From contig CAWCYI010000004.1 of the NCBI GenBank assembly GCA_963799845.1, positions 736,001 to 800,000 on the forward strand: 64,000 bases of DNA, read 5' to 3'. Every line of letters starts with the position of its first letter. The first letter of the stretch is position 1. The position numbers and the translations under genes were made by a program. Of this stretch, positions 1 through 64,000 are shown one piece after another. The notes under the pieces are model-generated. The model was not told the DNA's origin. It saw only the letters and a list, made by a program, of their open reading frames with translations, and did no database searches. Source of the stretch: an uncultured Nitrososphaerota archaeon. Its GTDB lineage: Archaea; Thermoproteota; Nitrososphaeria; Nitrososphaerales; CADDZS01.

Positions 1-1666
1 TTTTGACGTTAAAGGAATAACTTCCATAGGAACTTAACCATGTATTTGCAGTAACTACTTCGATGTTCACATTTATGCCCAGGTTGGCCAGATCGGCCTG
101 CACTACTTGAGCTACATTGGTGCAGAAGGCACACGCCGTTTCCGTGTAAAACGTAAGGGTGGGGAAGTTGGCTGTATTTATTCCAGCGTTCTTCAGTATG
201 CTTTGTGCTTGAGTGAGATTGTACTGGTAGGGGGTGTAATTACCAAGATCGTAAAAGTTTGACCAGGCTGGATACTCTGGGCCCATCGTAGGTGTCACTT
301 CTCCAAAGAACGCCTTATCGGCTACGTCGGTGTAATTTATCGCATGGACGATGGCCTGGCGTACCGCTGTAATGTTAGTAGGGTACTCGTTCGTGTTGAG
401 CGTGACGTCAACACTGAGTCCGGCCCAAGGAGGAAGAACCTCGTACGAATACTTGCTCGGATTTGCGAGAATTAGATTCCAGTCCTCCGATGAAATTGCT
501 GCTATCTGCGCCACACCTGTTGAGAGATCAGTGTATCTTGCGAGGTCATCTGCTTTGTAATATATGATTACTTTGTTGACGTGACCTTGGTCCAGAATTG
601 GATTGGCAGCTATCTGAGCGGCGGTGAGACTCTTACCCCAGTAGTTCGGATTCTGCTGAAAGGTCATATACGAATTAACGGACACCCCAGTTATTGTGTA
701 GGGCCCTGTCCCAGGAACAGGATTCGTATCAAAGTACGTGTTGAGGGAGGCAGGTGCGCCAAATCCGCCGTGATCGAGCACGAACTGAGTGTCGAATGTC
801 AATCCCACATATGAGACGAGCGTTCCGAGGAACCAGAGGAAGGGCGCCTGTAGGTGGAAGACTATCTGATAGGGACTGGTCACGTAGATCGGCCATGAGC
901 TGTTCTCCATCACGCTCAACAGCTGGCTACTGGGATTCACCACTCCTCCGCTCTGATTCATTAGGGCAAGAGTGCTGGGGCCAAAGTTCACTCCGGTCAT
1001 GTTAAAGACAGGATAGGATTGCCACCATCCTGAGCTATTGGCCGACAAGTAGTACAAACCGTACAGCTCTGCCCATTCCTGGTAGGCGTTGAATAGATCT
1101 CCGTTTGAAAAGTTGACACCCTGCCTCAGGTTGAGGGTGTAGGTCCTTGCATCGGGTGAAATTGTCCAGTTGGCCGCGAGACCAGGCAGGTACTCTACAT
1201 TTCCTTGGTTGTATAGAGCCGAAAGATTCGCCCCAACGAGTGGCTGGTACACGGAAAACGCATACCAATCGGGCCAAGGAACCTCCTGCACGAAATAAAG
1301 TACATTCGCGCCACCAGGCGAGGGATAGTTGAAATCGTCCATCACGAGTGTTTGGGGAGCGGCGGCGGTGGATGTGGACGATGAAGAAGTGGAAGAACTG
1401 GAAGAGCTGGAAGAGGTAGAAATGGTGGAAGATGAACTAGAAACTCCGGATGAAGAAGTCGAGGGTACACTTGAGCTTGATGATTGAGTACTAGGCGCGG
1501 TTGTAAGAGACGAACTTGTTGACGATGATGTAGTAGTAGTGGAAGTACTGTGGTTACTAACCGCATAAAAGCCGCCCACCGCAATAATTATGATGATAAC
1601 GATAACAATGCCAATCATAGCACTTCTGCTGAGAGCATGTTTCAACCTAGACTTTCGAGATAGCAC
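1..1666 (-). CDS. ABC transporter substrate-binding protein, family 5 (peptide/sugar); runs off the left edge
   Basis: Not in ORF track (no stop in window). Manual translation from GTG 1666: RLKHA|LSRSAMIGIVIVIIIIAVGGF (class III-like signal/TM), long Ser/Thr linker, then PGLAANWTISPDARTYTLNLRQGVNFSNG, GTGPY and VRQAIVHAINY motifs of SBP family 5. Confidence 0.9.
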   Translation of the reverse strand, partial: MLSRKSRLKHALSRSAMIGIVIVIIIIIAVGGFYAVSNHSTSTTTTSSSTSSSLTTAPSTQSSSSSVPSTSSSGVSSSSSTISTSSSSSSSSTSSSSTSTAAAPQTLVMDDFNYPSPGGANVLYFVQEVPWPDWYAFSVYQPLVGANLSALYNQGNVEYLPGLAANWTISPDARTYTLNLRQGVNFSNGDLFNAYQEWAELYGLYYLSANSSGWWQSYPVFNMTGVNFGPSTLALMNQSGGVVNPSSQLLSVMENSSWPIYVTSPYQIVFHLQAPFLWFLGTLVSYVGLTFDTQFVLDHGGFGAPASLNTYFDTNPVPGTGPYTITGVSVNSYMTFQQNPNYWGKSLTAAQIAANPILDQGHVNKVIIYYKADDLARYTDLSTGVAQIAAISSEDWNLILANPSKYSYEVLPPWAGLSVDVTLNTNEYPTNITAVRQAIVHAINYTDVADKAFFGEVTPTMGPEYPAWSNFYDLGNYTPYQYNLTQAQSILKNAGINTANFPTLTFYTETACAFCTNVAQVVQADLANLGINVNIEVVTANTWLSSYGSYSFNVK

Positions 1667-2197
1667 AAATCGGGGTTTCGTCACTTAACTCCTTAATAAC
1701 TTTGTTACCAATTTTCATCTCGTATTGGCCGTCAACGTTTTTTACTGAAATCACCTTTTGCCCCGCGGATGCGAGAAAATTGAATCAGCTCGAAACACCA
1801 AGTGACACACTCAGTCAATTAGGTGTGAATAAAATAGTGAATGCTTACGGTCCTGCAACGATCCTCGGAGGATCGACTCTTGACCCTCGAATAACGAAGG
1901 TGATGGGAGAAGTAGCTCGAAGCTTTGTTGACATGGACGAACTATTGGACAAGGTGGATTCCAAGATCGCGAGTATCCTTGAAGTTGAAGCCGCTCATGT
2001 TACATCAGGAGCGGCTGCCGGACTTGCACTTTCCGCTGCTGCCTGTATGACGGGCTCAGACCAATCCAAGATAGAAAAGCTCCCGGACACGGCCGATTTT
2101 GAACGAAATGAGGTAGTGGTTCAGGCAGGTCACAGGAATACTTACGATAGGTGCCTACGAGTCTCCGGTGCTAGATTAGTTATGGCCGGGATACCTT

Positions 2198-3287
2198 TAG
2201 GAGTTACGCGGTTGACCCAAGAAGATAGATTGGGTGTGCAATGTCAGCTCCTTATCGCATCTCTGACGATTCTCGCCTTCGCTTCGTACCAGCTTATCCC
2301 GGTCATCAATCTGCACAATTCTAGACGTATGAACGCCCTTATTGACATGTGGATGTGATTCAGAATGGATGTCGCCTTCCTGACCTGAGCCCTCTCAATG
2401 CCACAACACTGCTTGACTCCTCTGTGGTACTCCTCGATTCCCCATCCTTGGTCAGAGAGTTCATCTCTCTTTTCCTCATTCATCCCAACGTCATCGGTAG
2501 CCCAGTGTTCAATGTCTCCTTTCTTGGAGGCTGTCCTGAACACCCTGACCATTCCGAATCCCATGAGATGAACCGTGGTTCCCTCAGGCGGGATCTCCAC
2601 GTCCTTGATTGGTTTGTTTCCTTTTTTTCTGCCCGTTGGATTGACGAGCCTGTTCTCCTTGAGGCGGCAGAAGAAATGCCACCCGAGCTCCCTTGCGATG
2701 AGCTTCAGATTTTCCATGCTCGAGTACCAGCTGTCAAAGAGGACGTATTTTGGTTCCATCCCTCTCTGCTTTGCAACCAACAACATGTCCTGGAAGTGAT
2801 CGTTCTTGGTGAGACCGTCTTTTGACGCATTGTAGAGTCTAAAGTCACATGGAATGAGGGCGTTACCATCGCTCCATAGTGTTGTGATGAGATTTATCCC
2901 CTTCACCACACTGTGGTGTTTTCCGCTCCAGTGGTACGTGACGTAATCCATCTTCTCCGCGTACGGTTTGTCCAGAGTTGAATCATCGACTATCAGTACT
3001 CCTCCCGCAGTAACGGCGATGATCCTCTTCGCCTCATCCCAGAGCGCTTCTGTATCCGCAGGCAGTCTCTCCAGAAGGCGGGTGAAGCTATCGTGTGCTG
3101 GCGGCGTGACTCCTGCATCATCATCAGGCTGACATCTAGCAGCTTCGGTGCAAGCGAATGATTTCTGGGATGCTATCAGGAAGTCTATGTAGTCATTGTC
3201 ATCGCATTTTGGAGGGTTCATGCAGCGTCTGATGAACCAGAGAAACAATCCTGGCCAAATTCTTTTCGGCCAAATGCGTAACTCCTA
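2198..3287 (-). mobile_element. IS701-family insertion sequence
   Basis: Perfect terminal IR TAGGAGTTACGC (2198-2209) / GCGTAACTCCTA (3276-3287); 5-bp TSD ACCTT at 2193-2197 and 3288-3292. Confidence 0.92.
2244..3221 (-). CDS. IS701-family DDE transposase
   Basis: MNPPKC..YIDFLIA..CTEAAR..PAHDSFTRLL N-terminus; LIVDDSTLDK, VLFDSWYSS, WGIEEYHRGVKQ catalytic motifs. Confidence 0.9.
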   Translation of the reverse strand: MNPPKCDDNDYIDFLIASQKSFACTEAARCQPDDDAGVTPPAHDSFTRLLERLPADTEALWDEAKRIIAVTAGGVLIVDDSTLDKPYAEKMDYVTYHWSGKHHSVVKGINLITTLWSDGNALIPCDFRLYNASKDGLTKNDHFQDMLLVAKQRGMEPKYVLFDSWYSSMENLKLIARELGWHFFCRLKENRLVNPTGRKKGNKPIKDVEIPPEGTTVHLMGFGMVRVFRTASKKGDIEHWATDDVGMNEEKRDELSDQGWGIEEYHRGVKQCCGIERAQVRKATSILNHIHMSIRAFIRLELCRLMTGISWYEAKARIVRDAIRS

Positions 3288-4243
3288 ACCTTATCTCACA
3301 TACCCATGGCAGTTAGTAGCTGCGATTTCCAAAAAAACGGCAGCAATCGCTCATTTTACTCTTGGAACCGCGAGGCCAGGGGTCCTCGCACTGGAAGAGG
3401 TGCGTAGGATTGCTGACGAATTTTCACTGCCGATTATCGTTGATGGCTGCAATGCGGTTCTCCCAAATTTGAAAAACATTCCAAAGTATTTCGATCGCGG
3501 AGCTGACCTTCTTGTGTTAAGTGGAGGAAAAACTGTTCAGGGCCCTAACGATACGGGAATCGTTTGTGGAAGGAAAGACCTGGTAGAAGCCGCCAGGGCT
3601 AATCAGCTATCCGCACATGAACGGGATCGGCAGAACGATGAAGGTGAGCAAGGAGCAGATAGTCGGAATCTTGACTGCTCTTGAGATTTACTCGACCATT
3701 GACCCCTACGAGCGGTACAGTAGCTGGATCAAAAAATTGAATGTTATTCACGATGAATTGGTGGATCTTCCGAACATCAAGGTCAGGAGAGTCCCCAATC
3801 AACCCGACATGAGCACCGTGCCAGTCATCGAAATCCAGCTAGACGAAAAAGCGATCGGAGCCACGGCTCGCGAGATAGTAGGAGCTCTGAAGGCGTACGA
3901 CCCTCCAATCGTACTCGACATCGATTACTGGAAGAACTTCACGACACAGACGATTTTCGTGAATCCAATCTGTATGCAGAAATCTGATGAGATAATCGTT
4001 GCTACCGCCCTAAAGTCAGTCTTTTCGGACAAGGCCGTCCTGGCAGAACTGCAATCAAAGAAATACCGAACAAGGGCCTGTGCGTATCCCTGATTGAGCG
4101 CTGCTTCGGTAACAAGGGAATAATAATCGGGCAAAGTCTAGCAGCGGTCAAATCTCTGCACCTTCCCGTGAGCACGGCGAAGGCTTCCTGTCTAAGAGCA
4201 AAGCTAAATGAATACGCCCCCGAGACTTTTCCGGTAGTCTAAC

Positions 4244-5221
4244 ATGTTCGATGTAGTCGCACTCGGCGAGTCTCTAGTCCAGTTTAACCCTTTAGAAACG
4301 GGGCCGCTCAAGCACGTCTCTCTGTTCGAGAAGCATGCTGCCGGCGCAGAATCAAACGTGATAATCGGAATTTCGCGCCTCGGCTTTAAGACGGCTTACA
4401 TCACAAAGTTGGGAAAAGACGAGTTCAGCAAGTTCATCCTAGCGACCCTGAAGGGCGAGGGGGTCGATGTTTCCGGAGTCAGGCAGATGGACGGAAAAAA
4501 CTGCGGAATTTTTTTCGTGCAGCGCGGTTATCCGATCCCCGGGAAAAGCGATGTGATCTATTTCAGATCGGATTCGGCGGCAAAATATCTTTCGCCCGGA
4601 GACCTTGACGCAAAAATGATCTCGGGTAGCCGGATTCTCCACATCACTGGAATCACGCCGGCCCTTTCGGAATCGTGTCGAGAGACGATTTTTGAAGCAG
4701 TGCGCATCGCAAAGGGAGGCAACGTTCAGGTGTCCTTCGACACTAACTACCGTAGAAAACTGTGGTCAGAATCAGAGGCGAGACCGACTCTGATCGAGCT
4801 TGCGAGAAGTTGCGACATACTGCTGACTGATCCTGATGATGCGAGAATCATAATGGGAAAGAAACTCGACGACGATCCTATTACGGCGCTTGATGAGCTT
4901 CTTTCTCTGGGGCCTTCGACAATAGTTTACAAGCTCGGAGCTTCGGAGGGCCTTGCCGCAATCTCTAACGGAGAAAAAGCAACCAGTCTTCCGATAAAGG
5001 TGCCGCTGGTCGACTCGATCGGTGCAGGGGATGCAGTAGTCGCGGGTTTTTTGGCCGGGTACTTGGCGGGAGATTCGCTCCAGCGTAGCCTGGACATTGC
5101 GTCCTGTTGCTCGGCTCTAACAGTGATGAGGCGCGGTGATTTCGAAAACCTGCCTGATCTTGCGGATCTTGAAAAGTGGCTCAAAGCAAAGGAGCAAGGC
5201 TTCGAAGTGGACTTTAGATGA
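4244..5221 (+). CDS. kdgK: PfkB-family sugar kinase, 2-keto-3-deoxygluconate kinase-like
   Basis: GAESNV, FDTNYRRKLW, DSIGAGD PfkB signatures; sugar-acid context. Confidence 0.75.
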   Translation: MFDVVALGESLVQFNPLETGPLKHVSLFEKHAAGAESNVIIGISRLGFKTAYITKLGKDEFSKFILATLKGEGVDVSGVRQMDGKNCGIFFVQRGYPIPGKSDVIYFRSDSAAKYLSPGDLDAKMISGSRILHITGITPALSESCRETIFEAVRIAKGGNVQVSFDTNYRRKLWSESEARPTLIELARSCDILLTDPDDARIIMGKKLDDDPITALDELLSLGPSTIVYKLGASEGLAAISNGEKATSLPIKVPLVDSIGAGDAVVAGFLAGYLAGDSLQRSLDIASCCSALTVMRRGDFENLPDLADLEKWLKAKEQGFEVDFR

Positions 5222-7228
5222 TTACAGCCTTCTCGCGATAGAATAACCCGCCTCTATCGCGCCGCCTATCCGACCGCCTGCCACGTTGCAGTCGCCAATT
5301 TCGTAAACCTCGCTGACGGATTTCTTGAAAAGATCTTTGAGACCACTCGTCTGAATTCGCCCCGTGTTCAATACGACGTAATCCGCCTCGATATCTTGCT
5401 CCTCGCTAGATGGAATATTATAGATGACAACTTTCGTTTCGTTTATTCTCCTGATCCAGCTGAAAGGTATTATCTTCACTCTGACAGCCTGGAGCCTGCG
5501 GGTGACGTGAACGAGCTGATTGTAGAAAGAAAGTTCCGGCGAAATATGTGGATGTGGAGTGACAAGAGTTACCTGTTCAGCTCCCTTTCTAACCAACCAC
5601 TCGCTGACACCCGGGCCCTCGATGTAGGTCGTACTGTCCGCAACGATAATTTTTCCGCTCAATTTCTCACCGGAAAGGAGGAGGTGGTCAATCGTCCTGA
5701 CGTTAGGCGAATCCCATCCTGGCACCGGCGCGAACGTAATCATTTGAATGCCATTATCGATGGGAACCGAACCAGTTGCGATGATGACACGGTCGGGCTG
5801 TTCTTCGTCAACTACAAACTGTACTACGGATGGGTCTACGGGAATTTCTTTGTGAAATTCTATCCTCACTTCATTGTTTTGCAGCTGGGTCGAATACCAC
5901 GTCACAATCGAGCCAATGTCCGCGCGTCCAGGGAGCATCTTTGCCCAGTTTGCCTGACCGCCAATTTCCCCGGATTTTTCGTAGATGGTGACTTTGTGTC
6001 CCCTCTCCGATGCAATTCTCGCAGCTTCTAATCCGGCGGGGCCTGCCCCGATAATCAAGATTTTCTTCGACACCTCAGCTCGTCCGAGTTTTCCAATCCC
6101 TCTGGACGTTTCCCTTCCAGCAGCTGGATTCACGGTGCAGTGCATCGGCCACTCACGCGATACTGATCTCCCCCAGCAATCTTGCAAAGTACCGATACAT
6201 GGGCGAATCTCGGTGAGCAGGCCTTCTCTCGCCTTGTTAGGCAGGTGCGGATCTGCGATCAGGGCTCTGGTCATTCCGACAAAGTCAGCCTGATTTTTCT
6301 CGAGGATTGATTCACCTAGAACGGGATCTGTGATCCTCCCTGCTATGCCGATGCGAGTTTTTGAAACTGCTCTCTTGATTGGCTCGGACATGTATGTCCC
6401 GTAACCTGTCTCGATGTAGAGCGGTTGGGTCTGAAGAGCATGCTGGTTCACAGCCTCGAACTGGGAAACCGAGCCGCTGTCCACGTTTATGAAATCGAGC
6501 TTGGCGTCGAGAAACTTTGCCATCTCCACCGCATATTCGGGATTGACTCCGCCATCATATTTTTCATCAGCGCAGAGACGCATTCCCAGAGCGATTGAAT
6601 CACCGACCACAGCCTTCAGGATGCCTATAAGTTCGTCAAGAAACCTCATCCTGTTTTCAAACGAGCCGCCGTACTTGTCTGATCGTCGGTTGATGATTGG
6701 GGAGTAAAAGTGCTCAATTAGGGCGCCGTGCGTTCCGTGAAGATCGATCCCGTCAAACCTGCTTTCCTTGATCAGCCTCGCGCCGTCGGCAAAGTCTTCC
6801 TGGATCTGCGTGATTGCCGATTGAGTGAGTTCGTTCAGTGTAAGCCCCGACTCAAATGGGACGGCCGAGACCGGTCCGTAGAGGTGCGTCCATGCCGAAA
6901 GTTCCATGAAAATCTTCGAGTCGTATTCGTGAACCGCATCTGCAAGTCTGGACAGTCCGGGCACTATCTCCGGATTGGTGACAAGCGGAAATCTCCTCGC
7001 GCTGTCTGTCTCCCAGTTTGGAAAGACCGCTCCGTCAGATGGTTTGATGAAAAGCTGTGAGACCTCAAGGAGGCCGACTCCGCCCTTTGCCCTCTCAGTG
7101 TAGTAATCAACCATCGCGTCGGTAGGGAGGCCGTCCCGCAGGTACTGCTGCTCGTGCGGAGTGATTTGGATTCGATTTTTTATCTGGATGGGTCCGATGT
7201 CCAGAGGAGAAAATAGCCTATCGAACAA
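5222..7228 (-). CDS. FMN/FAD NADH:flavin oxidoreductase (OYE TIM barrel plus FAD domain, FadH/TMADH-like)
   Basis: ERAKGGVGL, DGIDLHGTHG, NRRSDKYGGSFENR, RALIADP, IIGAGPAGLEAA. Confidence 0.9.
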   Translation of the reverse strand: MFDRLFSPLDIGPIQIKNRIQITPHEQQYLRDGLPTDAMVDYYTERAKGGVGLLEVSQLFIKPSDGAVFPNWETDSARRFPLVTNPEIVPGLSRLADAVHEYDSKIFMELSAWTHLYGPVSAVPFESGLTLNELTQSAITQIQEDFADGARLIKESRFDGIDLHGTHGALIEHFYSPIINRRSDKYGGSFENRMRFLDELIGILKAVVGDSIALGMRLCADEKYDGGVNPEYAVEMAKFLDAKLDFINVDSGSVSQFEAVNQHALQTQPLYIETGYGTYMSEPIKRAVSKTRIGIAGRITDPVLGESILEKNQADFVGMTRALIADPHLPNKAREGLLTEIRPCIGTLQDCWGRSVSREWPMHCTVNPAAGRETSRGIGKLGRAEVSKKILIIGAGPAGLEAARIASERGHKVTIYEKSGEIGGQANWAKMLPGRADIGSIVTWYSTQLQNNEVRIEFHKEIPVDPSVVQFVVDEEQPDRVIIATGSVPIDNGIQMITFAPVPGWDSPNVRTIDHLLLSGEKLSGKIIVADSTTYIEGPGVSEWLVRKGAEQVTLVTPHPHISPELSFYNQLVHVTRRLQAVRVKIIPFSWIRRINETKVVIYNIPSSEEQDIEADYVVLNTGRIQTSGLKDLFKKSVSEVYEIGDCNVAGGRIGGAIEAGYSIARRL

Positions 7229-7261
7229 TTCCTGTCAGCTCCTTATCCGAGTAAATTGAAG

Positions 7262-8200
7262 TTAGTGGAAGCTCGTCGTTACCTTCGGCAGAATATTCAG
7301 GTCTGCAAGTATTGTCTTCAGTCGTTCTCGCTGTTCGCTAGTCAACGGCAGGAGTGGTGGCCTCACAGTTCCTCCAGCCATCCCAAGCAGGTTCATCGTC
7401 TCTTTTGTCTGCGCGATCTGGATTGGAATTCCCTGGGTGACGGCCTGTAAATCCATGTGACGGAACGGTACTAGAAAGTCAAAGTATATCGATCGCGCCT
7501 TGTTGCTGTCGCCGGATTTGTGCGACTCGATCAGCTGCCCTATCTTCCCGGGAGCAAAGTTAGCCATCGAGCTGGTCGCTCCGATCCCTCCGGCGATCAG
7601 CCCGTAGTACATCAACTCTTCCGCCCCAACTATGATGGGGACTCTTCTGCCGACTACCTTCATCGTCTCGGCGAGCTGAGATAGATCCTTCGTGGCGTCC
7701 TTGATCGCAACGATGTTTCCGACCTTGTCCAGAATCTTCAGCAGAAGCTGAGGGGTAAGATTTGTTCTCGACTGTCCGGGCACGTTGTAAAGCACGATGC
7801 CGATGTCGATGCCGTTGGACACGAGTTCGAGGAACTTGATAAGACCCTCGTCCCTATCTTTCATGTAATATGTTGGCGGCACAATTAGAACTGCGTCAGC
7901 TCCGGAGTCTTTCGCGTACCGGGCTAGCTCGATCACCTCGACGTGGTTTGTGTGCGACACGCCCACTGTCACGAGTTTTTTTCCGTTTGCGGCATCGACG
8001 ACGATCTTCGTGACCTTCTTTCGCTCTTCTGTTCCGACTGACGAAAATTCTCCTACTGTCCCGAGGGGAACTATGCTCGTTATTCCCTCCGATTCGCTCA
8101 GGAACGTGATGTTGTCGCGAAGACCCGCGTAGTCAATCTCGTACGTTTTCTCCGAGAAGGGAGTGACCGTCGTTACGTGAATTCCGGAAAAGTCTAACAT
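7262..8200 (-). CDS. DHDPS/NAL-family lyase (KDG/KDPG aldolase or keto-deoxy sugar acid dehydratase)
   Basis: GTVGEF, LYNVP, AIKDA (Schiff-base Lys), VRPPLLPL. Confidence 0.85.
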   Translation of the reverse strand: MLDFSGIHVTTVTPFSEKTYEIDYAGLRDNITFLSESEGITSIVPLGTVGEFSSVGTEERKKVTKIVVDAANGKKLVTVGVSHTNHVEVIELARYAKDSGADAVLIVPPTYYMKDRDEGLIKFLELVSNGIDIGIVLYNVPGQSRTNLTPQLLLKILDKVGNIVAIKDATKDLSQLAETMKVVGRRVPIIVGAEELMYYGLIAGGIGATSSMANFAPGKIGQLIESHKSGDSNKARSIYFDFLVPFRHMDLQAVTQGIPIQIAQTKETMNLLGMAGGTVRPPLLPLTSEQRERLKTILADLNILPKVTTSFH

Positions 8201-8213
8201 AAATTGTTCACCG

Positions 8214-10565
8214 CTAACGAGCTGGCTCCGTCATCAGGCTGCGAAGATAGTCGGGGGCGAGCGGCATCGTGTTGATTTTCGCATTAGCCAGTGCATCTTC
8301 GACCGCATTCACTATCGCTGGAACAGAGGCGACAGTCCCATTCTCGCCCACTCCCTTGATGCCTAGCGGGTTAGAACTCGTCGGCGTAAAAGTGGTCGAC
8401 CATCTTATCGGAAACATGTCTCCGGCTTGAGGAATCATGTAATCGAGAAAACTGCCCGTGACCAAGGCGCCGTCCTGATCATAGACTATTCCTTCCAATA
8501 ACGCCTGTCCCGCACCCTGGGCAATACCTCCGTGGACCTGACCTTCAGCAATCATCGGATTCACAATCACTCCGATATCGTCGACGGCGACGTAGTCAAG
8601 TACTTTGATCAGACCCGTATCTCTTTCGACCTCCACGACGGCTACGTGCGTGCCGTAAGGCCACGTCCAGTTCTTCGGAGTGAAAGCACTGTACTCGAAA
8701 AGAGTCGGCTCCATCCCCTCAGGCAGCTTCGTAGCATTGTAGCCCATCGCTGCAACGGCATCAAATTGAAGGGAATTTTTCTCGTTCCCTTTCTGAAAAA
8801 TCTTTCCATTCTGGAACGTTAGAGACTCCGGCACGACGCCTAACTCTTTTGCTGCAATTGCAGCCATCTTCTTCCTGATCTTTTGTGCAGACATCATGAC
8901 GGCTGAACCGCCAAGCGCCGCTGATCTGCTTCCACCCGTTGTCGATCCCCATGCGAGGCGATCAGTATCGCCGTATGTAACGCTGATTCTCTCGATGTCT
9001 ATTCCGAGTTCATCGGCAGCTATCTGGGCTAACGGAGTTTCGTGCCCTTGTCCGTGTGGAGAAGTCCCAGAAACTATTTTGATTTTCCCAGTCTGGGTAA
9101 TGTTGATCGAGGCAGTCTGAGGGTTTCCTGGGCCCCAGGAACTGATCTCAAGGTAGGCGCCGATACCGATTCCAATCAACCGACCATTTTCCTTTGATCT
9201 CTCCTCCCTCTGCTCTCGCCTCCACTTGTAATAGCTTACTATGTCAAGCGCTCTCTTCAGGCTCGTCTCGTAATCGCCAATTTCGTACGGATAACCGGTC
9301 AGAGATTTAAATGATGGATTTGCTCCGCGGAGAAAATTTTTCAGCCTGACTTCCGTCGGATCTAGACCCAGCTCGCTCGACACCCGATCGATTACTCTTT
9401 CGATGAGATAGGTAGCTTCTGGCCTCCCCGCGCCGCGATATGCGTCAAACGGCACTTTGTTCGTGTAGACGCAAAAAAGTTCAGCGTGGAAGTTTCTAAA
9501 GTCGTACTGCGCTGGAATCATGTTCACGGTTACCTCCGGGTCTCCAAAGGTTTCAGGCGACGCAAAAGCGCCAGAGTCAGAGACTATTTTCACCTTCAGC
9601 CCGAGAATCGTTCCGTCATTCTTTACCGCGGCTTCGACAGACTGCTCCTGCCCTCTCCCGTGGAACATAGTAGCAAGATTTTCGCTACGCGTTTCAATCC
9701 ACTTGACCGGTTGCCCTAAATCCATCGAAGCAATGCAAACAAGCACATCTTCGGGATAGAGGTAACATTTTGCGCCGAAAGCGCCGCCGACGTCTGGAGC
9801 GATGACTCGGATCTTGTTCTCATCCACGTGTAGGACCTCTGCTAGAGCGAGCCTTGTATCAAATGGCTGCTGATTACCCATCCACACCGTAAGATAATCC
9901 GTGCCAGGATCATAACTCGCAAGAACGGCCCTCGTCTCCATTGGGCTGGGCGCTACCCGCTGATTGACAATGTCGATCTTGATGATCTTGTCGGCGGCTT
10001 TGAAGGCATCGTCAATATTCCCGGATTGTTTCACGTAATAGTCCCCGACGTTGTCTTTTACGCTCTCGTGAATTAGCGTGCTGCCCGACATCATGGCCTT
10101 TGAAGGTTCGACTAAACTTTCCAGAGGCGAATAATCAATCTCAACTTTTTCTCCCGCGTCCTGTGCTAGGGATCGACTGTCTGCGACTACAAACGAAACG
10201 GCTTCACCTGCGTATCTGACTGTGCCCTTAGCAAGCGGGAATCTCGGGACCGGTTTCTTGTTGTCAGAAGAGTCAGGAATCGGCAGAGTGCTGATCCGGC
10301 CTTGAATTTCCTCGGCGTTGTAGATGTGATGAACACCTGGCGAGGAGATCGCCTGTCGAAGGTTAATCGAGTTAATCTTTGCGTGAGCGTAAGTGCTTCT
10401 CACGACGTAAGCGTGAAGCATTCCTGGCAGTTTGATATCATCAACAAACTTGCTCGCGCCGATAAGAAACCGGAGGTCCTCTTTTCTCTTGAGAGATCTG
10501 CCGACCAGTTTTCTTGTCTCGGTCTCGGTGAGCGTTGTTTGTAGGGTACTCGACATAAGAGGCAC
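8214..10565 (-). CDS. Xanthine dehydrogenase-family molybdopterin large subunit (CoxL form II / aldehyde oxidoreductase-like)
   Basis: VGGAFGAK, AYRGAGRPEA, HGQGHET, GQVHGGIAQGAG, GIKGVGE. Confidence 0.9.
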   Translation of the reverse strand: MPLMSSTLQTTLTETETRKLVGRSLKRKEDLRFLIGASKFVDDIKLPGMLHAYVVRSTYAHAKINSINLRQAISSPGVHHIYNAEEIQGRISTLPIPDSSDNKKPVPRFPLAKGTVRYAGEAVSFVVADSRSLAQDAGEKVEIDYSPLESLVEPSKAMMSGSTLIHESVKDNVGDYYVKQSGNIDDAFKAADKIIKIDIVNQRVAPSPMETRAVLASYDPGTDYLTVWMGNQQPFDTRLALAEVLHVDENKIRVIAPDVGGAFGAKCYLYPEDVLVCIASMDLGQPVKWIETRSENLATMFHGRGQEQSVEAAVKNDGTILGLKVKIVSDSGAFASPETFGDPEVTVNMIPAQYDFRNFHAELFCVYTNKVPFDAYRGAGRPEATYLIERVIDRVSSELGLDPTEVRLKNFLRGANPSFKSLTGYPYEIGDYETSLKRALDIVSYYKWRREQREERSKENGRLIGIGIGAYLEISSWGPGNPQTASINITQTGKIKIVSGTSPHGQGHETPLAQIAADELGIDIERISVTYGDTDRLAWGSTTGGSRSAALGGSAVMMSAQKIRKKMAAIAAKELGVVPESLTFQNGKIFQKGNEKNSLQFDAVAAMGYNATKLPEGMEPTLFEYSAFTPKNWTWPYGTHVAVVEVERDTGLIKVLDYVAVDDIGVIVNPMIAEGQVHGGIAQGAGQALLEGIVYDQDGALVTGSFLDYMIPQAGDMFPIRWSTTFTPTSSNPLGIKGVGENGTVASVPAIVNAVEDALANAKINTMPLAPDYLRSLMTEPAR

Positions 10566-10626
10566 TCATCCCCGACAGAGTGCTGGATGGCTAATATGTT
10601 TTGTAGGGCGATACAGACTCGTCTGC

Positions 10627-10956
10627 TCAGGTCGTCGCGACCATCTCGATCTCTACAAAGACTTCCAGTCCCAGACCTGCTTCCACTGTAGTCCTTGAAG
10701 GAGGAATTTCAATGCTCCCAAAATATTCATTCCATATTGCATTGAGGTACTGCTCCCGATAACTTAGATCCGAGAGGTAAACGGTTACCTTCACGACTTT
10801 GTCGAACGATGTTCCCGCCTCCTGCAGTACTGCTCTTAATTTTTCAAAAACGTTCCTGATCTGAGTGGGAACATCTCCCGGCTTTCCTGTGACCCCGCTA
10901 GTGTATACGGTGTTACCGATCCTCTTGAACCGGGACATTTTTGGTTGCTGGCTCAT
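10627..10956 (-). CDS. RidA/YjgF-family imine deaminase
   Basis: VVKVTVYLSD, PPSRTTVEAGL, VEIEMVA; probable start ATG at 10956. Confidence 0.85.
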   Translation of the reverse strand: MSQQPKMSRFKRIGNTVYTSGVTGKPGDVPTQIRNVFEKLRAVLQEAGTSFDKVVKVTVYLSDLSYREQYLNAIWNEYFGSIEIPPSRTTVEAGLGLEVFVEIEMVATT

Positions 10957-11041
10957 TTGACAATATTCCTCCGAGGTTGTGGATTTAGGAATTTCGATCT
11001 TGGGAGTATTAACATTTTTCAAAATTTTGGAATATCTATTC

Positions 11042-12286
11042 TCAGGTGACAGTCTCCCATTTGCCAGTCAAAGTCGATCTTGAGATTGTATCAGTAACCT
11101 TGTCTGCCATGAGCCCGTCGTAAAACGTCGCACCCCACGGCTCTATCGGTTTGTCTTCGGCGACTGCTGTAAAGAAATGATACATCTCGTGAACCATTGG
11201 ATGCTCCCAACCCAGAACGTGACCCGATGGCCACCAATTCTTGGCATATGCATGCACGGGTTCAGTTGCAGAGATAGTTCTGAACCCTCTCTTTTCCTGC
11301 CCATCTTTGTTCGAATAATAATCCAACTCGTTCAATCTTTCCAAGTTGAATGAAAGCGAACCTTCAGTGCCGTGAATCTCTATCCTCTGAAAGTTCTTCC
11401 TTCCCGCACAGAACCGTGAGGCCTCGACCGAGCCAATGACTCCAGACTTGAACCTCAACAACGCAATGAAAGCATCGTCCACGTCGACCTTTCCCGTTTT
11501 ATTTTCCCCCAACCCATTTTCGGGCAGAGGTCTCTCCTCGATAAATGTCTTCGTCATCCCCACCGTTGAATCAATGTCACCCACGAGAAACCTTCCGAGG
11601 TCGATGACATGAGTCCCTAGATCTCCCAAAACCCCGCTACCCGCAATGGATTTTCTCAATCGCCATACTAGGGGAAAATTTGGGTCCATAATCCAGTCCT
11701 GAAGATAAGCTGCCCTAAATTCAAGAACCTTGCCAATTGAGCCATCATCAATTAGTTGCTTTGCCAGTCGGATTGCGGGGATAAACCTGTAGTTATACCC
11801 GACCATGTGCTTAATTCCCGCCTTTCTTGCTGCCCGTAGCATCCTCTCGGATTCCTTTGCATTGCGCCCGAGTGGCTTTTCGCAGATCAGATCTTTTCCC
11901 AGCTCGGCGGCTTCGATGCAAGGATCCTCATGAAGGTTGTTTGGGAGTCCGTTATCGACAACTTGAACGCTATCGTCTTTCACGACCTTATGCCAATCGG
12001 TATAATATTTTTCGTACCCAAAATTCTTGGCAGCTTCTTTTACAGCCGATTCGGATCTGCCGGCAATTGCACTAAGGCTCGGGATGGGGGAGTTTGGAAA
12101 AATGAACGGAAACTGGATGAAAGCGTTCGTGTGAGCCTTTCCCATAAAGGCGTATCCCAGCATCCCGGTCCCAATCCTCTTTCTTTGGGAACTTGAATCG
12201 CTCTTTGTTTCGACAAGAGCAACATGAGCTGTCCTCTCATGCGTTGAGCCTCTCGGTTTTTTCATTGTCGTACGAAGCGGTTTCAA
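11042..12286 (-). CDS. Gfo/Idh/MocA-family NAD(P) sugar oxidoreductase
   Basis: GYAFMGKAH, CEKPL, YLQDW, GDLGTHVID; start uncertain. Confidence 0.9.
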   Translation of the reverse strand: MKPLRTTMKKPRGSTHERTAHVALVETKSDSSSQRKRIGTGMLGYAFMGKAHTNAFIQFPFIFPNSPIPSLSAIAGRSESAVKEAAKNFGYEKYYTDWHKVVKDDSVQVVDNGLPNNLHEDPCIEAAELGKDLICEKPLGRNAKESERMLRAARKAGIKHMVGYNYRFIPAIRLAKQLIDDGSIGKVLEFRAAYLQDWIMDPNFPLVWRLRKSIAGSGVLGDLGTHVIDLGRFLVGDIDSTVGMTKTFIEERPLPENGLGENKTGKVDVDDAFIALLRFKSGVIGSVEASRFCAGRKNFQRIEIHGTEGSLSFNLERLNELDYYSNKDGQEKRGFRTISATEPVHAYAKNWWPSGHVLGWEHPMVHEMYHFFTAVAEDKPIEPWGATFYDGLMADKVTDTISRSTLTGKWETVT

Positions 12287-12388
12287 TCTAGTATATTTTT
12301 CAGTTTAGCTTGGATTCCACGAACTGGACATTACTTAGAACGCTTTTATCCGAAAAAGAAGTCCTTGAAAATTGGTTTTCATCTCGAA

Positions 12389-13354
12389 ATGAAGCTCGGA
12401 GTGTTCAATCCAATTTTTTATCACAAGTCCTTCGAAGAGTTCTTGGACGCTTCCAAAGCTCTGGGATTAGATGCAATTGAGATCGGGTGCGCCAATTATC
12501 CTGGTACAAAGCATTGTGATGCCAAGCGCTTGCTTGCAAACAGCGATGAGCTTGCAGTGTTCAAAAAAAAGATTCAAGACCATGATTTGATAATCAGCGC
12601 TCTCAGTTGCCATGGTAATCCTCTGCATCCATCTCCGAGTATATCTGAAGCGCACCGGCAAGGGCAGCGAGACGCAATCCTTCTCGCCTACAAACTTGGG
12701 GTTGGGCGGATAGTTACCTTCTCCGGCTGTCCCGGAGATTCAGATTCGTCAAGGTACCCCAATTGGGTTACAAGCGCGTGGCCGGAGGACTACCCGAAGA
12801 TCCTCGATTGGCAGTGGAAAGAAAAGGTGATTCCTTACTGGCAGAAGGAAGCAGAGTTTGCCGAGAAGAACGGGGTTGACAAAATTTGCATCGAAATGCA
12901 CCCAGGCTTTGTAGTTTACAATCCTGAAACGATGATCAAACTCAGGGAAAGTGCGGGGAAGGTCGTGGGCGGGAACTTTGATCCTAGTCACATGTTTTGG
13001 CAGGGAATAGATCCCTGCGTAGCAATTCGCAAGCTCTCTGGGAGCATCTATCACTTCCACGCGAAGGATACCTATCTCGATTTGCAAAACATCCAGACGA
13101 ATGGAGTAATTGACTCCAAGAATTACTCTGGCATGAAGGATAGATCTTGGTACTTCAGGACTGTAGGTTATGGTCATGATGCAATAACATGGAAAAACAT
13201 CATGAGTGCCCTACGACTCGCCGACTATGATTACGTCGTCAGCATAGAACACGAAGATGCTCTCCTCTCCCGCGAAGAAGGCCTGAGAAAAGCTGTGGAG
13301 TTTTTGAAAGGGGTGTTGATAACGGAACCACCGAGCGAGGCTTGGTGGACTTGA
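12389..13354 (+). CDS. Sugar phosphate isomerase/epimerase TIM barrel (IolE-like)
   Basis: SCHGNPLHP, IEMHPGF, NFDPSH, HFHAKD, SIEHED metal ligands. Confidence 0.88.
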   Translation: MKLGVFNPIFYHKSFEEFLDASKALGLDAIEIGCANYPGTKHCDAKRLLANSDELAVFKKKIQDHDLIISALSCHGNPLHPSPSISEAHRQGQRDAILLAYKLGVGRIVTFSGCPGDSDSSRYPNWVTSAWPEDYPKILDWQWKEKVIPYWQKEAEFAEKNGVDKICIEMHPGFVVYNPETMIKLRESAGKVVGGNFDPSHMFWQGIDPCVAIRKLSGSIYHFHAKDTYLDLQNIQTNGVIDSKNYSGMKDRSWYFRTVGYGHDAITWKNIMSALRLADYDYVVSIEHEDALLSREEGLRKAVEFLKGVLITEPPSEAWWT

Positions 13355-13400
13355 TCGATGAGGCTGCAATAGTTCTAAGATTCTTAGGAACTAGACTTTG

Positions 13401-13604
13401 TCAGCATTCGGTTCTTTTGATAGTTCTTCTCGAATCAGCTCGCCGAGTTCCAGATCGGGCTGCCCAATACACGAGATAAACGATTCCGAAACCCGCGAGC
13501 ACAACAAATAGCAAGAAAATTACACTTGAGATCAAGCTACTGTTTCCAGTCAAAATCGATGACAAGTTTGGCTCACTTCGACTAATGGTAAGTGTAACTT
13601 GCAC
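13401..13604 (-). CDS. Small single-TM hypothetical protein
   Basis: Hydrophobic stretch followed by basic tail. Confidence 0.35.
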   Translation of the reverse strand: MQVTLTISRSEPNLSSILTGNSSLISSVIFLLFVVLAGFGIVYLVYWAARSGTRRADSRRTIKRTEC

Positions 13605-13693
13605 TTACACCTTTGGCATCGTCTTCATAGCCTTTGAGTTTAAGACTGGCATTGCTCGGATAGCTTAGGCTCTTGGGACATCTATTTCGTGAA

Positions 13694-14834
13694 CTACCCT
13701 TGAATAAATTCGTGGGCTTCTTGCTTCCTTGACTGAAACTTGCTGATCCGTGTGATCAGTAGAGGCTCTGTCTCCACAAGGGACTGCTCCAGTCCCAGCT
13801 TCAGGTGATTGCGAGCTGCGTTCACGTCACGGTCCAGTTCAAGACCACAACGCTCGCAATGAAACACTCTGTCCTTCAGAGTGAGTTTCGTCGGCGAGAG
13901 TCTATCCGCATCTAGAGCATTTCTGCGAACTGCCAATGGGATTGACGAGTAAGACTCGCCCGCTACGCCTTTCTGCCTTGTAAGCAGTCATTACGCGTAG
14001 CTTCCCCCAGGTGGCATCCAATATTGCTGATGCGAGATTGTGGTTTCTCACCATGTTCAGAATCTTCAGGTCTTCGAATACAACCAACTTGTTCTTCCGA
14101 GCAAGGTCATTCGAAAACTTATGGCAGAAGTCTTCCCTCTGTCTCCGCACTTTTCTCCACGCCTTGGCGAGAACGATCCGTGCCTTCTCCCTGTTCTGAG
14201 AAGCCTTCTTCTTTCGTGAAAGCTTTCGCTGAAAAGACTTGATTCTCTGCACACTCCCCTTCAAGTAGCGTGGGTTTTCTATAAGGGTCCCATCGCTGAG
14301 AGCTGCTACACTCGAGATCCCAACATCCACGCCAATTTTTCCATCGGAGCATTTCACAGTCGGATTGGATTCGTCGACGAGCAGTGCCACGAACCACTGG
14401 TCGACGTCCCGGATAACGGTCACACGCTTGATGACGCCGGAGATTTTTCGGTGTAGCACAATCTTGATCTTCCCAATTTTGCTCAGGTAGATCGTGCCAC
14501 CTTTCAGCTTGAAGCCGGATTGAGGATAGGTGAAGGAGTTGTAGCGACCGTATTTCCTGAACCTCGGATACTTCATCAGCCCTTTGAAGAATGCTTGGAA
14601 CGCCTTGTCCAGTCTCAGGGCTACGTCCTGCAGGACTTGGGAGAATACAACCTTGAGATATTTATTGTCCCGCTTCAAAGGCACGAGCTGTCTTTTCTGT
14701 TGGTAGAATCCAGTCCGATTCTCATTCCGATCCGCAAGAAGATTGTTGTATAGACGCCTGCATGTTTCAAGAGTCTCGTTGAGGCTTCTCTCTCGTTGCG
14801 TGCTTGGATAGATCCTGAACTTGTAGGTGATCAA
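13694..14834 (-). CDS. tnpB: TnpB RNA-guided endonuclease, frameshift near 13905
   Basis: YKFRIYP; RuvC GVDVG and VFEDL; SQKCSRCG, then in the shifted frame CERCGLELDRDVNAARN. Confidence 0.9.
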
Positions 14835-15229
14835 ATCTCTTTCTGCTCTGCAATGTATTGCTTGATCGTGTCGAATGAGACGTGTCCGTGTGTTGAAACA
14901 AAGTAGCTTCGACTCCAGAGAGTAGGAAGCCGGGTTGCAAGTTCTGGGAATTCCTTTCTGAGCTCGTGGGAAGTATGACCCTTGAGAGCCGCGATGATCC
15001 GGTTTGGTGCGATCACCGGAGTAGCCTGGATGAATAGATGCACATGGTCAGGCATTATTTCGAGTGCGATAATCTTGCAGCCGAGAGCATCTGTTTTCTC
15101 TTGAAGTAAAGCTTTGAGTCGAGCTTCAACTTTTCCAACGAGAACCTTTCGCCTGTATTTGGGGCACCAGACGAAGTGATAGTTCATGAAGTGAACTGAA
15201 GTCTGGGAAGGGAGATAGCCCCGTGGCAC
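14831..15229 (-). CDS. tnpA: IS200-type Y1 HUH transposase TnpA
   Basis: YHFVWCPKYR, MPDHVHL (HUH), LWSRSYF, IKQYIAEQ. Confidence 0.95.
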   Translation of the reverse strand: MPRGYLPSQTSVHFMNYHFVWCPKYRRKVLVGKVEARLKALLQEKTDALGCKIIALEIMPDHVHLFIQATPVIAPNRIIAALKGHTSHELRKEFPELATRLPTLWSRSYFVSTHGHVSFDTIKQYIAEQKEI

Positions 15230-15287
15230 GGGAAAAAATGGATAACATTTACTTAATTAAAATGCTCGCTTTCATCCCACGGCTGAA

Positions 15288-16465
15288 CAGTAGTTGCGAA
15301 TCAAGTATGCTTTCCTCTCATGTCAAATGACTTGTTCATTATTAGACCGATGAGATAGAGTTTCATTTGGATTACTTTGATCGATACATAGTCATTCGGA
15401 TGGAGCAGCTCTCGATCGGCATTGTACATGACCCACGCGTTGTATACAAGACATGCAAAGAGATAGTAAAATAACCTTACCACGTAGTTCCTTGATGTTG
15501 TTTTATCAGGAATTGATTTGACATCCGGTAGCTCGTCTCTATGCCCCAACGATTCTTGAACAATCTCAATACTGTCTCAGCTTTGTAGGGAAGATTGGTT
15601 GCAAACAGGTACTTGTAATCCTTTGATTTGTCGTAGACCACGACCACATCAAATGACGTTTGTTCGGACTTTCTTCTCCTGTGTCCACTAGTCGTGTATG
15701 TGAATCTCCTGCCATTCCAGAGCCTCATTTTCTTTGTGCTGTAGGTCGGAGCCATTCGGACGATGTACTTGAGTCCAGATTCCTCAAGAAATCTCAGGAA
15801 GCCTGTGCTAAGGAATCCACCGTCAAACACCAAGTATCGAATTCTGATTTCCAGCTCTTCTCGCAGTTTTCGCACAATTTGTTCGGCAGATGAAGCAAGT
15901 TCCGCAGCTGATTCTAACCCTGTAACAGCTACGATCAGTCTTTCCCCATCTACCAGAACAGAAGCTGTAAGATACTTGAACGCATAATTGCTTCCATCTC
16001 GGTGCATGGTTCCGATGACCATCGGTGTTTCTTCATGATCGCCGTAATACATGACATCGTGCAGATCCACCGCTACGGGGACTGGAAGTCGTAATTTCCG
16101 TCGTTTTCGGAGCTTCTTTACATTCATGTCTACCAAATCATCGAAGATTCGTTTGAGCCTCTCTTCTCTTTGTGATTTGATGTACGAAAGAAGAGTTTCT
16201 GCTGTCGGTGATTCGTCTAGAGACTTTGAAACACCTTCTGCAAACCCATTCACCAAGCTTGCAGAAATAAGCAGTTTTAGGTGATCGGCTTTTGAGTAAA
16301 TGGCTCTCTCCTTGAGGTCGTATGTTAGCAATCCTGAGATACTTTTCTTCACGAATTCATGCAGCTTTCTTGAATTGACCTTCAATGAATGTCGGAAAGA
16401 AGCCCTAAGGCACGCTGGCCATAATAATTACGGCCGAAAACGCTTGAATTCATTCGCATCTACTG
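15288..16465 (-). mobile_element. ISH3-family insertion sequence
   Basis: IR CAGTAGTTGCGAAT (15288-) / ATTCGCATCTACTG (-16465), 1 mismatch; 4-bp TSD TGAA at 15284-15287 and 16466-16469. Confidence 0.85.
15301..16385 (-). CDS. ISH3/IS4-like DDE transposase, -1 frameshift in an A-run near 15500
   Basis: VAVDLHDVMYYG, LVFDGGF, RWGIETSYR; continues KTTSRNYVVRLFYYLFACLVYNAW in ORF 15301-15549. Confidence 0.85.
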
Positions 16466-16536
16466 TGAAGCACGTGGGATTTCCCGCTCGACTTAGTGCT
16501 AAAATACTCACGAAAACTTAAGACATTCCGGAAAGA

Positions 16537-17318
16537 TTGCCTGTCTATAGAAAGAATAAGTCTAGAGCTTTGCTCAGAGAATCAAAACCAACAGTTGCTA
16601 CACATGTTCACAGTACCTGGCCGGGGATGATGGAAGTCATCGGCTCGACAGGCCTCGTAGACTATGTGGAACTTTCCGCACAATATGCGCCGTACGATTT
16701 GTATCTCTCGACAATCTTGCGATGGCAGCTGACCTTTATGAAATGTCGGCCATGATAAAAATCGATCCCGAACCCAGATATTTCGTGGCCCAGCGGGCGA
16801 TAGGATCTGGATTCCAATCGGTGCTATTTGCAGATCTCAGATCAGTGAAAGATGTCGAGGACGCTATTTCAATAGTTAGGGCAGAGCCGAAGGGCAAAAA
16901 TGGATCTGCGATGAACAGGGCAGCCAAATACTTCTACGGCGGTAGCGAAGAATTTGTGAAGTACTGCGACGATATTGTAATAGCCGTCATGATTGAGAAA
17001 AAGTCCCTATACGAGCATCTGGAAGAAGTTCTCAACTTGGACGTTGATATGATTCAGTTTGGTCCGTCTGATTTCTCGATGAGCCTCGGGGTCTGGGGCC
17101 AGACCAGTAATCCAAAGGTTCTCGAAGCGCAGGAAAACACGATCAAGATGGCGTTGAAATACGACAAGCATCCGAGAATTGAGCTGTCGAGCTTCGCGAA
17201 GGCAGAGAAATATCTCCAGATGGGCGTCAAGGATTTTTGCATCGGATGGGACGTCATGGTGATGAGGGACTTTCTGGTTCAGAACGCTGAGCCACTCCGA
17301 AAGCAACTCGGCATTTGA
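16537..17318 (+). CDS. HpcH/HpaI-family class II aldolase, frameshift near 16707
   Basis: ORFs 16537-16755 (DYVELSAQYAPYD) and 16722-17318 (VMIEKK, QFGPSDFSMSLG) form one gene. Confidence 0.8.
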
Positions 17319-17343
17319 TGTAGAATCCAATTGAGGAACCAAC

Positions 17344-18249
17344 ATGATTCTGTCAGCCGATCCGCTTTCTGACAATTGCGCTGAATTACTCAGCCAGTTT
17401 GGTCTCAAAAACGGAAGCGAGGATCGAACTGATTTCAAGGAGGCGAAGATCCTTTTAGGCGCGCGCGGTTCCATAAGAAAATCACTCCAGTTCGGGATGC
17501 CGAATCTGGAGGCAATTCAGACTTTCACTGCGGGCGTTGATGACCTGCCATTTGAGCTGATCCCTCCAAATGTGAAAATCTTCTCTAATGCTGGCGTATA
17601 TTCTCAAAGCGTCTCGGAACACGCTCTGGCTCTCGTTCTGGCACTATCCAAGAATGTAAACCGGAAAGATCCGACCGTGAGTTACGGCCTTCGGGGCAAG
17701 ACTTTAGTCGTTCTGGGATGCGGCGGGATCGGAAGCAAAGTAGCTGAAATGGCGCGAGACGCTTTCGGGTGCAGGGTCATAGGGGTATCAAGGTCGTTCA
17801 AATTCCCTGGGCATTTCGATGAAAGAATTGGAGTCGATCAACTTCAGTATGCCGTGGCCTCCGCGGGTATTTTGATCAGCGCTCTTCCATTGAACAAGTT
17901 TACCAGGAATCTTCTGAGATATGGCGATCTGAGTAAAGCGAAGAAGAATTCGATCATCGTGAACGTAGGAAGAGCCGAGGCGATAAATGAATCAGATATC
18001 TATCGGTTGCTCGTCGAAAATCCAGGAATCAGATTCGGTACGGACGTCTTCTGGTTCGTTGGGGAAAAGGAGAATTTTGATTCCAAATTGTGGGAGCTTC
18101 CAAATTTCATGGGAACGATGCACAGAGCTGGTGGGCATGCAAGTCCGGAGGTGATGGAACATGCTATGGAGGTCGCAGCCCAAAATGTTAGAGACTACAT
18201 CCTAACTGGCAACGTTCAGAATTTAGTGAAGCGGGACGATTATGTTTGA
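17344..18249 (+). CDS. D-2-hydroxyacid dehydrogenase (glycerate dehydrogenase-like)
   Basis: GCGGIG, LPLNKFTR, VNVGRA, TDVFW, H-R-AG. Confidence 0.85.
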   Translation: MILSADPLSDNCAELLSQFGLKNGSEDRTDFKEAKILLGARGSIRKSLQFGMPNLEAIQTFTAGVDDLPFELIPPNVKIFSNAGVYSQSVSEHALALVLALSKNVNRKDPTVSYGLRGKTLVVLGCGGIGSKVAEMARDAFGCRVIGVSRSFKFPGHFDERIGVDQLQYAVASAGILISALPLNKFTRNLLRYGDLSKAKKNSIIVNVGRAEAINESDIYRLLVENPGIRFGTDVFWFVGEKENFDSKLWELPNFMGTMHRAGGHASPEVMEHAMEVAAQNVRDYILTGNVQNLVKRDDYV

Positions 18250-18265
18250 AGATCTATTTTGAACC

Positions 18266-18895
18266 GTGGGAACTATTCCTATGAGGAGGTCAGCGATTGA
18301 GAGGCGGCGTCTTGTCTTCGTATCGATCGTCTTGATAGCGCTCTCGCTGGTCGTATTCGTTGCTTATTTTATTGGAGCCCAATCCACTCTTTCGGGCATT
18401 CAAGCGATTCAGCTCAATGCCCCGATTACTCATACGCCCACTTTTCTCGGCAGTTACACTTTCATTCTAGGAGGAAAGAATCTGTTTCAAAATGGGACTG
18501 CATACTCTTACGTCTGGATTAATGCAAGCGCGATAGAAAGAGGAGATATCTTCACAGCTTTCCCGGCCCTTAATGTCGGACTTCTAGGCAAGGGCATAAA
18601 TGAAAACAACTTCACCGTGGAGATAATTTATTTTGGCTCGACTTTTGGATCCTCGCCCTACTGGCTCAATTTCTCTGTCTTGATTCCCGTTCTCCATTTG
18701 TCGACAAATTCCTCACAAATTGGGTTTTCAGGCAACTTTTCCAGATCTAACATTTCCATACCTGACTCAAACGGTGCGGAGTTTTTCAGCCAAATTTCTA
18801 ACGTAGTCAATTCGTACGATGAGTTTGAGTTCTTTTTCTACATCGGAAATTCGACCACGCCTGTGCCCGCATTGGCACATGGTCCAGTGAATTGA
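18266..18895 (+). CDS. Membrane-anchored hypothetical protein
   Basis: N-terminal TM after basic residues; several N-x-S/T sequons. Confidence 0.6.
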   Translation: MGTIPMRRSAIERRRLVFVSIVLIALSLVVFVAYFIGAQSTLSGIQAIQLNAPITHTPTFLGSYTFILGGKNLFQNGTAYSYVWINASAIERGDIFTAFPALNVGLLGKGINENNFTVEIIYFGSTFGSSPYWLNFSVLIPVLHLSTNSSQIGFSGNFSRSNISIPDSNGAEFFSQISNVVNSYDEFEFFFYIGNSTTPVPALAHGPVN

Positions 18896-18966
18896 GTCAT
18901 CAGCTTCAAAATTGGTAGTCTCGAAACGAGCTGTCGAAGCTGTGGATGATTGTGAAAACGTCGATA

Positions 18967-19839
18967 CTACTCCAGTTTGATTACCGGATTAGTCAGTAGT
19001 CCAATCTTTTCAATTTCAATCTCCACCAGATCACCGTATTGCAGCGTAAAATCGTCAGGTGGTACGATGGAGGTCCCCGTCATCAAGAACGTGAATCTAC
19101 TCAGAACGTTGTCTCGCTTCAGATAAGTCAAAAGCTCCGAAATTGATCTTTTCATTTGCGATGTGTTAACGGAACCTTCAAAGACAAGAGCATTATTTCT
19201 TCTGATTCTCATGTTGATCTCGAGCGATTGCGGACTGGGTATCTCGTCCGGCGTAACGATTACGGGCCCTACTGCGGAAGACGCTCGGTAGACCTTTGCC
19301 TGCGGAAGATAGAGCGGATTCTGTCCCTCGATATCTCGCGAGGACAGGTCATTTCCAATCGTGTATCCAACGACCCTTGCCTCCTCGTCGCACAACACCG
19401 TTAGTTCCGGTTCAGGTACAGACCAATTACTGTCGCCCCTCACAGCCACTTCTTCATTGGGTCCCCTGCACCGAATTCCAGTATCCTTTAGGAACAGCTC
19501 CGGCCTCGCAGCTTCGTAAACATAATCGTAGAGACCCTTCGTTTTTGTTTCGCTTTCCCTTGCTTCTCTGCTTCGCAAATACGTTACACCCGCAGCCCAA
19601 ATTTCAGCCCCCTTCACAGGAATCTTGAGAGAATCGTAGTTAAAGGGAAACTTTCTCGCTTTCTGCATTCCATCCGATGCCACGGTAAGCAGCGAGGGAT
19701 AGTCGCCCTGTACCTTGTCGTAGAGGCTGTTAAGATCTCTGAATACCTGATTGTCAACACCCGTCAGATCATAAAGCCATCCATCATCTAGCACGCCAAA
19801 ACAGATGCCGTTGGAGGATTGGAATCTGCAGAACTTCAT
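18967..19839 (-). CDS. Fumarylacetoacetate hydrolase-family protein, 2-keto-3-deoxy-pentonate dehydratase (KdaD/XylX)-like
   Basis: WAAGVTYLRSREAR, RPELFLK, PEPEL, GNDLSSRDIEGQNPLYLPQAK. Confidence 0.85.
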   Translation of the reverse strand: MKFCRFQSSNGICFGVLDDGWLYDLTGVDNQVFRDLNSLYDKVQGDYPSLLTVASDGMQKARKFPFNYDSLKIPVKGAEIWAAGVTYLRSREARESETKTKGLYDYVYEAARPELFLKDTGIRCRGPNEEVAVRGDSNWSVPEPELTVLCDEEARVVGYTIGNDLSSRDIEGQNPLYLPQAKVYRASSAVGPVIVTPDEIPSPQSLEINMRIRRNNALVFEGSVNTSQMKRSISELLTYLKRDNVLSRFTFLMTGTSIVPPDDFTLQYGDLVEIEIEKIGLLTNPVIKLE

Positions 19840-19911
19840 TCGTGTGAAATTAATCCGACAGAATTAAAAGAGTTCTTAACTCGGCATGCTCGTGAGGAAG
19901 TCCATTATCGC

Positions 19912-20940
19912 CTAATATGAGACCATTTTGATTACATCAAGGATTTCCTGATCGATCGTTCTTGTTTTTGATGTTGATTCTTCCAAACTTACCGCAGTGA
20001 TCTTAGTTCCCCTCAATGATACCATCATACCGAATTTGCCATCTTTGATCAATTGCACAGCCGCGAGACCAAATCGAGTTGATAGTACTCTATCAAAAGC
20101 CGTAGGTGACCCTCCTCTGATTGTGTGACCTAAAACCGTGACTCTTGTATCGTACTTCGTTCTCTTCTCTAGCTCGTCACCAAGATACTGACCGATGCCA
20201 CCTAATCTCATATGGCCGAACTCGTCAACTTTACCCTGATCGACTCCCATCTGATTCTTAAGAGTCGCGCCCTCTGATATGACAATTACAGTCGCCTTTT
20301 CGCCTTTTTCATGCCGAGCCTTGACAAATGATACCACTTCTCCAATATCGAACGGCTCTTCCGGGACAATTATCAGATTAGCACCAGAAGCTATGCCGGC
20401 ATATGCTGTAACCCAGCCAGCTTCACGACCCATGACCTCGACAACGAAGACACGATCGTGGGACTCTGCTGTGGTTCTCAAATTGTCAATCATGTGCGTT
20501 GCTTCGTTGACAGCAGAATCGAACCCGAAAGTGTAATCGGTGTTCGAGAGATCGTTGTCCATCGTCTTAGGAACTCCAACGATTTTCAATCCTTTCTTGT
20601 AAAGCTGAGCTGCAACTCCAAGTGTATCGTCGCCCCCGACACCAATCACTGCATCGAGGCCGAGTTTCTTCACATTCTCAATTATGATCTCGAGACCGTT
20701 AGGACGCTTTGTCGGATTCGTCCTAGAAGATTTCAGAATAGTGCCTCCCTGATTTATGATTCCTTCCAGTTCATGGAATGATAACTTTACAGAATCGGCT
20801 TTAAGGAGTCCCTCCCATCCGTATCTAATCCCCAAGACTTCCCAGCCAAATTCTTCTGCATGTTTGACGACAGCTCTTGTTACTGCGTTAAGTCCGGCGC
20901 AATCACCACCGCCATTGAGTATTCCAATTTTCAAAGCCAC
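19912..20940 (-). CDS. pfkA: PfkA-family 6-phosphofructokinase, PPi-type signature
   Basis: GGGDCAGLN, GGDDT, PKTMDND, EVMGR, LGHTIRGG. Confidence 0.9.
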   Translation of the reverse strand: MALKIGILNGGGDCAGLNAVTRAVVKHAEEFGWEVLGIRYGWEGLLKADSVKLSFHELEGIINQGGTILKSSRTNPTKRPNGLEIIIENVKKLGLDAVIGVGGDDTLGVAAQLYKKGLKIVGVPKTMDNDLSNTDYTFGFDSAVNEATHMIDNLRTTAESHDRVFVVEVMGREAGWVTAYAGIASGANLIIVPEEPFDIGEVVSFVKARHEKGEKATVIVISEGATLKNQMGVDQGKVDEFGHMRLGGIGQYLGDELEKRTKYDTRVTVLGHTIRGGSPTAFDRVLSTRFGLAAVQLIKDGKFGMMVSLRGTKITAVSLEESTSKTRTIDQEILDVIKMVSY

Positions 20941-21034
20941 AGATCACTAAAGGATTGTTTCTTTGAATTCGTTTCTCCAAAAGCCTTTCTGCTGTTATGA
21001 AATGTTCCCTCATATCGAATGATAATGGCAATGT

Positions 21035-22300
21035 ATGCCGGATCTAGAAATCGATAATTCGTGGACAGATAATCAAATAACTTATTTGGCTCGAATACGA
21101 TCAAAAATGTCAGAAACAGTAGCTGTCATCGGAGCAGGGTCAACCGGATCTAGCACGGCTTACCATCTCGCCAAATCCGGATTCCGCGTTGTTCTCCTAG
21201 ACCGGGGCGAGATCGGATACGGGATGACAAGCCGTTCCACCGCCGTTGTTAGAACTCATTACAGCAATGACATTGTCGCAAGGATGGCGCTATATTCTTT
21301 GAAGACATTGAGAGATTTTTCCTCAATTGGAGTCTCCGGTTTTATCAACAGTGGAATGCTAGTACTAGTTCCTGATGCCTTCAGGAAACCAGTTGAACAG
21401 AACGTTCGAATGCTAAGGGACGCAGGCATAAACGAGATTGAGCTCACAAAATCCGAGGCAACAACAATGTTTCCCGATCTTGATCTTGAGGAGTGCGACT
21501 ATTTTGCCTTTGAGCCGGAAAGTGGTTATGCCGACCCCGTGGCTACTGCAGGGGCGTACGCGTCAAAAGCTCGCGAACTTGGTGCTGAGATTTTGCTTAG
21601 GAACGAGGTCGAAAAATTAGAATTCGAAGGGGAAAAGGTCTCCAAACTTCTGTTGCAAGACGGAACCAGGATAAAATGTGCGAAGGTTATTCTCTGCACA
21701 AACGTGTGGACAAATCATCTTCTAGAACGAAGCGGAGTCCGCGAAGAGCAGCTACTTCCAATAAGAGCAGTTCCCCATCCCGTCGTGGTCTACCGCAGGC
21801 CGAGTGGATATCAAGGGAAGAGGATCATCGTCAGCGATTATTTCAACAAAGCATATTACAAACCCGAGGGCCAATCTCTTCTTTTCGGAGGGAGCATAGA
21901 CGCTTCGATCGACAATCAATCAGTCGATCCCGACAATCCTCCGGCCGATGTTCCGTTTGAGTATGTGTCGAAATATTCTGAAACGATATCCAAAAGAATA
22001 CCAGCGATGAAGGATGCGGAGTTCCATTCGAGTTACATCGGGATGTACGACACCTCTCCGGACGAACACCCGATCATTGATGACCTTTCGAGTATAGGCC
22101 TAGGCGAAGTCTATTCTTGCGTCGGACTAAGCGGCCACGGATTCAAGTTGTGCCCCGCGTTTGGAGTCATGAACACTGAAATGTTGATCGGAAAGGATCC
22201 TTCAGATCTGACATTCGATCGTTCGCTCTTCGCACTTGATCGCTTTAGAACAGGAAAACTTCTCAGAACGAGGTACGAGGGCCTAGGAAGCGTCGCCTGA
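21035..22300 (+). CDS. FAD-dependent amine oxidoreductase (DAO/sarcosine oxidase beta family)
   Basis: VIGAGSTG, YDTSPDEHPII, GLSGHGFK; true start probably ATG 21107. Confidence 0.88.
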   Translation: MPDLEIDNSWTDNQITYLARIRSKMSETVAVIGAGSTGSSTAYHLAKSGFRVVLLDRGEIGYGMTSRSTAVVRTHYSNDIVARMALYSLKTLRDFSSIGVSGFINSGMLVLVPDAFRKPVEQNVRMLRDAGINEIELTKSEATTMFPDLDLEECDYFAFEPESGYADPVATAGAYASKARELGAEILLRNEVEKLEFEGEKVSKLLLQDGTRIKCAKVILCTNVWTNHLLERSGVREEQLLPIRAVPHPVVVYRRPSGYQGKRIIVSDYFNKAYYKPEGQSLLFGGSIDASIDNQSVDPDNPPADVPFEYVSKYSETISKRIPAMKDAEFHSSYIGMYDTSPDEHPIIDDLSSIGLGEVYSCVGLSGHGFKLCPAFGVMNTEMLIGKDPSDLTFDRSLFALDRFRTGKLLRTRYEGLGSVA

Positions 22301-22336
22301 AAAGAACTGGTCAGCTTCGTAGCAAGTGGGTAACTA

Positions 22337-22657
22337 TCATACGACTATTGGACCTTTCTGCGGCGCTTCAGATTGTCGGGACTTGACGTAGGCCGAAAGG
22401 ACCGCAATTATTTCTTCTTTCGTCGCCTTTAGTGTGATCACGTCGCCGATTCCCTGAACATAAGAAATCTCAATGGGGACACGATCGTGCTGAAGGGGAA
22501 GTTTCTCGCCAATTTCGTTTTCAATTTTGTCGTTGAGTTCAACTTCTATGTGGGTGATCCTCCAGGAGTTAATGTCGCAAATTATCTCCTTTGACTTTCC
22601 TATCTTCCAGCCATTGAGTCCCACAACTTCCTTGTCCAAGAAATCTCTGCTGTGCAT
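22337..22657 (-). CDS. PRC-barrel domain protein
   Basis: LDKEVVGLNGWKIG, VQGIGDVITL. Confidence 0.8.
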   Translation of the reverse strand: MHSRDFLDKEVVGLNGWKIGKSKEIICDINSWRITHIEVELNDKIENEIGEKLPLQHDRVPIEISYVQGIGDVITLKATKEEIIAVLSAYVKSRQSEAPQKGPIVV

Positions 22658-22751
22658 GGATTCGTCTGATTAGATTTACGGGACTGTTTAAGGAGATTTT
22701 AAAGCTGTTTCAAGCCAAGGCAGCTGGAGACAGGATGTAAGATCTCCGCAG

Positions 22752-23369
22752 CTACTTCGTCACAAGATCTTTCAATCGCTCGTGGTTCCATATTTTGCCA
22801 TTGTAATGCGGATTTGAAGGACATTTTGGACAGTACGGATTCATTCCGCAAGGTGGATTCTCTTTATTCGTGTAATCGAGGTCAAGTTGTGTGATGTACG
22901 GTCTCTCCCAGGATCTGATTAATGTGAATTTGACTTCAGACACACCTTCGATTTTTTTGAGATGTTCATCCACAAGGTAATGAAACATATCATTGTCTTC
23001 GGCTGCAAAATACAGCGAGAGTGAATTGTCCCCGATGCCTGTGGAAGCGTTAATGAAAAGCGGGCACTTTTTGGCCCAGGAAATGACAAGATTTCCGGCA
23101 CTTCCTCTAACGTCGACTCTACACATCTCAATTCCTAATACGGCATAGTTTACGCCTGATGAGTCCACAAGCAAATTTCTGCGATGAAGGTTGTACAACC
23201 TCGCTGCAATCGAAGACTGGGACATTCCGAGCCGTTTTGCGAGGTCTGCTTGTGTGAGTTTTGAATCTATTTCCAACAGTGCGATGATCTTTCTATCGGT
23301 GTCGTGGCTGTTAACCCCTAATTCCCTTTCTGAGTTCACGTCGTCGGCCAGCGAACGAGCGAACGTCAT
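22752..23369 (-). CDS. Lrp/AsnC-family regulator with Cys-rich C-terminal extension
   Basis: DRKIIALLE..QADLAKRLGMSQSSIAARL; tail CGMNPYCPKC. Confidence 0.8.
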   Translation of the reverse strand: MTFARSLADDVNSERELGVNSHDTDRKIIALLEIDSKLTQADLAKRLGMSQSSIAARLYNLHRRNLLVDSSGVNYAVLGIEMCRVDVRGSAGNLVISWAKKCPLFINASTGIGDNSLSLYFAAEDNDMFHYLVDEHLKKIEGVSEVKFTLIRSWERPYITQLDLDYTNKENPPCGMNPYCPKCPSNPHYNGKIWNHERLKDLVTK

Positions 23370-23446
23370 CCGCCTTATTTACGCTATTAGGCAGTAAGAA
23401 TTTAACAATCGGCAATAGTCGAAATCTTGAAAATTAGATTTGCTTC

Positions 23447-23737
23447 CTAAGAGTTTGGCCACGATAATCTTCCGAAATAGCCTTTCATATTATCAAAAGC
23501 CTTCAAATTCACGCTGTCCGCATAAACGCACTTCGAATCTGGATTATTTCTGTCATTTGTCCAAACCGATACAAAGAAAATCTGTTTGTCCAGAGGTTCC
23601 AGATCCTGCGAGTAAACATGCATTTTTTGGGCAGCGAAGCAACGAGATCTTGCGACGTTAGGAATCTCATTTTCGCCAATGATTTTCGCTAACGCGAGAA
23701 TAGCTCTTCTTTCTCTGAGTGAAGCTTGATAATACAT
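23447..23737 (-). CDS. Hypothetical protein
   Basis: 96-aa ATG ORF, no recognised motif. Confidence 0.35.
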   Translation of the reverse strand: MYYQASLRERRAILALAKIIGENEIPNVARSRCFAAQKMHVYSQDLEPLDKQIFFVSVWTNDRNNPDSKCVYADSVNLKAFDNMKGYFGRLSWPNS

Positions 23738-23933
23738 TCTGACCTATTAACTCCGAACCAACTTGCTGCGCAGGCTTACGCAGTGATCCATCCTCGTATA
23801 TGCCTCTTTCTGAATGCTAGTCCGATTACTTAGGGCGGTTCATGTAGATAACCTAACTAATTATAGCTTCTAATGATCGGAACACGATGGATTATCGAAA
23901 AAATGACAAGAACCAACTCGAATATTTCCTGGT

Positions 23934-24185
23934 ATGTTTGAGATGACGATAGTTCATTCTCAGGAGTTATTCCCTCTCGAAAATACAATAAAAAGCCTAA
24001 TTAGCGATGGAAGGCTCTCTCTTCGAACCAGATTAATGTCATTTGAAGCGGATCACTCCTTCCTTGCAATATTCGTTGAGTGCGAATACTGTGGTGAAAT
24101 CTTCCGAGGTCCGAATGCTAAGATTATCATCGCGAGTTGCAACAGCCATATCATTGAAGCTCATAAAGCCGAGTCGACGGGGTAG
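23934..24185 (+). CDS. Small putative Zn-binding protein (CxxC...HxxxH-like)
   Basis: CEYCGEIF...CNSHIIEAH; real start may be the internal ATG (MSFEAD). Confidence 0.5.
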   Translation: MFEMTIVHSQELFPLENTIKSLISDGRLSLRTRLMSFEADHSFLAIFVECEYCGEIFRGPNAKIIIASCNSHIIEAHKAESTG

Positions 24186-24357
24186 TTTTTTGCCTAGAGA
24201 AGTTACCTCTTATTTATCGTAGCAATTTCGGAATTTGTAGTCGTCATAAGGACGCCTGTGTTCGAATTCATTGAACATGTTCCAAGCACTCTGCATTGGT
24301 ATAAAGACAACAACCCAATGGTGTATTAGGCAGGAAGTCTCTTCATTTAGTGTCCTG

Positions 24358-24492
24358 TTGGTAACTTACAATTTCTGCGAACGATGCGGCCATGATGACG
24401 AGATTGCTTACTGCTCTACCCACAGGCAATTTCTCTGTCTGACTTGCGATTGGCGACTTCATGAAACCGAGATAAAGCAGATATCGTATTAG
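24358..24492 (+). CDS. B-box-like Zn-finger microprotein
   Basis: CERC-x8-CSTH-x3-LCLTCD-x3-H; TTG start about 30 nt after a TATTA box. Confidence 0.6.
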   Translation: MVTYNFCERCGHDDEIAYCSTHRQFLCLTCDWRLHETEIKQISY

Positions 24493-24638
24493 ATCTTGAC
24501 TTGTTGCTAGTTTTCGCTCTGCACGTCCCTGTTATTGCCTCGGGAATGATACCGCGGACGGTTAACGCACTTGCCTAAATGAGTCGATCTAGTAGTAGCC
24601 CGACTGGGTAAATCGAATCTACTGCCTTGTTGTAGAAA

Positions 24639-24956
24639 TTAGGTAGGCTTTTTCACCCAGATTCCCGTGCCTTCTACCTTTACTTCGAAGGTAGGTTCGG
24701 GTTTTTGTGTAGGACCGCCAACGACGGCGCCCGTCCTGACATCGAATTTCGATCCGTGCCAAGGACACTGAATGATGTTACCGGTAAGCTTCCCTTTTCC
24801 TAACGGCCCGCCAAGATGGGTGCATTTGTTGGACAGAGCGTAAAACGATCCTTCGACATTTGCCACAAATAATTCGACTCCTCCTATTTTCACGATTTTG
24901 GTTGTCCCCTGAGGTACCTCTGAGACTTCAGCGACTTTCTCGAATTCGTCCATCAT
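24639..24956 (-). CDS. Rieske [2Fe-2S] ferredoxin
   Basis: CTH...CPWHGSKFD. Confidence 0.92.
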   Translation of the reverse strand: MMDEFEKVAEVSEVPQGTTKIVKIGGVELFVANVEGSFYALSNKCTHLGGPLGKGKLTGNIIQCPWHGSKFDVRTGAVVGGPTQKPEPTFEVKVEGTGIWVKKPT

Positions 24957-25268
24957 TGTTTCAAAACACAGCGGTAGTGATTATTTTACTGTTCCCAAAA
25001 ACACGACACTAGTCGCAAGAAAGATGGTAATAGAATCTTCTTGAAATTGATACTCGATGGTTTCTTCTTATGAAGGACCAACAATAGCTTTCAATTCGGA
25101 CTCGAGGGGTGTTCATTTGGCCTGATAAAAGCTGTTTATTGGCCAGTACATTATAATTCGAATCTCGAGCATATTTTATGAATACGCTTCAATAATTAGA
25201 TAACAATTGAACATCTTGCTCTTATATCCGAAGCTTAGATAAAGTCCTAGAAATAAAGTTCGATCACC

Positions 25269-25553
25269 ATGCTAATTTTAGACGCTTTTCTATTCAGCAT
25301 AATTCATGCGTTGCCAAGTACTTCCCTCTTTTTGGGAGAAAGAATCCTGACCGGAATCGCGGATGTCTTTGGAGGTCTGATCTTGCTCGTCATAGGCGTA
25401 CTGATCATAGTATTACTTGTGGCCGCCGCCATAGTCCTACTGCCGGCGATCATTGTCGCGGTTCTCGTGTGGTTCTTGACAGGCAGTTTCTTTTACGCGG
25501 GAATTGCCTTCCTAGTTGTCGCTCTGATAAGCCTAGTCGCAATGGCTGATTAG
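25269..25553 (+). CDS. Small hydrophobic membrane protein
   Basis: Almost entirely hydrophobic C-terminal 60 aa. Confidence 0.6.
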   Translation: MLILDAFLFSIIHALPSTSLFLGERILTGIADVFGGLILLVIGVLIIVLLVAAAIVLLPAIIVAVLVWFLTGSFFYAGIAFLVVALISLVAMAD

Positions 25554-25699
25554 AAATAGCTTATTTGGAGCATCGAACATTTCTAGTGCCGCAGGCTTCT
25601 TAAGCAAGTGCAGGCATATCCCGTACGTACCCGGTTGTCGTCACGCATGCCGATGGAGAACCTCCGGCAACGGGTTAAGAGGATTTCTTATTAAAACAA

Positions 25700-26947
25700 C
25701 TAGGATTTCAAATATTTACCAAACTCGTCAACATTCAAAGACAGATTCGTTGGCTGAGCATAGTTATCGATGGTTGCGTCCGGCTGATTTAGACCGAAAC
25801 CCGTGACGATGATCGCAACCGATTCACTGCTATCAATTATCCTGTCAGCAAGCAACTTCTTCAAAGCTGCTAGAGGTACAGCCGAAGACGGTTCTGCATA
25901 GATTGCTTCAACCTCGGATAGGAGTTTCGTAGCTTCGACGATACTTTCATCTGGTACGGCTACGCCGAGCCCATTTGTTTCTTTGAGCGCGGTGATTGCG
26001 AGATCACCATCTGGCGCCCAGTCGTCCAGAATGCTGTGAGCTATGGTTTTCGGATTTGCTATTTTCGGAATGTTTCTAGGGTCGAGATTCTTATTGAACG
26101 CTTCTACAACAGGAGCACAACCTGAAGCTTGAACTCCGACGAGTCGTGGATATTCTTCGATCAACCCCAGCTCAATTAATTCGTGAAGGCCTTTGAAATA
26201 CGCTGCAATGTTGCCCCCTCCTCCAACTGGAAGTATTATCCAGTCGGGAAGCTTGCGACCGCCCTGCTCGAATATTTCAAACACCGCAGTTTTTGCTCCT
26301 TCCTTGACATACGGATTGTATCTTGACGCAGCAGAACAGTTTTGCAACTGGAAGGCGTCGCAGACTTTCTTGGTAAATTCTAAGACATCGCCAGTACTCG
26401 CATTCGTCAGGAATACGTTCGCCCGGTACGCCAAAAGCTTGGCTAACTTAGCGTTGGAGATGCCCTGGAAGGCAAAGATGTACGATTCGATCCCCGCTTT
26501 CGCAGCATAAGCTGCGACCGAAGAACCGGCATTGCCGGCAGTGGCGGCGACAACTCGATTGTATCCATCTTCGACGGCCCTGGATATTGCAACGGCAGAT
26601 TTTCTATCTTTGAAACTGCAAGTCGGGTTCCTCGATTCGTCCTTGACAAAGAGGCTATCCATCTTCAACATCGAGCCAATCTTTTCCAGTTTGTGATATG
26701 GCGTCGACCCTTCACCCAGCGAAACATAATTAGCAGGAGATTTAACGGGAAGCAATGGGGAAAATTTCCAGATTCCTTCGGCGCCTTTAATTAGCGGCAG
26801 GGCGTGGTATTTTTCACGGATTTTCTTGTAATCATAAATTACCTCAAGAGAACCCCCGCAAGTCGTGCAGGATCTTTCAGCCAGATCTCCTGTGGCAGGA
26901 CGATCGCACCAAACACACTGCAATGAATAATCCAATTGAATGCTCAT
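25700..26947 (-). CDS. thrC: Threonine synthase-family PLP enzyme with N-terminal Zn ribbon
   Basis: CVWC..CTTC, LGEGSTP, NPTCSFKDR, PVGGGGN, AEPSSA. Confidence 0.8.
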   Translation of the reverse strand: MSIQLDYSLQCVWCDRPATGDLAERSCTTCGGSLEVIYDYKKIREKYHALPLIKGAEGIWKFSPLLPVKSPANYVSLGEGSTPYHKLEKIGSMLKMDSLFVKDESRNPTCSFKDRKSAVAISRAVEDGYNRVVAATAGNAGSSVAAYAAKAGIESYIFAFQGISNAKLAKLLAYRANVFLTNASTGDVLEFTKKVCDAFQLQNCSAASRYNPYVKEGAKTAVFEIFEQGGRKLPDWIILPVGGGGNIAAYFKGLHELIELGLIEEYPRLVGVQASGCAPVVEAFNKNLDPRNIPKIANPKTIAHSILDDWAPDGDLAITALKETNGLGVAVPDESIVEATKLLSEVEAIYAEPSSAVPLAALKKLLADRIIDSSESVAIIVTGFGLNQPDATIDNYAQPTNLSLNVDEFGKYLKS

Positions 26948-27188
26948 TGAGTTAGACTACAAATTAATGCCAACTGCCGATAAGATAAACTAAACGGCGT
27001 CCTTTCTATCCCGAATACCTTGGTTAATTGCCTTCCTGTTTGTGTAAGAAACTCACGTTATGGTGTCAAAATGTCAAAGCGTACACTGAGGTTCCGGTTC
27101 TTTTAATACGAGTTCCCATTGTTTCATAAAGAAAAAAATTCTGCCGTTTCGCAACCGCGCGTACATTTTGACGGGAGAGCTACATTCA

Positions 27189-27537
27189 AGCTCTGTTAGC
27201 TCAGAAGAGCTCGTTTCGAGAGCTCGTAACGAATTGAACGGAGGCACAAGTAAGTTGATTGAGAGATTACTCGACAATTGTCGAGTTGATCGTTTCATAT
27301 TGGATTTTCGAGGATGTTCTGGAAATTTTAACCGATATACCAGATCATTGCTCGAGAACTTTAGCCTGCAGATCTGAATTTTCTCTACGTTCTGCACAAG
27401 CGCATACTTTTTTGGCCGAAGAGCTTGTTTCAAGCCATTATAGAGAGGGGGCCCCCTAGAGGAGTTCTGCAACCGTGCACGTGTGCGCAGAAGATTGCTT
27501 TCTACCAGATCGTTTCAAGTTGTTCAATTGAAACAGC
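27189..27537. repeat. Cluster of modules of a dispersed intergenic repeat family (core AGCTCGTTTCAAG)
   Basis: AGCTCAGAAGAGCTCGTTTC 27198-27217 = 36069-36088; TGCACGTGTGCGCA 27476-27489 = rc 55184-55197; TGTTCAATTGAAACAGC 27521-27537 = rc 52711-52727. Confidence 0.75.
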
Positions 27538-27748
27538 GTGATTTAGCTATTTAGCTCAGTCAGGGCTCAAAACGGCGCGAGTTTTCATAGTCAAGAAAAA
27601 AATGTTTCAAAATGGTAGGTCTCGCTTTGAAATGGATTCGTTGTTTCAACGATAGATACTTGTCGAGATTCCCGACTCGAGCTTCCCTTGCTCACACTTT
27701 GAATAAGTTTAAGCCACTGCCAAAAACAACTAAGGGAACGGATCCAAA

Positions 27749-28909
27749 CTGACAAAAGTCTCGAAGAAAGCCGCACAGTTCACTGAATCTGTCATCAGGG
27801 AGATGACGCGCCTCGCCGGTAAGCACAAAGCGGTAAACCTCGCCCAGGGATTTCCTGACTTTCCCTGCCCTGAAGAACTAAAGATTGCCGCGGCCAGAGC
27901 GATTGACGAAGATTACAACCAGTACTCAGTTACTTGGGGTGCTCCGGTCCTCAGAGAGGCTATTTCGAAAAAGGCAAAGAAGTACAACAAGATTGATTCC
28001 GATCCGGAAAAAAACATCGTAGTGACGTGCGGCACGACCGAAGCTATGGTTTCAGCCCAGCTGGCAATCCTTGATCCCGGTGAAGAGCTGATCGTTTTCG
28101 ATCCTCATTACGAGAACTATGCGCCTGACGCGATAATCTCGGGGGCGAAACCGAAGTACTTAGAACTCGATCAGGAAAATAATTTTGCACTAGACGAGGA
28201 GAAATTGAAACAGGTCTTTAACTCAAAGACCCGTGGTATTGTGCTCAACTCGCCACTGAATCCAACTGGAAAAGTTTTCGACAAAAAAGAGCTGAACTTA
28301 ATCGCCGATCTCTGTGATGATTACGACACCATCTGCTTCACCGATGAGATTTACGAGTATATACTCTACGGCGGCGCGAAGCACATCAGCATCGGGAGCC
28401 TCCCATCAATGAAAGACAGGACCGTTACGATAAGCGGTTTCTCAAAAACCTACAGCGTCACGGGGTGGCGTGTGGGCTACATTATCGCAAACGCCGAACT
28501 TACCAACGCGATAAAGAAAGTCCACGACTTTGTTACAGTGGGCGCTCCCCATCCTCTCCAAATAGCCTGCGCCACAGCCCTTTCATTCCCACAGTCTTAC
28601 TACGACCAACTGAGGAGCGATTACGACGAGAAAAGAAAGATGCTTCTGAAATCGCTCGAATCCATTGGTTTCTCGTGCGTTGACCCCGCAGGAGCCTACT
28701 ACATCTGGTCCGACTTTTCTGAGCTAGACCGAAAATCCGATGATCTTGAATTTGCGAAGAACCTTGTGGAAGATGTCGGGGTCGCTGCGGTTCCCGGCTC
28801 CTCGTTCTATTACAAGAGCAACCATGGTAGGAAAAAAATCAGGTTCACTTTCTCGAAGAAAATGGAAACTCTGCAAAAGGCGTGCGAAAGATTAGAAAAA
28901 TTAAAGTGA
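27749..28909 (+). CDS. Class I/II PLP aminotransferase (YbdL/methionine aminotransferase-like)
   Basis: FTESVIREMTR, NLAQGFPDF, NPTGKV, DEIYE, SKTYSVTGWRVG; conserved sequence begins upstream of ATG 27803, probable CTG start at 27749. Confidence 0.88.
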   Translation: MTKVSKKAAQFTESVIREMTRLAGKHKAVNLAQGFPDFPCPEELKIAAARAIDEDYNQYSVTWGAPVLREAISKKAKKYNKIDSDPEKNIVVTCGTTEAMVSAQLAILDPGEELIVFDPHYENYAPDAIISGAKPKYLELDQENNFALDEEKLKQVFNSKTRGIVLNSPLNPTGKVFDKKELNLIADLCDDYDTICFTDEIYEYILYGGAKHISIGSLPSMKDRTVTISGFSKTYSVTGWRVGYIIANAELTNAIKKVHDFVTVGAPHPLQIACATALSFPQSYYDQLRSDYDEKRKMLLKSLESIGFSCVDPAGAYYIWSDFSELDRKSDDLEFAKNLVEDVGVAAVPGSSFYYKSNHGRKKIRFTFSKKMETLQKACERLEKLK

Positions 28910-28972
28910 ATTATTTTTGTTCCTGCGCTAAAATTTGAGGTGAGTATCAGAAACGGACAAAAAAGATTGAGT

Positions 28973-29017
28973 GAAAAAAGAAGAAAAGGATGGAGTTGGC
29001 CGAATTTGCCAAACTCC
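28973..29017 (-). terminator. Hairpin plus pyrimidine tract downstream of the DUF4382 gene
   Basis: GGAGTTGGC-loop-GCCAAACTCC at 28992-29017, followed on the minus strand by a T/C tract. Confidence 0.5.
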
Positions 29018-29040
29018 GATTGAATTCTGTCGTGTACTGC

Positions 29041-30434
29041 TTATTGTCCAGAGGTAGTTGTTGTAGTTGTACTGGTGTCTGTTGTTGTTGCTGATGTCGT
29101 TGTGGTGTCGGTCGAGGATGTTGAGGATGTAGTTGTGCTTCCGGTCGAAGTTGTTGCAGACGTTGTGGTGGCGTCAGTTGTGGATGAGGTTCCCGATGTG
29201 GTTGTTGCGCTCGTCTGACTCGAGGTGCTGCTCGAAGTCGAAGTTGCCGAGCTAGTAGATGTTACGTGCGCAGTAGTCGAACTGGAAGTTGTGGTCGCAG
29301 ATCCGCTCGCCGTTACTGCCATCTGCGCGTGTTCTCCGCTTCCGAGAACGGTTACTATGTACTTCTGTCCCGCAACAATGCCGTGAGTAGGAGTATGTCC
29401 CTGCAACAGTGCGAGTGCTCCTATCGTGACCCCTCCATTGTAGGTGAACGTTGCGCTAGATCCCGGCGCCAGTGCGAATCCCGACAGTGCTAGAGTCTGG
29501 ACGGTTCCTTGCTTGGTCGATGCAGATAGTGCAAGTAGATTTCCGTTCGGCGCTACGACGAAGAACTCTGAAATCTTGGATACAGGTCCGAGTGCGGTAC
29601 TGGTACCCATCCGCCGCTTGGAGTGGACGTCGAGGTGACTGCGACCATCCGGAAGATGATTGTCGCATTTCCGGTGTTATCCACTGATACGCTGACAGAG
29701 TTCGGGCCGAGACTTGCTCCAGTGAGCTGGAACCTCGTCATGTACCATATCGCTGCAGATACTCTGTTATTGTAGTCGTTTCTGTCGCCTACGTGTGGAT
29801 GATTTGCGATGGAGTTTGCTGGTAATGTGTATCCAGTAGCCGCTGGGATGAAGGCGAATGTTGGATCAGTGGTGTTCCCCAATAGAAGAACCGTCGGGGT
29901 CATGTCGATCATTGCTCCGGTCGTCTGTCCGTCGCTGATGACTATTCCTCCTGGGATCCAAACGTATAGTGTGTGCTCCTGGTAGACAAGATCTGCCGTG
30001 TAGTTGGTTCCTTGGAATGTGACAACCGCCGAGGTCACGTTGAATCTCAGTCCGTTGAACTTTCCAGAGGTGATGTTGGTTGAGGCAATGGTCTGGCTCT
30101 CGTTGACTATGCTCATGAGGTTGATTTCGCCCGATGTTTGCAGGTCCGTCCAACCCGTTTGGTTACCCGCGTCGGCGAAGTGGACTTCGATGCTGCTGTA
30201 GTTGATGTAGACTGCTGTTACGCCATCCGGCACTGTTGGTGGGTCCGTCATCAGAACCGCCAAAGTCCCGGATCCGCTCGGTGCATTCGCGCTGGAACTG
30301 CTAGTACTTATCGAAGTGCTAGAAGTTGAACCCTTGTTCACAAGTCCAGGCGTGAACACTACCGCGCCTATCAGCGCCACCGCAATAATAGCTGCGAGGA
30401 CGCCAGATACGATTACTTTGTTTTTCGTAGACAT
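29041..30434 (-). CDS. DUF4382-domain surface protein with Ser/Thr-rich tail, frameshift near 29595
   Basis: N-terminal TM; GTLAVLMTDPP..VTAVYINYSSIEVH motif; ORFs 29553-30434 and 29041-29610 join. Confidence 0.75.
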
Positions 30435-30842
30435 GGTATTTCGTTCACTTGACTCACAGATATTCCACGTTTGTATTAGAAACAGCGTTCTTGAACGGTA
30501 TGTTCAAGCAGTGCCCCTTGTGTTCAAGTTGTTGAACATGCAATTTCGTGCGGGGCCAGCGATTGGATTGACCTTAAACCTAAAGATATAGAAAACACAT
30601 CAGTACCGGTAGGAGCGAAGATTATTCGACGTTTTTCGAGCTCATAGCGAATAACGATATAACCCGTCCCGACGACCTGAATCTGATTGCCTTGGCTCTT
30701 ACTTGATCGGGGCTTGCTTTTCGTTCATTTACTAGTTACCATTGATTCATTAAGGTAGGAACGACCTACTACCATTGTTTTTCACACGTTTACGAACGAT
30801 CGCCTAACAATCATTGACCCGAAATCGTTCGGCAAAGGTCGA

Positions 30843-30992
30843 TTATTCCAATGCCTGGAGGTGGTCGTCTAACCACTTTCGTGTATAATCGCTGAACGAC
30901 ATACCTGCAACTTTTGCTCTTTGTTTGAAGGTCTCTTCTTCTTTTTCGGTCAGAGGGAACGCGACGAAACGCCTCCCCGTTTTCTTATGCAT
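30843..30992 (-). CDS. Ribbon-helix-helix-like microprotein (49 aa)
   Basis: Manual translation MHKKTGRRFVAFPLTEKEEETFKQRAKVAGMSFSDYTRKWLDDHLQALE; beta strand-helix-GMSxSDY-helix pattern. Confidence 0.6.
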   Translation of the reverse strand: MHKKTGRRFVAFPLTEKEEETFKQRAKVAGMSFSDYTRKWLDDHLQALE

Positions 30993-31426
30993 TTCTACTG
31001 CGAATTTGTCTGCTTCTTCATAATCTGATTCCGGTGAATTTATCTTTATTCAGCAAATGGATTCATTCATCGAACGTTAATTTATGGTTAGATTCGCTGT
31101 TGGTGCCGTGTTCTTTGACCTGAAACGATTCTGCATAGGTGGACTATCTTTGTTTCATGGACTCTTCAGGCAAGTCGTCGCGTGATCTCCACGCGCACCA
31201 TGCGACAGTCTGACATAATCGGTTCATGTGTGACCCCGATATTTTACTCGATCTATCGATTACAAGATTCGATAATCATGGTAGCGCCATAACGATTAGG
31301 CGAGGCGTAAGGGCGAATACGAGAGTTATCGCCCAACGACTTGATCCGGTGTTGTTTCCCTCGGTCGTGCCTCAAATGCTACGATAAAATTCTGAATATT
31401 TTACTTGATCGGTCGCTTACCAATTT

Positions 31427-32463
31427 TCTCTTTTCCGACAATTATTTCGCAAGCTGGTAAACAGGAGTAGACTGGGAGAGTTTTGGAAGAGCGTAACAAA
31501 GCGTTACGAGAAACATGTGCCCGCGAAGCTTGATAGCGACAAGATCAGTTACCTCTTCAGAGCTAGAGAAAGGGGCGAGACCTGCGCAAACATTGCTCTC
31601 CAGCTCGGGGTGTCAAAGAGGAGGGTTGAGCAGATACTTGCCCAGCATAGGAAAGGTGGGGGTGTGCCTCTCCTCCTCAAGAAACCAGGAAGGAAAAGCA
31701 TTCCAATTACCGACGAGGAAACTTCGCTCGTCATTGATGCTTATCAGAGATATAGGGCAAACGCCCTCTACCTTGAACGAAAGATCGAGTGCGATAGCAA
31801 GATTCACATCAACCACAACAGGATACACAGGGTGCTCCTGATGAACTCCTTTGCGTCAAACTCTAGGAAGAAGTGGATAAGGAGGAAGTGGGTCAGATAC
31901 GAGAGGGAACACTCGAATTCATTATGGCATACGGACTGGCACGAGGTAAAGGATCCGAGGTGGAAGGGCAAGTGGCTCACCTGCTATGAGGATGATGCTT
32001 CTCGTCTCATTACCGGATTTGGGGTCCATGAAACGCTGACCTCGGAGTACTCTGTTTCCTGTCTTGAGAGCGCCATGAAGGAACACGGCAAACCTGCATC
32101 GATCCTATCCGACCACGGAACCACGTTTTACACGATGGAATCTGAGAGGAGGGAGAAGGGGATGACAGAATTCGAGAGGTGTCTCTTGAAGCACAAGATA
32201 AGATTCATCCTCGGAAGAGTCAACCACCCCCAGACGAACGGCAAGATCGAGAAGTTCTTCGACATATTCGAGAGTAAGATCAAGTGGTTCTCCTCGATAG
32301 ATGAGTTCATGAAGTGGTACAATGAAGTGAGGCCTCATGGAGCCCTTGACCTCAAGACGCCAACCCAGGCTTACTACGAGAAGATGCCGCAGTTAGATGC
32401 TCTTGAATATCCTTTGTCTATGGAGGTCTCCTGACAGATGCGAAATGATTTCTGGAAAAAACA
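31427..32463 (+). mobile_element. IS481-family insertion sequence with 15-bp target duplication
   Basis: Imperfect IR TCTCTTTTCCGACAATTATTTCGCA / TGCGAAATGATTTCTGGAAAAAACA; flanking direct repeat GTCGCTTACCAATTT at 31412-31426 and 32464-32478. Confidence 0.88.
31517..32434 (+). CDS. IS481-family integrase-like DDE transposase
   Basis: N-terminal HTH, LWHTDWH, EDDASR, ILSDHG, HPQTNGKIEKF, WYNEVRPH. Confidence 0.92.
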   Translation: MPAKLDSDKISYLFRARERGETCANIALQLGVSKRRVEQILAQHRKGGGVPLLLKKPGRKSIPITDEETSLVIDAYQRYRANALYLERKIECDSKIHINHNRIHRVLLMNSFASNSRKKWIRRKWVRYEREHSNSLWHTDWHEVKDPRWKGKWLTCYEDDASRLITGFGVHETLTSEYSVSCLESAMKEHGKPASILSDHGTTFYTMESERREKGMTEFERCLLKHKIRFILGRVNHPQTNGKIEKFFDIFESKIKWFSSIDEFMKWYNEVRPHGALDLKTPTQAYYEKMPQLDALEYPLSMEVS

Positions 32464-32754
32464 GTCGCTTACCAATTTATCGTTTGACGAAATACGACTC
32501 TAAACTCAATTATTCGAACCGGAAGTTGCTGTCACCATAAGATTGTGAAATTGTCGTTGTCAAATACGTGACGGTGAAGGCATCAATAGCCTTTTTCCCA
32601 TGTATCCTAAACTGACGTAACCTTGCGATTTCAAAGAAGAAATGTCGATTCGCCTTTTTTTTGAAAGCTTTGAAAGATTTCTGCTTTTTTCTCTAATCAT
32701 TGGACGTCTATGCGTAGCAAATAGGACACTCTACAGCTCCGGTGTCGGGTCGAG

Positions 32755-33339
32755 TTGAAGAAGAATATTAGTCGAAGCGTGAAATCGGTGTGCTATTACT
32801 ATTACATGGTTGAAACTTGTATGTCATGGAAAACTATTTTTCTAGCAGTTCCCAAATTACCCCCTGCTGACGCTACGATGTATTCTGATCTCTCGGACTT
32901 GGATAGGAAGATGTTAAGATTGCTCCTTGATTCCGAGGGGAGCATGCCGACGCATGAAATATCTTTGAAACTCGATATGCCGATAAGCACAGTCCAGAGA
33001 AGAAGGAAGAGATTGGAGGAAGAATATCTCATCAAGCATTATTCGTTAGATCCTATGAAATTTGGGTATAGACGGATCGACCTTCTCATCTACACTGAAG
33101 GCGGCGAGACTATGAACGTCGGTAAGGAGCTGTTGAAGCATGAAGAGGTAACCTACGCTGCAAGAACCATCGGAGAACACACGATTGACTTGCGCGTCGA
33201 AGTATTCGTAAAGGACAACAGTATTTTGCTCAATCTCCTTGAAAATGTAAAAGCTATGAAAGGAGTTAGAGACGTAATCTGGACCGAAGTGATTGAGACC
33301 ATCGGACGGAAGAATCCCCCGAATCACATCGTTCTGTAG
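32755..33339 (+). CDS. Lrp/AsnC-family regulator
   Basis: LDRKMLRLLL..ISTVQRRRKRLE, RTIGEHTIDL; true start probably ATG 32878. Confidence 0.85.
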   Translation: MKKNISRSVKSVCYYYYMVETCMSWKTIFLAVPKLPPADATMYSDLSDLDRKMLRLLLDSEGSMPTHEISLKLDMPISTVQRRRKRLEEEYLIKHYSLDPMKFGYRRIDLLIYTEGGETMNVGKELLKHEEVTYAARTIGEHTIDLRVEVFVKDNSILLNLLENVKAMKGVRDVIWTEVIETIGRKNPPNHIVL

Positions 33340-33459
33340 CTAGTTTACTTTCAAAATTCGGCGTTAGACTCTTTCACACGAAAACGTCTTCAAGTTCTCC
33401 TAACAAAAAAACAGAATCCCAAATATTTATCTTGGGCATTTTTTTGATTTTGCACCAAA

Positions 33460-33918
33460 ATGGTTTCTCAGCTTTCAAAAGCTGATATGAAGATGCTGCG
33501 GCTTCTTCTAGACTCTGAGGAAAGAGTGTCCTCCGATGAATTATCCCGGCAGCTCAAAGTCTCGTTAGGTTCAATCCAAGAACGACGAAAGAAATTGGAG
33601 GAAACCTGTCTTATCAAAGATTATTCGTTAGATCCAACGAAATTTGGGCGGCGACGAATTGACCTTCTCATCTATACTGAAGGTAGAGATACAATGATCG
33701 TAGGGAAAGCGATGCTGAAACGCAAAGAGGTTACGTCTGTTACCAGAATGATCGGAGAACACACAATCGACCTACGCGAAGTATTTGTCAGAGATAATAG
33801 CAAATTACTCAATCTCATCGAGGAGATAAAAACTCTGAAAGGAGTGAGAGACGTGGTCTGGACTGAAGATGTGGAGACCCTTGGACGGAAGAATCTGACG
33901 AATTACATTGTAATTTAG
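33460..33918 (+). CDS. Lrp/AsnC-family regulator, tandem paralogue of the preceding gene
   Basis: Shares YSLDPxKFG, RIDLLIYTEG, IGEHTIDLR, KGVRDVxWTE with 32755-33339. Confidence 0.85.
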   Translation: MVSQLSKADMKMLRLLLDSEERVSSDELSRQLKVSLGSIQERRKKLEETCLIKDYSLDPTKFGRRRIDLLIYTEGRDTMIVGKAMLKRKEVTSVTRMIGEHTIDLREVFVRDNSKLLNLIEEIKTLKGVRDVVWTEDVETLGRKNLTNYIVI

Positions 33919-34137
33919 TTTAGTTGAAAAAAGTTCCCCGATTCATATCGGAACGAAAAATGATTTTACTTGCAATGATCCAGGTCTCGGGATTTTCGCA
34001 TTTTTTTCAATTTCTTTTTATTGTAAAATCGGCAGCGTAAATCCCCGTTCTGTTCACGAACCGGTTGTCTCTGGAATACAATTTGTCTGAATAGTCACCA
34101 CTAGAAATCAGACCACGCCAGCAGGACCAGTCGGCTG

Positions 34138-34458
34138 CTAAGCTATTTGCTGCGATTTATTGTAAGCAGAAAGTATTGAGATTATCTCTTCTTTGGTGAT
34201 TTTTAGAGTGATCAGATCACCGACTCCTTGAACGTGGGTAATTGAGATGGGAAGATTGTTCCGCGAAAGCATGGCACTCTCCATCCCAAGCTCTGTCTCT
34301 ATGTTTGCTTTGAGCTCGATGTATAGATGTGTGACCTGCCAGGTGTTTGGATCTAGAAGTATTTCCTTTGATTTGACTATTTTCCAGCCGTTTAACCCGA
34401 TTACATCTTTGTCCAATAATTCTTTTCCGAACATTTTCCCATCGGAATACATGTACAT
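34138..34458 (-). CDS. PRC-barrel domain protein, paralogue of 22337-22657
   Basis: LDKDVIGLNGWKI, VQGVGDLITLKITKEEI. Confidence 0.8.
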   Translation of the reverse strand: MYMYSDGKMFGKELLDKDVIGLNGWKIVKSKEILLDPNTWQVTHLYIELKANIETELGMESAMLSRNNLPISITHVQGVGDLITLKITKEEIISILSAYNKSQQIA

Positions 34459-34721
34459 TCTTGCTTAAGAAGTTAAAGTTGTAATCGTTTCGCCTTTTCA
34501 GGAGATTTTTCCATTAAACTAATAAGAAAGAGTCGTTCCGAGAATTGGTGTTATCGTGTCGAACTACGGGATAGGAAGCATTAGAGAATTCCAACATTGA
34601 GTCGAGAAACGAAGAAGCTCTCGAGCAAGGGAAGATAGAGAAACAGAAGGAAACTAGGATAATAGAAAAGACCAACGAGCGTCTGAAGCAGCTCGTCCGA
34701 AACGACGACCTATACGAGGCT

Positions 34722-35081
34722 ATGGAGAATTTCCTTCTAGGCGATCCCGAGAACCAGATTCCCCAACTAGGAGTGCCGGCCGATATCATTGCAAAATGGA
34801 GCCAGCAACCAAACAAGGGGGTGAACCTAATGACACGCGCGGAGTATGAGACCGCTGCGAAAGTTGCCATTTACGAGCAGGATCCTAACCTGGTCAGGAA
34901 TAGTCTGGAACTTGCATCAAGCGTAACAAACCCCAATGACAGGCACGCTCGAATGCAGAAAACGATTCTGGACAATCTGAATGACGTAATTCGGATTGCA
35001 AGCGATTACTACAAGACAAAACAAAAGGTTACTTCAGAAGAAGAAGCCGTCATCGCTTCCGCTGCCTCAGATAAGAAATAG
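34722..35081 (+). CDS. Hypothetical helical protein
   Basis: 119-aa ORF; frame stays open about 45 codons upstream without a canonical start. Confidence 0.55.
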   Translation: MENFLLGDPENQIPQLGVPADIIAKWSQQPNKGVNLMTRAEYETAAKVAIYEQDPNLVRNSLELASSVTNPNDRHARMQKTILDNLNDVIRIASDYYKTKQKVTSEEEAVIASAASDKK

Positions 35082-35228
35082 CATTTTGAATTTGATCAGA
35101 TCATGTATTATTGACTTTGGTCATCAAATAGTGAAATCTGACTAGTCTAAGTCAATTTTCAGGCATTACTTGAATGGCTTATTTTCATAGTAGCTCATTG
35201 CCCACTAGAATCAATAGTGCATATCGAA

Positions 35229-35393
35229 TTGTCAAAGGACATCATTGAAGGAGAGAAGGACAAGATCAAAGGAAAATTCCGAGAAGCGGAGGGCAGAATA
35301 ACCGGCAGTCCAACTGAAGTAGTGGAAGGAAAATTGGAGCAAGAAAAAGGGAACGTGAAGAAGAAAATAGGGAAATTGAAATACGATCTATAG
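35229..35393 (+). CDS. CsbD-family general stress microprotein (54 aa)
   Basis: Manual translation MSKDIIEGEKDKIKGKFREAEGRITGSPTEVVEGKLEQEKGNVKKKIGKLKYDL. Confidence 0.8.
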   Translation: MSKDIIEGEKDKIKGKFREAEGRITGSPTEVVEGKLEQEKGNVKKKIGKLKYDL

Positions 35394-35404
35394 ACCGATT
35401 CTAA

Positions 35405-35498
35405 GTCATCGTGTCCACTTCGCTCGCAGAAATTGTAGGATACCACAAGGCACACTGGATGAAACACATCCCTGCCTTATACACCATGGGGTTGCTGT
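35405..35498 (-). pseudogene. Truncated copy of the B-box-like gene with its promoter
   Basis: Reverse complement aligns with 24307-24399; encodes VSYNFCERSGHDD, then similarity stops. Confidence 0.65.
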
Positions 35499-35535
35499 TT
35501 CGAATTATACCATCTGATTAGCTGATGGAATAGAT

Positions 35536-35796
35536 CTAGGTTGATTTAGCGTGATCTGGCGACGGATTCGTCGACCGTTTCACACCTAATCCAAACCAAA
35601 AAGCTAGGCCCCAGACAGAAGCTCCAGCAAAGATTCCAACAAAATCGGCAACGGTGCTTGAGAGCAAAACACCTCCCAGAAAATGAAAGAGCGAAGTAAC
35701 AAAGACTCCCGATAATGTGAGCAAACAGAAACCGATGATAGCCGTCCGCCTATTCGGAGGTAATTTCTTCATGAATCCTCTCAGTTCTAATGTCAA
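35536..35796 (-). CDS. Two-TM hypothetical membrane protein
   Basis: Two hydrophobic segments. Confidence 0.5.
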   Translation of the reverse strand: MTLELRGFMKKLPPNRRTAIIGFCLLTLSGVFVTSLFHFLGGVLLSSTVADFVGIFAGASVWGLAFWFGLGVKRSTNPSPDHAKST

Positions 35797-36401
35797 AGCA
35801 ATTATGTTCTATACGAAGATATGTCGTTAGACCTCATATGAACGACTTTTGGTTTAGGCCCTGCTTACAAAAGGAAGAGGACGAGGGCATTACGCACGGT
35901 TAGTCATTGCGAGATCTAACCTGGAGAAAAAAGAATACTAGCATGCTGAACTTATGCTAGTTGCCGCGATCGTTTGATTCTCCCACTTTGGTATCCTCCC
36001 CTTCAATTTCCTCTACGTCTTTTTCGATTGAATCAATGTCTTCCCTTGTGGTAAGTACCAGCTCTGAAAGCTCAGAAGAGCTCGTTTCATGCCCTGTTTA
36101 CTGCGAATTGTAACAAGAGAAGGTGGAAGACGCAACGACTAATTGCTTTCCTACCATGAAGGGGGCAAATAATGCAAGGAAAATAAATGAAAAGACTAAT
36201 TCTCGAGAAATTGCCAACTCTTCTGCCGAGAAACCCGCTGACTGACCCATGAACGTTCTTGAGCAAAATTCTCGATTATCGGAGTAATTTGGGGTGAAAA
36301 TCCTTTTGAATCCAGAAAACTGGATTATTGGGAAATTATCAGATCCTTTCGATGCGATTTCCAAATTAATGAATCAGCATCAAATCGAAAAGTGAAATTG
36401 A

Positions 36402-37289
36402 ATGGCCTCCAATTCTATTCTCGATTCCGCTGGTAATACTCCGCTCATTAAACTTGCGGGGACCGCGGGGACACTTTTTGCAAAGGCAGAATTTCTCAAT
36501 CCGACCGGTTCCGTAAAAGACAGGGCCGCTGCAAGGATGATCAAGGTGGCGTTCGGAGAAGGCAGTTTGTCCAAAGGAAAAGAAATCCTGGATTCCAGTT
36601 CCGGCAACACAGGAATATCACTGGCAGCGTTTGGGGCATCGCTCGGAATCAAAGTGTCGATAGTCCTCCCGGAAAGCGCGAACATCGAGAGGCAGAAATT
36701 GCTGAGACTCTACGGTTGCAACATTATTTTTTCAGATCTGATGGAAGGCTCCGACGGAGCAATCGAGGTTGCAAGAGATCTTTTCTCGAAACAACCCGGG
36801 AAATATTACTACACTGACCAATACAGCAACGACGCAAACTGGCAGGCGCACTACTTCGGAACCGCGGAGGAGATCTGGAAGCAGACTTCTGGGAAGGTAA
36901 CGCACTTTATCTCCGGCGTTGGAACCGGTGGAACCGTCATGGGAACCGGAAAAAGGCTGAAGGAGCTAAACCGGGAAATCAAGGTCATAGCGATAGAGCC
37001 GGATGAGCCTTTTCACGGAATCGAGGGGTTGAAACACATTCAGTCGTCAATCAAGCCAAAGATCTTCAGTGAAAAATTCCCGGACGAGACGATCTTCGTA
37101 AAGACAGAATATGCGCAAAGAGAGGTCCTGAGACTCGCGAAGGAGGAAGGGATATTCGTGGGAACTTCGTCCGGGGCGGTCTCCTTTGCTGCAAGAAGAT
37201 ACGCATCGGCGGACAGCCTGATCGTCGCTATATTCGCGGATCAGGGCAGCAGGTATCTTTCAGAAAAGTACCTAGGTAATTCGAGATGA
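36402..37289 (+). CDS. cysM: Cysteine synthase (CysM/CysK family, sulfur-carrier type)
   Basis: GNTPL, NPTGSVKDR, SSSGNTG, GVGTGGT, HGIEGLK. Confidence 0.88.
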   Translation: MASNSILDSAGNTPLIKLAGTAGTLFAKAEFLNPTGSVKDRAAARMIKVAFGEGSLSKGKEILDSSSGNTGISLAAFGASLGIKVSIVLPESANIERQKLLRLYGCNIIFSDLMEGSDGAIEVARDLFSKQPGKYYYTDQYSNDANWQAHYFGTAEEIWKQTSGKVTHFISGVGTGGTVMGTGKRLKELNREIKVIAIEPDEPFHGIEGLKHIQSSIKPKIFSEKFPDETIFVKTEYAQREVLRLAKEEGIFVGTSSGAVSFAARRYASADSLIVAIFADQGSRYLSEKYLGNSR

Positions 37290-37774
37290 ATGCCGATTCA
37301 GCGCGTTCCGGTACGGACTTTAATCCTGCCGGGACAAGCGTGATTCTTCCAGATGCGGTTATTGCGGACATGCAGGCTCATGCATCCTCGACATATCCGG
37401 AGGAATGCTGCGGTTTGCTTCTAGGAAACTTCAAGGAACAGTCAACGAAAAAGCGAGTAATTGAGTCGAAGAGGATGGGTAACGTTTTTGTGAAAGAAGA
37501 GAGATATCATCGCTATACGATTGATCCCAAAGAATTCATGGGGGTCGAGAGCGAAGCAGAGTCGCGAGGTCTGGACGTGGTCGGAATCTACCACTCGCAT
37601 CCGAACGCGCCAGCAAAACCCTCGCAGTATGATATGGATCTTGCTTGGCCCACGCTCTCCTACATCGTAATCGAAGTCAGGAATTCAAAGCCCGTCGAAA
37701 CAAGAAGCTGGCTGTTAAAGGACGACAGATCCAAATTCGTTTTGGAAGAAATGAGGATAGAGAAAAAATGGTAA
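37286..37774 (+). CDS. JAB/MPN+ (M67) metallopeptidase, Mec+-like
   Basis: YPEECCGLL, YHSHP..PSQYD JAMM motif. Confidence 0.92.
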   Translation: MNADSARSGTDFNPAGTSVILPDAVIADMQAHASSTYPEECCGLLLGNFKEQSTKKRVIESKRMGNVFVKEERYHRYTIDPKEFMGVESEAESRGLDVVGIYHSHPNAPAKPSQYDMDLAWPTLSYIVIEVRNSKPVETRSWLLKDDRSKFVLEEMRIEKKW

Positions 37775-39222
37775 GAGTTCTAATTCCTACAGCATTGAGG
37801 CAGTACACCGAAGGCTCGAAATCCCAGGTCAACGTTAGCGCAGACACCGTTTCCCAGGCCCTTGCGAAGCTTCTCGATGAAAACAAGAAACTAGCATCGC
37901 ACGTCGTCGACGAACAGGGAAACCTGAGAAATTTTGTCAACATCTTCCTGAACAACGAGAATGTCCGCGACCTCGATGGGCAAGACATCAAAGTCAGGGA
38001 ATCCGACACGATTAGAATAGTTCCCGCGATCGCGGGGGGATCTCATCTTCAGGACAAAAATCGGTTCATTCCTGACATCGACGAGCGGAAGATCACGATT
38101 ACTCCGAAAGAGTACCGCAGGTACGGGAGGCACCTGATAATTCCCGAGGTGGGCATGGAGGGTCAGAGAAGGTTGAAGGCTGCGAAGGTCCTAGTTATTG
38201 GAACCGGCGGTTTGGGTTCTCCCAGTTCCCTTTACCTGTCAGCTGCCGGCGTCGGGACAATCGGCCTCATCGACTTTGACGTCATCGATGAAACAAACCT
38301 CCACAGGCAGATACTCTACACAGAAAAGGACGTGGGAAGATCCAAAGTCCAGACCGCCAAGGAAAGACTGCAGCTCGCAAACCCCAACACGATAATCAAG
38401 ACATACGAAGAGCCGCTGAGTTCGGAAAATGCTCTAGAAATTTTCAAGGGCTACGACGTCATCGTTGACGGCACGGACAACTTTCCCACGAGGTACCTGA
38501 CAAACGACGCATGTGTTATTTTGGGCAAGCCGAACGTCTATGCGAGCATCTTTCGCTTCGAGGGCCAGGCAACAGTGTTTGATCCGAAAAACGGAGGCCC
38601 CTGCTACAGATGTCTGTACGCAAGGCCGCCCCCTCCAGGATTGGTTCCGTCGTGTGCCGAAGGCGGAGTCCTTGGTCTATTGCCGGGTCTCATCGGTCTG
38701 ATCCAGGCAACCGAGACAGTGAAACTAATCCTGGGTAGGGGAGAGCCACTCCTGGGTAGATTACTGGTTTACGACGCTCTGTCGATGACGTTTGATGAGC
38801 TCAAGATCAAAAAGAATCCAAAGTGCCCAGTCTGCTCGGCAGATCCGGAAATCACCAGCCTGATTGATTACGAGGCGTTCTGCGGCATCCAGAAAGAGCC
38901 GGACATCGCCTCAGTGCTACCGAAGCAGTTGAGCGAGGAAATCAAGAATGGGAAGAAGGTCATGCTGCTCGACGTTCGAGAACCTCACGAATGGGACATC
39001 GTCCACATCGAGGGCTCCAAGCTTATTCCGCTGGGAGATCTCGCCGAAAGGGTAAATGAGCTCGACTCCGCAGACGATATCGTCGCGTACTGTCACATTG
39101 GCGGAAGGAGCGCCAGAGCCACCGATTTCCTCAGGAGCCTCGGTTACAAGAAAGTGCGAAACCTCGAGGGCGGCATCGAAGCGTGGGCAGTGGAAGTAGA
39201 TCCATCTTTGCCACGGTACTAG
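37768..39222 (+). CDS. moeZ: Fusion of MoaD/CysO-like ubiquitin-like carrier, MoeB/MoeZ E1 enzyme and rhodanese
   Basis: MVRVLIPTALR..FVNIFLN..IVPAIAGG, then RYGRHL, GTGGLG, NLHRQ, CYRC, CAEGG, CPVC, then DVREP, YCHIGGRS, LEGGIEAW. Confidence 0.9.
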   Translation: MVRVLIPTALRQYTEGSKSQVNVSADTVSQALAKLLDENKKLASHVVDEQGNLRNFVNIFLNNENVRDLDGQDIKVRESDTIRIVPAIAGGSHLQDKNRFIPDIDERKITITPKEYRRYGRHLIIPEVGMEGQRRLKAAKVLVIGTGGLGSPSSLYLSAAGVGTIGLIDFDVIDETNLHRQILYTEKDVGRSKVQTAKERLQLANPNTIIKTYEEPLSSENALEIFKGYDVIVDGTDNFPTRYLTNDACVILGKPNVYASIFRFEGQATVFDPKNGGPCYRCLYARPPPPGLVPSCAEGGVLGLLPGLIGLIQATETVKLILGRGEPLLGRLLVYDALSMTFDELKIKKNPKCPVCSADPEITSLIDYEAFCGIQKEPDIASVLPKQLSEEIKNGKKVMLLDVREPHEWDIVHIEGSKLIPLGDLAERVNELDSADDIVAYCHIGGRSARATDFLRSLGYKKVRNLEGGIEAWAVEVDPSLPRY

Positions 39223-39569
39223 TAAACTCTCGAGCCCAGAGGCGCGTCATCCTCCGTCGCAAGCAGTATGATCCCGCCGTCAGCGTCTGCGACTCCGAGT
39301 ACAAGAACCTGCGAAACAAAATTGGCGATCTTTTTGGGCGCAAAATTTACGACGGCAATGATCTTGCGTCCAACGAGATCTTCTTTTGTATATCGCCGGG
39401 TAAGTTGAGCACTAGAATTTTTCAGGCCGATTTCTGATCCGAAATCAATCTTCAACCGGTACGCCGGTTTTCTTGCTTCGGGGAAATCTCTGGCTTCGAC
39501 AATTCTTCCAACGCGCATGTCAACCCTTTCAAATTCTCCGTAAGCGATGCTCGGTTGAACCAAGATCAA
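39219..39569 (-). CDS. csaA: tRNA-binding OB-fold protein CsaA
   Basis: DMRVGRI, EARKPAY, SSAQLT, VVNFAPKKIA. Confidence 0.88.
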   Translation of the reverse strand: MILVQPSIAYGEFERVDMRVGRIVEARDFPEARKPAYRLKIDFGSEIGLKNSSAQLTRRYTKEDLVGRKIIAVVNFAPKKIANFVSQVLVLGVADADGGIILLATEDDAPLGSRVY

Positions 39570-39613
39570 ACGAACAAGTCGGAATTTCAGCGGTATAAAC
39601 TATTTTTCGTCGG

Positions 39614-40039
39614 TCAGCGCAGTTTGCTCTGCCAGTCGGCCATGTCCTGATCGTTTGCTAGCTCCTCAAGAGCGCTGTGGACCTTCACCTTCAATCGCTC
39701 GTTCAGGTAGACCGCGTACATCTTGTGGAACCCAATTGCAAACATGACGGCCGAGCTTACGAGCAGCGTAACGGATGTCACGTCGAAGAAATTCGCGAAC
39801 TGCTCGTTTTGAAGACTGATAATTGATTGAACAAGGTTCATCGCCTGCGAGAGGGCAAGAATGACGATCCCTCCCACTATGGATTCAGGTCCGTCCTGCG
39901 TCATCATGATCATGACCTTCATCTTGCGTGCGAGCCGGGTAAGTCGGAATCCGTAATAACCGGCGATGGCAAACGAAGCAAGAGCAAGAACGTATAGAAC
40001 CGATGTTAGCGGAACTAAAATCATTGCCTCAGAATTCAC
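39614..40039 (-). CDS. Multi-TM hypothetical membrane protein
   Basis: Three or more hydrophobic helices and a charged C-terminal tail. Confidence 0.65.
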   Translation of the reverse strand: MNSEAMILVPLTSVLYVLALASFAIAGYYGFRLTRLARKMKVMIMMTQDGPESIVGGIVILALSQAMNLVQSIISLQNEQFANFFDVTSVTLLVSSAVMFAIGFHKMYAVYLNERLKVKVHSALEELANDQDMADWQSKLR

Positions 40040-40375
40040 ACTTTGAGAGACGAAAAGTTGCTTCTGGACTTAAAGGACTTATGAACTCTGGCTTCTAGAC
40101 TTTCGAGTGTACTAATTCGTATGATGAAACTACTTTGCCGTTTTCCATATTTCTTCGCTAAGTATTTTGCTGAATAATCAGCTCCTCCACATTAGGGGCA
40201 AATATTTTCATGACGTGTTTTGCTTCCGTCATGTACTTGTTGGTACAAAATTTCGTCGGGATTATTTCAGACGGCTCCACCCATTTGTCGGGGCGAACTC
40301 TCGGAAATGTTCTAGGTAATATCCGGTGCAGGTATATATCTGCCTTAGAATCGGGATGATTATTTGCGGCATTAG

Positions 40376-40666
40376 TTGTTCGTGATTATAGGGAACGATC
40401 TGGTTCTTTATTGGGTGTCGATCTTGAGCTTGATCGCGCTCATCTGCATGGGAATCGACAAGTCATCCTCGAAACTACGCAAAAAACGGATCAGTGAAGC
40501 AACTTTCTGGTTGCTTTCTCTTCTAGGAGGATTTCCGGGGGTTATTTTAGGTGGAATTCTTTTTCACCACAAGACATCGAAGCCAAGTTTCTGGCTACCC
40601 GTAGCGGTCTCAGCTTTTCTGTGGCTTTCTCTACTATTCTCAGTTTCGGGAATTATTCAGCTGTGA
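40376..40666 (+). CDS. DUF1294-family membrane protein
   Basis: MGIDK..RISEATF..LLGGFPG..HHKTSK. Confidence 0.85.
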   Translation: MFVIIGNDLVLYWVSILSLIALICMGIDKSSSKLRKKRISEATFWLLSLLGGFPGVILGGILFHHKTSKPSFWLPVAVSAFLWLSLLFSVSGIIQL

Positions 40667-40864
40667 AATAGAAGATCCGTGCCGTCCCCGTTTTCTCGTA
40701 CAGACGAATATTTCCTCGGTCTTTAATGAACAGGTATAACACACGATCGCTGGTGTGGCATTCCGAGTTTGGTCTCCCCTCACTATGAACACGCTGTCGT
40801 ATTCGCGGACTGGAGAGCCGCAACCTGCGCAAGTTTTCTTGCCGATTGAAATCAAATCTTGCAC
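40640..40864 (-). CDS. Small CxxC/CxxC Zn-finger protein
   Basis: CAGC...CYTC. Confidence 0.4.
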   Translation of the reverse strand: MQDLISIGKKTCAGCGSPVREYDSVFIVRGDQTRNATPAIVCYTCSLKTEEIFVCTRKRGRHGSSISQLNNSRN

Positions 40865-41033
40865 GGTGATAATCGAAATAATGGAATATTAATCCAATGA
40901 GAATCAATCTTATGCTACGGCGGTACTAAACCCACATTCACGTCTACTGCTCTAATTCATGAACGTGTGTTCAGTACCATTGCTTCACAAATTGCTTAAG
41001 CGCTAACGACTTCAGCAATACGGAATTCACTAC

Positions 41034-41465
41034 TTGGGCGTCAATAGCGACGATTCTCTGAGTCATGGAACAGTCCTGGTCCCGAGAGTGGATGTCAATT
41101 CAGGCCTTATTAGAAAGAACTCGCTATTCGGTCGCATTTCCTCTTATGAGTTTTCTTTACTCGCACTTTTTTCTTGCACGGTAGTCTTGAGCGTCACTGA
41201 TCTCCTTACCACGACGATGGCGTTGCGCGATGGACTGCGCGAAGGAAACGTCGTGCTCCTAGGCGTAGCATCGACAATGAGATTAAGTTTCTTTCAAACG
41301 ATTGCCACTACAAAACTCGGATTCATCGCTGGAACTGGAGCGCTGTCATTTCTCGGAATCAAATCCAATTTGCAAACCACGAGGAATATCGTGTTTGGAT
41401 CTATGGTTGCATTCGTAGTCTTGCTTCTTGTGGTCTCTCTGAATAATTTGATTTTGATTGCATGA
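41034..41465 (+). CDS. DUF5658-like membrane protein
   Basis: TDLLTT..G.REGN..K..VSLNN pattern with TM helices. Confidence 0.65.
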   Translation: MGVNSDDSLSHGTVLVPRVDVNSGLIRKNSLFGRISSYEFSLLALFSCTVVLSVTDLLTTTMALRDGLREGNVVLLGVASTMRLSFFQTIATTKLGFIAGTGALSFLGIKSNLQTTRNIVFGSMVAFVVLLLVVSLNNLILIA

Positions 41466-41613
41466 CCGAGTCCTGAAATAATTCTACGGATTTCAGACCA
41501 ACATAGCTCGTTCGTATCGATGCTGATGCATATCTGGTAACCGATCCTGGCGGTTATTGAGAAAATCTCAACTATAACGAAAATTATTGGCTTCAGTCGA
41601 TTTAGCGTGACTG

Positions 41614-41934
41614 ATGTTTCATTGCAAAAGAAGCATTAATACCTGCTATCCCTGCCAACATAATTGGGATAAGAACTTGACCCAAAGCGACGACGACTAT
41701 GAGATTGAAAAATACTCAGAGGAAGTCAGGACGTATGAAGATCGTCGTATCACAACCGAACTTTCAAAACTTTACCGCGATCTAAAAGCGATGAATGAAG
41801 ATGATGAGATCACTCCTGAAGCAGATGAAAGGAAGGAAAAGATTTCGAAAGAAATAGAGATCACTAAACGAAGGATTGGTGTCCTGGAACAAGAAATTGG
41901 ACGAAGAAAGAAAGACGGTTCATGGATCTGGTAA
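41614..41934 (+). CDS. Acidic coiled-coil hypothetical protein
   Basis: Charged helical sequence; true start probably TTG (LTQSDD). Confidence 0.55.
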   Translation: MFHCKRSINTCYPCQHNWDKNLTQSDDDYEIEKYSEEVRTYEDRRITTELSKLYRDLKAMNEDDEITPEADERKEKISKEIEITKRRIGVLEQEIGRRKKDGSWIW

Positions 41935-41981
41935 TCTTTACGACTCCATCATCTAGTTCAAGATTTCTAAACCGATTTGAT

Positions 41982-42549
41982 TTGCCAGATCTTACTCGCT
42001 GCAGGTGGTCTCTTGGCGATCCATTGCTAACAGAGTATCATGACAAGGAGTGGGGCACTCCTGTTCACGAAGACAACCTCCTATTCGAGTTCCTTGTGCT
42101 CGAGGGAGCTCAGGCAGGTCTTCAGCTGGCTAACTGTTTTGAAGAAGCGCGAAAATTATCGGGAGGCATTCGATGGGTTTGATCCCAAAAAGGTTGCGCG
42201 ATACGACGCAGTCAAGATAGACACGTTATTGAAAGACAATGGGATAATCAGGAACAAGTTGAAAATCAAATCGTCTGTGGAAAACGCCAAAAGATTTTTG
42301 GCAGTCGAGAAGGAGTTTGGAAGCTTCGACAATTATATCTGGAGATTCGTAAACGGAGAACCGCTGAAGAACAGTTGGAGCTCGCTCGGACAGGTCCCCG
42401 CAAAAACGGCAGAGTCCGATTCAATGAGCAAAGATCTCATTAAACGGGGTTTCAGATTCGTCGGATCGACGATTTGCTACTCGTTCATGCAGGCAACCGG
42501 ACTTGTCAACGACCACGAAACTTCTTGTTTCAGGTATTCGCAGGTTTAG
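41982..42549 (+). CDS. tag: DNA-3-methyladenine glycosylase I, +1 frameshift near 42122
   Basis: RCRW..YHDKEWG..LEGAQAGL | SWLTVLKKRENYR, IIRNKLKI, GFRFVGSTICYSFMQA..NDH..C. Confidence 0.92.
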
Positions 42550-42557
42550 ACCATCGA

Positions 42558-42842
42558 TTATGTGAAACTGCTCAGCTTTCCTCGCCAGACGCCCGACGTG
42601 AGAACATATTTCGGATCCCTGCCCTGAAGCTCCTCTTCGATGAGTTCTAGTTCGTCAAGCGTCCTTCTCATGGCTTCGATATCCTTTGTCTTCTCTTTCA
42701 GATCGTTCGGCCTTACAACTTTCATCTCATCAAGAAATCGATTCAGCCAAGAAATGTCAGACTCCACCTTGCTCATCAGCTTCTTGGTTTCCCAGTGTTT
42801 TATCCTCTCCTTGTATTCCGCATCGTCCAAGGTCTTTCGCAA
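42558..42842 (-). CDS. Coiled-coil hypothetical protein
   Basis: Charged helical 94-aa ORF. Confidence 0.55.
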   Translation of the reverse strand: MRKTLDDAEYKERIKHWETKKLMSKVESDISWLNRFLDEMKVVRPNDLKEKTKDIEAMRRTLDELELIEEELQGRDPKYVLTSGVWRGKLSSFT

Positions 42843-43088
42843 TTTGATCAGAGGAGACTAATGCGGATTGAAAAAATTAGTCGATGAAATCTGGTTACAT
42901 CGGATTGGCCGGTAGTACGTATCAAACTAAAACTGTTACGCCACGAGAGCAATGATTCGAAATCGAGAAGAATCCATGATCTATCCTTCTCTCATACCAC
43001 TTGGTAGAACAGAGCGAAAAAAGGTTGTACATGCCCGAAAAACTGTATAGTTAAACATGCCAGGACATATCCTCCTATCAGATGTGTC

Positions 43089-43448
43089 ATGGCGCAACAG
43101 CTTATCGAGTCTAGACCTTCCGATTTATTCCTGAATAATCGATTGTATGGATGGCAAAAGCAGACAAGCGTCGAGGTTTTGCCGGCTTTGCCCCTGCGAA
43201 GAAAATCTGGAAAGCGTGCAATTCGCTCACAAGACGAAATCGAGGCGGCTATTCTGGATTCTTGCCGGACTCCTATCGTTCAGCACTGGATAATGGTGAA
43301 GGCAAGACTAGGCTATGACACTTTTTGGAAGCACATGAATCTCCTAATGATCGCCGGTCTGATGGAAGAGACGAGCGATGGGAGCAAGACCCTCTACCAG
43401 ACTAACGCCAAAGGGCTGGATGTCCTCGGCCGACTTGCCCTAGAGTAG
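43089..43448 (+). CDS. Winged-helix regulator (archaeal RS..I..IL..IM..A.L type)
   Basis: RSQDEIEAAIL..IMVKARLGY..YQTNAKG. Confidence 0.75.
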   Translation: MAQQLIESRPSDLFLNNRLYGWQKQTSVEVLPALPLRRKSGKRAIRSQDEIEAAILDSCRTPIVQHWIMVKARLGYDTFWKHMNLLMIAGLMEETSDGSKTLYQTNAKGLDVLGRLALE

Positions 43449-44106
43449 TCAAATCCGTTTTCTTTAGGTTAAGTTTCTTCCAGTATTGAAGTGTGTAGTC
43501 CCGGGACTCGAAGGCTGCCGAATACGATCGTTTCAAGAAAAAATCGCATCCTGAAGTTTCAAAAATACTTCATGACGTCTTGCTGTTTCTGTATCAACGA
43601 GGGCAGTTCGGTTTCAACATCCTTTTTTGGTTTCCTTCGGAAGAAGTGAGAGAGTAGCGTTTAGAAAAGTGTTGCAGAAATATTTCAGAAGCATGGAATA
43701 TCTCCGCCGAAACCAGGACCTTTGCTTGACCAAGTCGTTGACTACTCCGAACTTTTGATAGCATTCGGAATGAGTTTGCTCAAAGACGAAACAATCGAAT
43801 TTCAAATGCCAGCTGACGCGAGGTAAGTTTGGAGGGACATCGCGTTACTCCATGAGCCATCATACAGGTCTGCGGACATTCTCAGGGGGGGTGTCTGATG
43901 AGATGAGACGGTAATTTGAAAAATTGCAGAGTCCCTCAAGACGGAAGGGTGATGGTGAGATGGCGAGCTTTTGTCTCGACGCCTAAATGAAGTTCAATGC
44001 GTGCATCATTAAACCGGATCGTGGATTCACTTTTCGGCTTCTGTCGCTTAATGCATAATTGATTTAATTTGAAGAGGAACTTTCCTGAATCCAAGGAAAT
44101 CAAAAA

Positions 44107-45180
44107 TTGCCATCCGACACAACTTATGATGCAGATACGGTAGCAAGAATGGATGAAATGGCTGAAAGTGAAAAGATCGCAGCGATAATGCGAGCTGCAA
44201 GGCCCCAAGTCTCAGTGATTGGAGTCGGCGGCGCAGGCTGCAACATAGTCTCCTGGGTCAAGGAGAAGAAGGGCGGCATCTCCGGCGCGAAATTGATCGC
44301 GGCGAATACTGATGCGACGCACCTCAGCATAATCAAAGCGGACCGACGGATTCTGCTCGGCGAGAAGACAACTCGTGGAATGGGAGCAGGAGGGTACGCG
44401 GAGAGAGGTGCTGAAGCTGCTAGAGAATCAATCGAGCAGGTCAAGAAAGACACCGCAGGATCTAACATCATTTACGTTGCAACGGGACTTGGAGGAGGAA
44501 CCGGAACCGGAGCTTCGTGGGTTATTGCCAACGCGCTTCGACCGATGGGCGCATTGATGATTGGAGTCGTTACTCTTCCCTTTGCTGTTGAGAGATTCAG
44601 GTTCCAGAGCGCGAAGGAAGGACTACAGAAATTGAAGAGCTTCTGCGACACCGTCGTTGTCATCGACAACAACCGACTGGCGAAAGTCGCGGGCGACCTT
44701 CCACTCAAAGAAGCGCTAGGAGTTGCGAACGAGCTCGTGGGCGAGTTTGTCAAAGGAATCACCGAGACAATTACCACGGCGAGTTTGATCAACATCGACT
44801 TTGCGGACCTCAGGGCGATCATGGAGAAACGAGGAATTGCAGCTATCGGAGTCGGTGAGTCCACAGGCGATTCGAGAGTAGAGAGAGCCGTTCAGATGGC
44901 GCTTGACGCTCAGCTGCTCGATATCAAGGATGCCACGAAGGCCTTTGGTGTACTGATCCATGTCTCTGGTGGAGACGACATCACTCTAGACGAAGTTACC
45001 CAAGCAGGGGAGATGGTCACGAGATCTCTTCCGGCAAAGGCACGAGTTGTCTGGGGAGCCAGAGTTGACCCCACTTTGCAAGGAAAGGTCAGGGTCATGG
45101 TAGTCCTCACAGGTGTCGAGAGCACTTTTGCTGCGGAAAAAAGCGGCTCGATATCCCGGATGATCAGATCGAGATCCTAG
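44107..45180 (+). CDS. ftsZ: Cell division GTPase FtsZ
   Basis: GVGGAGCN, NTD, GLGGGTGTG, LPFAVE, INIDFADL (T7 loop). Confidence 0.95.
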   Translation: MPSDTTYDADTVARMDEMAESEKIAAIMRAARPQVSVIGVGGAGCNIVSWVKEKKGGISGAKLIAANTDATHLSIIKADRRILLGEKTTRGMGAGGYAERGAEAARESIEQVKKDTAGSNIIYVATGLGGGTGTGASWVIANALRPMGALMIGVVTLPFAVERFRFQSAKEGLQKLKSFCDTVVVIDNNRLAKVAGDLPLKEALGVANELVGEFVKGITETITTASLINIDFADLRAIMEKRGIAAIGVGESTGDSRVERAVQMALDAQLLDIKDATKAFGVLIHVSGGDDITLDEVTQAGEMVTRSLPAKARVVWGARVDPTLQGKVRVMVVLTGVESTFAAEKSGSISRMIRSRS

Positions 45181-45279
45181 TAAACTGAGATCGGAGGCAC
45201 GCGCAACTCGCGTGCTTTTCGAAAACTCGGGTGGCGTCGTTGTTTCAGGGGACACCCTGCAACTGAGATTTGATTTCCA

Positions 45280-45777
45280 ATGCTGGAAGAAGAGCAGAGT
45301 CACAAATCGACAAAGCAGAAGATCGAGGCCTGGCTTGAAGCCGAAGGAATCAGTTTCGAGCCGGTTTCGGACTTTAACGCATATTTTCACATCGCCGCGA
45401 ACCTGAAGAATATGCAGGTGCACTTGAGCGGGCCGAAGGTTCGGAAGGGCGTGCTCGCGGTCCAGGCGGTGGCATCGCTGGACGAGCAGCAACTCTGGAA
45501 GGCAAACCAGATCAGCCCCGAGGACAAGCGCTCAATATTCATCTCGCCATTCTCCAAGCTCGATCGGTCGGAATACCACTTCATGCTCCAGGAAGATTTT
45601 ACATCCAAGAGCTGGCTCAGGATACAGAGAACTCTGTACATCGAAGACATCTCCAGGACGAGCGTACTCCGAGAAATGAAAGAGCTCGACGTAAAGTTCG
45701 TTGCGGTGAATTATGATCTGAACGAGGCGCTCGACATCGCGCCGAAAGCCGTGCCGGAAGAGACGATTTACAAGTAG
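45280..45777 (+). CDS. DUF2299-like hypothetical protein
   Basis: IEAWLEAEG..AYFH..RTLYIED pattern. Confidence 0.55.
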   Translation: MLEEEQSHKSTKQKIEAWLEAEGISFEPVSDFNAYFHIAANLKNMQVHLSGPKVRKGVLAVQAVASLDEQQLWKANQISPEDKRSIFISPFSKLDRSEYHFMLQEDFTSKSWLRIQRTLYIEDISRTSVLREMKELDVKFVAVNYDLNEALDIAPKAVPEETIYK

Positions 45778-46402
45778 TGAATTCGGAGTTTTGAGCTCTG
45801 ATTGAGCCACAGATAGCCCCTTCAAAGTGTGCGTCATTTTCGTCGAGAATGGTTGTGACCGATATGTTATTTCCGACAGCAGAAAGAATGTGCATGGAGC
45901 CATTCAGTCCGATCTCGGCTTTGGTTAAGATCAGAAGGGATAAGCAGGAAAATAGAAAGCCGACTGTCTAATTATTTCCAGTGAATTTGCAGCGGCCGGA
46001 ATGTCCTTCATCATCAATGCATTGAACAGTTTTTCTATAAATCCTAGTAACATTTCTGCACCTAGGTTTCCCACTTTCGTTCAGGGTTGTGTACTTTATT
46101 TTGAAAATTCTAGGCTTGAACGAATTATTCTCTTCTTTCTTCATTGTCTCATTCTACAGATTGTAATCTCCAACGGGTAGGCTCGCTTAACATTCTACCT
46201 TGCTTGCCTAGGCGGAGATTTCATTTTACCGAACTAGATTCTTCTCAATCATGTATTTTAATGTGAAAAGGATCATTATTCTAACATTGGAGCGCATCGA
46301 ACTGGGTGTCTTTCCTGAGAAAAGCAGGAGATCGGTCAATAGAGGCTTTCAGGCTTTTCCGGAGTTACTCTCCTTTGTGAGCAGACTTGGCGATTTTCAA
46401 AT

Positions 46403-47005
46403 TTGATAAAAGAATGGATACACAAACTGAGATTACGCTATACTGGGCTTTTCAAAATAGGGACGTTTGGAATCAGTTCAGGATTGGGCTTCCTAGTTGC
46501 AGAGACCATCTTGACGATTGGTGTTCTGTTGATCTTCGGAAGCATCAAAGTGAAAACCGCAGTGTATTCGTCTCCCGTGCTCCTGGCACTTGACATATTC
46601 GCACTCAGCATCGGTGTTACTGTGTCTTTCTTCATCAACCAGACATCTTTCAAATGGGCCGACTTAATTGACCCGACGGGAGCTCTCTTTACGCGGTTGT
46701 TAAGATTTCAACTGGTATCGTGGGGAGGTAATGCGTTCATAATAGGTGTTCAGCTGCTACTTTTGAAGGAGTTTTCGATCTCTCCATCGGTTGGAAATGT
46801 TATAGGAGCTTTAGTGACTTTTCCCCTCGCATATCTATTCTCGATGCGGTATGTGTGGAAAAGTTCGAACGCGAGAAACGTCAAAGGGAACATTAAAGGC
46901 ACTACCTCTGGAAAAGCAATGACCTGCCAAAACTGCAGTCATCCTCTCCCTTCTAAGGTACTTCAGTTAAGAAGAAGGAGTTTCAGAGGCAACTTCTCGT
47001 TTTGA
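46403..47005 (+). CDS. GtrA-family membrane protein
   Basis: FKIGTFGISSGLG, SFFINQ, LRFQLVS, AYLFSMRYVW. Confidence 0.8.
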   Translation: MIKEWIHKLRLRYTGLFKIGTFGISSGLGFLVAETILTIGVLLIFGSIKVKTAVYSSPVLLALDIFALSIGVTVSFFINQTSFKWADLIDPTGALFTRLLRFQLVSWGGNAFIIGVQLLLLKEFSISPSVGNVIGALVTFPLAYLFSMRYVWKSSNARNVKGNIKGTTSGKAMTCQNCSHPLPSKVLQLRRRSFRGNFSF

Positions 47006-47006
47006 C

Positions 47007-47336
47007 TCAAACCTCTGGCAAGAGCTTGAGATCTTCTTTGATCGAGACGTACTGTCTCAGGAGCATGAATCCCTTTTCCGTGAGCTTGTAGAGTCTTTTT
47101 CCATCACTGTCTTGAGAAACCACTAGTCCCTGAGTTTCGAGGTCTTTGATGTACCCCTGCATCACTGTCCACGACAAGTTAGCCCTATACATTATGTGGG
47201 TTGGTTTTTCAGCACCGGCCCCGATCGCTTTGACGATGTCGCAGTATGTTTCCATCTTGGATCGTCTGTTGAGTTGCTGCTGGCGTGGTTGCTGAGTCTG
47301 AGTTGTCTGTCCTTCTACTAGAGATGTGGTTTCCAA
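47007..47336 (-). CDS. Winged-helix regulator
   Basis: RRSKMETYCDIV..KPTHIMYRANLSW..YKLTEKG. Confidence 0.85.
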   Translation of the reverse strand: METTSLVEGQTTQTQQPRQQQLNRRSKMETYCDIVKAIGAGAEKPTHIMYRANLSWTVMQGYIKDLETQGLVVSQDSDGKRLYKLTEKGFMLLRQYVSIKEDLKLLPEV

Positions 47337-47664
47337 TTCTGAGTTCTACTCCTGTCCTTTTCGATTATATCGTCAATAGATGTTCCCGGAATATATCCTT
47401 CCAAGCACGTTTTCGATAAGATAATTCGGATAGCTTCTGGAATTCGGCAACATTTCACTAAGATTTGAAATTCTCCGAGAAATTCGAACGAGCTGATCTC
47501 TGAGAAACATTTTCCCAAAACTACTGCTGAACAAGTCCGTAATTTAAGAATGAAAGGAAAATTCTAGAAAAGTTGAAGCTCAGCTCGATGGTTGCATCTG
47601 GCGAAGTTTCAACTCGGGACAGTTTTTGGCTCAAGCGCTAGTTGCAGAGCTTTCTAGAATCGCT

Positions 47665-48399
47665 CTAACCTGAAAACGCAAGTATGGATAACCCATTGGG
47701 AGTGAACGCGAGGCTGTGATAAGTCCTGTCGTGTTCTGTACCTCTCAACTTTTTGACGACAAACCTCGTTCTCATCTCCATTGATTCCGTCACGTAACTT
47801 TCGAGCTGGAAAATCCCGTCAGCCACAAATTCTTCTACGCCGGTTTGACGCGGTGAGTTTTTTGAAAAGTGCCTGGAGGCAGTCATCAAAGTTGTTATTC
47901 CCTCGCGCTTTAGCGTCTTGTATATCAGGTGCATCATGAAGGTATAATCGAACTTTTCCCCAGTTCCACTGAGAAAAGCCGTCAAGGAATCCACCACAAG
48001 TCGTTTGCCCTTGATCTCGTCCAATGCTTCAAGAAGAACCTGTATGTTTGAACTGAGGCCCCGTCCCTCAAGGGCTTCGAGGTCCAGCAGTTTCAATTTT
48101 TTCTTTGCCTCTAGCGCAGACAGGTCAAATCCAAATTTCATCATGTTCCTTTTGAGACTGCGGATGTCCTCCTCAAACGTAGCAAAGACCGCCGGCTCAT
48201 CCATCGTCAGAGCAGCGTTGTAAACAAACTCACATGAGAAAATAGTCTTGCCAGTACCCAGCCCGCCGATCAAGAGAACAAAATCTCCACGTTGCAATCC
48301 GCCCTGAATCATGGGGTCTAGACCTGGAATCCCAGTAGGAACGCGAGCGTCTTGATTCAATTCTAGCGATGCATCTCCTGAGCCTACTAAAAAATACAT
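47665..48399 (-). CDS. Single-domain KaiC/RAD55-like ATPase (1)
   Basis: PTGIPGLD, GGLGTGKT, FEE, LVVDSLT, KKLRGTEH. Confidence 0.9.
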   Translation of the reverse strand: MYFLVGSGDASLELNQDARVPTGIPGLDPMIQGGLQRGDFVLLIGGLGTGKTIFSCEFVYNAALTMDEPAVFATFEEDIRSLKRNMMKFGFDLSALEAKKKLKLLDLEALEGRGLSSNIQVLLEALDEIKGKRLVVDSLTAFLSGTGEKFDYTFMMHLIYKTLKREGITTLMTASRHFSKNSPRQTGVEEFVADGIFQLESYVTESMEMRTRFVVKKLRGTEHDRTYHSLAFTPNGLSILAFSG

Positions 48400-48609
48400 T
48401 GTTTAGGCTGCCAGCTCAGAGTGATCAGATTATTTCAATTGAATGGGAAATTCCTCAAAAGTGTAGTGCAAGTCTGAAGCACGGCTCCTTTTTGCTTAAT
48501 ACAATTTGAGACCATTTTTTCATTTTGATGCCCATAGAGATGCGGACAATAGGGTACTGTCGGTACTCGAAATCCGCGGGCAATCTTAGGGGAGACGTGT
48601 AAATCTCCC

Positions 48610-49485
48610 ATGCAAACAACGGTCGTTACTTCCAATCCCGCTTTTAGGGAAATCGTTTACGGCGGGCATTTGCTGGCCCTAGGGACCGCTAGCATCGCAG
48701 CGTCGAGTGCGATCATTCTTGGTCGTACTCCCAGCTTAATTCTCCTCGTTATGGCTTACCTTTTTTCTTACGGAGCTTACATGCTGAATAGAGGCTCCGA
48801 AGTAGCGCAGGACAGCGTCTCCGATCCCGCGAGAACAAATTACCTTCAGGGCCGCAGCAGATACCTGATGGTGATTTCCGGTCTCTGTTTCGGGATCGGA
48901 TATCTTCTAGCCGCGACCGTTAATTTGGTTTTTCTCGGTGCACTGTTGATCCCGCTCGTTCTAGCGGTTACCTATACCATCGGTTCGAAAAAACTGGTGT
49001 CGTTAATCGGCGCAAAACGACTCAAAGAGAAACTCCTCGTGAAAAATCTCGTCATCTCCTTTGGGTGGTCGCTCATTCCAGTTCTTGTTGGACTATATTA
49101 CAGGAGCGTTCCGATATTTCTCCTTGCGTTCGCTCCTTACATTTTCTTCAGGCTGATGTCGAACACTGTCTTCTTCGACCTACGCGACGTTAGAGCAGAC
49201 AGTGAGTTTGGGGTTCGAACTATCCCCGTTGTTTATGGAACCGGGTTAGCTTACAGGTTGATGACAATATTCGATTTTGTCTCCGCTGCTTACATCCTTC
49301 TGCTAGTCACATTTCGCCTATTTCCAACATTCACCCTTGTCATGATCTTGCTCCCCGCGTACTCTTTGATCTATAGACGGATCTCTCAGAGTCCTGGCGC
49401 AAATCTTGGATTGTTGTGCGATTTAGTCGCCGATGGTGAATACCTCCTATGGGGGCCCTTATTGTTCTTTGGAAAAATTATCTAA
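48610..49485 (+). CDS. UbiA-superfamily membrane prenyltransferase
   Basis: Multi-TM; NRGSEVAQD..PAR, RLKEKLLVKN, DLRDVRADSEFGVRTIP. Confidence 0.85.
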   Translation: MQTTVVTSNPAFREIVYGGHLLALGTASIAASSAIILGRTPSLILLVMAYLFSYGAYMLNRGSEVAQDSVSDPARTNYLQGRSRYLMVISGLCFGIGYLLAATVNLVFLGALLIPLVLAVTYTIGSKKLVSLIGAKRLKEKLLVKNLVISFGWSLIPVLVGLYYRSVPIFLLAFAPYIFFRLMSNTVFFDLRDVRADSEFGVRTIPVVYGTGLAYRLMTIFDFVSAAYILLLVTFRLFPTFTLVMILLPAYSLIYRRISQSPGANLGLLCDLVADGEYLLWGPLLFFGKII

Positions 49486-50503
49486 GCTTGATAATCGGCT
49501 TCAAGGACGCCCCGTTGACCTAGATACTATTATCCAAAAATACCGCCTTGCCATTGAGAAGGCGATAAAGGAGACCGACCTAATCCAAGGGTCTCCCCTT
49601 AGCAAGGAAGCGAAGATAGTTATGGAAGCAGGTGGAAAGAGGCTTCGACCGGTACTCGTCCTTATGGGCTGCGAAGCAGTATCGGGTCAGTTCGAGACGG
49701 CGATACCCGCGGCGATGGCTTATGAGCTGGCGCATGAAGCATCCTTGGTGCAGGATGATATTTTCGATAACTCCGATTTGAGGCACGACAGGGAAACTGT
49801 TCACAAGCGGCAGGGGCTCATTATTGCGGTCCTCGTTTCCGATCTTATGATTTTCGAGATTTTTACTCAACTCGCAAAATACGAATCTTCGGAGCTGACG
49901 AAAGCCAAGCTCGCGAAATTGATGACGTACATTTCAAGAGCGGCAAATCTCACAATAAAGGGCGAGTTTCTTGAGGCAAAATACGCGACCAAATCAAGCT
50001 TTTCTGAGGAAGAATACCTTGAAGTTGCAAAGCTGAAGACTGGTTCGCTTCTTGCGGCAACGGCGGCTTCGGGTGCCCTGGTGGGTGGCGGAAGCGAGAA
50101 TATCGTCGACTCTATGTATCAGTTTGGACTGAACCTCGGAATCGCCTTCCAGATCAGGGATGACATCCTTGATGTCAGCGGAAACCAGGCGCAGCTCGGA
50201 AAGCCGGTGCTCAAAGATCTTCAAAACAACGTCTGCAATATAGTCTTGATCAACGCGCTCGAAAGAGGGGACGCGTATCATAAGAGCCAGATCAATTCAA
50301 TGCTTTACAAGAAATGGTTCGCTATGCCTGATGTCCAGAGCCTTCAGAGTTTGCTGAATGAACTGAAAGCCGTGGAATATGCTTCGAGCCTCGCCGAGAG
50401 ATATACCTCACTGAGCAGAGAATGCTTGGCGTCATTACGAGAATCACCTGTTAAGGATAAACTTCTCGGCCTGACCTACGCACTTGAGACGAGGAAAATC
50501 TGA
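49433..50503 (+). CDS. Trans-polyprenyl diphosphate synthase family protein
   Basis: GGKRLRP, SLVQDDIFD, LKTGSL, FQIRDDILD, LGKP; start uncertain (overlaps ubiA). Confidence 0.9.
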   Translation: MVNTSYGGPYCSLEKLSKLDNRLQGRPVDLDTIIQKYRLAIEKAIKETDLIQGSPLSKEAKIVMEAGGKRLRPVLVLMGCEAVSGQFETAIPAAMAYELAHEASLVQDDIFDNSDLRHDRETVHKRQGLIIAVLVSDLMIFEIFTQLAKYESSELTKAKLAKLMTYISRAANLTIKGEFLEAKYATKSSFSEEEYLEVAKLKTGSLLAATAASGALVGGGSENIVDSMYQFGLNLGIAFQIRDDILDVSGNQAQLGKPVLKDLQNNVCNIVLINALERGDAYHKSQINSMLYKKWFAMPDVQSLQSLLNELKAVEYASSLAERYTSLSRECLASLRESPVKDKLLGLTYALETRKI

Positions 50504-50566
50504 CCCAAATGATAAAGATAAATGTGATAGAAGCGTCCGGCGTGCAAGGGAGACTCTGACAAGGTC

Positions 50567-51253
50567 TTGAGCGAGAGCACACTGTTGAAAGCGGATAGAA
50601 TACCGACCGGGATAAATGGACTGGATGGGCTGATCCAGGGGGGACTGATGCGAGGAGATGTTCATCTTATTACCGGGGGCCCCGGGACGGGAAAGACGAT
50701 CCTGGCATCGCGATTTGTTTTCAATGCCGCCAAGAATCTAGGGGAACGAATAGTGTATGCGACATTTGAAGAATCTTCGGAATTTTTCAAGAAAAATCTT
50801 GCAAAGCTTGGAACCGATTTTTCCTCTCTCGAGAAGGAAGGAAAAGTCAAAATTATCGATCTTGAGATCCTCCGGGGAAAAGGTTTGGAGTCGAACATAT
50901 CATATGTAATTGAGCTCGTAGCAAAGGCCAGAGCTTCGATTCTGGTGATAGATTCGCTGACCGCGCTTTTACTTGCGTGCGAGACTCAGTTTGAGCAGAG
51001 GACTTTCATGAAAACGGTTTACAAATCGCTAAAGGCAAAAGATGTGACCACCGTGATGACCGTCAGTCTTGATGAGGACGGTACGGTCGGTTCGGAGGGC
51101 TTCATGTCGGACTCGGTGATGTTTCTAGAAAATTGGGTTGACAAGAATCAGTTCAAGACGAGATTCCTCATTCAGAAGATGAGGGGAACTGATCACAGCA
51201 GGAGATATCACAGTTTCACGCTTGGCCCAGACGTATCGGTATCCAGGTTTTAG
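50567..51253 (+). CDS. Single-domain KaiC/RAD55-like ATPase (2)
   Basis: PTGINGLD, GGPGTGKT, FEE, VIDSLT, KMRGTDH. Confidence 0.9.
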   Translation: MSESTLLKADRIPTGINGLDGLIQGGLMRGDVHLITGGPGTGKTILASRFVFNAAKNLGERIVYATFEESSEFFKKNLAKLGTDFSSLEKEGKVKIIDLEILRGKGLESNISYVIELVAKARASILVIDSLTALLLACETQFEQRTFMKTVYKSLKAKDVTTVMTVSLDEDGTVGSEGFMSDSVMFLENWVDKNQFKTRFLIQKMRGTDHSRRYHSFTLGPDVSVSRF

Positions 51254-51262
51254 ATTGATGCG

Positions 51263-52690
51263 ATGGCTATCAATTCGGCGGCACTCGTTGTTCCAGCAAT
51301 AGACCTCGGTACACTCATTCTAACTGCTCTGTCAGGATATTACGTATCCAGGCAGAGCACTACACTTTACAAAGAAGTTAAGACGCTCCTTCTGTACGTC
51401 CATGTTTTCTTTGGTGGAGTGCTCGTCCTTGAATTCATAAGAAACTTTGTTCCGACCGTAACCCCGTATTCGCAGACAGCCATTATTTTCATGGATATCT
51501 ACACCATCCTCGGAACTAGCTTTATCCTCTGGGATGTCCTGCTGCTGATGACCGTTGGCGCGGCGGTATACATCAAACCTGAAGGTCAGGGATTAAGAGA
51601 ACTTCTGGTCGCGATTATTCGACGGAAAAATACCGGGGTCGTCTACATGATAGTTGCCGCGTTCGTTCTCGGATCCGATATCTATCTCGCATTTGTATCG
51701 CCGTTCACCATAGTAAGTGTCCAGAACATTGCGGGAATCACAGTTTTATCGACACAGTTCGATCCCAGTTATTTGATTCTTGTTCTAATTGTCCTTCTGC
51801 TTTTCCTGACTTACCCTACGACGTTGTTCATTCTCGCAAGAATGAAGACGAAAGACAAATCTGTCCGAAGAGCTCTACTTCTGTTACCAATCGTGTGGAG
51901 CGGAATCGGAGTAGACCTCGTAATTTTCAATGGTTTCTTCCTCTCGGAGGGACAAGATTACGTAGCGGTAGGATATCTCTTTGCTTCGATAGCCTTCGCG
52001 GTGACCGCAACTATTTTCAGAAGGGCGTCCTTATTATCTGGATTCTTCGGTCCTATCTCGGATTTGCAAATTAAGACATCGACACCGACGTACCCGTTTT
52101 CGAACTCGATCAAGATCGATCCTCAAACCCTGATCGGGCGAACCTTTCTATTTTTGACAGATCCTTCAACACCGTACGAAAGGGTGGTCGATGATCTCTG
52201 CATCGAGCTCCTGTCGAACAAGTGCTACGCGTTCGTATTTACCTCAAAGCGGAGTCCAATACAGACCTCACTATCAAAAGTAAAAGGAGTCAGGTATTAC
52301 ATTTTGACTTCCTCTGTATCCTACCCCCGAGGGACCGACGTACCCGACGAAATTCTGGTTCCACAGAATGATCAGGCCATACTTCTCGACATCATTCAGA
52401 AAACTATTCAGAACGATCCGGAATCGAAACTGGGAATCATTTACGACAACATTTCAGATATGATCCTGTCCTCCAGCGTTGAGAGTGCTTACAAGTTTCT
52501 GAAACAGGCAAACGAGATAATCGATCCGAAGAGAGTCATGGCGATGTTTCTCTTTACTCCTGGAGCTCACGATGACCGGACAGTAAACTTGGTGAAAGCG
52601 CTCTTCGCAAATCACATCGCGATGAACAAGGATGTTCCGCAACTAGCTGAGATAGAATGTACTTTGCAGCAACTCGGCGTTTCGAGCTGA
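51263..52690 (+). CDS. 7TM membrane sensor fused to an inactive KaiC-like (DUF835-type) domain
   Basis: Seven hydrophobic segments in aa 1-252; C-terminal GRTFLFLTDP (degenerate P-loop), IIYDNISDMIL..AYKFL, PGAHDDRTVNLVKALF. Confidence 0.7.
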   Translation: MAINSAALVVPAIDLGTLILTALSGYYVSRQSTTLYKEVKTLLLYVHVFFGGVLVLEFIRNFVPTVTPYSQTAIIFMDIYTILGTSFILWDVLLLMTVGAAVYIKPEGQGLRELLVAIIRRKNTGVVYMIVAAFVLGSDIYLAFVSPFTIVSVQNIAGITVLSTQFDPSYLILVLIVLLLFLTYPTTLFILARMKTKDKSVRRALLLLPIVWSGIGVDLVIFNGFFLSEGQDYVAVGYLFASIAFAVTATIFRRASLLSGFFGPISDLQIKTSTPTYPFSNSIKIDPQTLIGRTFLFLTDPSTPYERVVDDLCIELLSNKCYAFVFTSKRSPIQTSLSKVKGVRYYILTSSVSYPRGTDVPDEILVPQNDQAILLDIIQKTIQNDPESKLGIIYDNISDMILSSSVESAYKFLKQANEIIDPKRVMAMFLFTPGAHDDRTVNLVKALFANHIAMNKDVPQLAEIECTLQQLGVSS

Positions 52691-52710
52691 GCCGCAGACA
52701 GGTAAAACAA

Positions 52711-52808
52711 GCTGTTTCAATTGAACAGAGCTTGATTTATCACCGTCAGCCGAACAGTGATCTTTTTCACCGTTAGGTCGAACAGAACCGAATTTTTTCT
52801 ATATAAGG
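52711..52808 (+). promoter_or_regulatory. Tandem ~28-bp repeats, TTCAATTGAA palindrome and TATA box
   Basis: GAACAG at 52723, 52752 and 52780; TCACCGTCAGCCGAACAG 52740-52757 vs TCACCGTTAGGTCGAACAG 52767-52785; TATATAAG 52800-52807. Confidence 0.55.
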
Positions 52809-52826
52809 ATCAATGAGAGGTAGTAT

Positions 52827-52904
52827 ATGAAGAACTGTAGAAAACAACCCGAGTCAAGAAACAGGTTGCTCCTTGTTAAAGCGCGTGATTATTTATCACG
52901 GTAA
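52827..52904 (+). CDS. Candidate 25-aa peptide MKNCRKQPESRNRLLLVKARDYLSR (or small RNA)
   Basis: ATG 27 nt after the start of the TATA box; fills the gap between convergent genes; ends in hairpin CGTGAT-ATCACG. Confidence 0.35.
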   Translation: MKNCRKQPESRNRLLLVKARDYLSR

Positions 52905-52909
52905 GAGAA

Positions 52910-54013
52910 TCAGTTTTCGACTTTGGCGCTCTGGGCTTCCAGAGCTGGCGTCGGCGACTGCATCTGCAACAGTCTCCAGCCGCGCTCGCGGTCGTAGAGC
53001 TCATCTGGAACGTTGAGGAATTGAGTCTTCGTGGGATCTAAGATTATCATTTCTTTCTTCGTGGCAAGAAGGGAAGTATATGTGTCAAGGTACGACACTG
53101 TCTCGTGGAAATACTCCAGCGGAACATCCATGAATGCGAAATAACCCCTATTCTCAAAAGCGGCTTCAAGCAAAGTAAAGGGAATCTTGTTGCAAAGTTT
53201 TCTCACTGAATTCAGCTCCTCGGGTTCCAGACCCTTGAAAATTACGGCAATCTGCATTATCTCGGGAGTTCTGCCCGCGACCAGTCCCTTCGTCCAACGA
53301 ACGTTATTTCCGAGAATGAGCTTGCCCTTCTGAACGTGCTCGGCGTAGTGGTATCTGATCGTTCTCGCGTTTGCTCCCAGATTCTTTGCTATCTTCGAGG
53401 GGCTTATCGTGGGATCCTCCTGCATGTACCTCAGGATTTTCGTGTCGATATAGTCCACCTTCGCATCAGTGTTTACCAGGTGCGACGTCGGTCCCATCTC
53501 TGTCTGGGTCATGTCTACCCTCTTCCAATCGACCTTCCATCTGCCGCTGTCCAGGTCGAAGAATTCCGATCTCATGGGAGGGTACCTTATCCACGAGATC
53601 TCGGTGGACTCGAACTCATCGACCAATCCGAGGTTTTGCAATTCAGTTATCGAGTCGAGGTACTTTTTCTTGAAGCGGTTAGGCAGTGCGTACAGGCAAA
53701 CATATTTTTCCTGTCCCATGACCTTGCTGATGAGAATCAGGTAACTAGCACGATCGAGCCAAGTCCTACCGGCGTTCTGATCAGGCTTTACGACCAGCAT
53801 CCCCATCGTGAATCCAAGTTGAGCATAGTCAATGTTTACAAGAATGCCTAAACCAAGTTTGCCCAGCTGCTTGTTGACTTTATACCGGACTGTTTCCGCA
53901 CTAAGTCCGGTGAGTCTCGCGATGAGGGAATAATTTGAAACACCAACTTGCCTGATCGTTTCTATCAACAGGTACTCTGTGGTGCGGGATATGCCACCGC
54001 CGCTATCAGACAA
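52910..54013 (-). CDS. Double Lrp/AsnC-type HTH regulator
   Basis: Two HTH units: YSLIARLTGLSAETVRY and DTKILRYMQED..KIAKNLGANARTIRY. Confidence 0.75.
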   Translation of the reverse strand: MSDSGGGISRTTEYLLIETIRQVGVSNYSLIARLTGLSAETVRYKVNKQLGKLGLGILVNIDYAQLGFTMGMLVVKPDQNAGRTWLDRASYLILISKVMGQEKYVCLYALPNRFKKKYLDSITELQNLGLVDEFESTEISWIRYPPMRSEFFDLDSGRWKVDWKRVDMTQTEMGPTSHLVNTDAKVDYIDTKILRYMQEDPTISPSKIAKNLGANARTIRYHYAEHVQKGKLILGNNVRWTKGLVAGRTPEIMQIAVIFKGLEPEELNSVRKLCNKIPFTLLEAAFENRGYFAFMDVPLEYFHETVSYLDTYTSLLATKKEMIILDPTKTQFLNVPDELYDRERGWRLLQMQSPTPALEAQSAKVEN

Positions 54014-54239
54014 TTGGGTAAAGACATAGTTTAGGTCATGAAGGGCGTATAAATCGAAAATGAAGTCGGGATACAGATCCAGACTAGGCTTTTGATATAT
54101 ATCGCCAAATCATATTATGCTCTAAGAAATTAATTTGCCGTTTTATCTCAAAGTGGAGACTAGCGTTGTGGGAAAGATGACAACAGAGATAACTACGCAG
54201 CGCGATATTTCTACCATTACTCTGGTTAGTGCTTAATCA

Positions 54240-54989
54240 TTGGAAACAAAAGAGCAGCAGCAGTTCCCTTCATTTGCTAACGTACTGAAGCCGAGTGCCG
54301 GCGTTCGCATCCCCACCGCGATACCCGGACTGGATCCGTTGATTCAGGGAGGTCTCAACCGCGGGGATTTCATTCTCCTGTCTGGAGGAGTAGGCGCAGG
54401 CAAGACTACATTCTCCTGCCAGTTTGCTTACAACGGAGCGACGTTCCTCAACGAGCCCGCGGTGTTTGCAAGTTTTGAGGAAGATTCGCTCAGTCTGAAG
54501 CGAAATATGCTGAGATTCGGCATGGATCTTGAAACTCTCGAAAGAGACGGGAAGATCAAGATCATGGACCTCGAGATCCTCGAAGGTCAGGGGATGGGCT
54601 CAAACATGGAGGTATTGCTCAGCGCTCTGGACAAGATTCAGGGGAAGCGATTGGTCGTTGACTCGCTCACCGCGTTCCTCACCGGCGCGAAGGACAAGTT
54701 CGATTACAGATTCCTGATGCACCTGATCTACAAGACTTTGAAACGGGAAGGGGTCACGACGATGATGACGATAAGCAGGATGCAGAACGATAGCCAGATT
54801 CTCGGCGTCGGTCTGGAAGAGTTTGTCGCCGACGGTATTTTCCAGCTCGAGAGCTACGTGACTGAAACGATGGAGCTGAGGACGCGGTTCTTGGTCAGGA
54901 AACTCAGGGGCTGCGATCACAGCCGGAAGTATCACTCAGTAGCCTTTTCTCACGAGGGCATCCAGATTCTACCCTGGTCGTCGTCCTGA
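54240..54989 (+). CDS. Single-domain KaiC/RAD55-like ATPase (3), close paralogue of (1)
   Basis: GGVGAGKT, FEED, KRLVVDSLTAFL, MHLIYKTLKREG, EEFVADGIFQLESYVTE shared with 47665-48399. Confidence 0.9.
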   Translation: METKEQQQFPSFANVLKPSAGVRIPTAIPGLDPLIQGGLNRGDFILLSGGVGAGKTTFSCQFAYNGATFLNEPAVFASFEEDSLSLKRNMLRFGMDLETLERDGKIKIMDLEILEGQGMGSNMEVLLSALDKIQGKRLVVDSLTAFLTGAKDKFDYRFLMHLIYKTLKREGVTTMMTISRMQNDSQILGVGLEEFVADGIFQLESYVTETMELRTRFLVRKLRGCDHSRKYHSVAFSHEGIQILPWSSS

Positions 54990-55314
54990 GACATCCGCTC
55001 AGCTAAATTTTCAAGCCGCAGAGCTAGCCTTGCGTCTCCCCACAGGATTTCGGGTACGTGCAAAAGACCTGCGTACCTCAATGACGTCCAAAACCGATGT
55101 GCTCTAAACAGAAATATTGAAACCAAGCTGTTGTTGGCCAGCAGACCTTGAAACGATCTCTTCGGTACCCAGAATTGCACCGTTGCGCACACGTGCAAAA
55201 TTCGCATAATAAATCAATGAAAGTGAAACTATTGGCTTTAGGAAGTTAGTTAGGTCCACAGGTACGAGAAGAAGACCTGGATCAGTATGCCCTAAAATAT
55301 CGTGAAAAATGCAC

Positions 55315-57912
55315 TCATACTGGAGAAGTCAGTGCAGTGGATTCCAAGACTCCCTGATCCGTGGTCAAAGTAATCAAGTAATGCTGATTTGTGTTCCAAG
55401 AAAATGAAGTCAGAGGAGCAGATAACTGCTCACTGGGCCCCAGCTCGAAATCAAAACTTCCGATTACTCCTAATGCCGAGGAATTTGTGTCATAGTGCAC
55501 TAAGGTGGCAGAGACGGTATTGTAGATGTACAGACTGATCAGATGGACTGCGAACGGACTGTTATTAACAGCCGTAATCACCGGGATCGACGCGAATCTG
55601 ACGTTGAAAGGGCTGGAAGAGCCGCTTGTCCACACCGCCCCGCTGCCTCCGTACGTTGATGACAGACCCGCAATGGAGGTCTCCGATGAACTCACGGTCT
55701 GGATCGAGCTCCACGAATTGCCGAAATTCGTGCTGTAAAGCGTGGAAAGGGTGGTCCCCGAGCCGTAGAATACGATGAGTGTCTCGGATGGTTCCTGGGA
55801 GATTGAAGTCAACCACCCCGAGCTTGAGCTCTGAAGTTGCGTTTCAGACGATGTTGCTGAAGCGCCGTTCGCAAAGCTCCAAAAATTAACCGTACCCGAT
55901 ATAACCCCAGTACTACCTGAAGCTAATCCTACAAAATATAGAGTGTTGCCGATCGCCGTTGCTGATGAGGAGAAGAGCATGTAATCTGACGATGGCGAAA
56001 CCGGACTTGACCAGCTTGCACCAGTTGTAGTCGTAATAACGTTGACCGCAGCTGTTACACTGCCCTCTCCGTATATTAGGGCAATGCCATTCGAGAGAGG
56101 TACAAGAATCGGTGTAATGTCCGCTGGCTGGGGGGAGATGTCGTCTTCCTTCGCCCAAGAGCCCGATGAATACTTCCAGACTTCAATGTGCGCATTGGTT
56201 CCGTCGTTGGTGTTGAGGGCTACCCAGACGTTTCCGGAAGAATCGGTGACTATCGAATCGTAGGAACTAACCTTGTTCGTCGTGGACACTGTAGTCTGCG
56301 AGATCGCCCAGTTAATTGTTCCACCGGATTGTAGTGCCCCGTATCGCCAAGAGAATGACGCGCTCTGTTTCGCTGCATCTAAAACGTAGTAAAAGGTGTT
56401 CCCGCTGACCCAGATGTTGAAATTGTAACCGTCGGTAGAATCGGCGGATGAAGTCAAGATAGTCTCACTGCTCCAGACCGACCCGTCGGCCGAGGTGCGA
56501 TAACCAATGTTTGTGCCGTCGCTGTAGAACGCCCACCACAATCCCTGTGAGTAAACGAGCTTGTGTTGAAAGTCGTAAGAAGTAGCAGTGCCCGTGGTGA
56601 CCAGTGCAGCGAAGCTCGTGCTCGGCATGACACCATTCGGCGGGTAGAACCGGGCCCTATTCCAATTGAAATAGATACTGACGGCTGAAGAGCCACCTAT
56701 CGCTCCCAGATAGAGGTGAGTTGCTGCGCTGAGTGGGTTGTTTGTTTCTGTGGCAGTATAACCACCTGTCGTTGAATAGAGCTGGGGAGCATCATACGCG
56801 CTCCACGAGGTCGAGCTCGTCCCTGGGTAAGTCACACTGCCGTACACCCAAGTTCCCGCCGCTGGCACTGCTCCTGCTCCATTTACAGGGATTGTCACCG
56901 CGCCAGAGATGTCGTAAGCTTGGAAGAAATAGTCACTACCAAATCCCATACCCATGCCGATTCCATTGTTCGTACCCGATGCCGTTGCTGCGTTCATCAG
57001 TCCTGTGACGCCTGTTCCATCAGCTGTATCTGCGGCTAGTGCAAAGCTCGACTCTGTAATTATTCCTACATTGCTCAAAGCTGTATTGAACACGAAGGCA
57101 GGGGCATGAGCACCGGAGGTGCCAGAGATTTGAATTGCGTTTATAGTTGCTCCTCCCGGCCCGATAACGCCAGTTGCCTTTGCTACCGTCAGTCCGGCAT
57201 AAACTGAAAATCCCGAGGTCGCCGTATTGCCGTTGAAATATGCCGCAAAGACACTGGCTCCGTTATCATATTGGCCGTATGTCGCTGACAAACTTGGGGC
57301 CTCTCCCCAGTAGTTGTCATCGAAATTGGTAGATGTAGGTTGGAAGACCATGTATATTATGAGTGTCCCACCACTTGCTGATATCGATGATGTCAGTTTG
57401 ACCCAGACGGTTGCTGACGTCGCTGCTGTTGTACAGGAAGGAGTACACGATTCCAGCCAGGCAAAAAGTTGAGTATTGCACGCGTAATCCTGGCAGAATC
57501 TTATGTTGCCCAAGTTGGAAGCCTCGATTGTTGAATCCGAAGATGGATTGAAAACTATCATTTGTTGAAAAGTCGTTGGAGTCGCGGACGTCTGACTATT
57601 CGTTATCGTTATAGGGATGTAGGCTGACTGTGACGATGATGTCGTAATTGTGTTCGCACTTGCCCCAAAAGTTAGCTGTGAAATGTCAAGTGAAGTCTGA
57701 TCCTGCTGTTGCACTGAGTGATCGTACTGCAGCAACTTAGAGTTGTAGTTATTGTAATATCCGAAAATCGTGGTAATAGTTGTCAGCCCTAACATTAGGA
57801 TAAGTACGAAAATGAGAGTGCCGATTACGGTCGATACGCCCGATCTTCTATTGCCAAGAGCTCTCCTGTGAAAGTGTTTTTTCCTTGATAAAATGGGGCT
57901 AGATGCTTGCAT
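55315..57912 (-). CDS. Large type IV pilin-like adhesin with DUF2341 domain
   Basis: Class III signal RRSG|VSTVIGTLIFVLIL; IPITITNSQ..NIRF..AWLES..VWVKL..YGQYDNG; Ser/Thr/Trp-rich beta region; pilin-like end ITLTTDQG. Confidence 0.8.
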   Translation of the reverse strand: MQASSPILSRKKHFHRRALGNRRSGVSTVIGTLIFVLILMLGLTTITTIFGYYNNYNSKLLQYDHSVQQQDQTSLDISQLTFGASANTITTSSSQSAYIPITITNSQTSATPTTFQQMIVFNPSSDSTIEASNLGNIRFCQDYACNTQLFAWLESCTPSCTTAATSATVWVKLTSSISASGGTLIIYMVFQPTSTNFDDNYWGEAPSLSATYGQYDNGASVFAAYFNGNTATSGFSVYAGLTVAKATGVIGPGGATINAIQISGTSGAHAPAFVFNTALSNVGIITESSFALAADTADGTGVTGLMNAATASGTNNGIGMGMGFGSDYFFQAYDISGAVTIPVNGAGAVPAAGTWVYGSVTYPGTSSTSWSAYDAPQLYSTTGGYTATETNNPLSAATHLYLGAIGGSSAVSIYFNWNRARFYPPNGVMPSTSFAALVTTGTATSYDFQHKLVYSQGLWWAFYSDGTNIGYRTSADGSVWSSETILTSSADSTDGYNFNIWVSGNTFYYVLDAAKQSASFSWRYGALQSGGTINWAISQTTVSTTNKVSSYDSIVTDSSGNVWVALNTNDGTNAHIEVWKYSSGSWAKEDDISPQPADITPILVPLSNGIALIYGEGSVTAAVNVITTTTGASWSSPVSPSSDYMLFSSSATAIGNTLYFVGLASGSTGVISGTVNFWSFANGASATSSETQLQSSSSGWLTSISQEPSETLIVFYGSGTTLSTLYSTNFGNSWSSIQTVSSSETSIAGLSSTYGGSGAVWTSGSSSPFNVRFASIPVITAVNNSPFAVHLISLYIYNTVSATLVHYDTNSSALGVIGSFDFELGPSEQLSAPLTSFSWNTNQHYLITLTTDQGVLESTALTSPV

Positions 57913-57937
57913 TTGTCGTTTACCTGTACAGAATAGC

Positions 57938-60457
57938 CTAGCTTGGGGAAGTTAGAGTCGAGGAAAAAACTACTCCCTGATCTGTTGTTACGGTGATGAT
58001 ATAATTCTGACTTGTAGTCCAAGCAAATGAGCTAAGAGGGATTGACATAGTTTCGCCAGCCCCTATCTGATTATCGAAACCAGCGCTTACTCCGGGCGCA
58101 GAAGAATTTGTGTCGAAATGAACTAGGGTATTAGTAACAGTGTTCAAAATGTACAAGCTAATCATGTGGACTGCGAACGGACTGTTATTGACGGTACTAA
58201 AAGTCGGAATCGCGGCAAATCTAACGTTGAAGGGACTAGAGCTCCCACTCGTCCAGAGTGCAGCACTTCCCCCTTCTGCAGAATTGACTCCAGTGACCGA
58301 TGTCTCGGAAGAGCTGATAGTTTGAATGGATGACCAGGTCGTACCAAAGTTGAGACTGGAGAGCATGTACAGATTCGATCCAGCTCCGTAAAATACAACA
58401 AGCGTTTTCGAAGGCTCTTCGGATATCGAAACCGACCAGCCGGAAGTAGTTCCCTGTAACTGTGTTTCGGACGATGTAGAACCCGCCCCACTGGTAAAAG
58501 TCCAAAAATTAAGAGCCCCAGTAGTCGCCCCAGCACTACCTGAGGCCAGTCCGGCAAAATACACAGTGTTTGTGATCGAGTCCGCTGAAGATGAAAACAA
58601 TGAATAATCGGATGGAGGTGAAACCGCTGCGCTCCAGCTAGAGCCCGTAGCACTCGTGATTATCCTAACGGGGGCGGTTACACTTCCTTCTCCATAGATC
58701 AAAGCAACCCCTGATGAGAGCGGAACTAGCATCGCCATCTCGTCAGTTGAAAGCGGAGAAATGTCATCGACTTTGCTCCACACTGCCGCGGAGTATCTCC
58801 AAACTTCAACATGAGTATTAGTACCATCATTAGTATTTAGGGCGACCCAGACGTTCCCGAAAGAATCCGTTGCCATCGAGTCGTAGGAATAAACAGTGTT
58901 TGTGGTGGTGACTGTCGTCTCCGAAATCGTCCAGCTAATCGTCCCTGAACTCTGGAGGGTTCCATAACGCCACAGGAAGGATGCACTCTTGCCATATCCT
59001 GTCAAAACGTAATATATCGTGTTGCCACTTGTCCATATGCTGAAGTCGTAACCTTTCGTTGAATCGGTCGATGAACTGACTGTCGTGGGGCTGCTCCAGA
59101 CTGAACCATCCGGAGACGTTTCGTACGCGATGTTTGTACCGTCACTGTAAAACGCCCACCACAACCCTTGGGCATAAACTAGTTTGTTCTGCGCGCTGTT
59201 CGAGGTCGCGGTTCCAGTGGGAATAACTAATGCGGCAAAGGCGGTTGTCGGCATGACGTTGCTAGGCGGATAGGCTCTCATTCTCGCCCAGGTGAACGTG
59301 CTGCTTGACTGAACTCCGTTTGGTTCTCCAATATAGATACCATAGTTTGCAATCGCAACCCCGTTGTTACTCCCCGTATAGGTGTTCCCGACGCCGTCGC
59401 TGAAGTATTGTGTAGCCGTTGCGGACCAGGTGACTTGCCAAATCCCTGCGGGGAATGACGCTTGGGCGGTCGTGTGAAGGTTGGTATGGGTACCTGAAGC
59501 CTGATACGTCATGTGATCGTCGCCGCTGGCCCAATTTAACGAATAGCCAGAGTAAAGAGCAGTAAAACTGTTGGTACTTTGTGTGGTTGCAACTCCGAGA
59601 ATCGAATTTCCGCTAGCGGTATAGGTTTCAGCGACAAGTGGGTACGTCTGAGTAGCGGACACTATGAAGCCGTAACCCGCACTCGTAGTGAGAGTGACTG
59701 TCAGACCGTTGTTCACCGTAATGGTTGCTGAACTCGTGATTGATGTCCACTTGGCGCTTAATGAGCTACCAGCAAAATTATCGTAAAACGTGAAGACGTT
59801 GGCACCGTTGTCATATTGGCCATACGTACCGGAAATGCTCGGGGCCTCGCCCCAGTAGTTGTCATCGAAATTTGTGGTAGTGGGCTCGAATACCATATAG
59901 ACTATCAGAGTTCCACCGCTTGCCGCTATCGAAGATGTTAATTTGACCCAGGCGACGGCAGACGTTGCGGAGGTCACACAAGAAGGCGTGCACGATTCCA
60001 ACCAAGCAAAAAGCTGCTTAGAGCAAAAGGTATCTAGACAGAATCGAATGTTTCCCAAATTCGAGGCCTCGTACGTTGAATAGGTAGAGGGATTGAAGGT
60101 AATCCTCTCTTGGAAAGTGGTCGGTGTTCCAGATGACTGACTATTAGTGATCGTGATCGCGACGTAAGCTAAGGATGCGCTGGTTGAAGTTGCAATCGTA
60201 TTTGCACTCGCCCCAAATGTAAACCCGGATATCGAGAGAGAAGTCTCGCCTCTCTGGAGGGCCGACTGATTGTACTGGAGGAGCTGAGAGTTGTAGCTAT
60301 TGTAGTAACTGAATACAGCCGCAATTGTCGTTAGTCCGGTGAGCAGGATTAGGACGAAAATCAAAGATCCGATTACGGTGGAGATACCCAGTCTGCGATT
60401 CTTGGACCGAAATTCTTTCGGCTCGGCTTCATAGGTCACACGGCTAAGCCTTGGCAT
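57938..60457 (-). CDS. Large type IV pilin-like adhesin with DUF2341 domain, paralogue
   Basis: RRLG|ISTVIGSLIFVLIL; same architecture as 55315-57912. Confidence 0.8.
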   Translation of the reverse strand: MPRLSRVTYEAEPKEFRSKNRRLGISTVIGSLIFVLILLTGLTTIAAVFSYYNSYNSQLLQYNQSALQRGETSLSISGFTFGASANTIATSTSASLAYVAITITNSQSSGTPTTFQERITFNPSTYSTYEASNLGNIRFCLDTFCSKQLFAWLESCTPSCVTSATSAVAWVKLTSSIAASGGTLIVYMVFEPTTTNFDDNYWGEAPSISGTYGQYDNGANVFTFYDNFAGSSLSAKWTSITSSATITVNNGLTVTLTTSAGYGFIVSATQTYPLVAETYTASGNSILGVATTQSTNSFTALYSGYSLNWASGDDHMTYQASGTHTNLHTTAQASFPAGIWQVTWSATATQYFSDGVGNTYTGSNNGVAIANYGIYIGEPNGVQSSSTFTWARMRAYPPSNVMPTTAFAALVIPTGTATSNSAQNKLVYAQGLWWAFYSDGTNIAYETSPDGSVWSSPTTVSSSTDSTKGYDFSIWTSGNTIYYVLTGYGKSASFLWRYGTLQSSGTISWTISETTVTTTNTVYSYDSMATDSFGNVWVALNTNDGTNTHVEVWRYSAAVWSKVDDISPLSTDEMAMLVPLSSGVALIYGEGSVTAPVRIITSATGSSWSAAVSPPSDYSLFSSSADSITNTVYFAGLASGSAGATTGALNFWTFTSGAGSTSSETQLQGTTSGWSVSISEEPSKTLVVFYGAGSNLYMLSSLNFGTTWSSIQTISSSETSVTGVNSAEGGSAALWTSGSSSPFNVRFAAIPTFSTVNNSPFAVHMISLYILNTVTNTLVHFDTNSSAPGVSAGFDNQIGAGETMSIPLSSFAWTTSQNYIITVTTDQGVVFSSTLTSPS

Positions 60458-60950
60458 TTGTTACCACCGTATTGCCTAACTGCGTCGCTATGATGAAACT
60501 GTACGTCGTGCCAACGTCCGGGGTAAAGGTAACCGCGATAATCTGGAATGATCCAGAGTTGATCTGCTTTGTGGGAGAGAGGGTATAGGACAGAACAAAT
60601 TTGCTTGCCGTGACATTAGTGATGTAAACAGCGGCAACTATTGTCGGGTTCACTCCATCGTTTCGAACGTACAGATTCACGCCGAGCTTCGATCCAGTTT
60701 CGTTGAACGTTACTTGTTCTACTACCACCCTTTCAGACAGAGCATTTGCTGAATTACCGAACAGATTGGACAAATTCGAACCCAGTCCCGAAAACCCATT
60801 CGTAGCATAGGCAAAGATCGTGGCAGAAAGTCCGACAACTATGACGATCATCAGAAGGGAAGCGATTATTTCGCTGATTCCTTGTTTCTTTCTTCTGCGA
60901 GTTCTATTCGAGATTTCAAAATAGCCTGATCTCGAATATCTTCCTGTCAA
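60444..60950 (-). CDS. Archaeal type IV pilin
   Basis: RRKKQG|ISEIIASLLMIVIVV class III signal; LYVRNDG, IIATQLGN. Confidence 0.88.
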   Translation of the reverse strand: MTGRYSRSGYFEISNRTRRRKKQGISEIIASLLMIVIVVGLSATIFAYATNGFSGLGSNLSNLFGNSANALSERVVVEQVTFNETGSKLGVNLYVRNDGVNPTIVAAVYITNVTASKFVLSYTLSPTKQINSGSFQIIAVTFTPDVGTTYSFIIATQLGNTVVTNAKA

Positions 60951-61355
60951 GACTCAGATCTCAAAGGAAGCAGCCTTTCGTCAAATATATAGCTGCCAGC
61001 GTCTGTCTAGTAGGTTGGAGGACCGGGCTCTTTCAGGGAAAAAACAGAAATTCTGTCGGCACCGCACTTCTTGCATTTCATAGTCACTAAGATTCCGTTT
61101 CGACCCTGCTCCTCAGCTCTTTCTCAGCTTCCAATCGTGCGAAGCGAGCAAAATTTCGTAGTCTAGGAAATTTTTGAGGTTTCGTGGTTTAGTAAATGAA
61201 CAAACTGTACTTGATAGGGACCCCATGTTTTTGAGTTTACTGGGAGACAGATAAACCAAGTGAAGCTTGAATCTGTACTAGCAACATCGATTTAGAGCAC
61301 TAAATTCTGATCGCGAAAACGTGACTGTCGGTTTGCTTTGAGAATTGGCTCGATT

Positions 61356-62376
61356 CTAGTGGAGCGTAGCGGTTATCGAACCACCGAATTCGATTGACGG
61401 CGCAGGCCAAAGAACATTGTAAGTCCCATCGAGGGTCAGACCTTTCGGATCTGACATCGAAAAGGAGCCTATCGACGAAAATCCGGTTTCAAGACACGTT
61501 CCAGGAAGACCTACAGGGGAGCAATCTATGGTGCCTGTAGTGGGAATCGTGGAAGTGCCTTGGAATCTACCGTTCGAGTTGAGCGAGCTAGGAGTCATTC
61601 CGACTAGAGCAATCTGACCCTTGTCATTCGCTGTTCCGGTCACGTAATTCTCGTCTGTCGCTATTTTCTGAGTAAAACTTCCTGAAACCGCAGTTGATTT
61701 TCCAATTGTACCCGTTAGGGTTCCGGCTGTCTGGACACCGTCCCAGTGAGTCATGGCGTGGTTATAGGTTGCGACGACGAGTAGCGATCCGTCCAAAGAT
61801 GATATCACTATTGGTGCACCGAAGGGATTCAACGCTGCGTCCTCGATTAAGAGAGTAACATCGTATTTCGGAGAAACGTTGGAATCGAGCTGGACTCTAA
61901 GGTGTCCGCTTGCGACAAAGTACGCAGGAATTTCACTCGTATCACTTGCAAGACAGACTCCCTGTGACGGTGTAAGACGGGAAACACACTGCCGGAATGG
62001 AGCTGCTTATGGTTGTGTGAACTCTCAGGTCGATCGTTCTGCCGTCTGCAGTCGTGCCCTGGAGTTGAAGTTTGAAGCTTCCTTTAGTTGAAAGACCGTT
62101 TACATCTGCTGAAAGATTGTAATTGACGCTAGTCCATGTGACATCAGATAACACGGGAGTCGAGATGTCTGAAGCAAGTCCAAGAACTCCACCAGACATT
62201 GTCCAATGCTGAGGACCTGCATCTGTGATCCATCCATCGGAAATGGTAAGAGCAACCGGCTGTGCATTCGTTGAAGCGGTTGCGTTGTAAGAATCAGCCC
62301 TAACGGTAATCGGGCTTGCGAATAGCAACAGTGCCAATATCGATAAAGTTGCGATTAACACAAAACTTGTTTTCAA
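61356..62376 (-). CDS. Secreted beta-rich hypothetical protein, +1 frameshift in a homopolymer near 61962
   Basis: Sec signal MKTSFVLIATL..VRA; continues VCLASDTSEIPAYF into ORF 61356-61832. Confidence 0.7.
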
Positions 62377-62585
62377 AACGGTTTCACCTACTCTACTCTA
62401 GTTTGTAAGAAATACATTTCAGGGCCAGCTTACTTTAGCAAGTTTGCCAGATTCCAAGTACCGATATTAGAGAAGCTTTGAAAGCGGTAATGCATACTAT
62501 CGTAAATCGAATATCAAAATAGGGTAATTGAAAAGATTTTTGGCTATTTTGGCGCTCAAAGTTTTTTCAGGACGTCTTTCATATA

Positions 62586-62710
62586 AAACAGGGCAAGAAA
62601 CGAGCCGTTCTGAGCTTACGAGCTTGAAACGAGCTGGCCGAATTGAACAGAGTTTGAACGTAGTCTTCGGCCCAAAAGTGCTCACGTGCGCAGAAACGCA
62701 GAAAATTTTG
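62586..62710. repeat. Copy of the dispersed intergenic repeat family
   Basis: rc of 62586-62617 matches 36068-36099 at 29/32; rc of about 62660-62708 resembles 27377-27435. Confidence 0.75.
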
Positions 62711-62759
62711 GCTTTGTTCGGTCAAAGGGTGTTTTAACCTTATGTTCGGATTTGGGTGT

Positions 62760-63026
62760 TTAGTGTGCCATGAATAACAGATAGTAAGACCACATTACAG
62801 TCTCAAAGATTATAGTCCAGATTATTCCGAAGATCAAGAGATGTTTTGCTTCCTTCCTGTTTCTACTTTCGATAAAGACATAACCAAGGATTCCGCCAAC
62901 AATTAACAGAAAGAAAGGAAGAAGATACCAAACCCAGCCAATTACTTCAGGAATTGGCTTCCCGCAATTAGAACAAAATCGTGAAGCTGAATCTTTGATA
63001 TCTTGACCACAGTGATCGCAAAACAA
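62760..63026 (-). CDS. Zinc-ribbon two-TM protein
   Basis: CDHCG..FCSNCG followed by two TM helices. Confidence 0.75.
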   Translation of the reverse strand: MFCDHCGQDIKDSASRFCSNCGKPIPEVIGWVWYLLPFFLLIVGGILGYVFIESRNRKEAKHLLIFGIIWTIIFETVMWSYYLLFMAH

Positions 63027-63056
63027 AGACTATAACTTTGAAAAAACTGTGGGATT

Positions 63057-63263
63057 TTAGTCTTTCTTGCGTAACGATTGTTCGAGTAATTCTAGCCATT
63101 TGTTTTCAATCGGGATTCCAGCTCTTTGAGCCGGAGTTTGTCCTTCTAATGCAGAGTGCGGTTTCGCAAAGTTATAGTGGATTCTTTGACCTTCAGCGAT
63201 CTGAGATTTCCAGCTTTTCCATCCACGCTGTACTTTGATTCTTTCTCTCAGAGTACCGTGAGC
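63057..63263 (-). pseudogene. C-terminal remnant of a DDE transposase (IS6-like)
   Basis: Manual translation AHGTLRERIKVQRGWKSW..IHYNFAKPHSALEGQTPAQRAGI..WLELL; no start codon. Confidence 0.7.
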
Positions 63264-63587
63264 GTCGATATATAGAACTTCAAGATACTTGATTCTGAGA
63301 ATCTTGAGTTACCTTCGTTTGGATGTTTCAGACTCCTCGCTGCGGTAGCTAAGGCTGTCCGAGGAGCTTGACGGTCTTTACCTGTGCTATGCGAACTGAT
63401 TCAGGATTCCCTGCTTTATAGAAAGGAACCTTAATCTCTTCGTAAAGAAGCGTAAAATTCTATTGTGTAATCTCTTATTTCTATTGAGAATCAACCTATT
63501 TCCTGCATTCATCTAATTTTTCACTTTTCCCAATTAGTATCGAACGCTCATCCTTGAAAAACCTTTACACGCCCTGATGTAATTTGG

Positions 63588-63986
63588 TTGCACAGTCTGA
63601 CAAAAAAAATCCTGATAGAAATAATAGAATTCGGTGGTCTGAAATCTAGCTCCGATATTAGGTTGCTGAAATCCATCGTCGATATAAAGAACGGCAATTT
63701 AGTCTTTACAGAAACTTTCTATTTGTCGGTAGTAGTTCACGACTCTCATTCTCATGAGGACATCCTACAATGCGTAGACGCTGGGATTGATGTTTTTGGG
63801 ACTACGGTAAAAAATGTGATCTATTATCGCTTTGAGACTGTATTCAATTTGAAGAGGACTGACATCGTGAGAAAGCCCGAAGCCTTTTCTGAATGCTTAA
63901 GGAGTTTCTTTGGCGAAAGGGCATTTCACGTAGAAGCTGCAATCGTCAGCTGCGATTATTGGAAAACTCCATTTGACGGAAGTTAA
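63588..63986 (+). CDS. Small helical protein, DUF3227-like archaeal signalling output domain
   Basis: CVDAGIDVFG..VIYY..KPEAFSECLRSFFG..VEAAI; end may be frameshifted. Confidence 0.5.
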   Translation: MHSLTKKILIEIIEFGGLKSSSDIRLLKSIVDIKNGNLVFTETFYLSVVVHDSHSHEDILQCVDAGIDVFGTTVKNVIYYRFETVFNLKRTDIVRKPEAFSECLRSFFGERAFHVEAAIVSCDYWKTPFDGS

Positions 63987-64000
63987 TTTGTCCGATAGTT

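Follow-up and report, generated by a model that had tools for sequence, protein, structure and literature searches.

Gene content of the locus

The window, a 64,000-nucleotide stretch of DNA from an uncultured Nitrososphaerota archaeon, contains a module in which genes for a UbiA-like protein and a polyprenyl diphosphate synthase (PPS) lie next to genes for KaiC-like ATPases, a putative membrane sensor and regulators. The ORF list, Pfam and NCBIfam bore out each of the genes on which the original prediction of this module was built. The following features were identified:

47007..47336, minus strand: wHTH regulator (HTH_45; PF14947, 70.4 bits), a candidate output of the module
47665..48399, minus strand: KaiC_A, an active-type single-domain KaiC ATPase (PF06745, 170.7 bits), divergent from the operon
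48610..49485, plus strand: divergent UbiA-superfamily intramembrane prenyltransferase (PF01040, 55.5 bits against a cut-off of 34.2)
49433..50503, plus strand: PPS, a trans-polyprenyl diphosphate synthase (PF00348, 205.8 bits)
50567..51253, plus strand: KaiC_B, an active-type single-domain KaiC ATPase (PF06745, 157.2 bits)
51263..52690, plus strand: putative membrane sensor, 7TM plus inactivated KaiC-like (DUF835-type) domain (AlphaFold, Foldseek and sub-cut-off Pfam matches)
52910..54013, minus strand: Lrp/AsnC-like regulator, 367 aa (HTH_24, 38.1 bits; HTH_AsnC, 34.8 bits)
54240..54989, plus strand: KaiC_C, an active-type KaiC ATPase (PF06745, 174.8 bits)
55315..60950, minus strand: two pilin-like adhesins of 839-865 aa and a small pilin (paralogy, N-termini, TIGR02537)
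60444..60950, minus strand: the small pilin itself (TIGR02537, 25.2 bits against a cut-off of 20)
61356..62376, minus strand: gene for a conserved secreted all-beta protein, here as two ORFs (homologues near KaiC_C; frame analysis)

The operon is as tightly spaced as had been predicted. For the ORFs as called, the UbiA and PPS genes overlap by 53 nt (the PPS start codon is at either 49433 or about 49469), and gaps of 63 nt and 9 nt separate PPS from KaiC_B and KaiC_B from the 7TM gene, respectively.

Judged by sequence, the catalytic motifs of both enzymes are intact. The UbiA-like protein contains N60-R-x2-[ED]64-x3-D68 and the invariant D190-x2-D193-x3-D197, and all of its scores against NCBIfam equivalogs were far under the cut-offs. 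PPS has both Asp-rich motifs, DDIFD (FARM) and DDILD (SARM). Small residues (Ala, Ser) before the FARM are typical of synthases that build chains longer than C20. Ala and Ser occupy positions -5 and -4 before this motif in the window PPS and in all 31 archaeal orthologues aligned, where the nearest solved GGPP synthases (1wy0, 5jfq, 4dhd and 6kd7) have Tyr or Phe at -5, suggesting that the PPS product is probably longer than C20 and retained in the membrane. Neither enzyme is the sole copy of its kind. The host genome has four PF00348 and six PF01040 genes, including separate heme O synthase, DGGGP-synthase-like, MenA-like and GGPP-synthase-like genes elsewhere, so the module enzymes are extra paralogues.

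The predicted fusion of a 7TM sensor to an inactive KaiC-like domain was supported by an AlphaFold model (pLDDT 86.8) with seven membrane helices, one beta-hairpin and a RecA-like domain. The 7TM bundle (residues 1-262) has no sizeable extracellular domain. The KaiC-like domain (about residues 290-462) matched FlaH (4yds), PH0284 (2dr3) and KaiC in Foldseek, and no Walker A motif was found in it. Its Pfam matches were all under cut-offs (DUF7504, 24.6; DUF7090, 21.3; DUF835, 19.4 bits); DUF835 matches 26 of 36 members of the sensor family. The family of the 7TM domain is small, with only 143 representatives in 1.84 billion, and in all architectures checked this domain was fused solely to inactive-KaiC-type domains. 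In KaiC_A, KaiC_B and KaiC_C, the Walker A (GGPGTGKT in KaiC_B), FEE and Walker B motifs are all kept. KaiC_B is presumed to be the transducer partner of the sensor. KaiC_A, 63.6% identical to KaiC_C and found in its window position only in loci of the same genus, is a genus-specific duplicate of the latter.

The Lrp-like regulator had been described as a double-Lrp protein. Its Lrp-like identity held, with HTH matches confined to the second half; the doubling itself drew little support from the comparison of the two halves (hhalign E = 1.1e-4, probability 56%), although the gene possibly arose by tandem duplication. The two pilin-like adhesins are 58% identical to each other. The secreted all-beta gene is split in the window by one frameshift near 61940; elsewhere the protein has about 350 aa and adjoins KaiC_C in 11 loci. 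A model of this protein (pLDDT 86.8) had no match above TM 0.17 in a fold search of the PDB.

Conservation and distribution of the module

In the gene-neighbourhood search, 26 public Nitrososphaerales loci and five further genome loci kept the linkage. UbiA was followed by PPS in 25 of the 26, at distances of -83 to +1 nt, the sole exception being a locus that ends at a contig edge. Wherever at least 3.5 kb of downstream sequence was available (21 loci), the 7TM/inactive-KaiC sensor was found. KaiC_B lies between PPS and the 7TM gene in 14 of the 23 sensor-holding loci and is missing from the operon in the other nine. The module is flanked by the Lrp-like regulator, KaiC ATPases and the wHTH. 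The Lrp-like gene is directly upstream of UbiA in 19/26 loci, is the first gene of the operon in other genera, and has KaiC_C as its conserved divergent partner; a KaiC gene was found upstream in 17/17 loci with at least 2.2 kb of upstream sequence, and a wHTH homologue beside the module in most loci.

This gene set stays linked despite reordering, including an inversion in the genus of the window, and despite identities down to 35-59%. In three genomes (G007, G010 and G011) the module is divided into two sub-operons that have a 7TM gene each; in G011 these are UbiA-7TM and PPS-KaiC_B-7TM. In G007 and G010 (each 88% complete), PPS, KaiC_B and 7TM genes persist in the absence of any UbiA match, implying that the UbiA product is not an obligatory ligand everywhere. 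Since the arrangement recurs across genera and families, chance juxtaposition is ruled out. Nevertheless, every archaeal example falls within one order and related genomes are not independent samples; vertical inheritance of the operon thus contributes to the synteny.

Of 401 Nitrososphaerales genomes, 48 had UbiA orthologues. They occurred in 47 of the 156 sampled genomes from families without amoA (8/12 in family f1, 34/97 in f9, 3/15 in f14, 1/2 in f18 and 1/6 in f19) and in none of the 244 genomes of the four amoA-bearing families. DGGGP-synthase-like and GGPP-synthase-like genes were near-universal in f1, f9 and f14. The module is therefore an accessory trait of non-ammonia-oxidising Nitrososphaerales. 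Its carriers are soil archaea, relatives of ammonia oxidisers.

A parallel in Patescibacteria

Distant homologues of the module UbiA were detected in Patescibacteria, at six loci in five genomes. Of the six UbiA paralogues of the host, the module UbiA is the only one that these six genes match. In five of the six loci, the UbiA gene is directly followed by a gene for a 7TM histidine kinase; PPS is nearby in three, and one locus has overlapping PPS, UbiA and kinase genes in that order. Only 4 of 301 sampled Patescibacteria genomes have this pairing, which, to our knowledge, has not been described. Like the module, it combines the homologous UbiA subfamily (reciprocal best hit among paralogues) with an adjacent seven-helix sensor. 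Unlike the module sensor, the kinase has a HisKA and HATPase output, and no homology between its 7TM domain and the archaeal one was detectable. By analogy, this pairing supports the idea that the enzyme and the membrane sensor may belong together.

A candidate lipid circuit and alternative readings

In archaeal KaiC networks, single-domain KaiC ATPases occur beside sensors fused to inactivated KaiC domains (DUF835 or MEDS), together with wHTH regulators; such signalling networks of KaiC-like ATPases and inactivated KaiC were reportedly described by Makarova, Galperin and Koonin (mBio 2017). The module resembles them in having three KaiC genes, one 7TM-DUF835-like sensor and an HTH_45 gene, and differs in that this set is co-transcribed with a dedicated UbiA/PPS pair, which is a candidate source of the sensed molecule for KaiC signalling. 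The layout appears to be a new form of archaeal KaiC signalling. In a literature search whose scope excluded the mBio 2017 article and its supplements, no description of UbiA/PPS paired with a KaiC sensor was found; the table notes of PMC5847659 use the term 'iKaiC'.

The linkage of enzymes and sensor suggests a cell that both produces and monitors a special membrane lipid. Our preferred, still tentative reading, with a probability of roughly 0.45, is that the module both makes and senses a membrane lipid, with KaiC as the transducer. PPS would build a chain, probably longer than C20, and the UbiA-type enzyme would move it onto some acceptor inside the membrane. The 7TM bundle of the co-transcribed sensor may then detect this lipid, or a membrane state made by it, within the bilayer, and the inactivated KaiC domain would modulate the active KaiC ATPases. 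The signal could pass through the wHTH and Lrp-like regulators to the operon itself and to nearby genes for secreted and surface proteins. We lean towards a lipid that acts cell-autonomously or at contact range.

The original prediction instead envisaged a released prenylated autoinducer, with the 7TM receptor controlling type IV pili and adhesion. Synthase, receptor, transducer and regulators indeed share one operon in the style of autoinduction, their linkage is conserved, and surface proteins other than pilins recur beside the module. As in Bacillus ComQXPA, where ComQ and PPS are members of one enzyme family, a single operon encodes a polyprenyl-synthase-family enzyme, a polytopic receptor and a regulator, and the PPS-UbiA-kinase order of Patescibacteria resembles comQXP in outline. 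However, the analogy breaks down over the peptide, since the module has no ComX-like gene and its overlapping operons leave no room for one. In addition, both Asp-rich motifs of chain-elongating enzymes are retained in the module synthase, an extra UbiA-type transferase is present, and the receptor has an inactive KaiC domain and a KaiC ATPase as its output instead of a histidine kinase and a response regulator. A diffusible signal is likewise disfavoured: the predicted lipid should diffuse poorly, and the conserved gene set includes no exporter gene. A pilin and two adhesins do adjoin the module in the window, but control of pili gained no support, as no pilin homologues were found beside the other mapped loci (a single big2-like gene, at locus L058, was seen) and the nearest pilus ATPase is 26 kb past the window end. 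A released signal is thus unlikely. Regulated synthesis of a lipid or lipid carrier, with the sensor reading some other membrane or environmental cue and the enzymes as output, is a more serious contender, though a doubtful one. A dedicated polyprenyl-phosphate carrier could, for example, serve to glycosylate Ser/Thr-rich surface proteins; the secreted and adhesin-like neighbours are very rich in Ser/Thr, a long-chain product suits a carrier lipid, and a PMT-type GT-C glycosyltransferase gene lies just downstream of the wHTH in seven loci, albeit of one clade only. In mycobacteria, a UbiA-type enzyme is paired with a GtrA-like protein in arabinan-donor synthesis, and the module in the window has a GtrA-like gene as its immediate neighbour; this assignment, made originally for the gene at 46403, fell short of the Pfam cut-off (24.3 against 26.1 bits), and no other locus mapped with this query had the gene next to the module. 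Moreover, archaeal glycan carriers normally come from cis-prenyltransferases, not PF00348 enzymes, and carrier synthesis would leave unexplained why sensor, transducer and regulator share an overlapping operon with the enzymes and why UbiA and a sensor are repeatedly adjacent in Patescibacteria.

The 7TM/inactive-KaiC protein might also be a regulatory subunit that, instead of sensing a ligand, binds UbiA or PPS in the membrane and, with KaiC, gates their activity post-translationally. Gene overlaps suggest stoichiometric co-production, and each enzyme gene of G011 has its own 7TM gene. We consider such direct control quite unlikely, given that the conserved wHTH and Lrp-like regulators point to a transcriptional output, that sensor paralogues exist without any enzyme gene nearby, and that G007 and G010 keep their second 7TM gene without UbiA. 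Finally, the confinement of the archaeal cases to related Nitrososphaerales genomes would be expected if these genes were functionally uncoupled neighbours through shared ancestry. This is very improbable, considering that the adjacency outlasts several rearrangements and much divergence, that gene overlaps are maintained, and that Patescibacteria, from another domain of life, pair a UbiA homologue with an unrelated 7TM sensor.

Two further systems bear on the make-and-sense reading. In PMC4858521, KaiC-family ATPases are predicted to regulate archaeal surface structures and, like MoxR/vWA sets, type IV pili. Similarly, the module has KaiC genes near pilin or surface-protein genes, and a CbbQ/MoxR-type AAA gene set is beside it in 12 loci. 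As a difference, no pilus assembly ATPase or platform gene was found in or beside the module, and pilins are adjacent in the window only. The five-helix histidine kinase DesK controls a desaturase whose gene lies elsewhere. DesK-type sensing, as outlined in PMC8301901, is an intramembrane reading of lipid state. Both DesK and the module have a polytopic sensor without a large external domain, tied to a lipid-modifying enzyme; the module differs in its transduction chemistry and in having the enzymes in the sensor's own operon.

The module and its conserved linkage

Eight genes within 47007-54989 were identified by ORF calling, Pfam and NCBIfam in an archaeal host genome of 4.6 Mb (9 contigs, 86.7% complete), where the window occupies C4:736001-800000, and the gene list of the original prediction proved correct.

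Module genes, with coordinates, strand, product and evidence
47007-47336, minus: HTH_45 wHTH (ORF and Pfam)
47665-48399, minus: KaiC_A (PF06745, 170.7 bits)
48610-49485, plus: UbiA-superfamily protein by profile (PF01040, 55.5 bits against a cut-off of 34.2)
49433-50503, plus: polyprenyl diphosphate synthase by profile, PPS (PF00348, 205.8 bits)
50567-51253, plus: KaiC_B (PF06745, 157.2 bits)
51263-52690, plus: membrane protein of 475 aa, putative sensor (ORF, model and fold search)
52910-54013, minus: Lrp/AsnC-like protein of 367 aa (ORF and Pfam)
54240-54989, plus: KaiC_C (PF06745, 174.8 bits)

From UbiA to the membrane protein, the four plus-strand genes either overlap or lie no more than 63 nt apart. 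The Lrp-like protein had been described as a double Lrp; its Lrp-like character stood, but the two halves align only weakly (E = 1.1e-4, probability 56%). A second HTH_45 wHTH (43089-43448), FtsZ (44107-45180) and a DUF2299 protein (45280-45777, plus strand) lie upstream and were not counted as module genes. Scanning this archaeal sequence for bacterial-type promoters and terminators gave chance-level results (10 versus 9.8 expected, and 10 versus 8.6).

The UbiA protein was scanned against 185,579 species genomes, which yielded 30 loci: 27 in MAGs titled Nitrososphaerales, Nitrososphaeria, Thaumarchaeota or unclassified archaeon, and 3 in Patescibacteria. Genes were mapped by BLASTP against the window proteins, and 26 loci were tabulated, a locus with a 63-residue UbiA fragment being left out. 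PPS directly follows UbiA in 25 of the 26 (gap -83 to +1 nt), the exception stopping 1 nt past UbiA. The 7TM sensor (a seven-helix bundle with an inactivated KaiC-like domain) is found downstream in 23 loci, including all 21 with at least 3.5 kb of downstream sequence, and KaiC_B lies between PPS and sensor in 14 of these 23. An Lrp-like gene is present directly upstream of UbiA in 19 loci and in 16 of the 19 with at least 1.2 kb upstream; the three lacking it are the closest relatives, with KaiC_A in that position. Every locus with at least 2.2 kb upstream has an upstream KaiC gene (17/17). The association of UbiA, PPS, KaiC and 7TM sensor that the original prediction had read from a single stretch is conserved across the tabulated loci. 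The conserved unit is a single operon of overlapping genes for a regulator, the two enzymes, a transducer ATPase and the sensor, with a second KaiC and the wHTH beside it.

Five further loci were added from compared genomes G008, G011, G012, G029 and G039. G011 has two sub-operons, PPS>KaiC_B>7TM and KaiC_C>secreted protein>UbiA>7TM, and module genes of G029 are scattered. Two other genomes, G007 and G010 (both 88% complete), have the G011-type layout minus UbiA, for which no match was found anywhere in either genome. Identity to the window proteins drops to 50-59% for UbiA and 35-45% for the sensor. The linkage has thus persisted although the proteins diverged considerably and the gene order was rearranged several times.

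Occurrence of the module UbiA within the order Nitrososphaerales was patchy. It was detected in families f1 (8/12 genomes; 7/11 without the unpublished genome G001, which all UbiA tallies include but which carries no claim here), f9 (34/97), f14 (3/15), f18 (1/2) and f19 (1/6), and had no match in f4 (0/9), f8 (0/11), f12 (0/112) or f15 (0/112). In a 41-genome sample amoA was found only in the latter four families (2/2 each), and it is absent from the window genome. Since these sampled amoA families lack a UbiA match, the module appears limited to families without amoA (47/156 sampled genomes, versus 0/244 in amoA families). It is confined to abundant, uncultured soil and groundwater relatives of ammonia oxidisers, and may for that reason matter to the way in which their envelope or surface proteins are managed.

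The lipid enzymes, KaiC proteins and membrane sensor

Members of the UbiA superfamily contain two Asp-rich motifs, NxxxDxxxD and DxxDxxxD. In the module protein the first reads N60-R-x2-[E/D]64-x3-D68, with Arg in place of the usual Asp after Asn (N60 conserved in 33, [E/D]64 in 35 and D68 in 34 of 36 sequences), and the second, D190-x2-D193-x3-D197, is invariant at all three Asp residues (36/36). Profile and motifs place this protein in the UbiA prenyltransferase superfamily (PF01040). It reached none of the NCBIfam equivalog cut-offs (best PRK13591, 48.6 bits versus 238), and assignment as DGGGP synthase, MenA, heme O synthase, 4-hydroxybenzoate prenyltransferase or chlorophyll synthase was rejected on these cut-offs. 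PDB sequence and profile searches returned chlorophyll synthase only (E = 0.011 and 0.0045), and searches of a protein atlas and the PDB gave nothing beyond generic UbiA or weak chlorophyll-synthase matches.

PPS contains both DDxxD motifs (DDIFD and DDILD), which are retained in nearly all 33 aligned orthologues, and is assigned by its profile to the trans-isoprenyl diphosphate synthases (PF00348). At positions -5/-4 before the first DDxxD, Ala/Ser is present in the window protein and in all 31 archaeal orthologues aligned, whereas Tyr or Phe stands at -5 in the nearest solved enzymes (1wy0, 5jfq, 4dhd and 6kd7), which are archaeal GGPP synthases and relatives. Identity as an archaeal short-chain GGPP synthase was rejected on profile scores (GGPP_syn, 187.5 versus 500; IdsA, 216.2 versus 468) and the missing aromatic residue at -5. 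Chain elongation is stopped by an aromatic residue at -5; with Ala at this position, PPS is therefore predicted to make chains longer than C20, and its product should be a membrane-retained lipid.

The original prediction had also raised the question of separate housekeeping enzymes, and these were found elsewhere in the genome, which contains 4 PF00348 and 6 PF01040 genes. The other PF01040 genes encode two heme O synthases above cut-off, a DGGGP-synthase-like protein (PRK12884, 234 bits), a MenA-like protein and one further UbiA; the other PF00348 genes encode a GGPP-synthase-like protein with Trp/Ile at -5/-4 and two further synthases. DGGGPS-like genes (E <= 1e-40) were detected in 11/12 f1, 14/14 f9 and 12/14 f14 genomes, and GGPPS-like genes at the same threshold in 12/12, 14/14 and 13/14, respectively. 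The module UbiA and PPS are not the housekeeping copies.

KaiC-like ATPases and inactivated-KaiC sensors have been proposed as a main signalling system in archaea with few two-component systems, and sets of KaiC, inactivated KaiC and wHTH were reportedly put forward as such a system by Makarova and colleagues in 2017. All three KaiC paralogues of the module retain Walker A, the catalytic Glu pair (FEE) and Walker B in the alignment, and profile and motifs identify them as single-domain ATPases of the KaiC family. KaiC_A and KaiC_C share 63.6% identity, and KaiC_B is 43-44% identical to either. Circadian KaiC was rejected: each protein has one domain (228-249 aa), not two in tandem, and PRK09302 scores were 137-160 bits against a cut-off of 408.

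The membrane protein was modelled from an alignment of 36 homologues (A1; pLDDT 86.8). In the model, seven membrane helices span residues 5-262, a single beta-hairpin lies at 148-166, and the C-terminus folds into an alpha/beta domain. Foldseek matched this domain to FlaH (4yds, TM 0.53 on target), PH0284 (2dr3) and KaiC, and the helical bundle only weakly and generically to seven-helix receptors. Walker A (GxxGxGKT) was not found in the C-domain alignment. DUF835, DUF7504 and DUF7090 were each matched by 26 of the 36 homologues (best DUF835 E = 1e-7), the DUF835 score of the window protein being below cut-off (19.4 versus 33.1). A profile search restricted to the 7TM domain yielded just 143 cluster representatives among 1.84 billion. 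Ten longer forms from this family were checked: MEDS, DUF835, DUF7090 or DUF7504 domains were found in 8, DUF7090 only in 1 and no domain match in 1, with no histidine kinase domain in any of the ten. Because of these fold and domain matches, the missing Walker A and the lack of a kinase domain, the protein is, by its model, a 7TM sensor fused to an inactivated KaiC domain of the DUF835/MEDS type, as originally proposed from sequence.

Several sensor-family proteins of ~600-645 aa (P0160, P0183, P0189, P0195, P0198, P0199, P0216 and P0225) have MEDS after the 7TM domain. Four of these (P0183, P0189, P0195 and P0198) contain an additional DUF835/DUF7504/DUF7090-type domain after MEDS and so resemble a two-domain KaiC in which each half is inactivated, and P0254 has the later domain only. 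The window genome also encodes a second 7TM/inactive-KaiC paralogue (C4:1531468-1532949, ~44% identical; C4, the contig) with its own 292-aa KaiC gene, together spanning C4:1530407-1532949. This pair is flanked by genes that resemble transposases by eye, and no lipid enzyme gene was found in the neighbourhood of this paralogue.

Neighbouring genes and a putative make-and-sense circuit

Genes flanking the module, with coordinates, strand and product
46403-47005, plus: GtrA-like membrane protein (PF04138, 24.3 bits against a cut-off of 26.1, E = 3.7e-5)
55315-57912 and 57938-60457, minus: two tandem large Ser/Thr-rich proteins (839-865 aa, 58% identical), with N-termini pilin-like by eye only
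60444-60950, minus: small pilin (TIGR02537, 25.2 bits against a cut-off of 20)
61356-62376, minus: secreted all-beta protein, split into ORFs 61942-62376 and 61356-61832 by one frameshift near 61940

The secreted protein (~350 aa) adjoins KaiC_C in 11 loci. Its model (pLDDT 86.8) gave only spurious porin matches in a PDB fold search (TM <=0.17), and Pfam returned nothing. The window copy could be a pseudogene or contain an assembly indel; an intact 350-aa paralogue is encoded at C4:847933-848985. A second sensor copy and a Big_1 Ig-like protein were each observed in 6 loci. A CbbQ/MoxR-type AAA ATPase with three genes (~566, 146 and 206 aa, no Pfam family) is located beside the module in 12 loci (L056, L059, L060, L062, L069, L070, L073-L075, L079, L080 and L090), and the window genome has its own set ~80 kb away (C4:879765-884606). 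MoxR/vWA sets are predicted regulators of archaeal type IV pili (PMC4858521). In one clade, 7 loci (L076-L078, L083 and L086-L088) have a PMT-type GT-C glycosyltransferase downstream of the wHTH, together with a small NitrOD5-domain protein, which occurs on its own in L089. The GtrA-like gene abuts the wHTH (1-nt gap) and was beside the module in no other locus; it was dropped as a module member because it is not conserved there.

Our preferred reading, to which we assign a probability of roughly 0.45, is a make-and-sense circuit for a polyprenylated membrane lipid with KaiC output, the simplest coherent mechanism for these genes. PPS and UbiA would make a special polyprenylated lipid, and the 7TM bundle would sense either this lipid or a membrane state that results from it. 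With practically no extracellular domain, the sensor should receive its input inside the bilayer. The inactive KaiC domain may then modulate KaiC_B and KaiC_C. Transcription of the operon, and of surface-protein genes nearby, could be set by the wHTH and Lrp-like proteins. The case is drawn from genes and models. Against it stand the restriction of all archaeal examples to one order, the two genomes that keep the rest of the module without UbiA, the sensor paralogues without a nearby enzyme gene, the absence of KaiC_B from the operon in 9 of 23 sensor-bearing loci, and the prediction of products longer than C20 from a general chain-length rule. To our knowledge, no ligand has been assigned to any inactivated-KaiC membrane sensor, and the module offers a concrete, testable candidate, a lipid from two enzymes in the sensor's own operon.

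The main rival, which we consider somewhat unlikely, treats the enzymes as merely regulated output, for example supplying a carrier lipid used to glycosylate Ser/Thr-rich surface proteins. Two neighbours, PMT and GtrA, hint at such a role, but PMT is clade-specific and GtrA below threshold. A released quorum signal controlling pili, the version first proposed, seems improbable. The small pilin is, by profile, an archaeal type IV pilin (class III signal peptide/archaellin-pilin N-terminal domain) whose gene overlaps the second large gene by 14 nt, and the pilin and two pilin-like proteins do adjoin the module in the window, but no pilin homologue was found beside it in other loci and a large-protein-like gene in just one (L058). 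The analogy with ComQXPA that accompanied this proposal did not hold: ComQXPA has a ComX-like precursor, a histidine kinase and a response regulator, whereas the module lacks all three. No plausible ComX-like small ORF was found between the enzyme and receptor genes, which overlap or abut in most loci and thus leave no room for a precursor peptide gene, and Pfam and NCBIfam detected no HisKA, HATPase or REC domain in module genes; a peptide pheromone system of this type was rejected. Direct post-translational gating of the enzymes appears quite improbable; complex prediction for the 7TM domain (A2) and UbiA (A3) scored 0.00, which says nothing for or against contact. Mere inherited synteny, set beside a linkage kept through such rearrangements, is highly improbable.

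Sets of KaiC, inactivated KaiC and wHTH are already known as a proposed system; for their coupling to UbiA and PPS we found no description in the literature, though supplementary tables may list the neighbourhood. Notes on inactivated KaiC are given in PMC5847659, which cites Makarova et al. 2017. Titles and abstracts on archaeal quorum sensing and isoprenoids contained nothing relevant. None of the terms KaiC, prenyl, isoprenoid, pili, quorum and UbiA occurs in the main text of PMC10640624, which deals with Gagatemarchaeaceae, a thaumarchaeal family that does not oxidise ammonia.

The module lies within a stretch of ~110 kb (C4:780000-895000) rich in surface-related and signalling genes. This stretch contains T2SSE-type pilus ATPases at C4:825965 and C4:868236, the nearest to the module and past the window end, as well as another KaiC (893k), Big_1-like and adhesin-like genes (~830k, 852k and 862k), the secreted-protein paralogue (848k) and the CbbQ set (880k). 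Relatives of the two large proteins are encoded at C4:852652-855258 and C4:1527738-1528733.

A parallel in Patescibacteria

The three Patescibacteria matches led to six UbiA-like loci in five genomes; such a gene was present in 4 of 301 sampled genomes of this phylum (E <= 1e-20). In the window genome, the module UbiA is the one protein that each of the six matches at E <= 0.01; its five paralogues are not matched. In 5 of the 6 loci the gene that comes after UbiA, overlapping it or at most 10 nt away, encodes a homologous histidine kinase whose N-terminal region has seven helices.

Histidine kinases of the five loci
L093: HisKA_7TM, HisKA and HATPase_c
L095: HisKA and HATPase_c
L098, L100 and L101: identified by BLASTP to the L093 and L095 kinases

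No homology between the archaeal and bacterial 7TM domains was detected by BLASTP, hhalign gave E = 0.7, and HisKA_7TM was matched by 1 of 36 archaeal sensor members (E = 6.9e-4). The parallel is therefore one of analogy. As such, it shows the same UbiA subfamily coupled to a sensor that is likewise embedded in the membrane but differs in output chemistry, and suggests that lipid enzymes of the UbiA type and intramembrane sensors are more widely linked than has been noticed. We know of no description of this pairing in Patescibacteria. Titles and abstracts on operons of UbiA and 7TM histidine kinases held nothing relevant, nor did a portion of PMC12419801. It would be a long shot that the module is the first archaeal autoinducer-type circuit, in which a prenylated lipid pheromone, made by a dedicated pair of synthase and transferase, would pass between cells, for example by contact or vesicles, to a seven-helix receptor with output through KaiC ATPases in place of a histidine kinase, the same logic having arisen independently in Patescibacteria with a homologous UbiA and a 7TM histidine kinase.

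A synthase is also near UbiA in three of these six bacterial loci. The order in L100 is PPS>UbiA>kinase with overlapping genes, and in L095 a synthase is located 2.3 kb upstream of UbiA, with HTH (HTH_3) and GAF genes between. In the sixth locus, L096, UbiA is divergent from a synthase and adjoins DXS and IspG.
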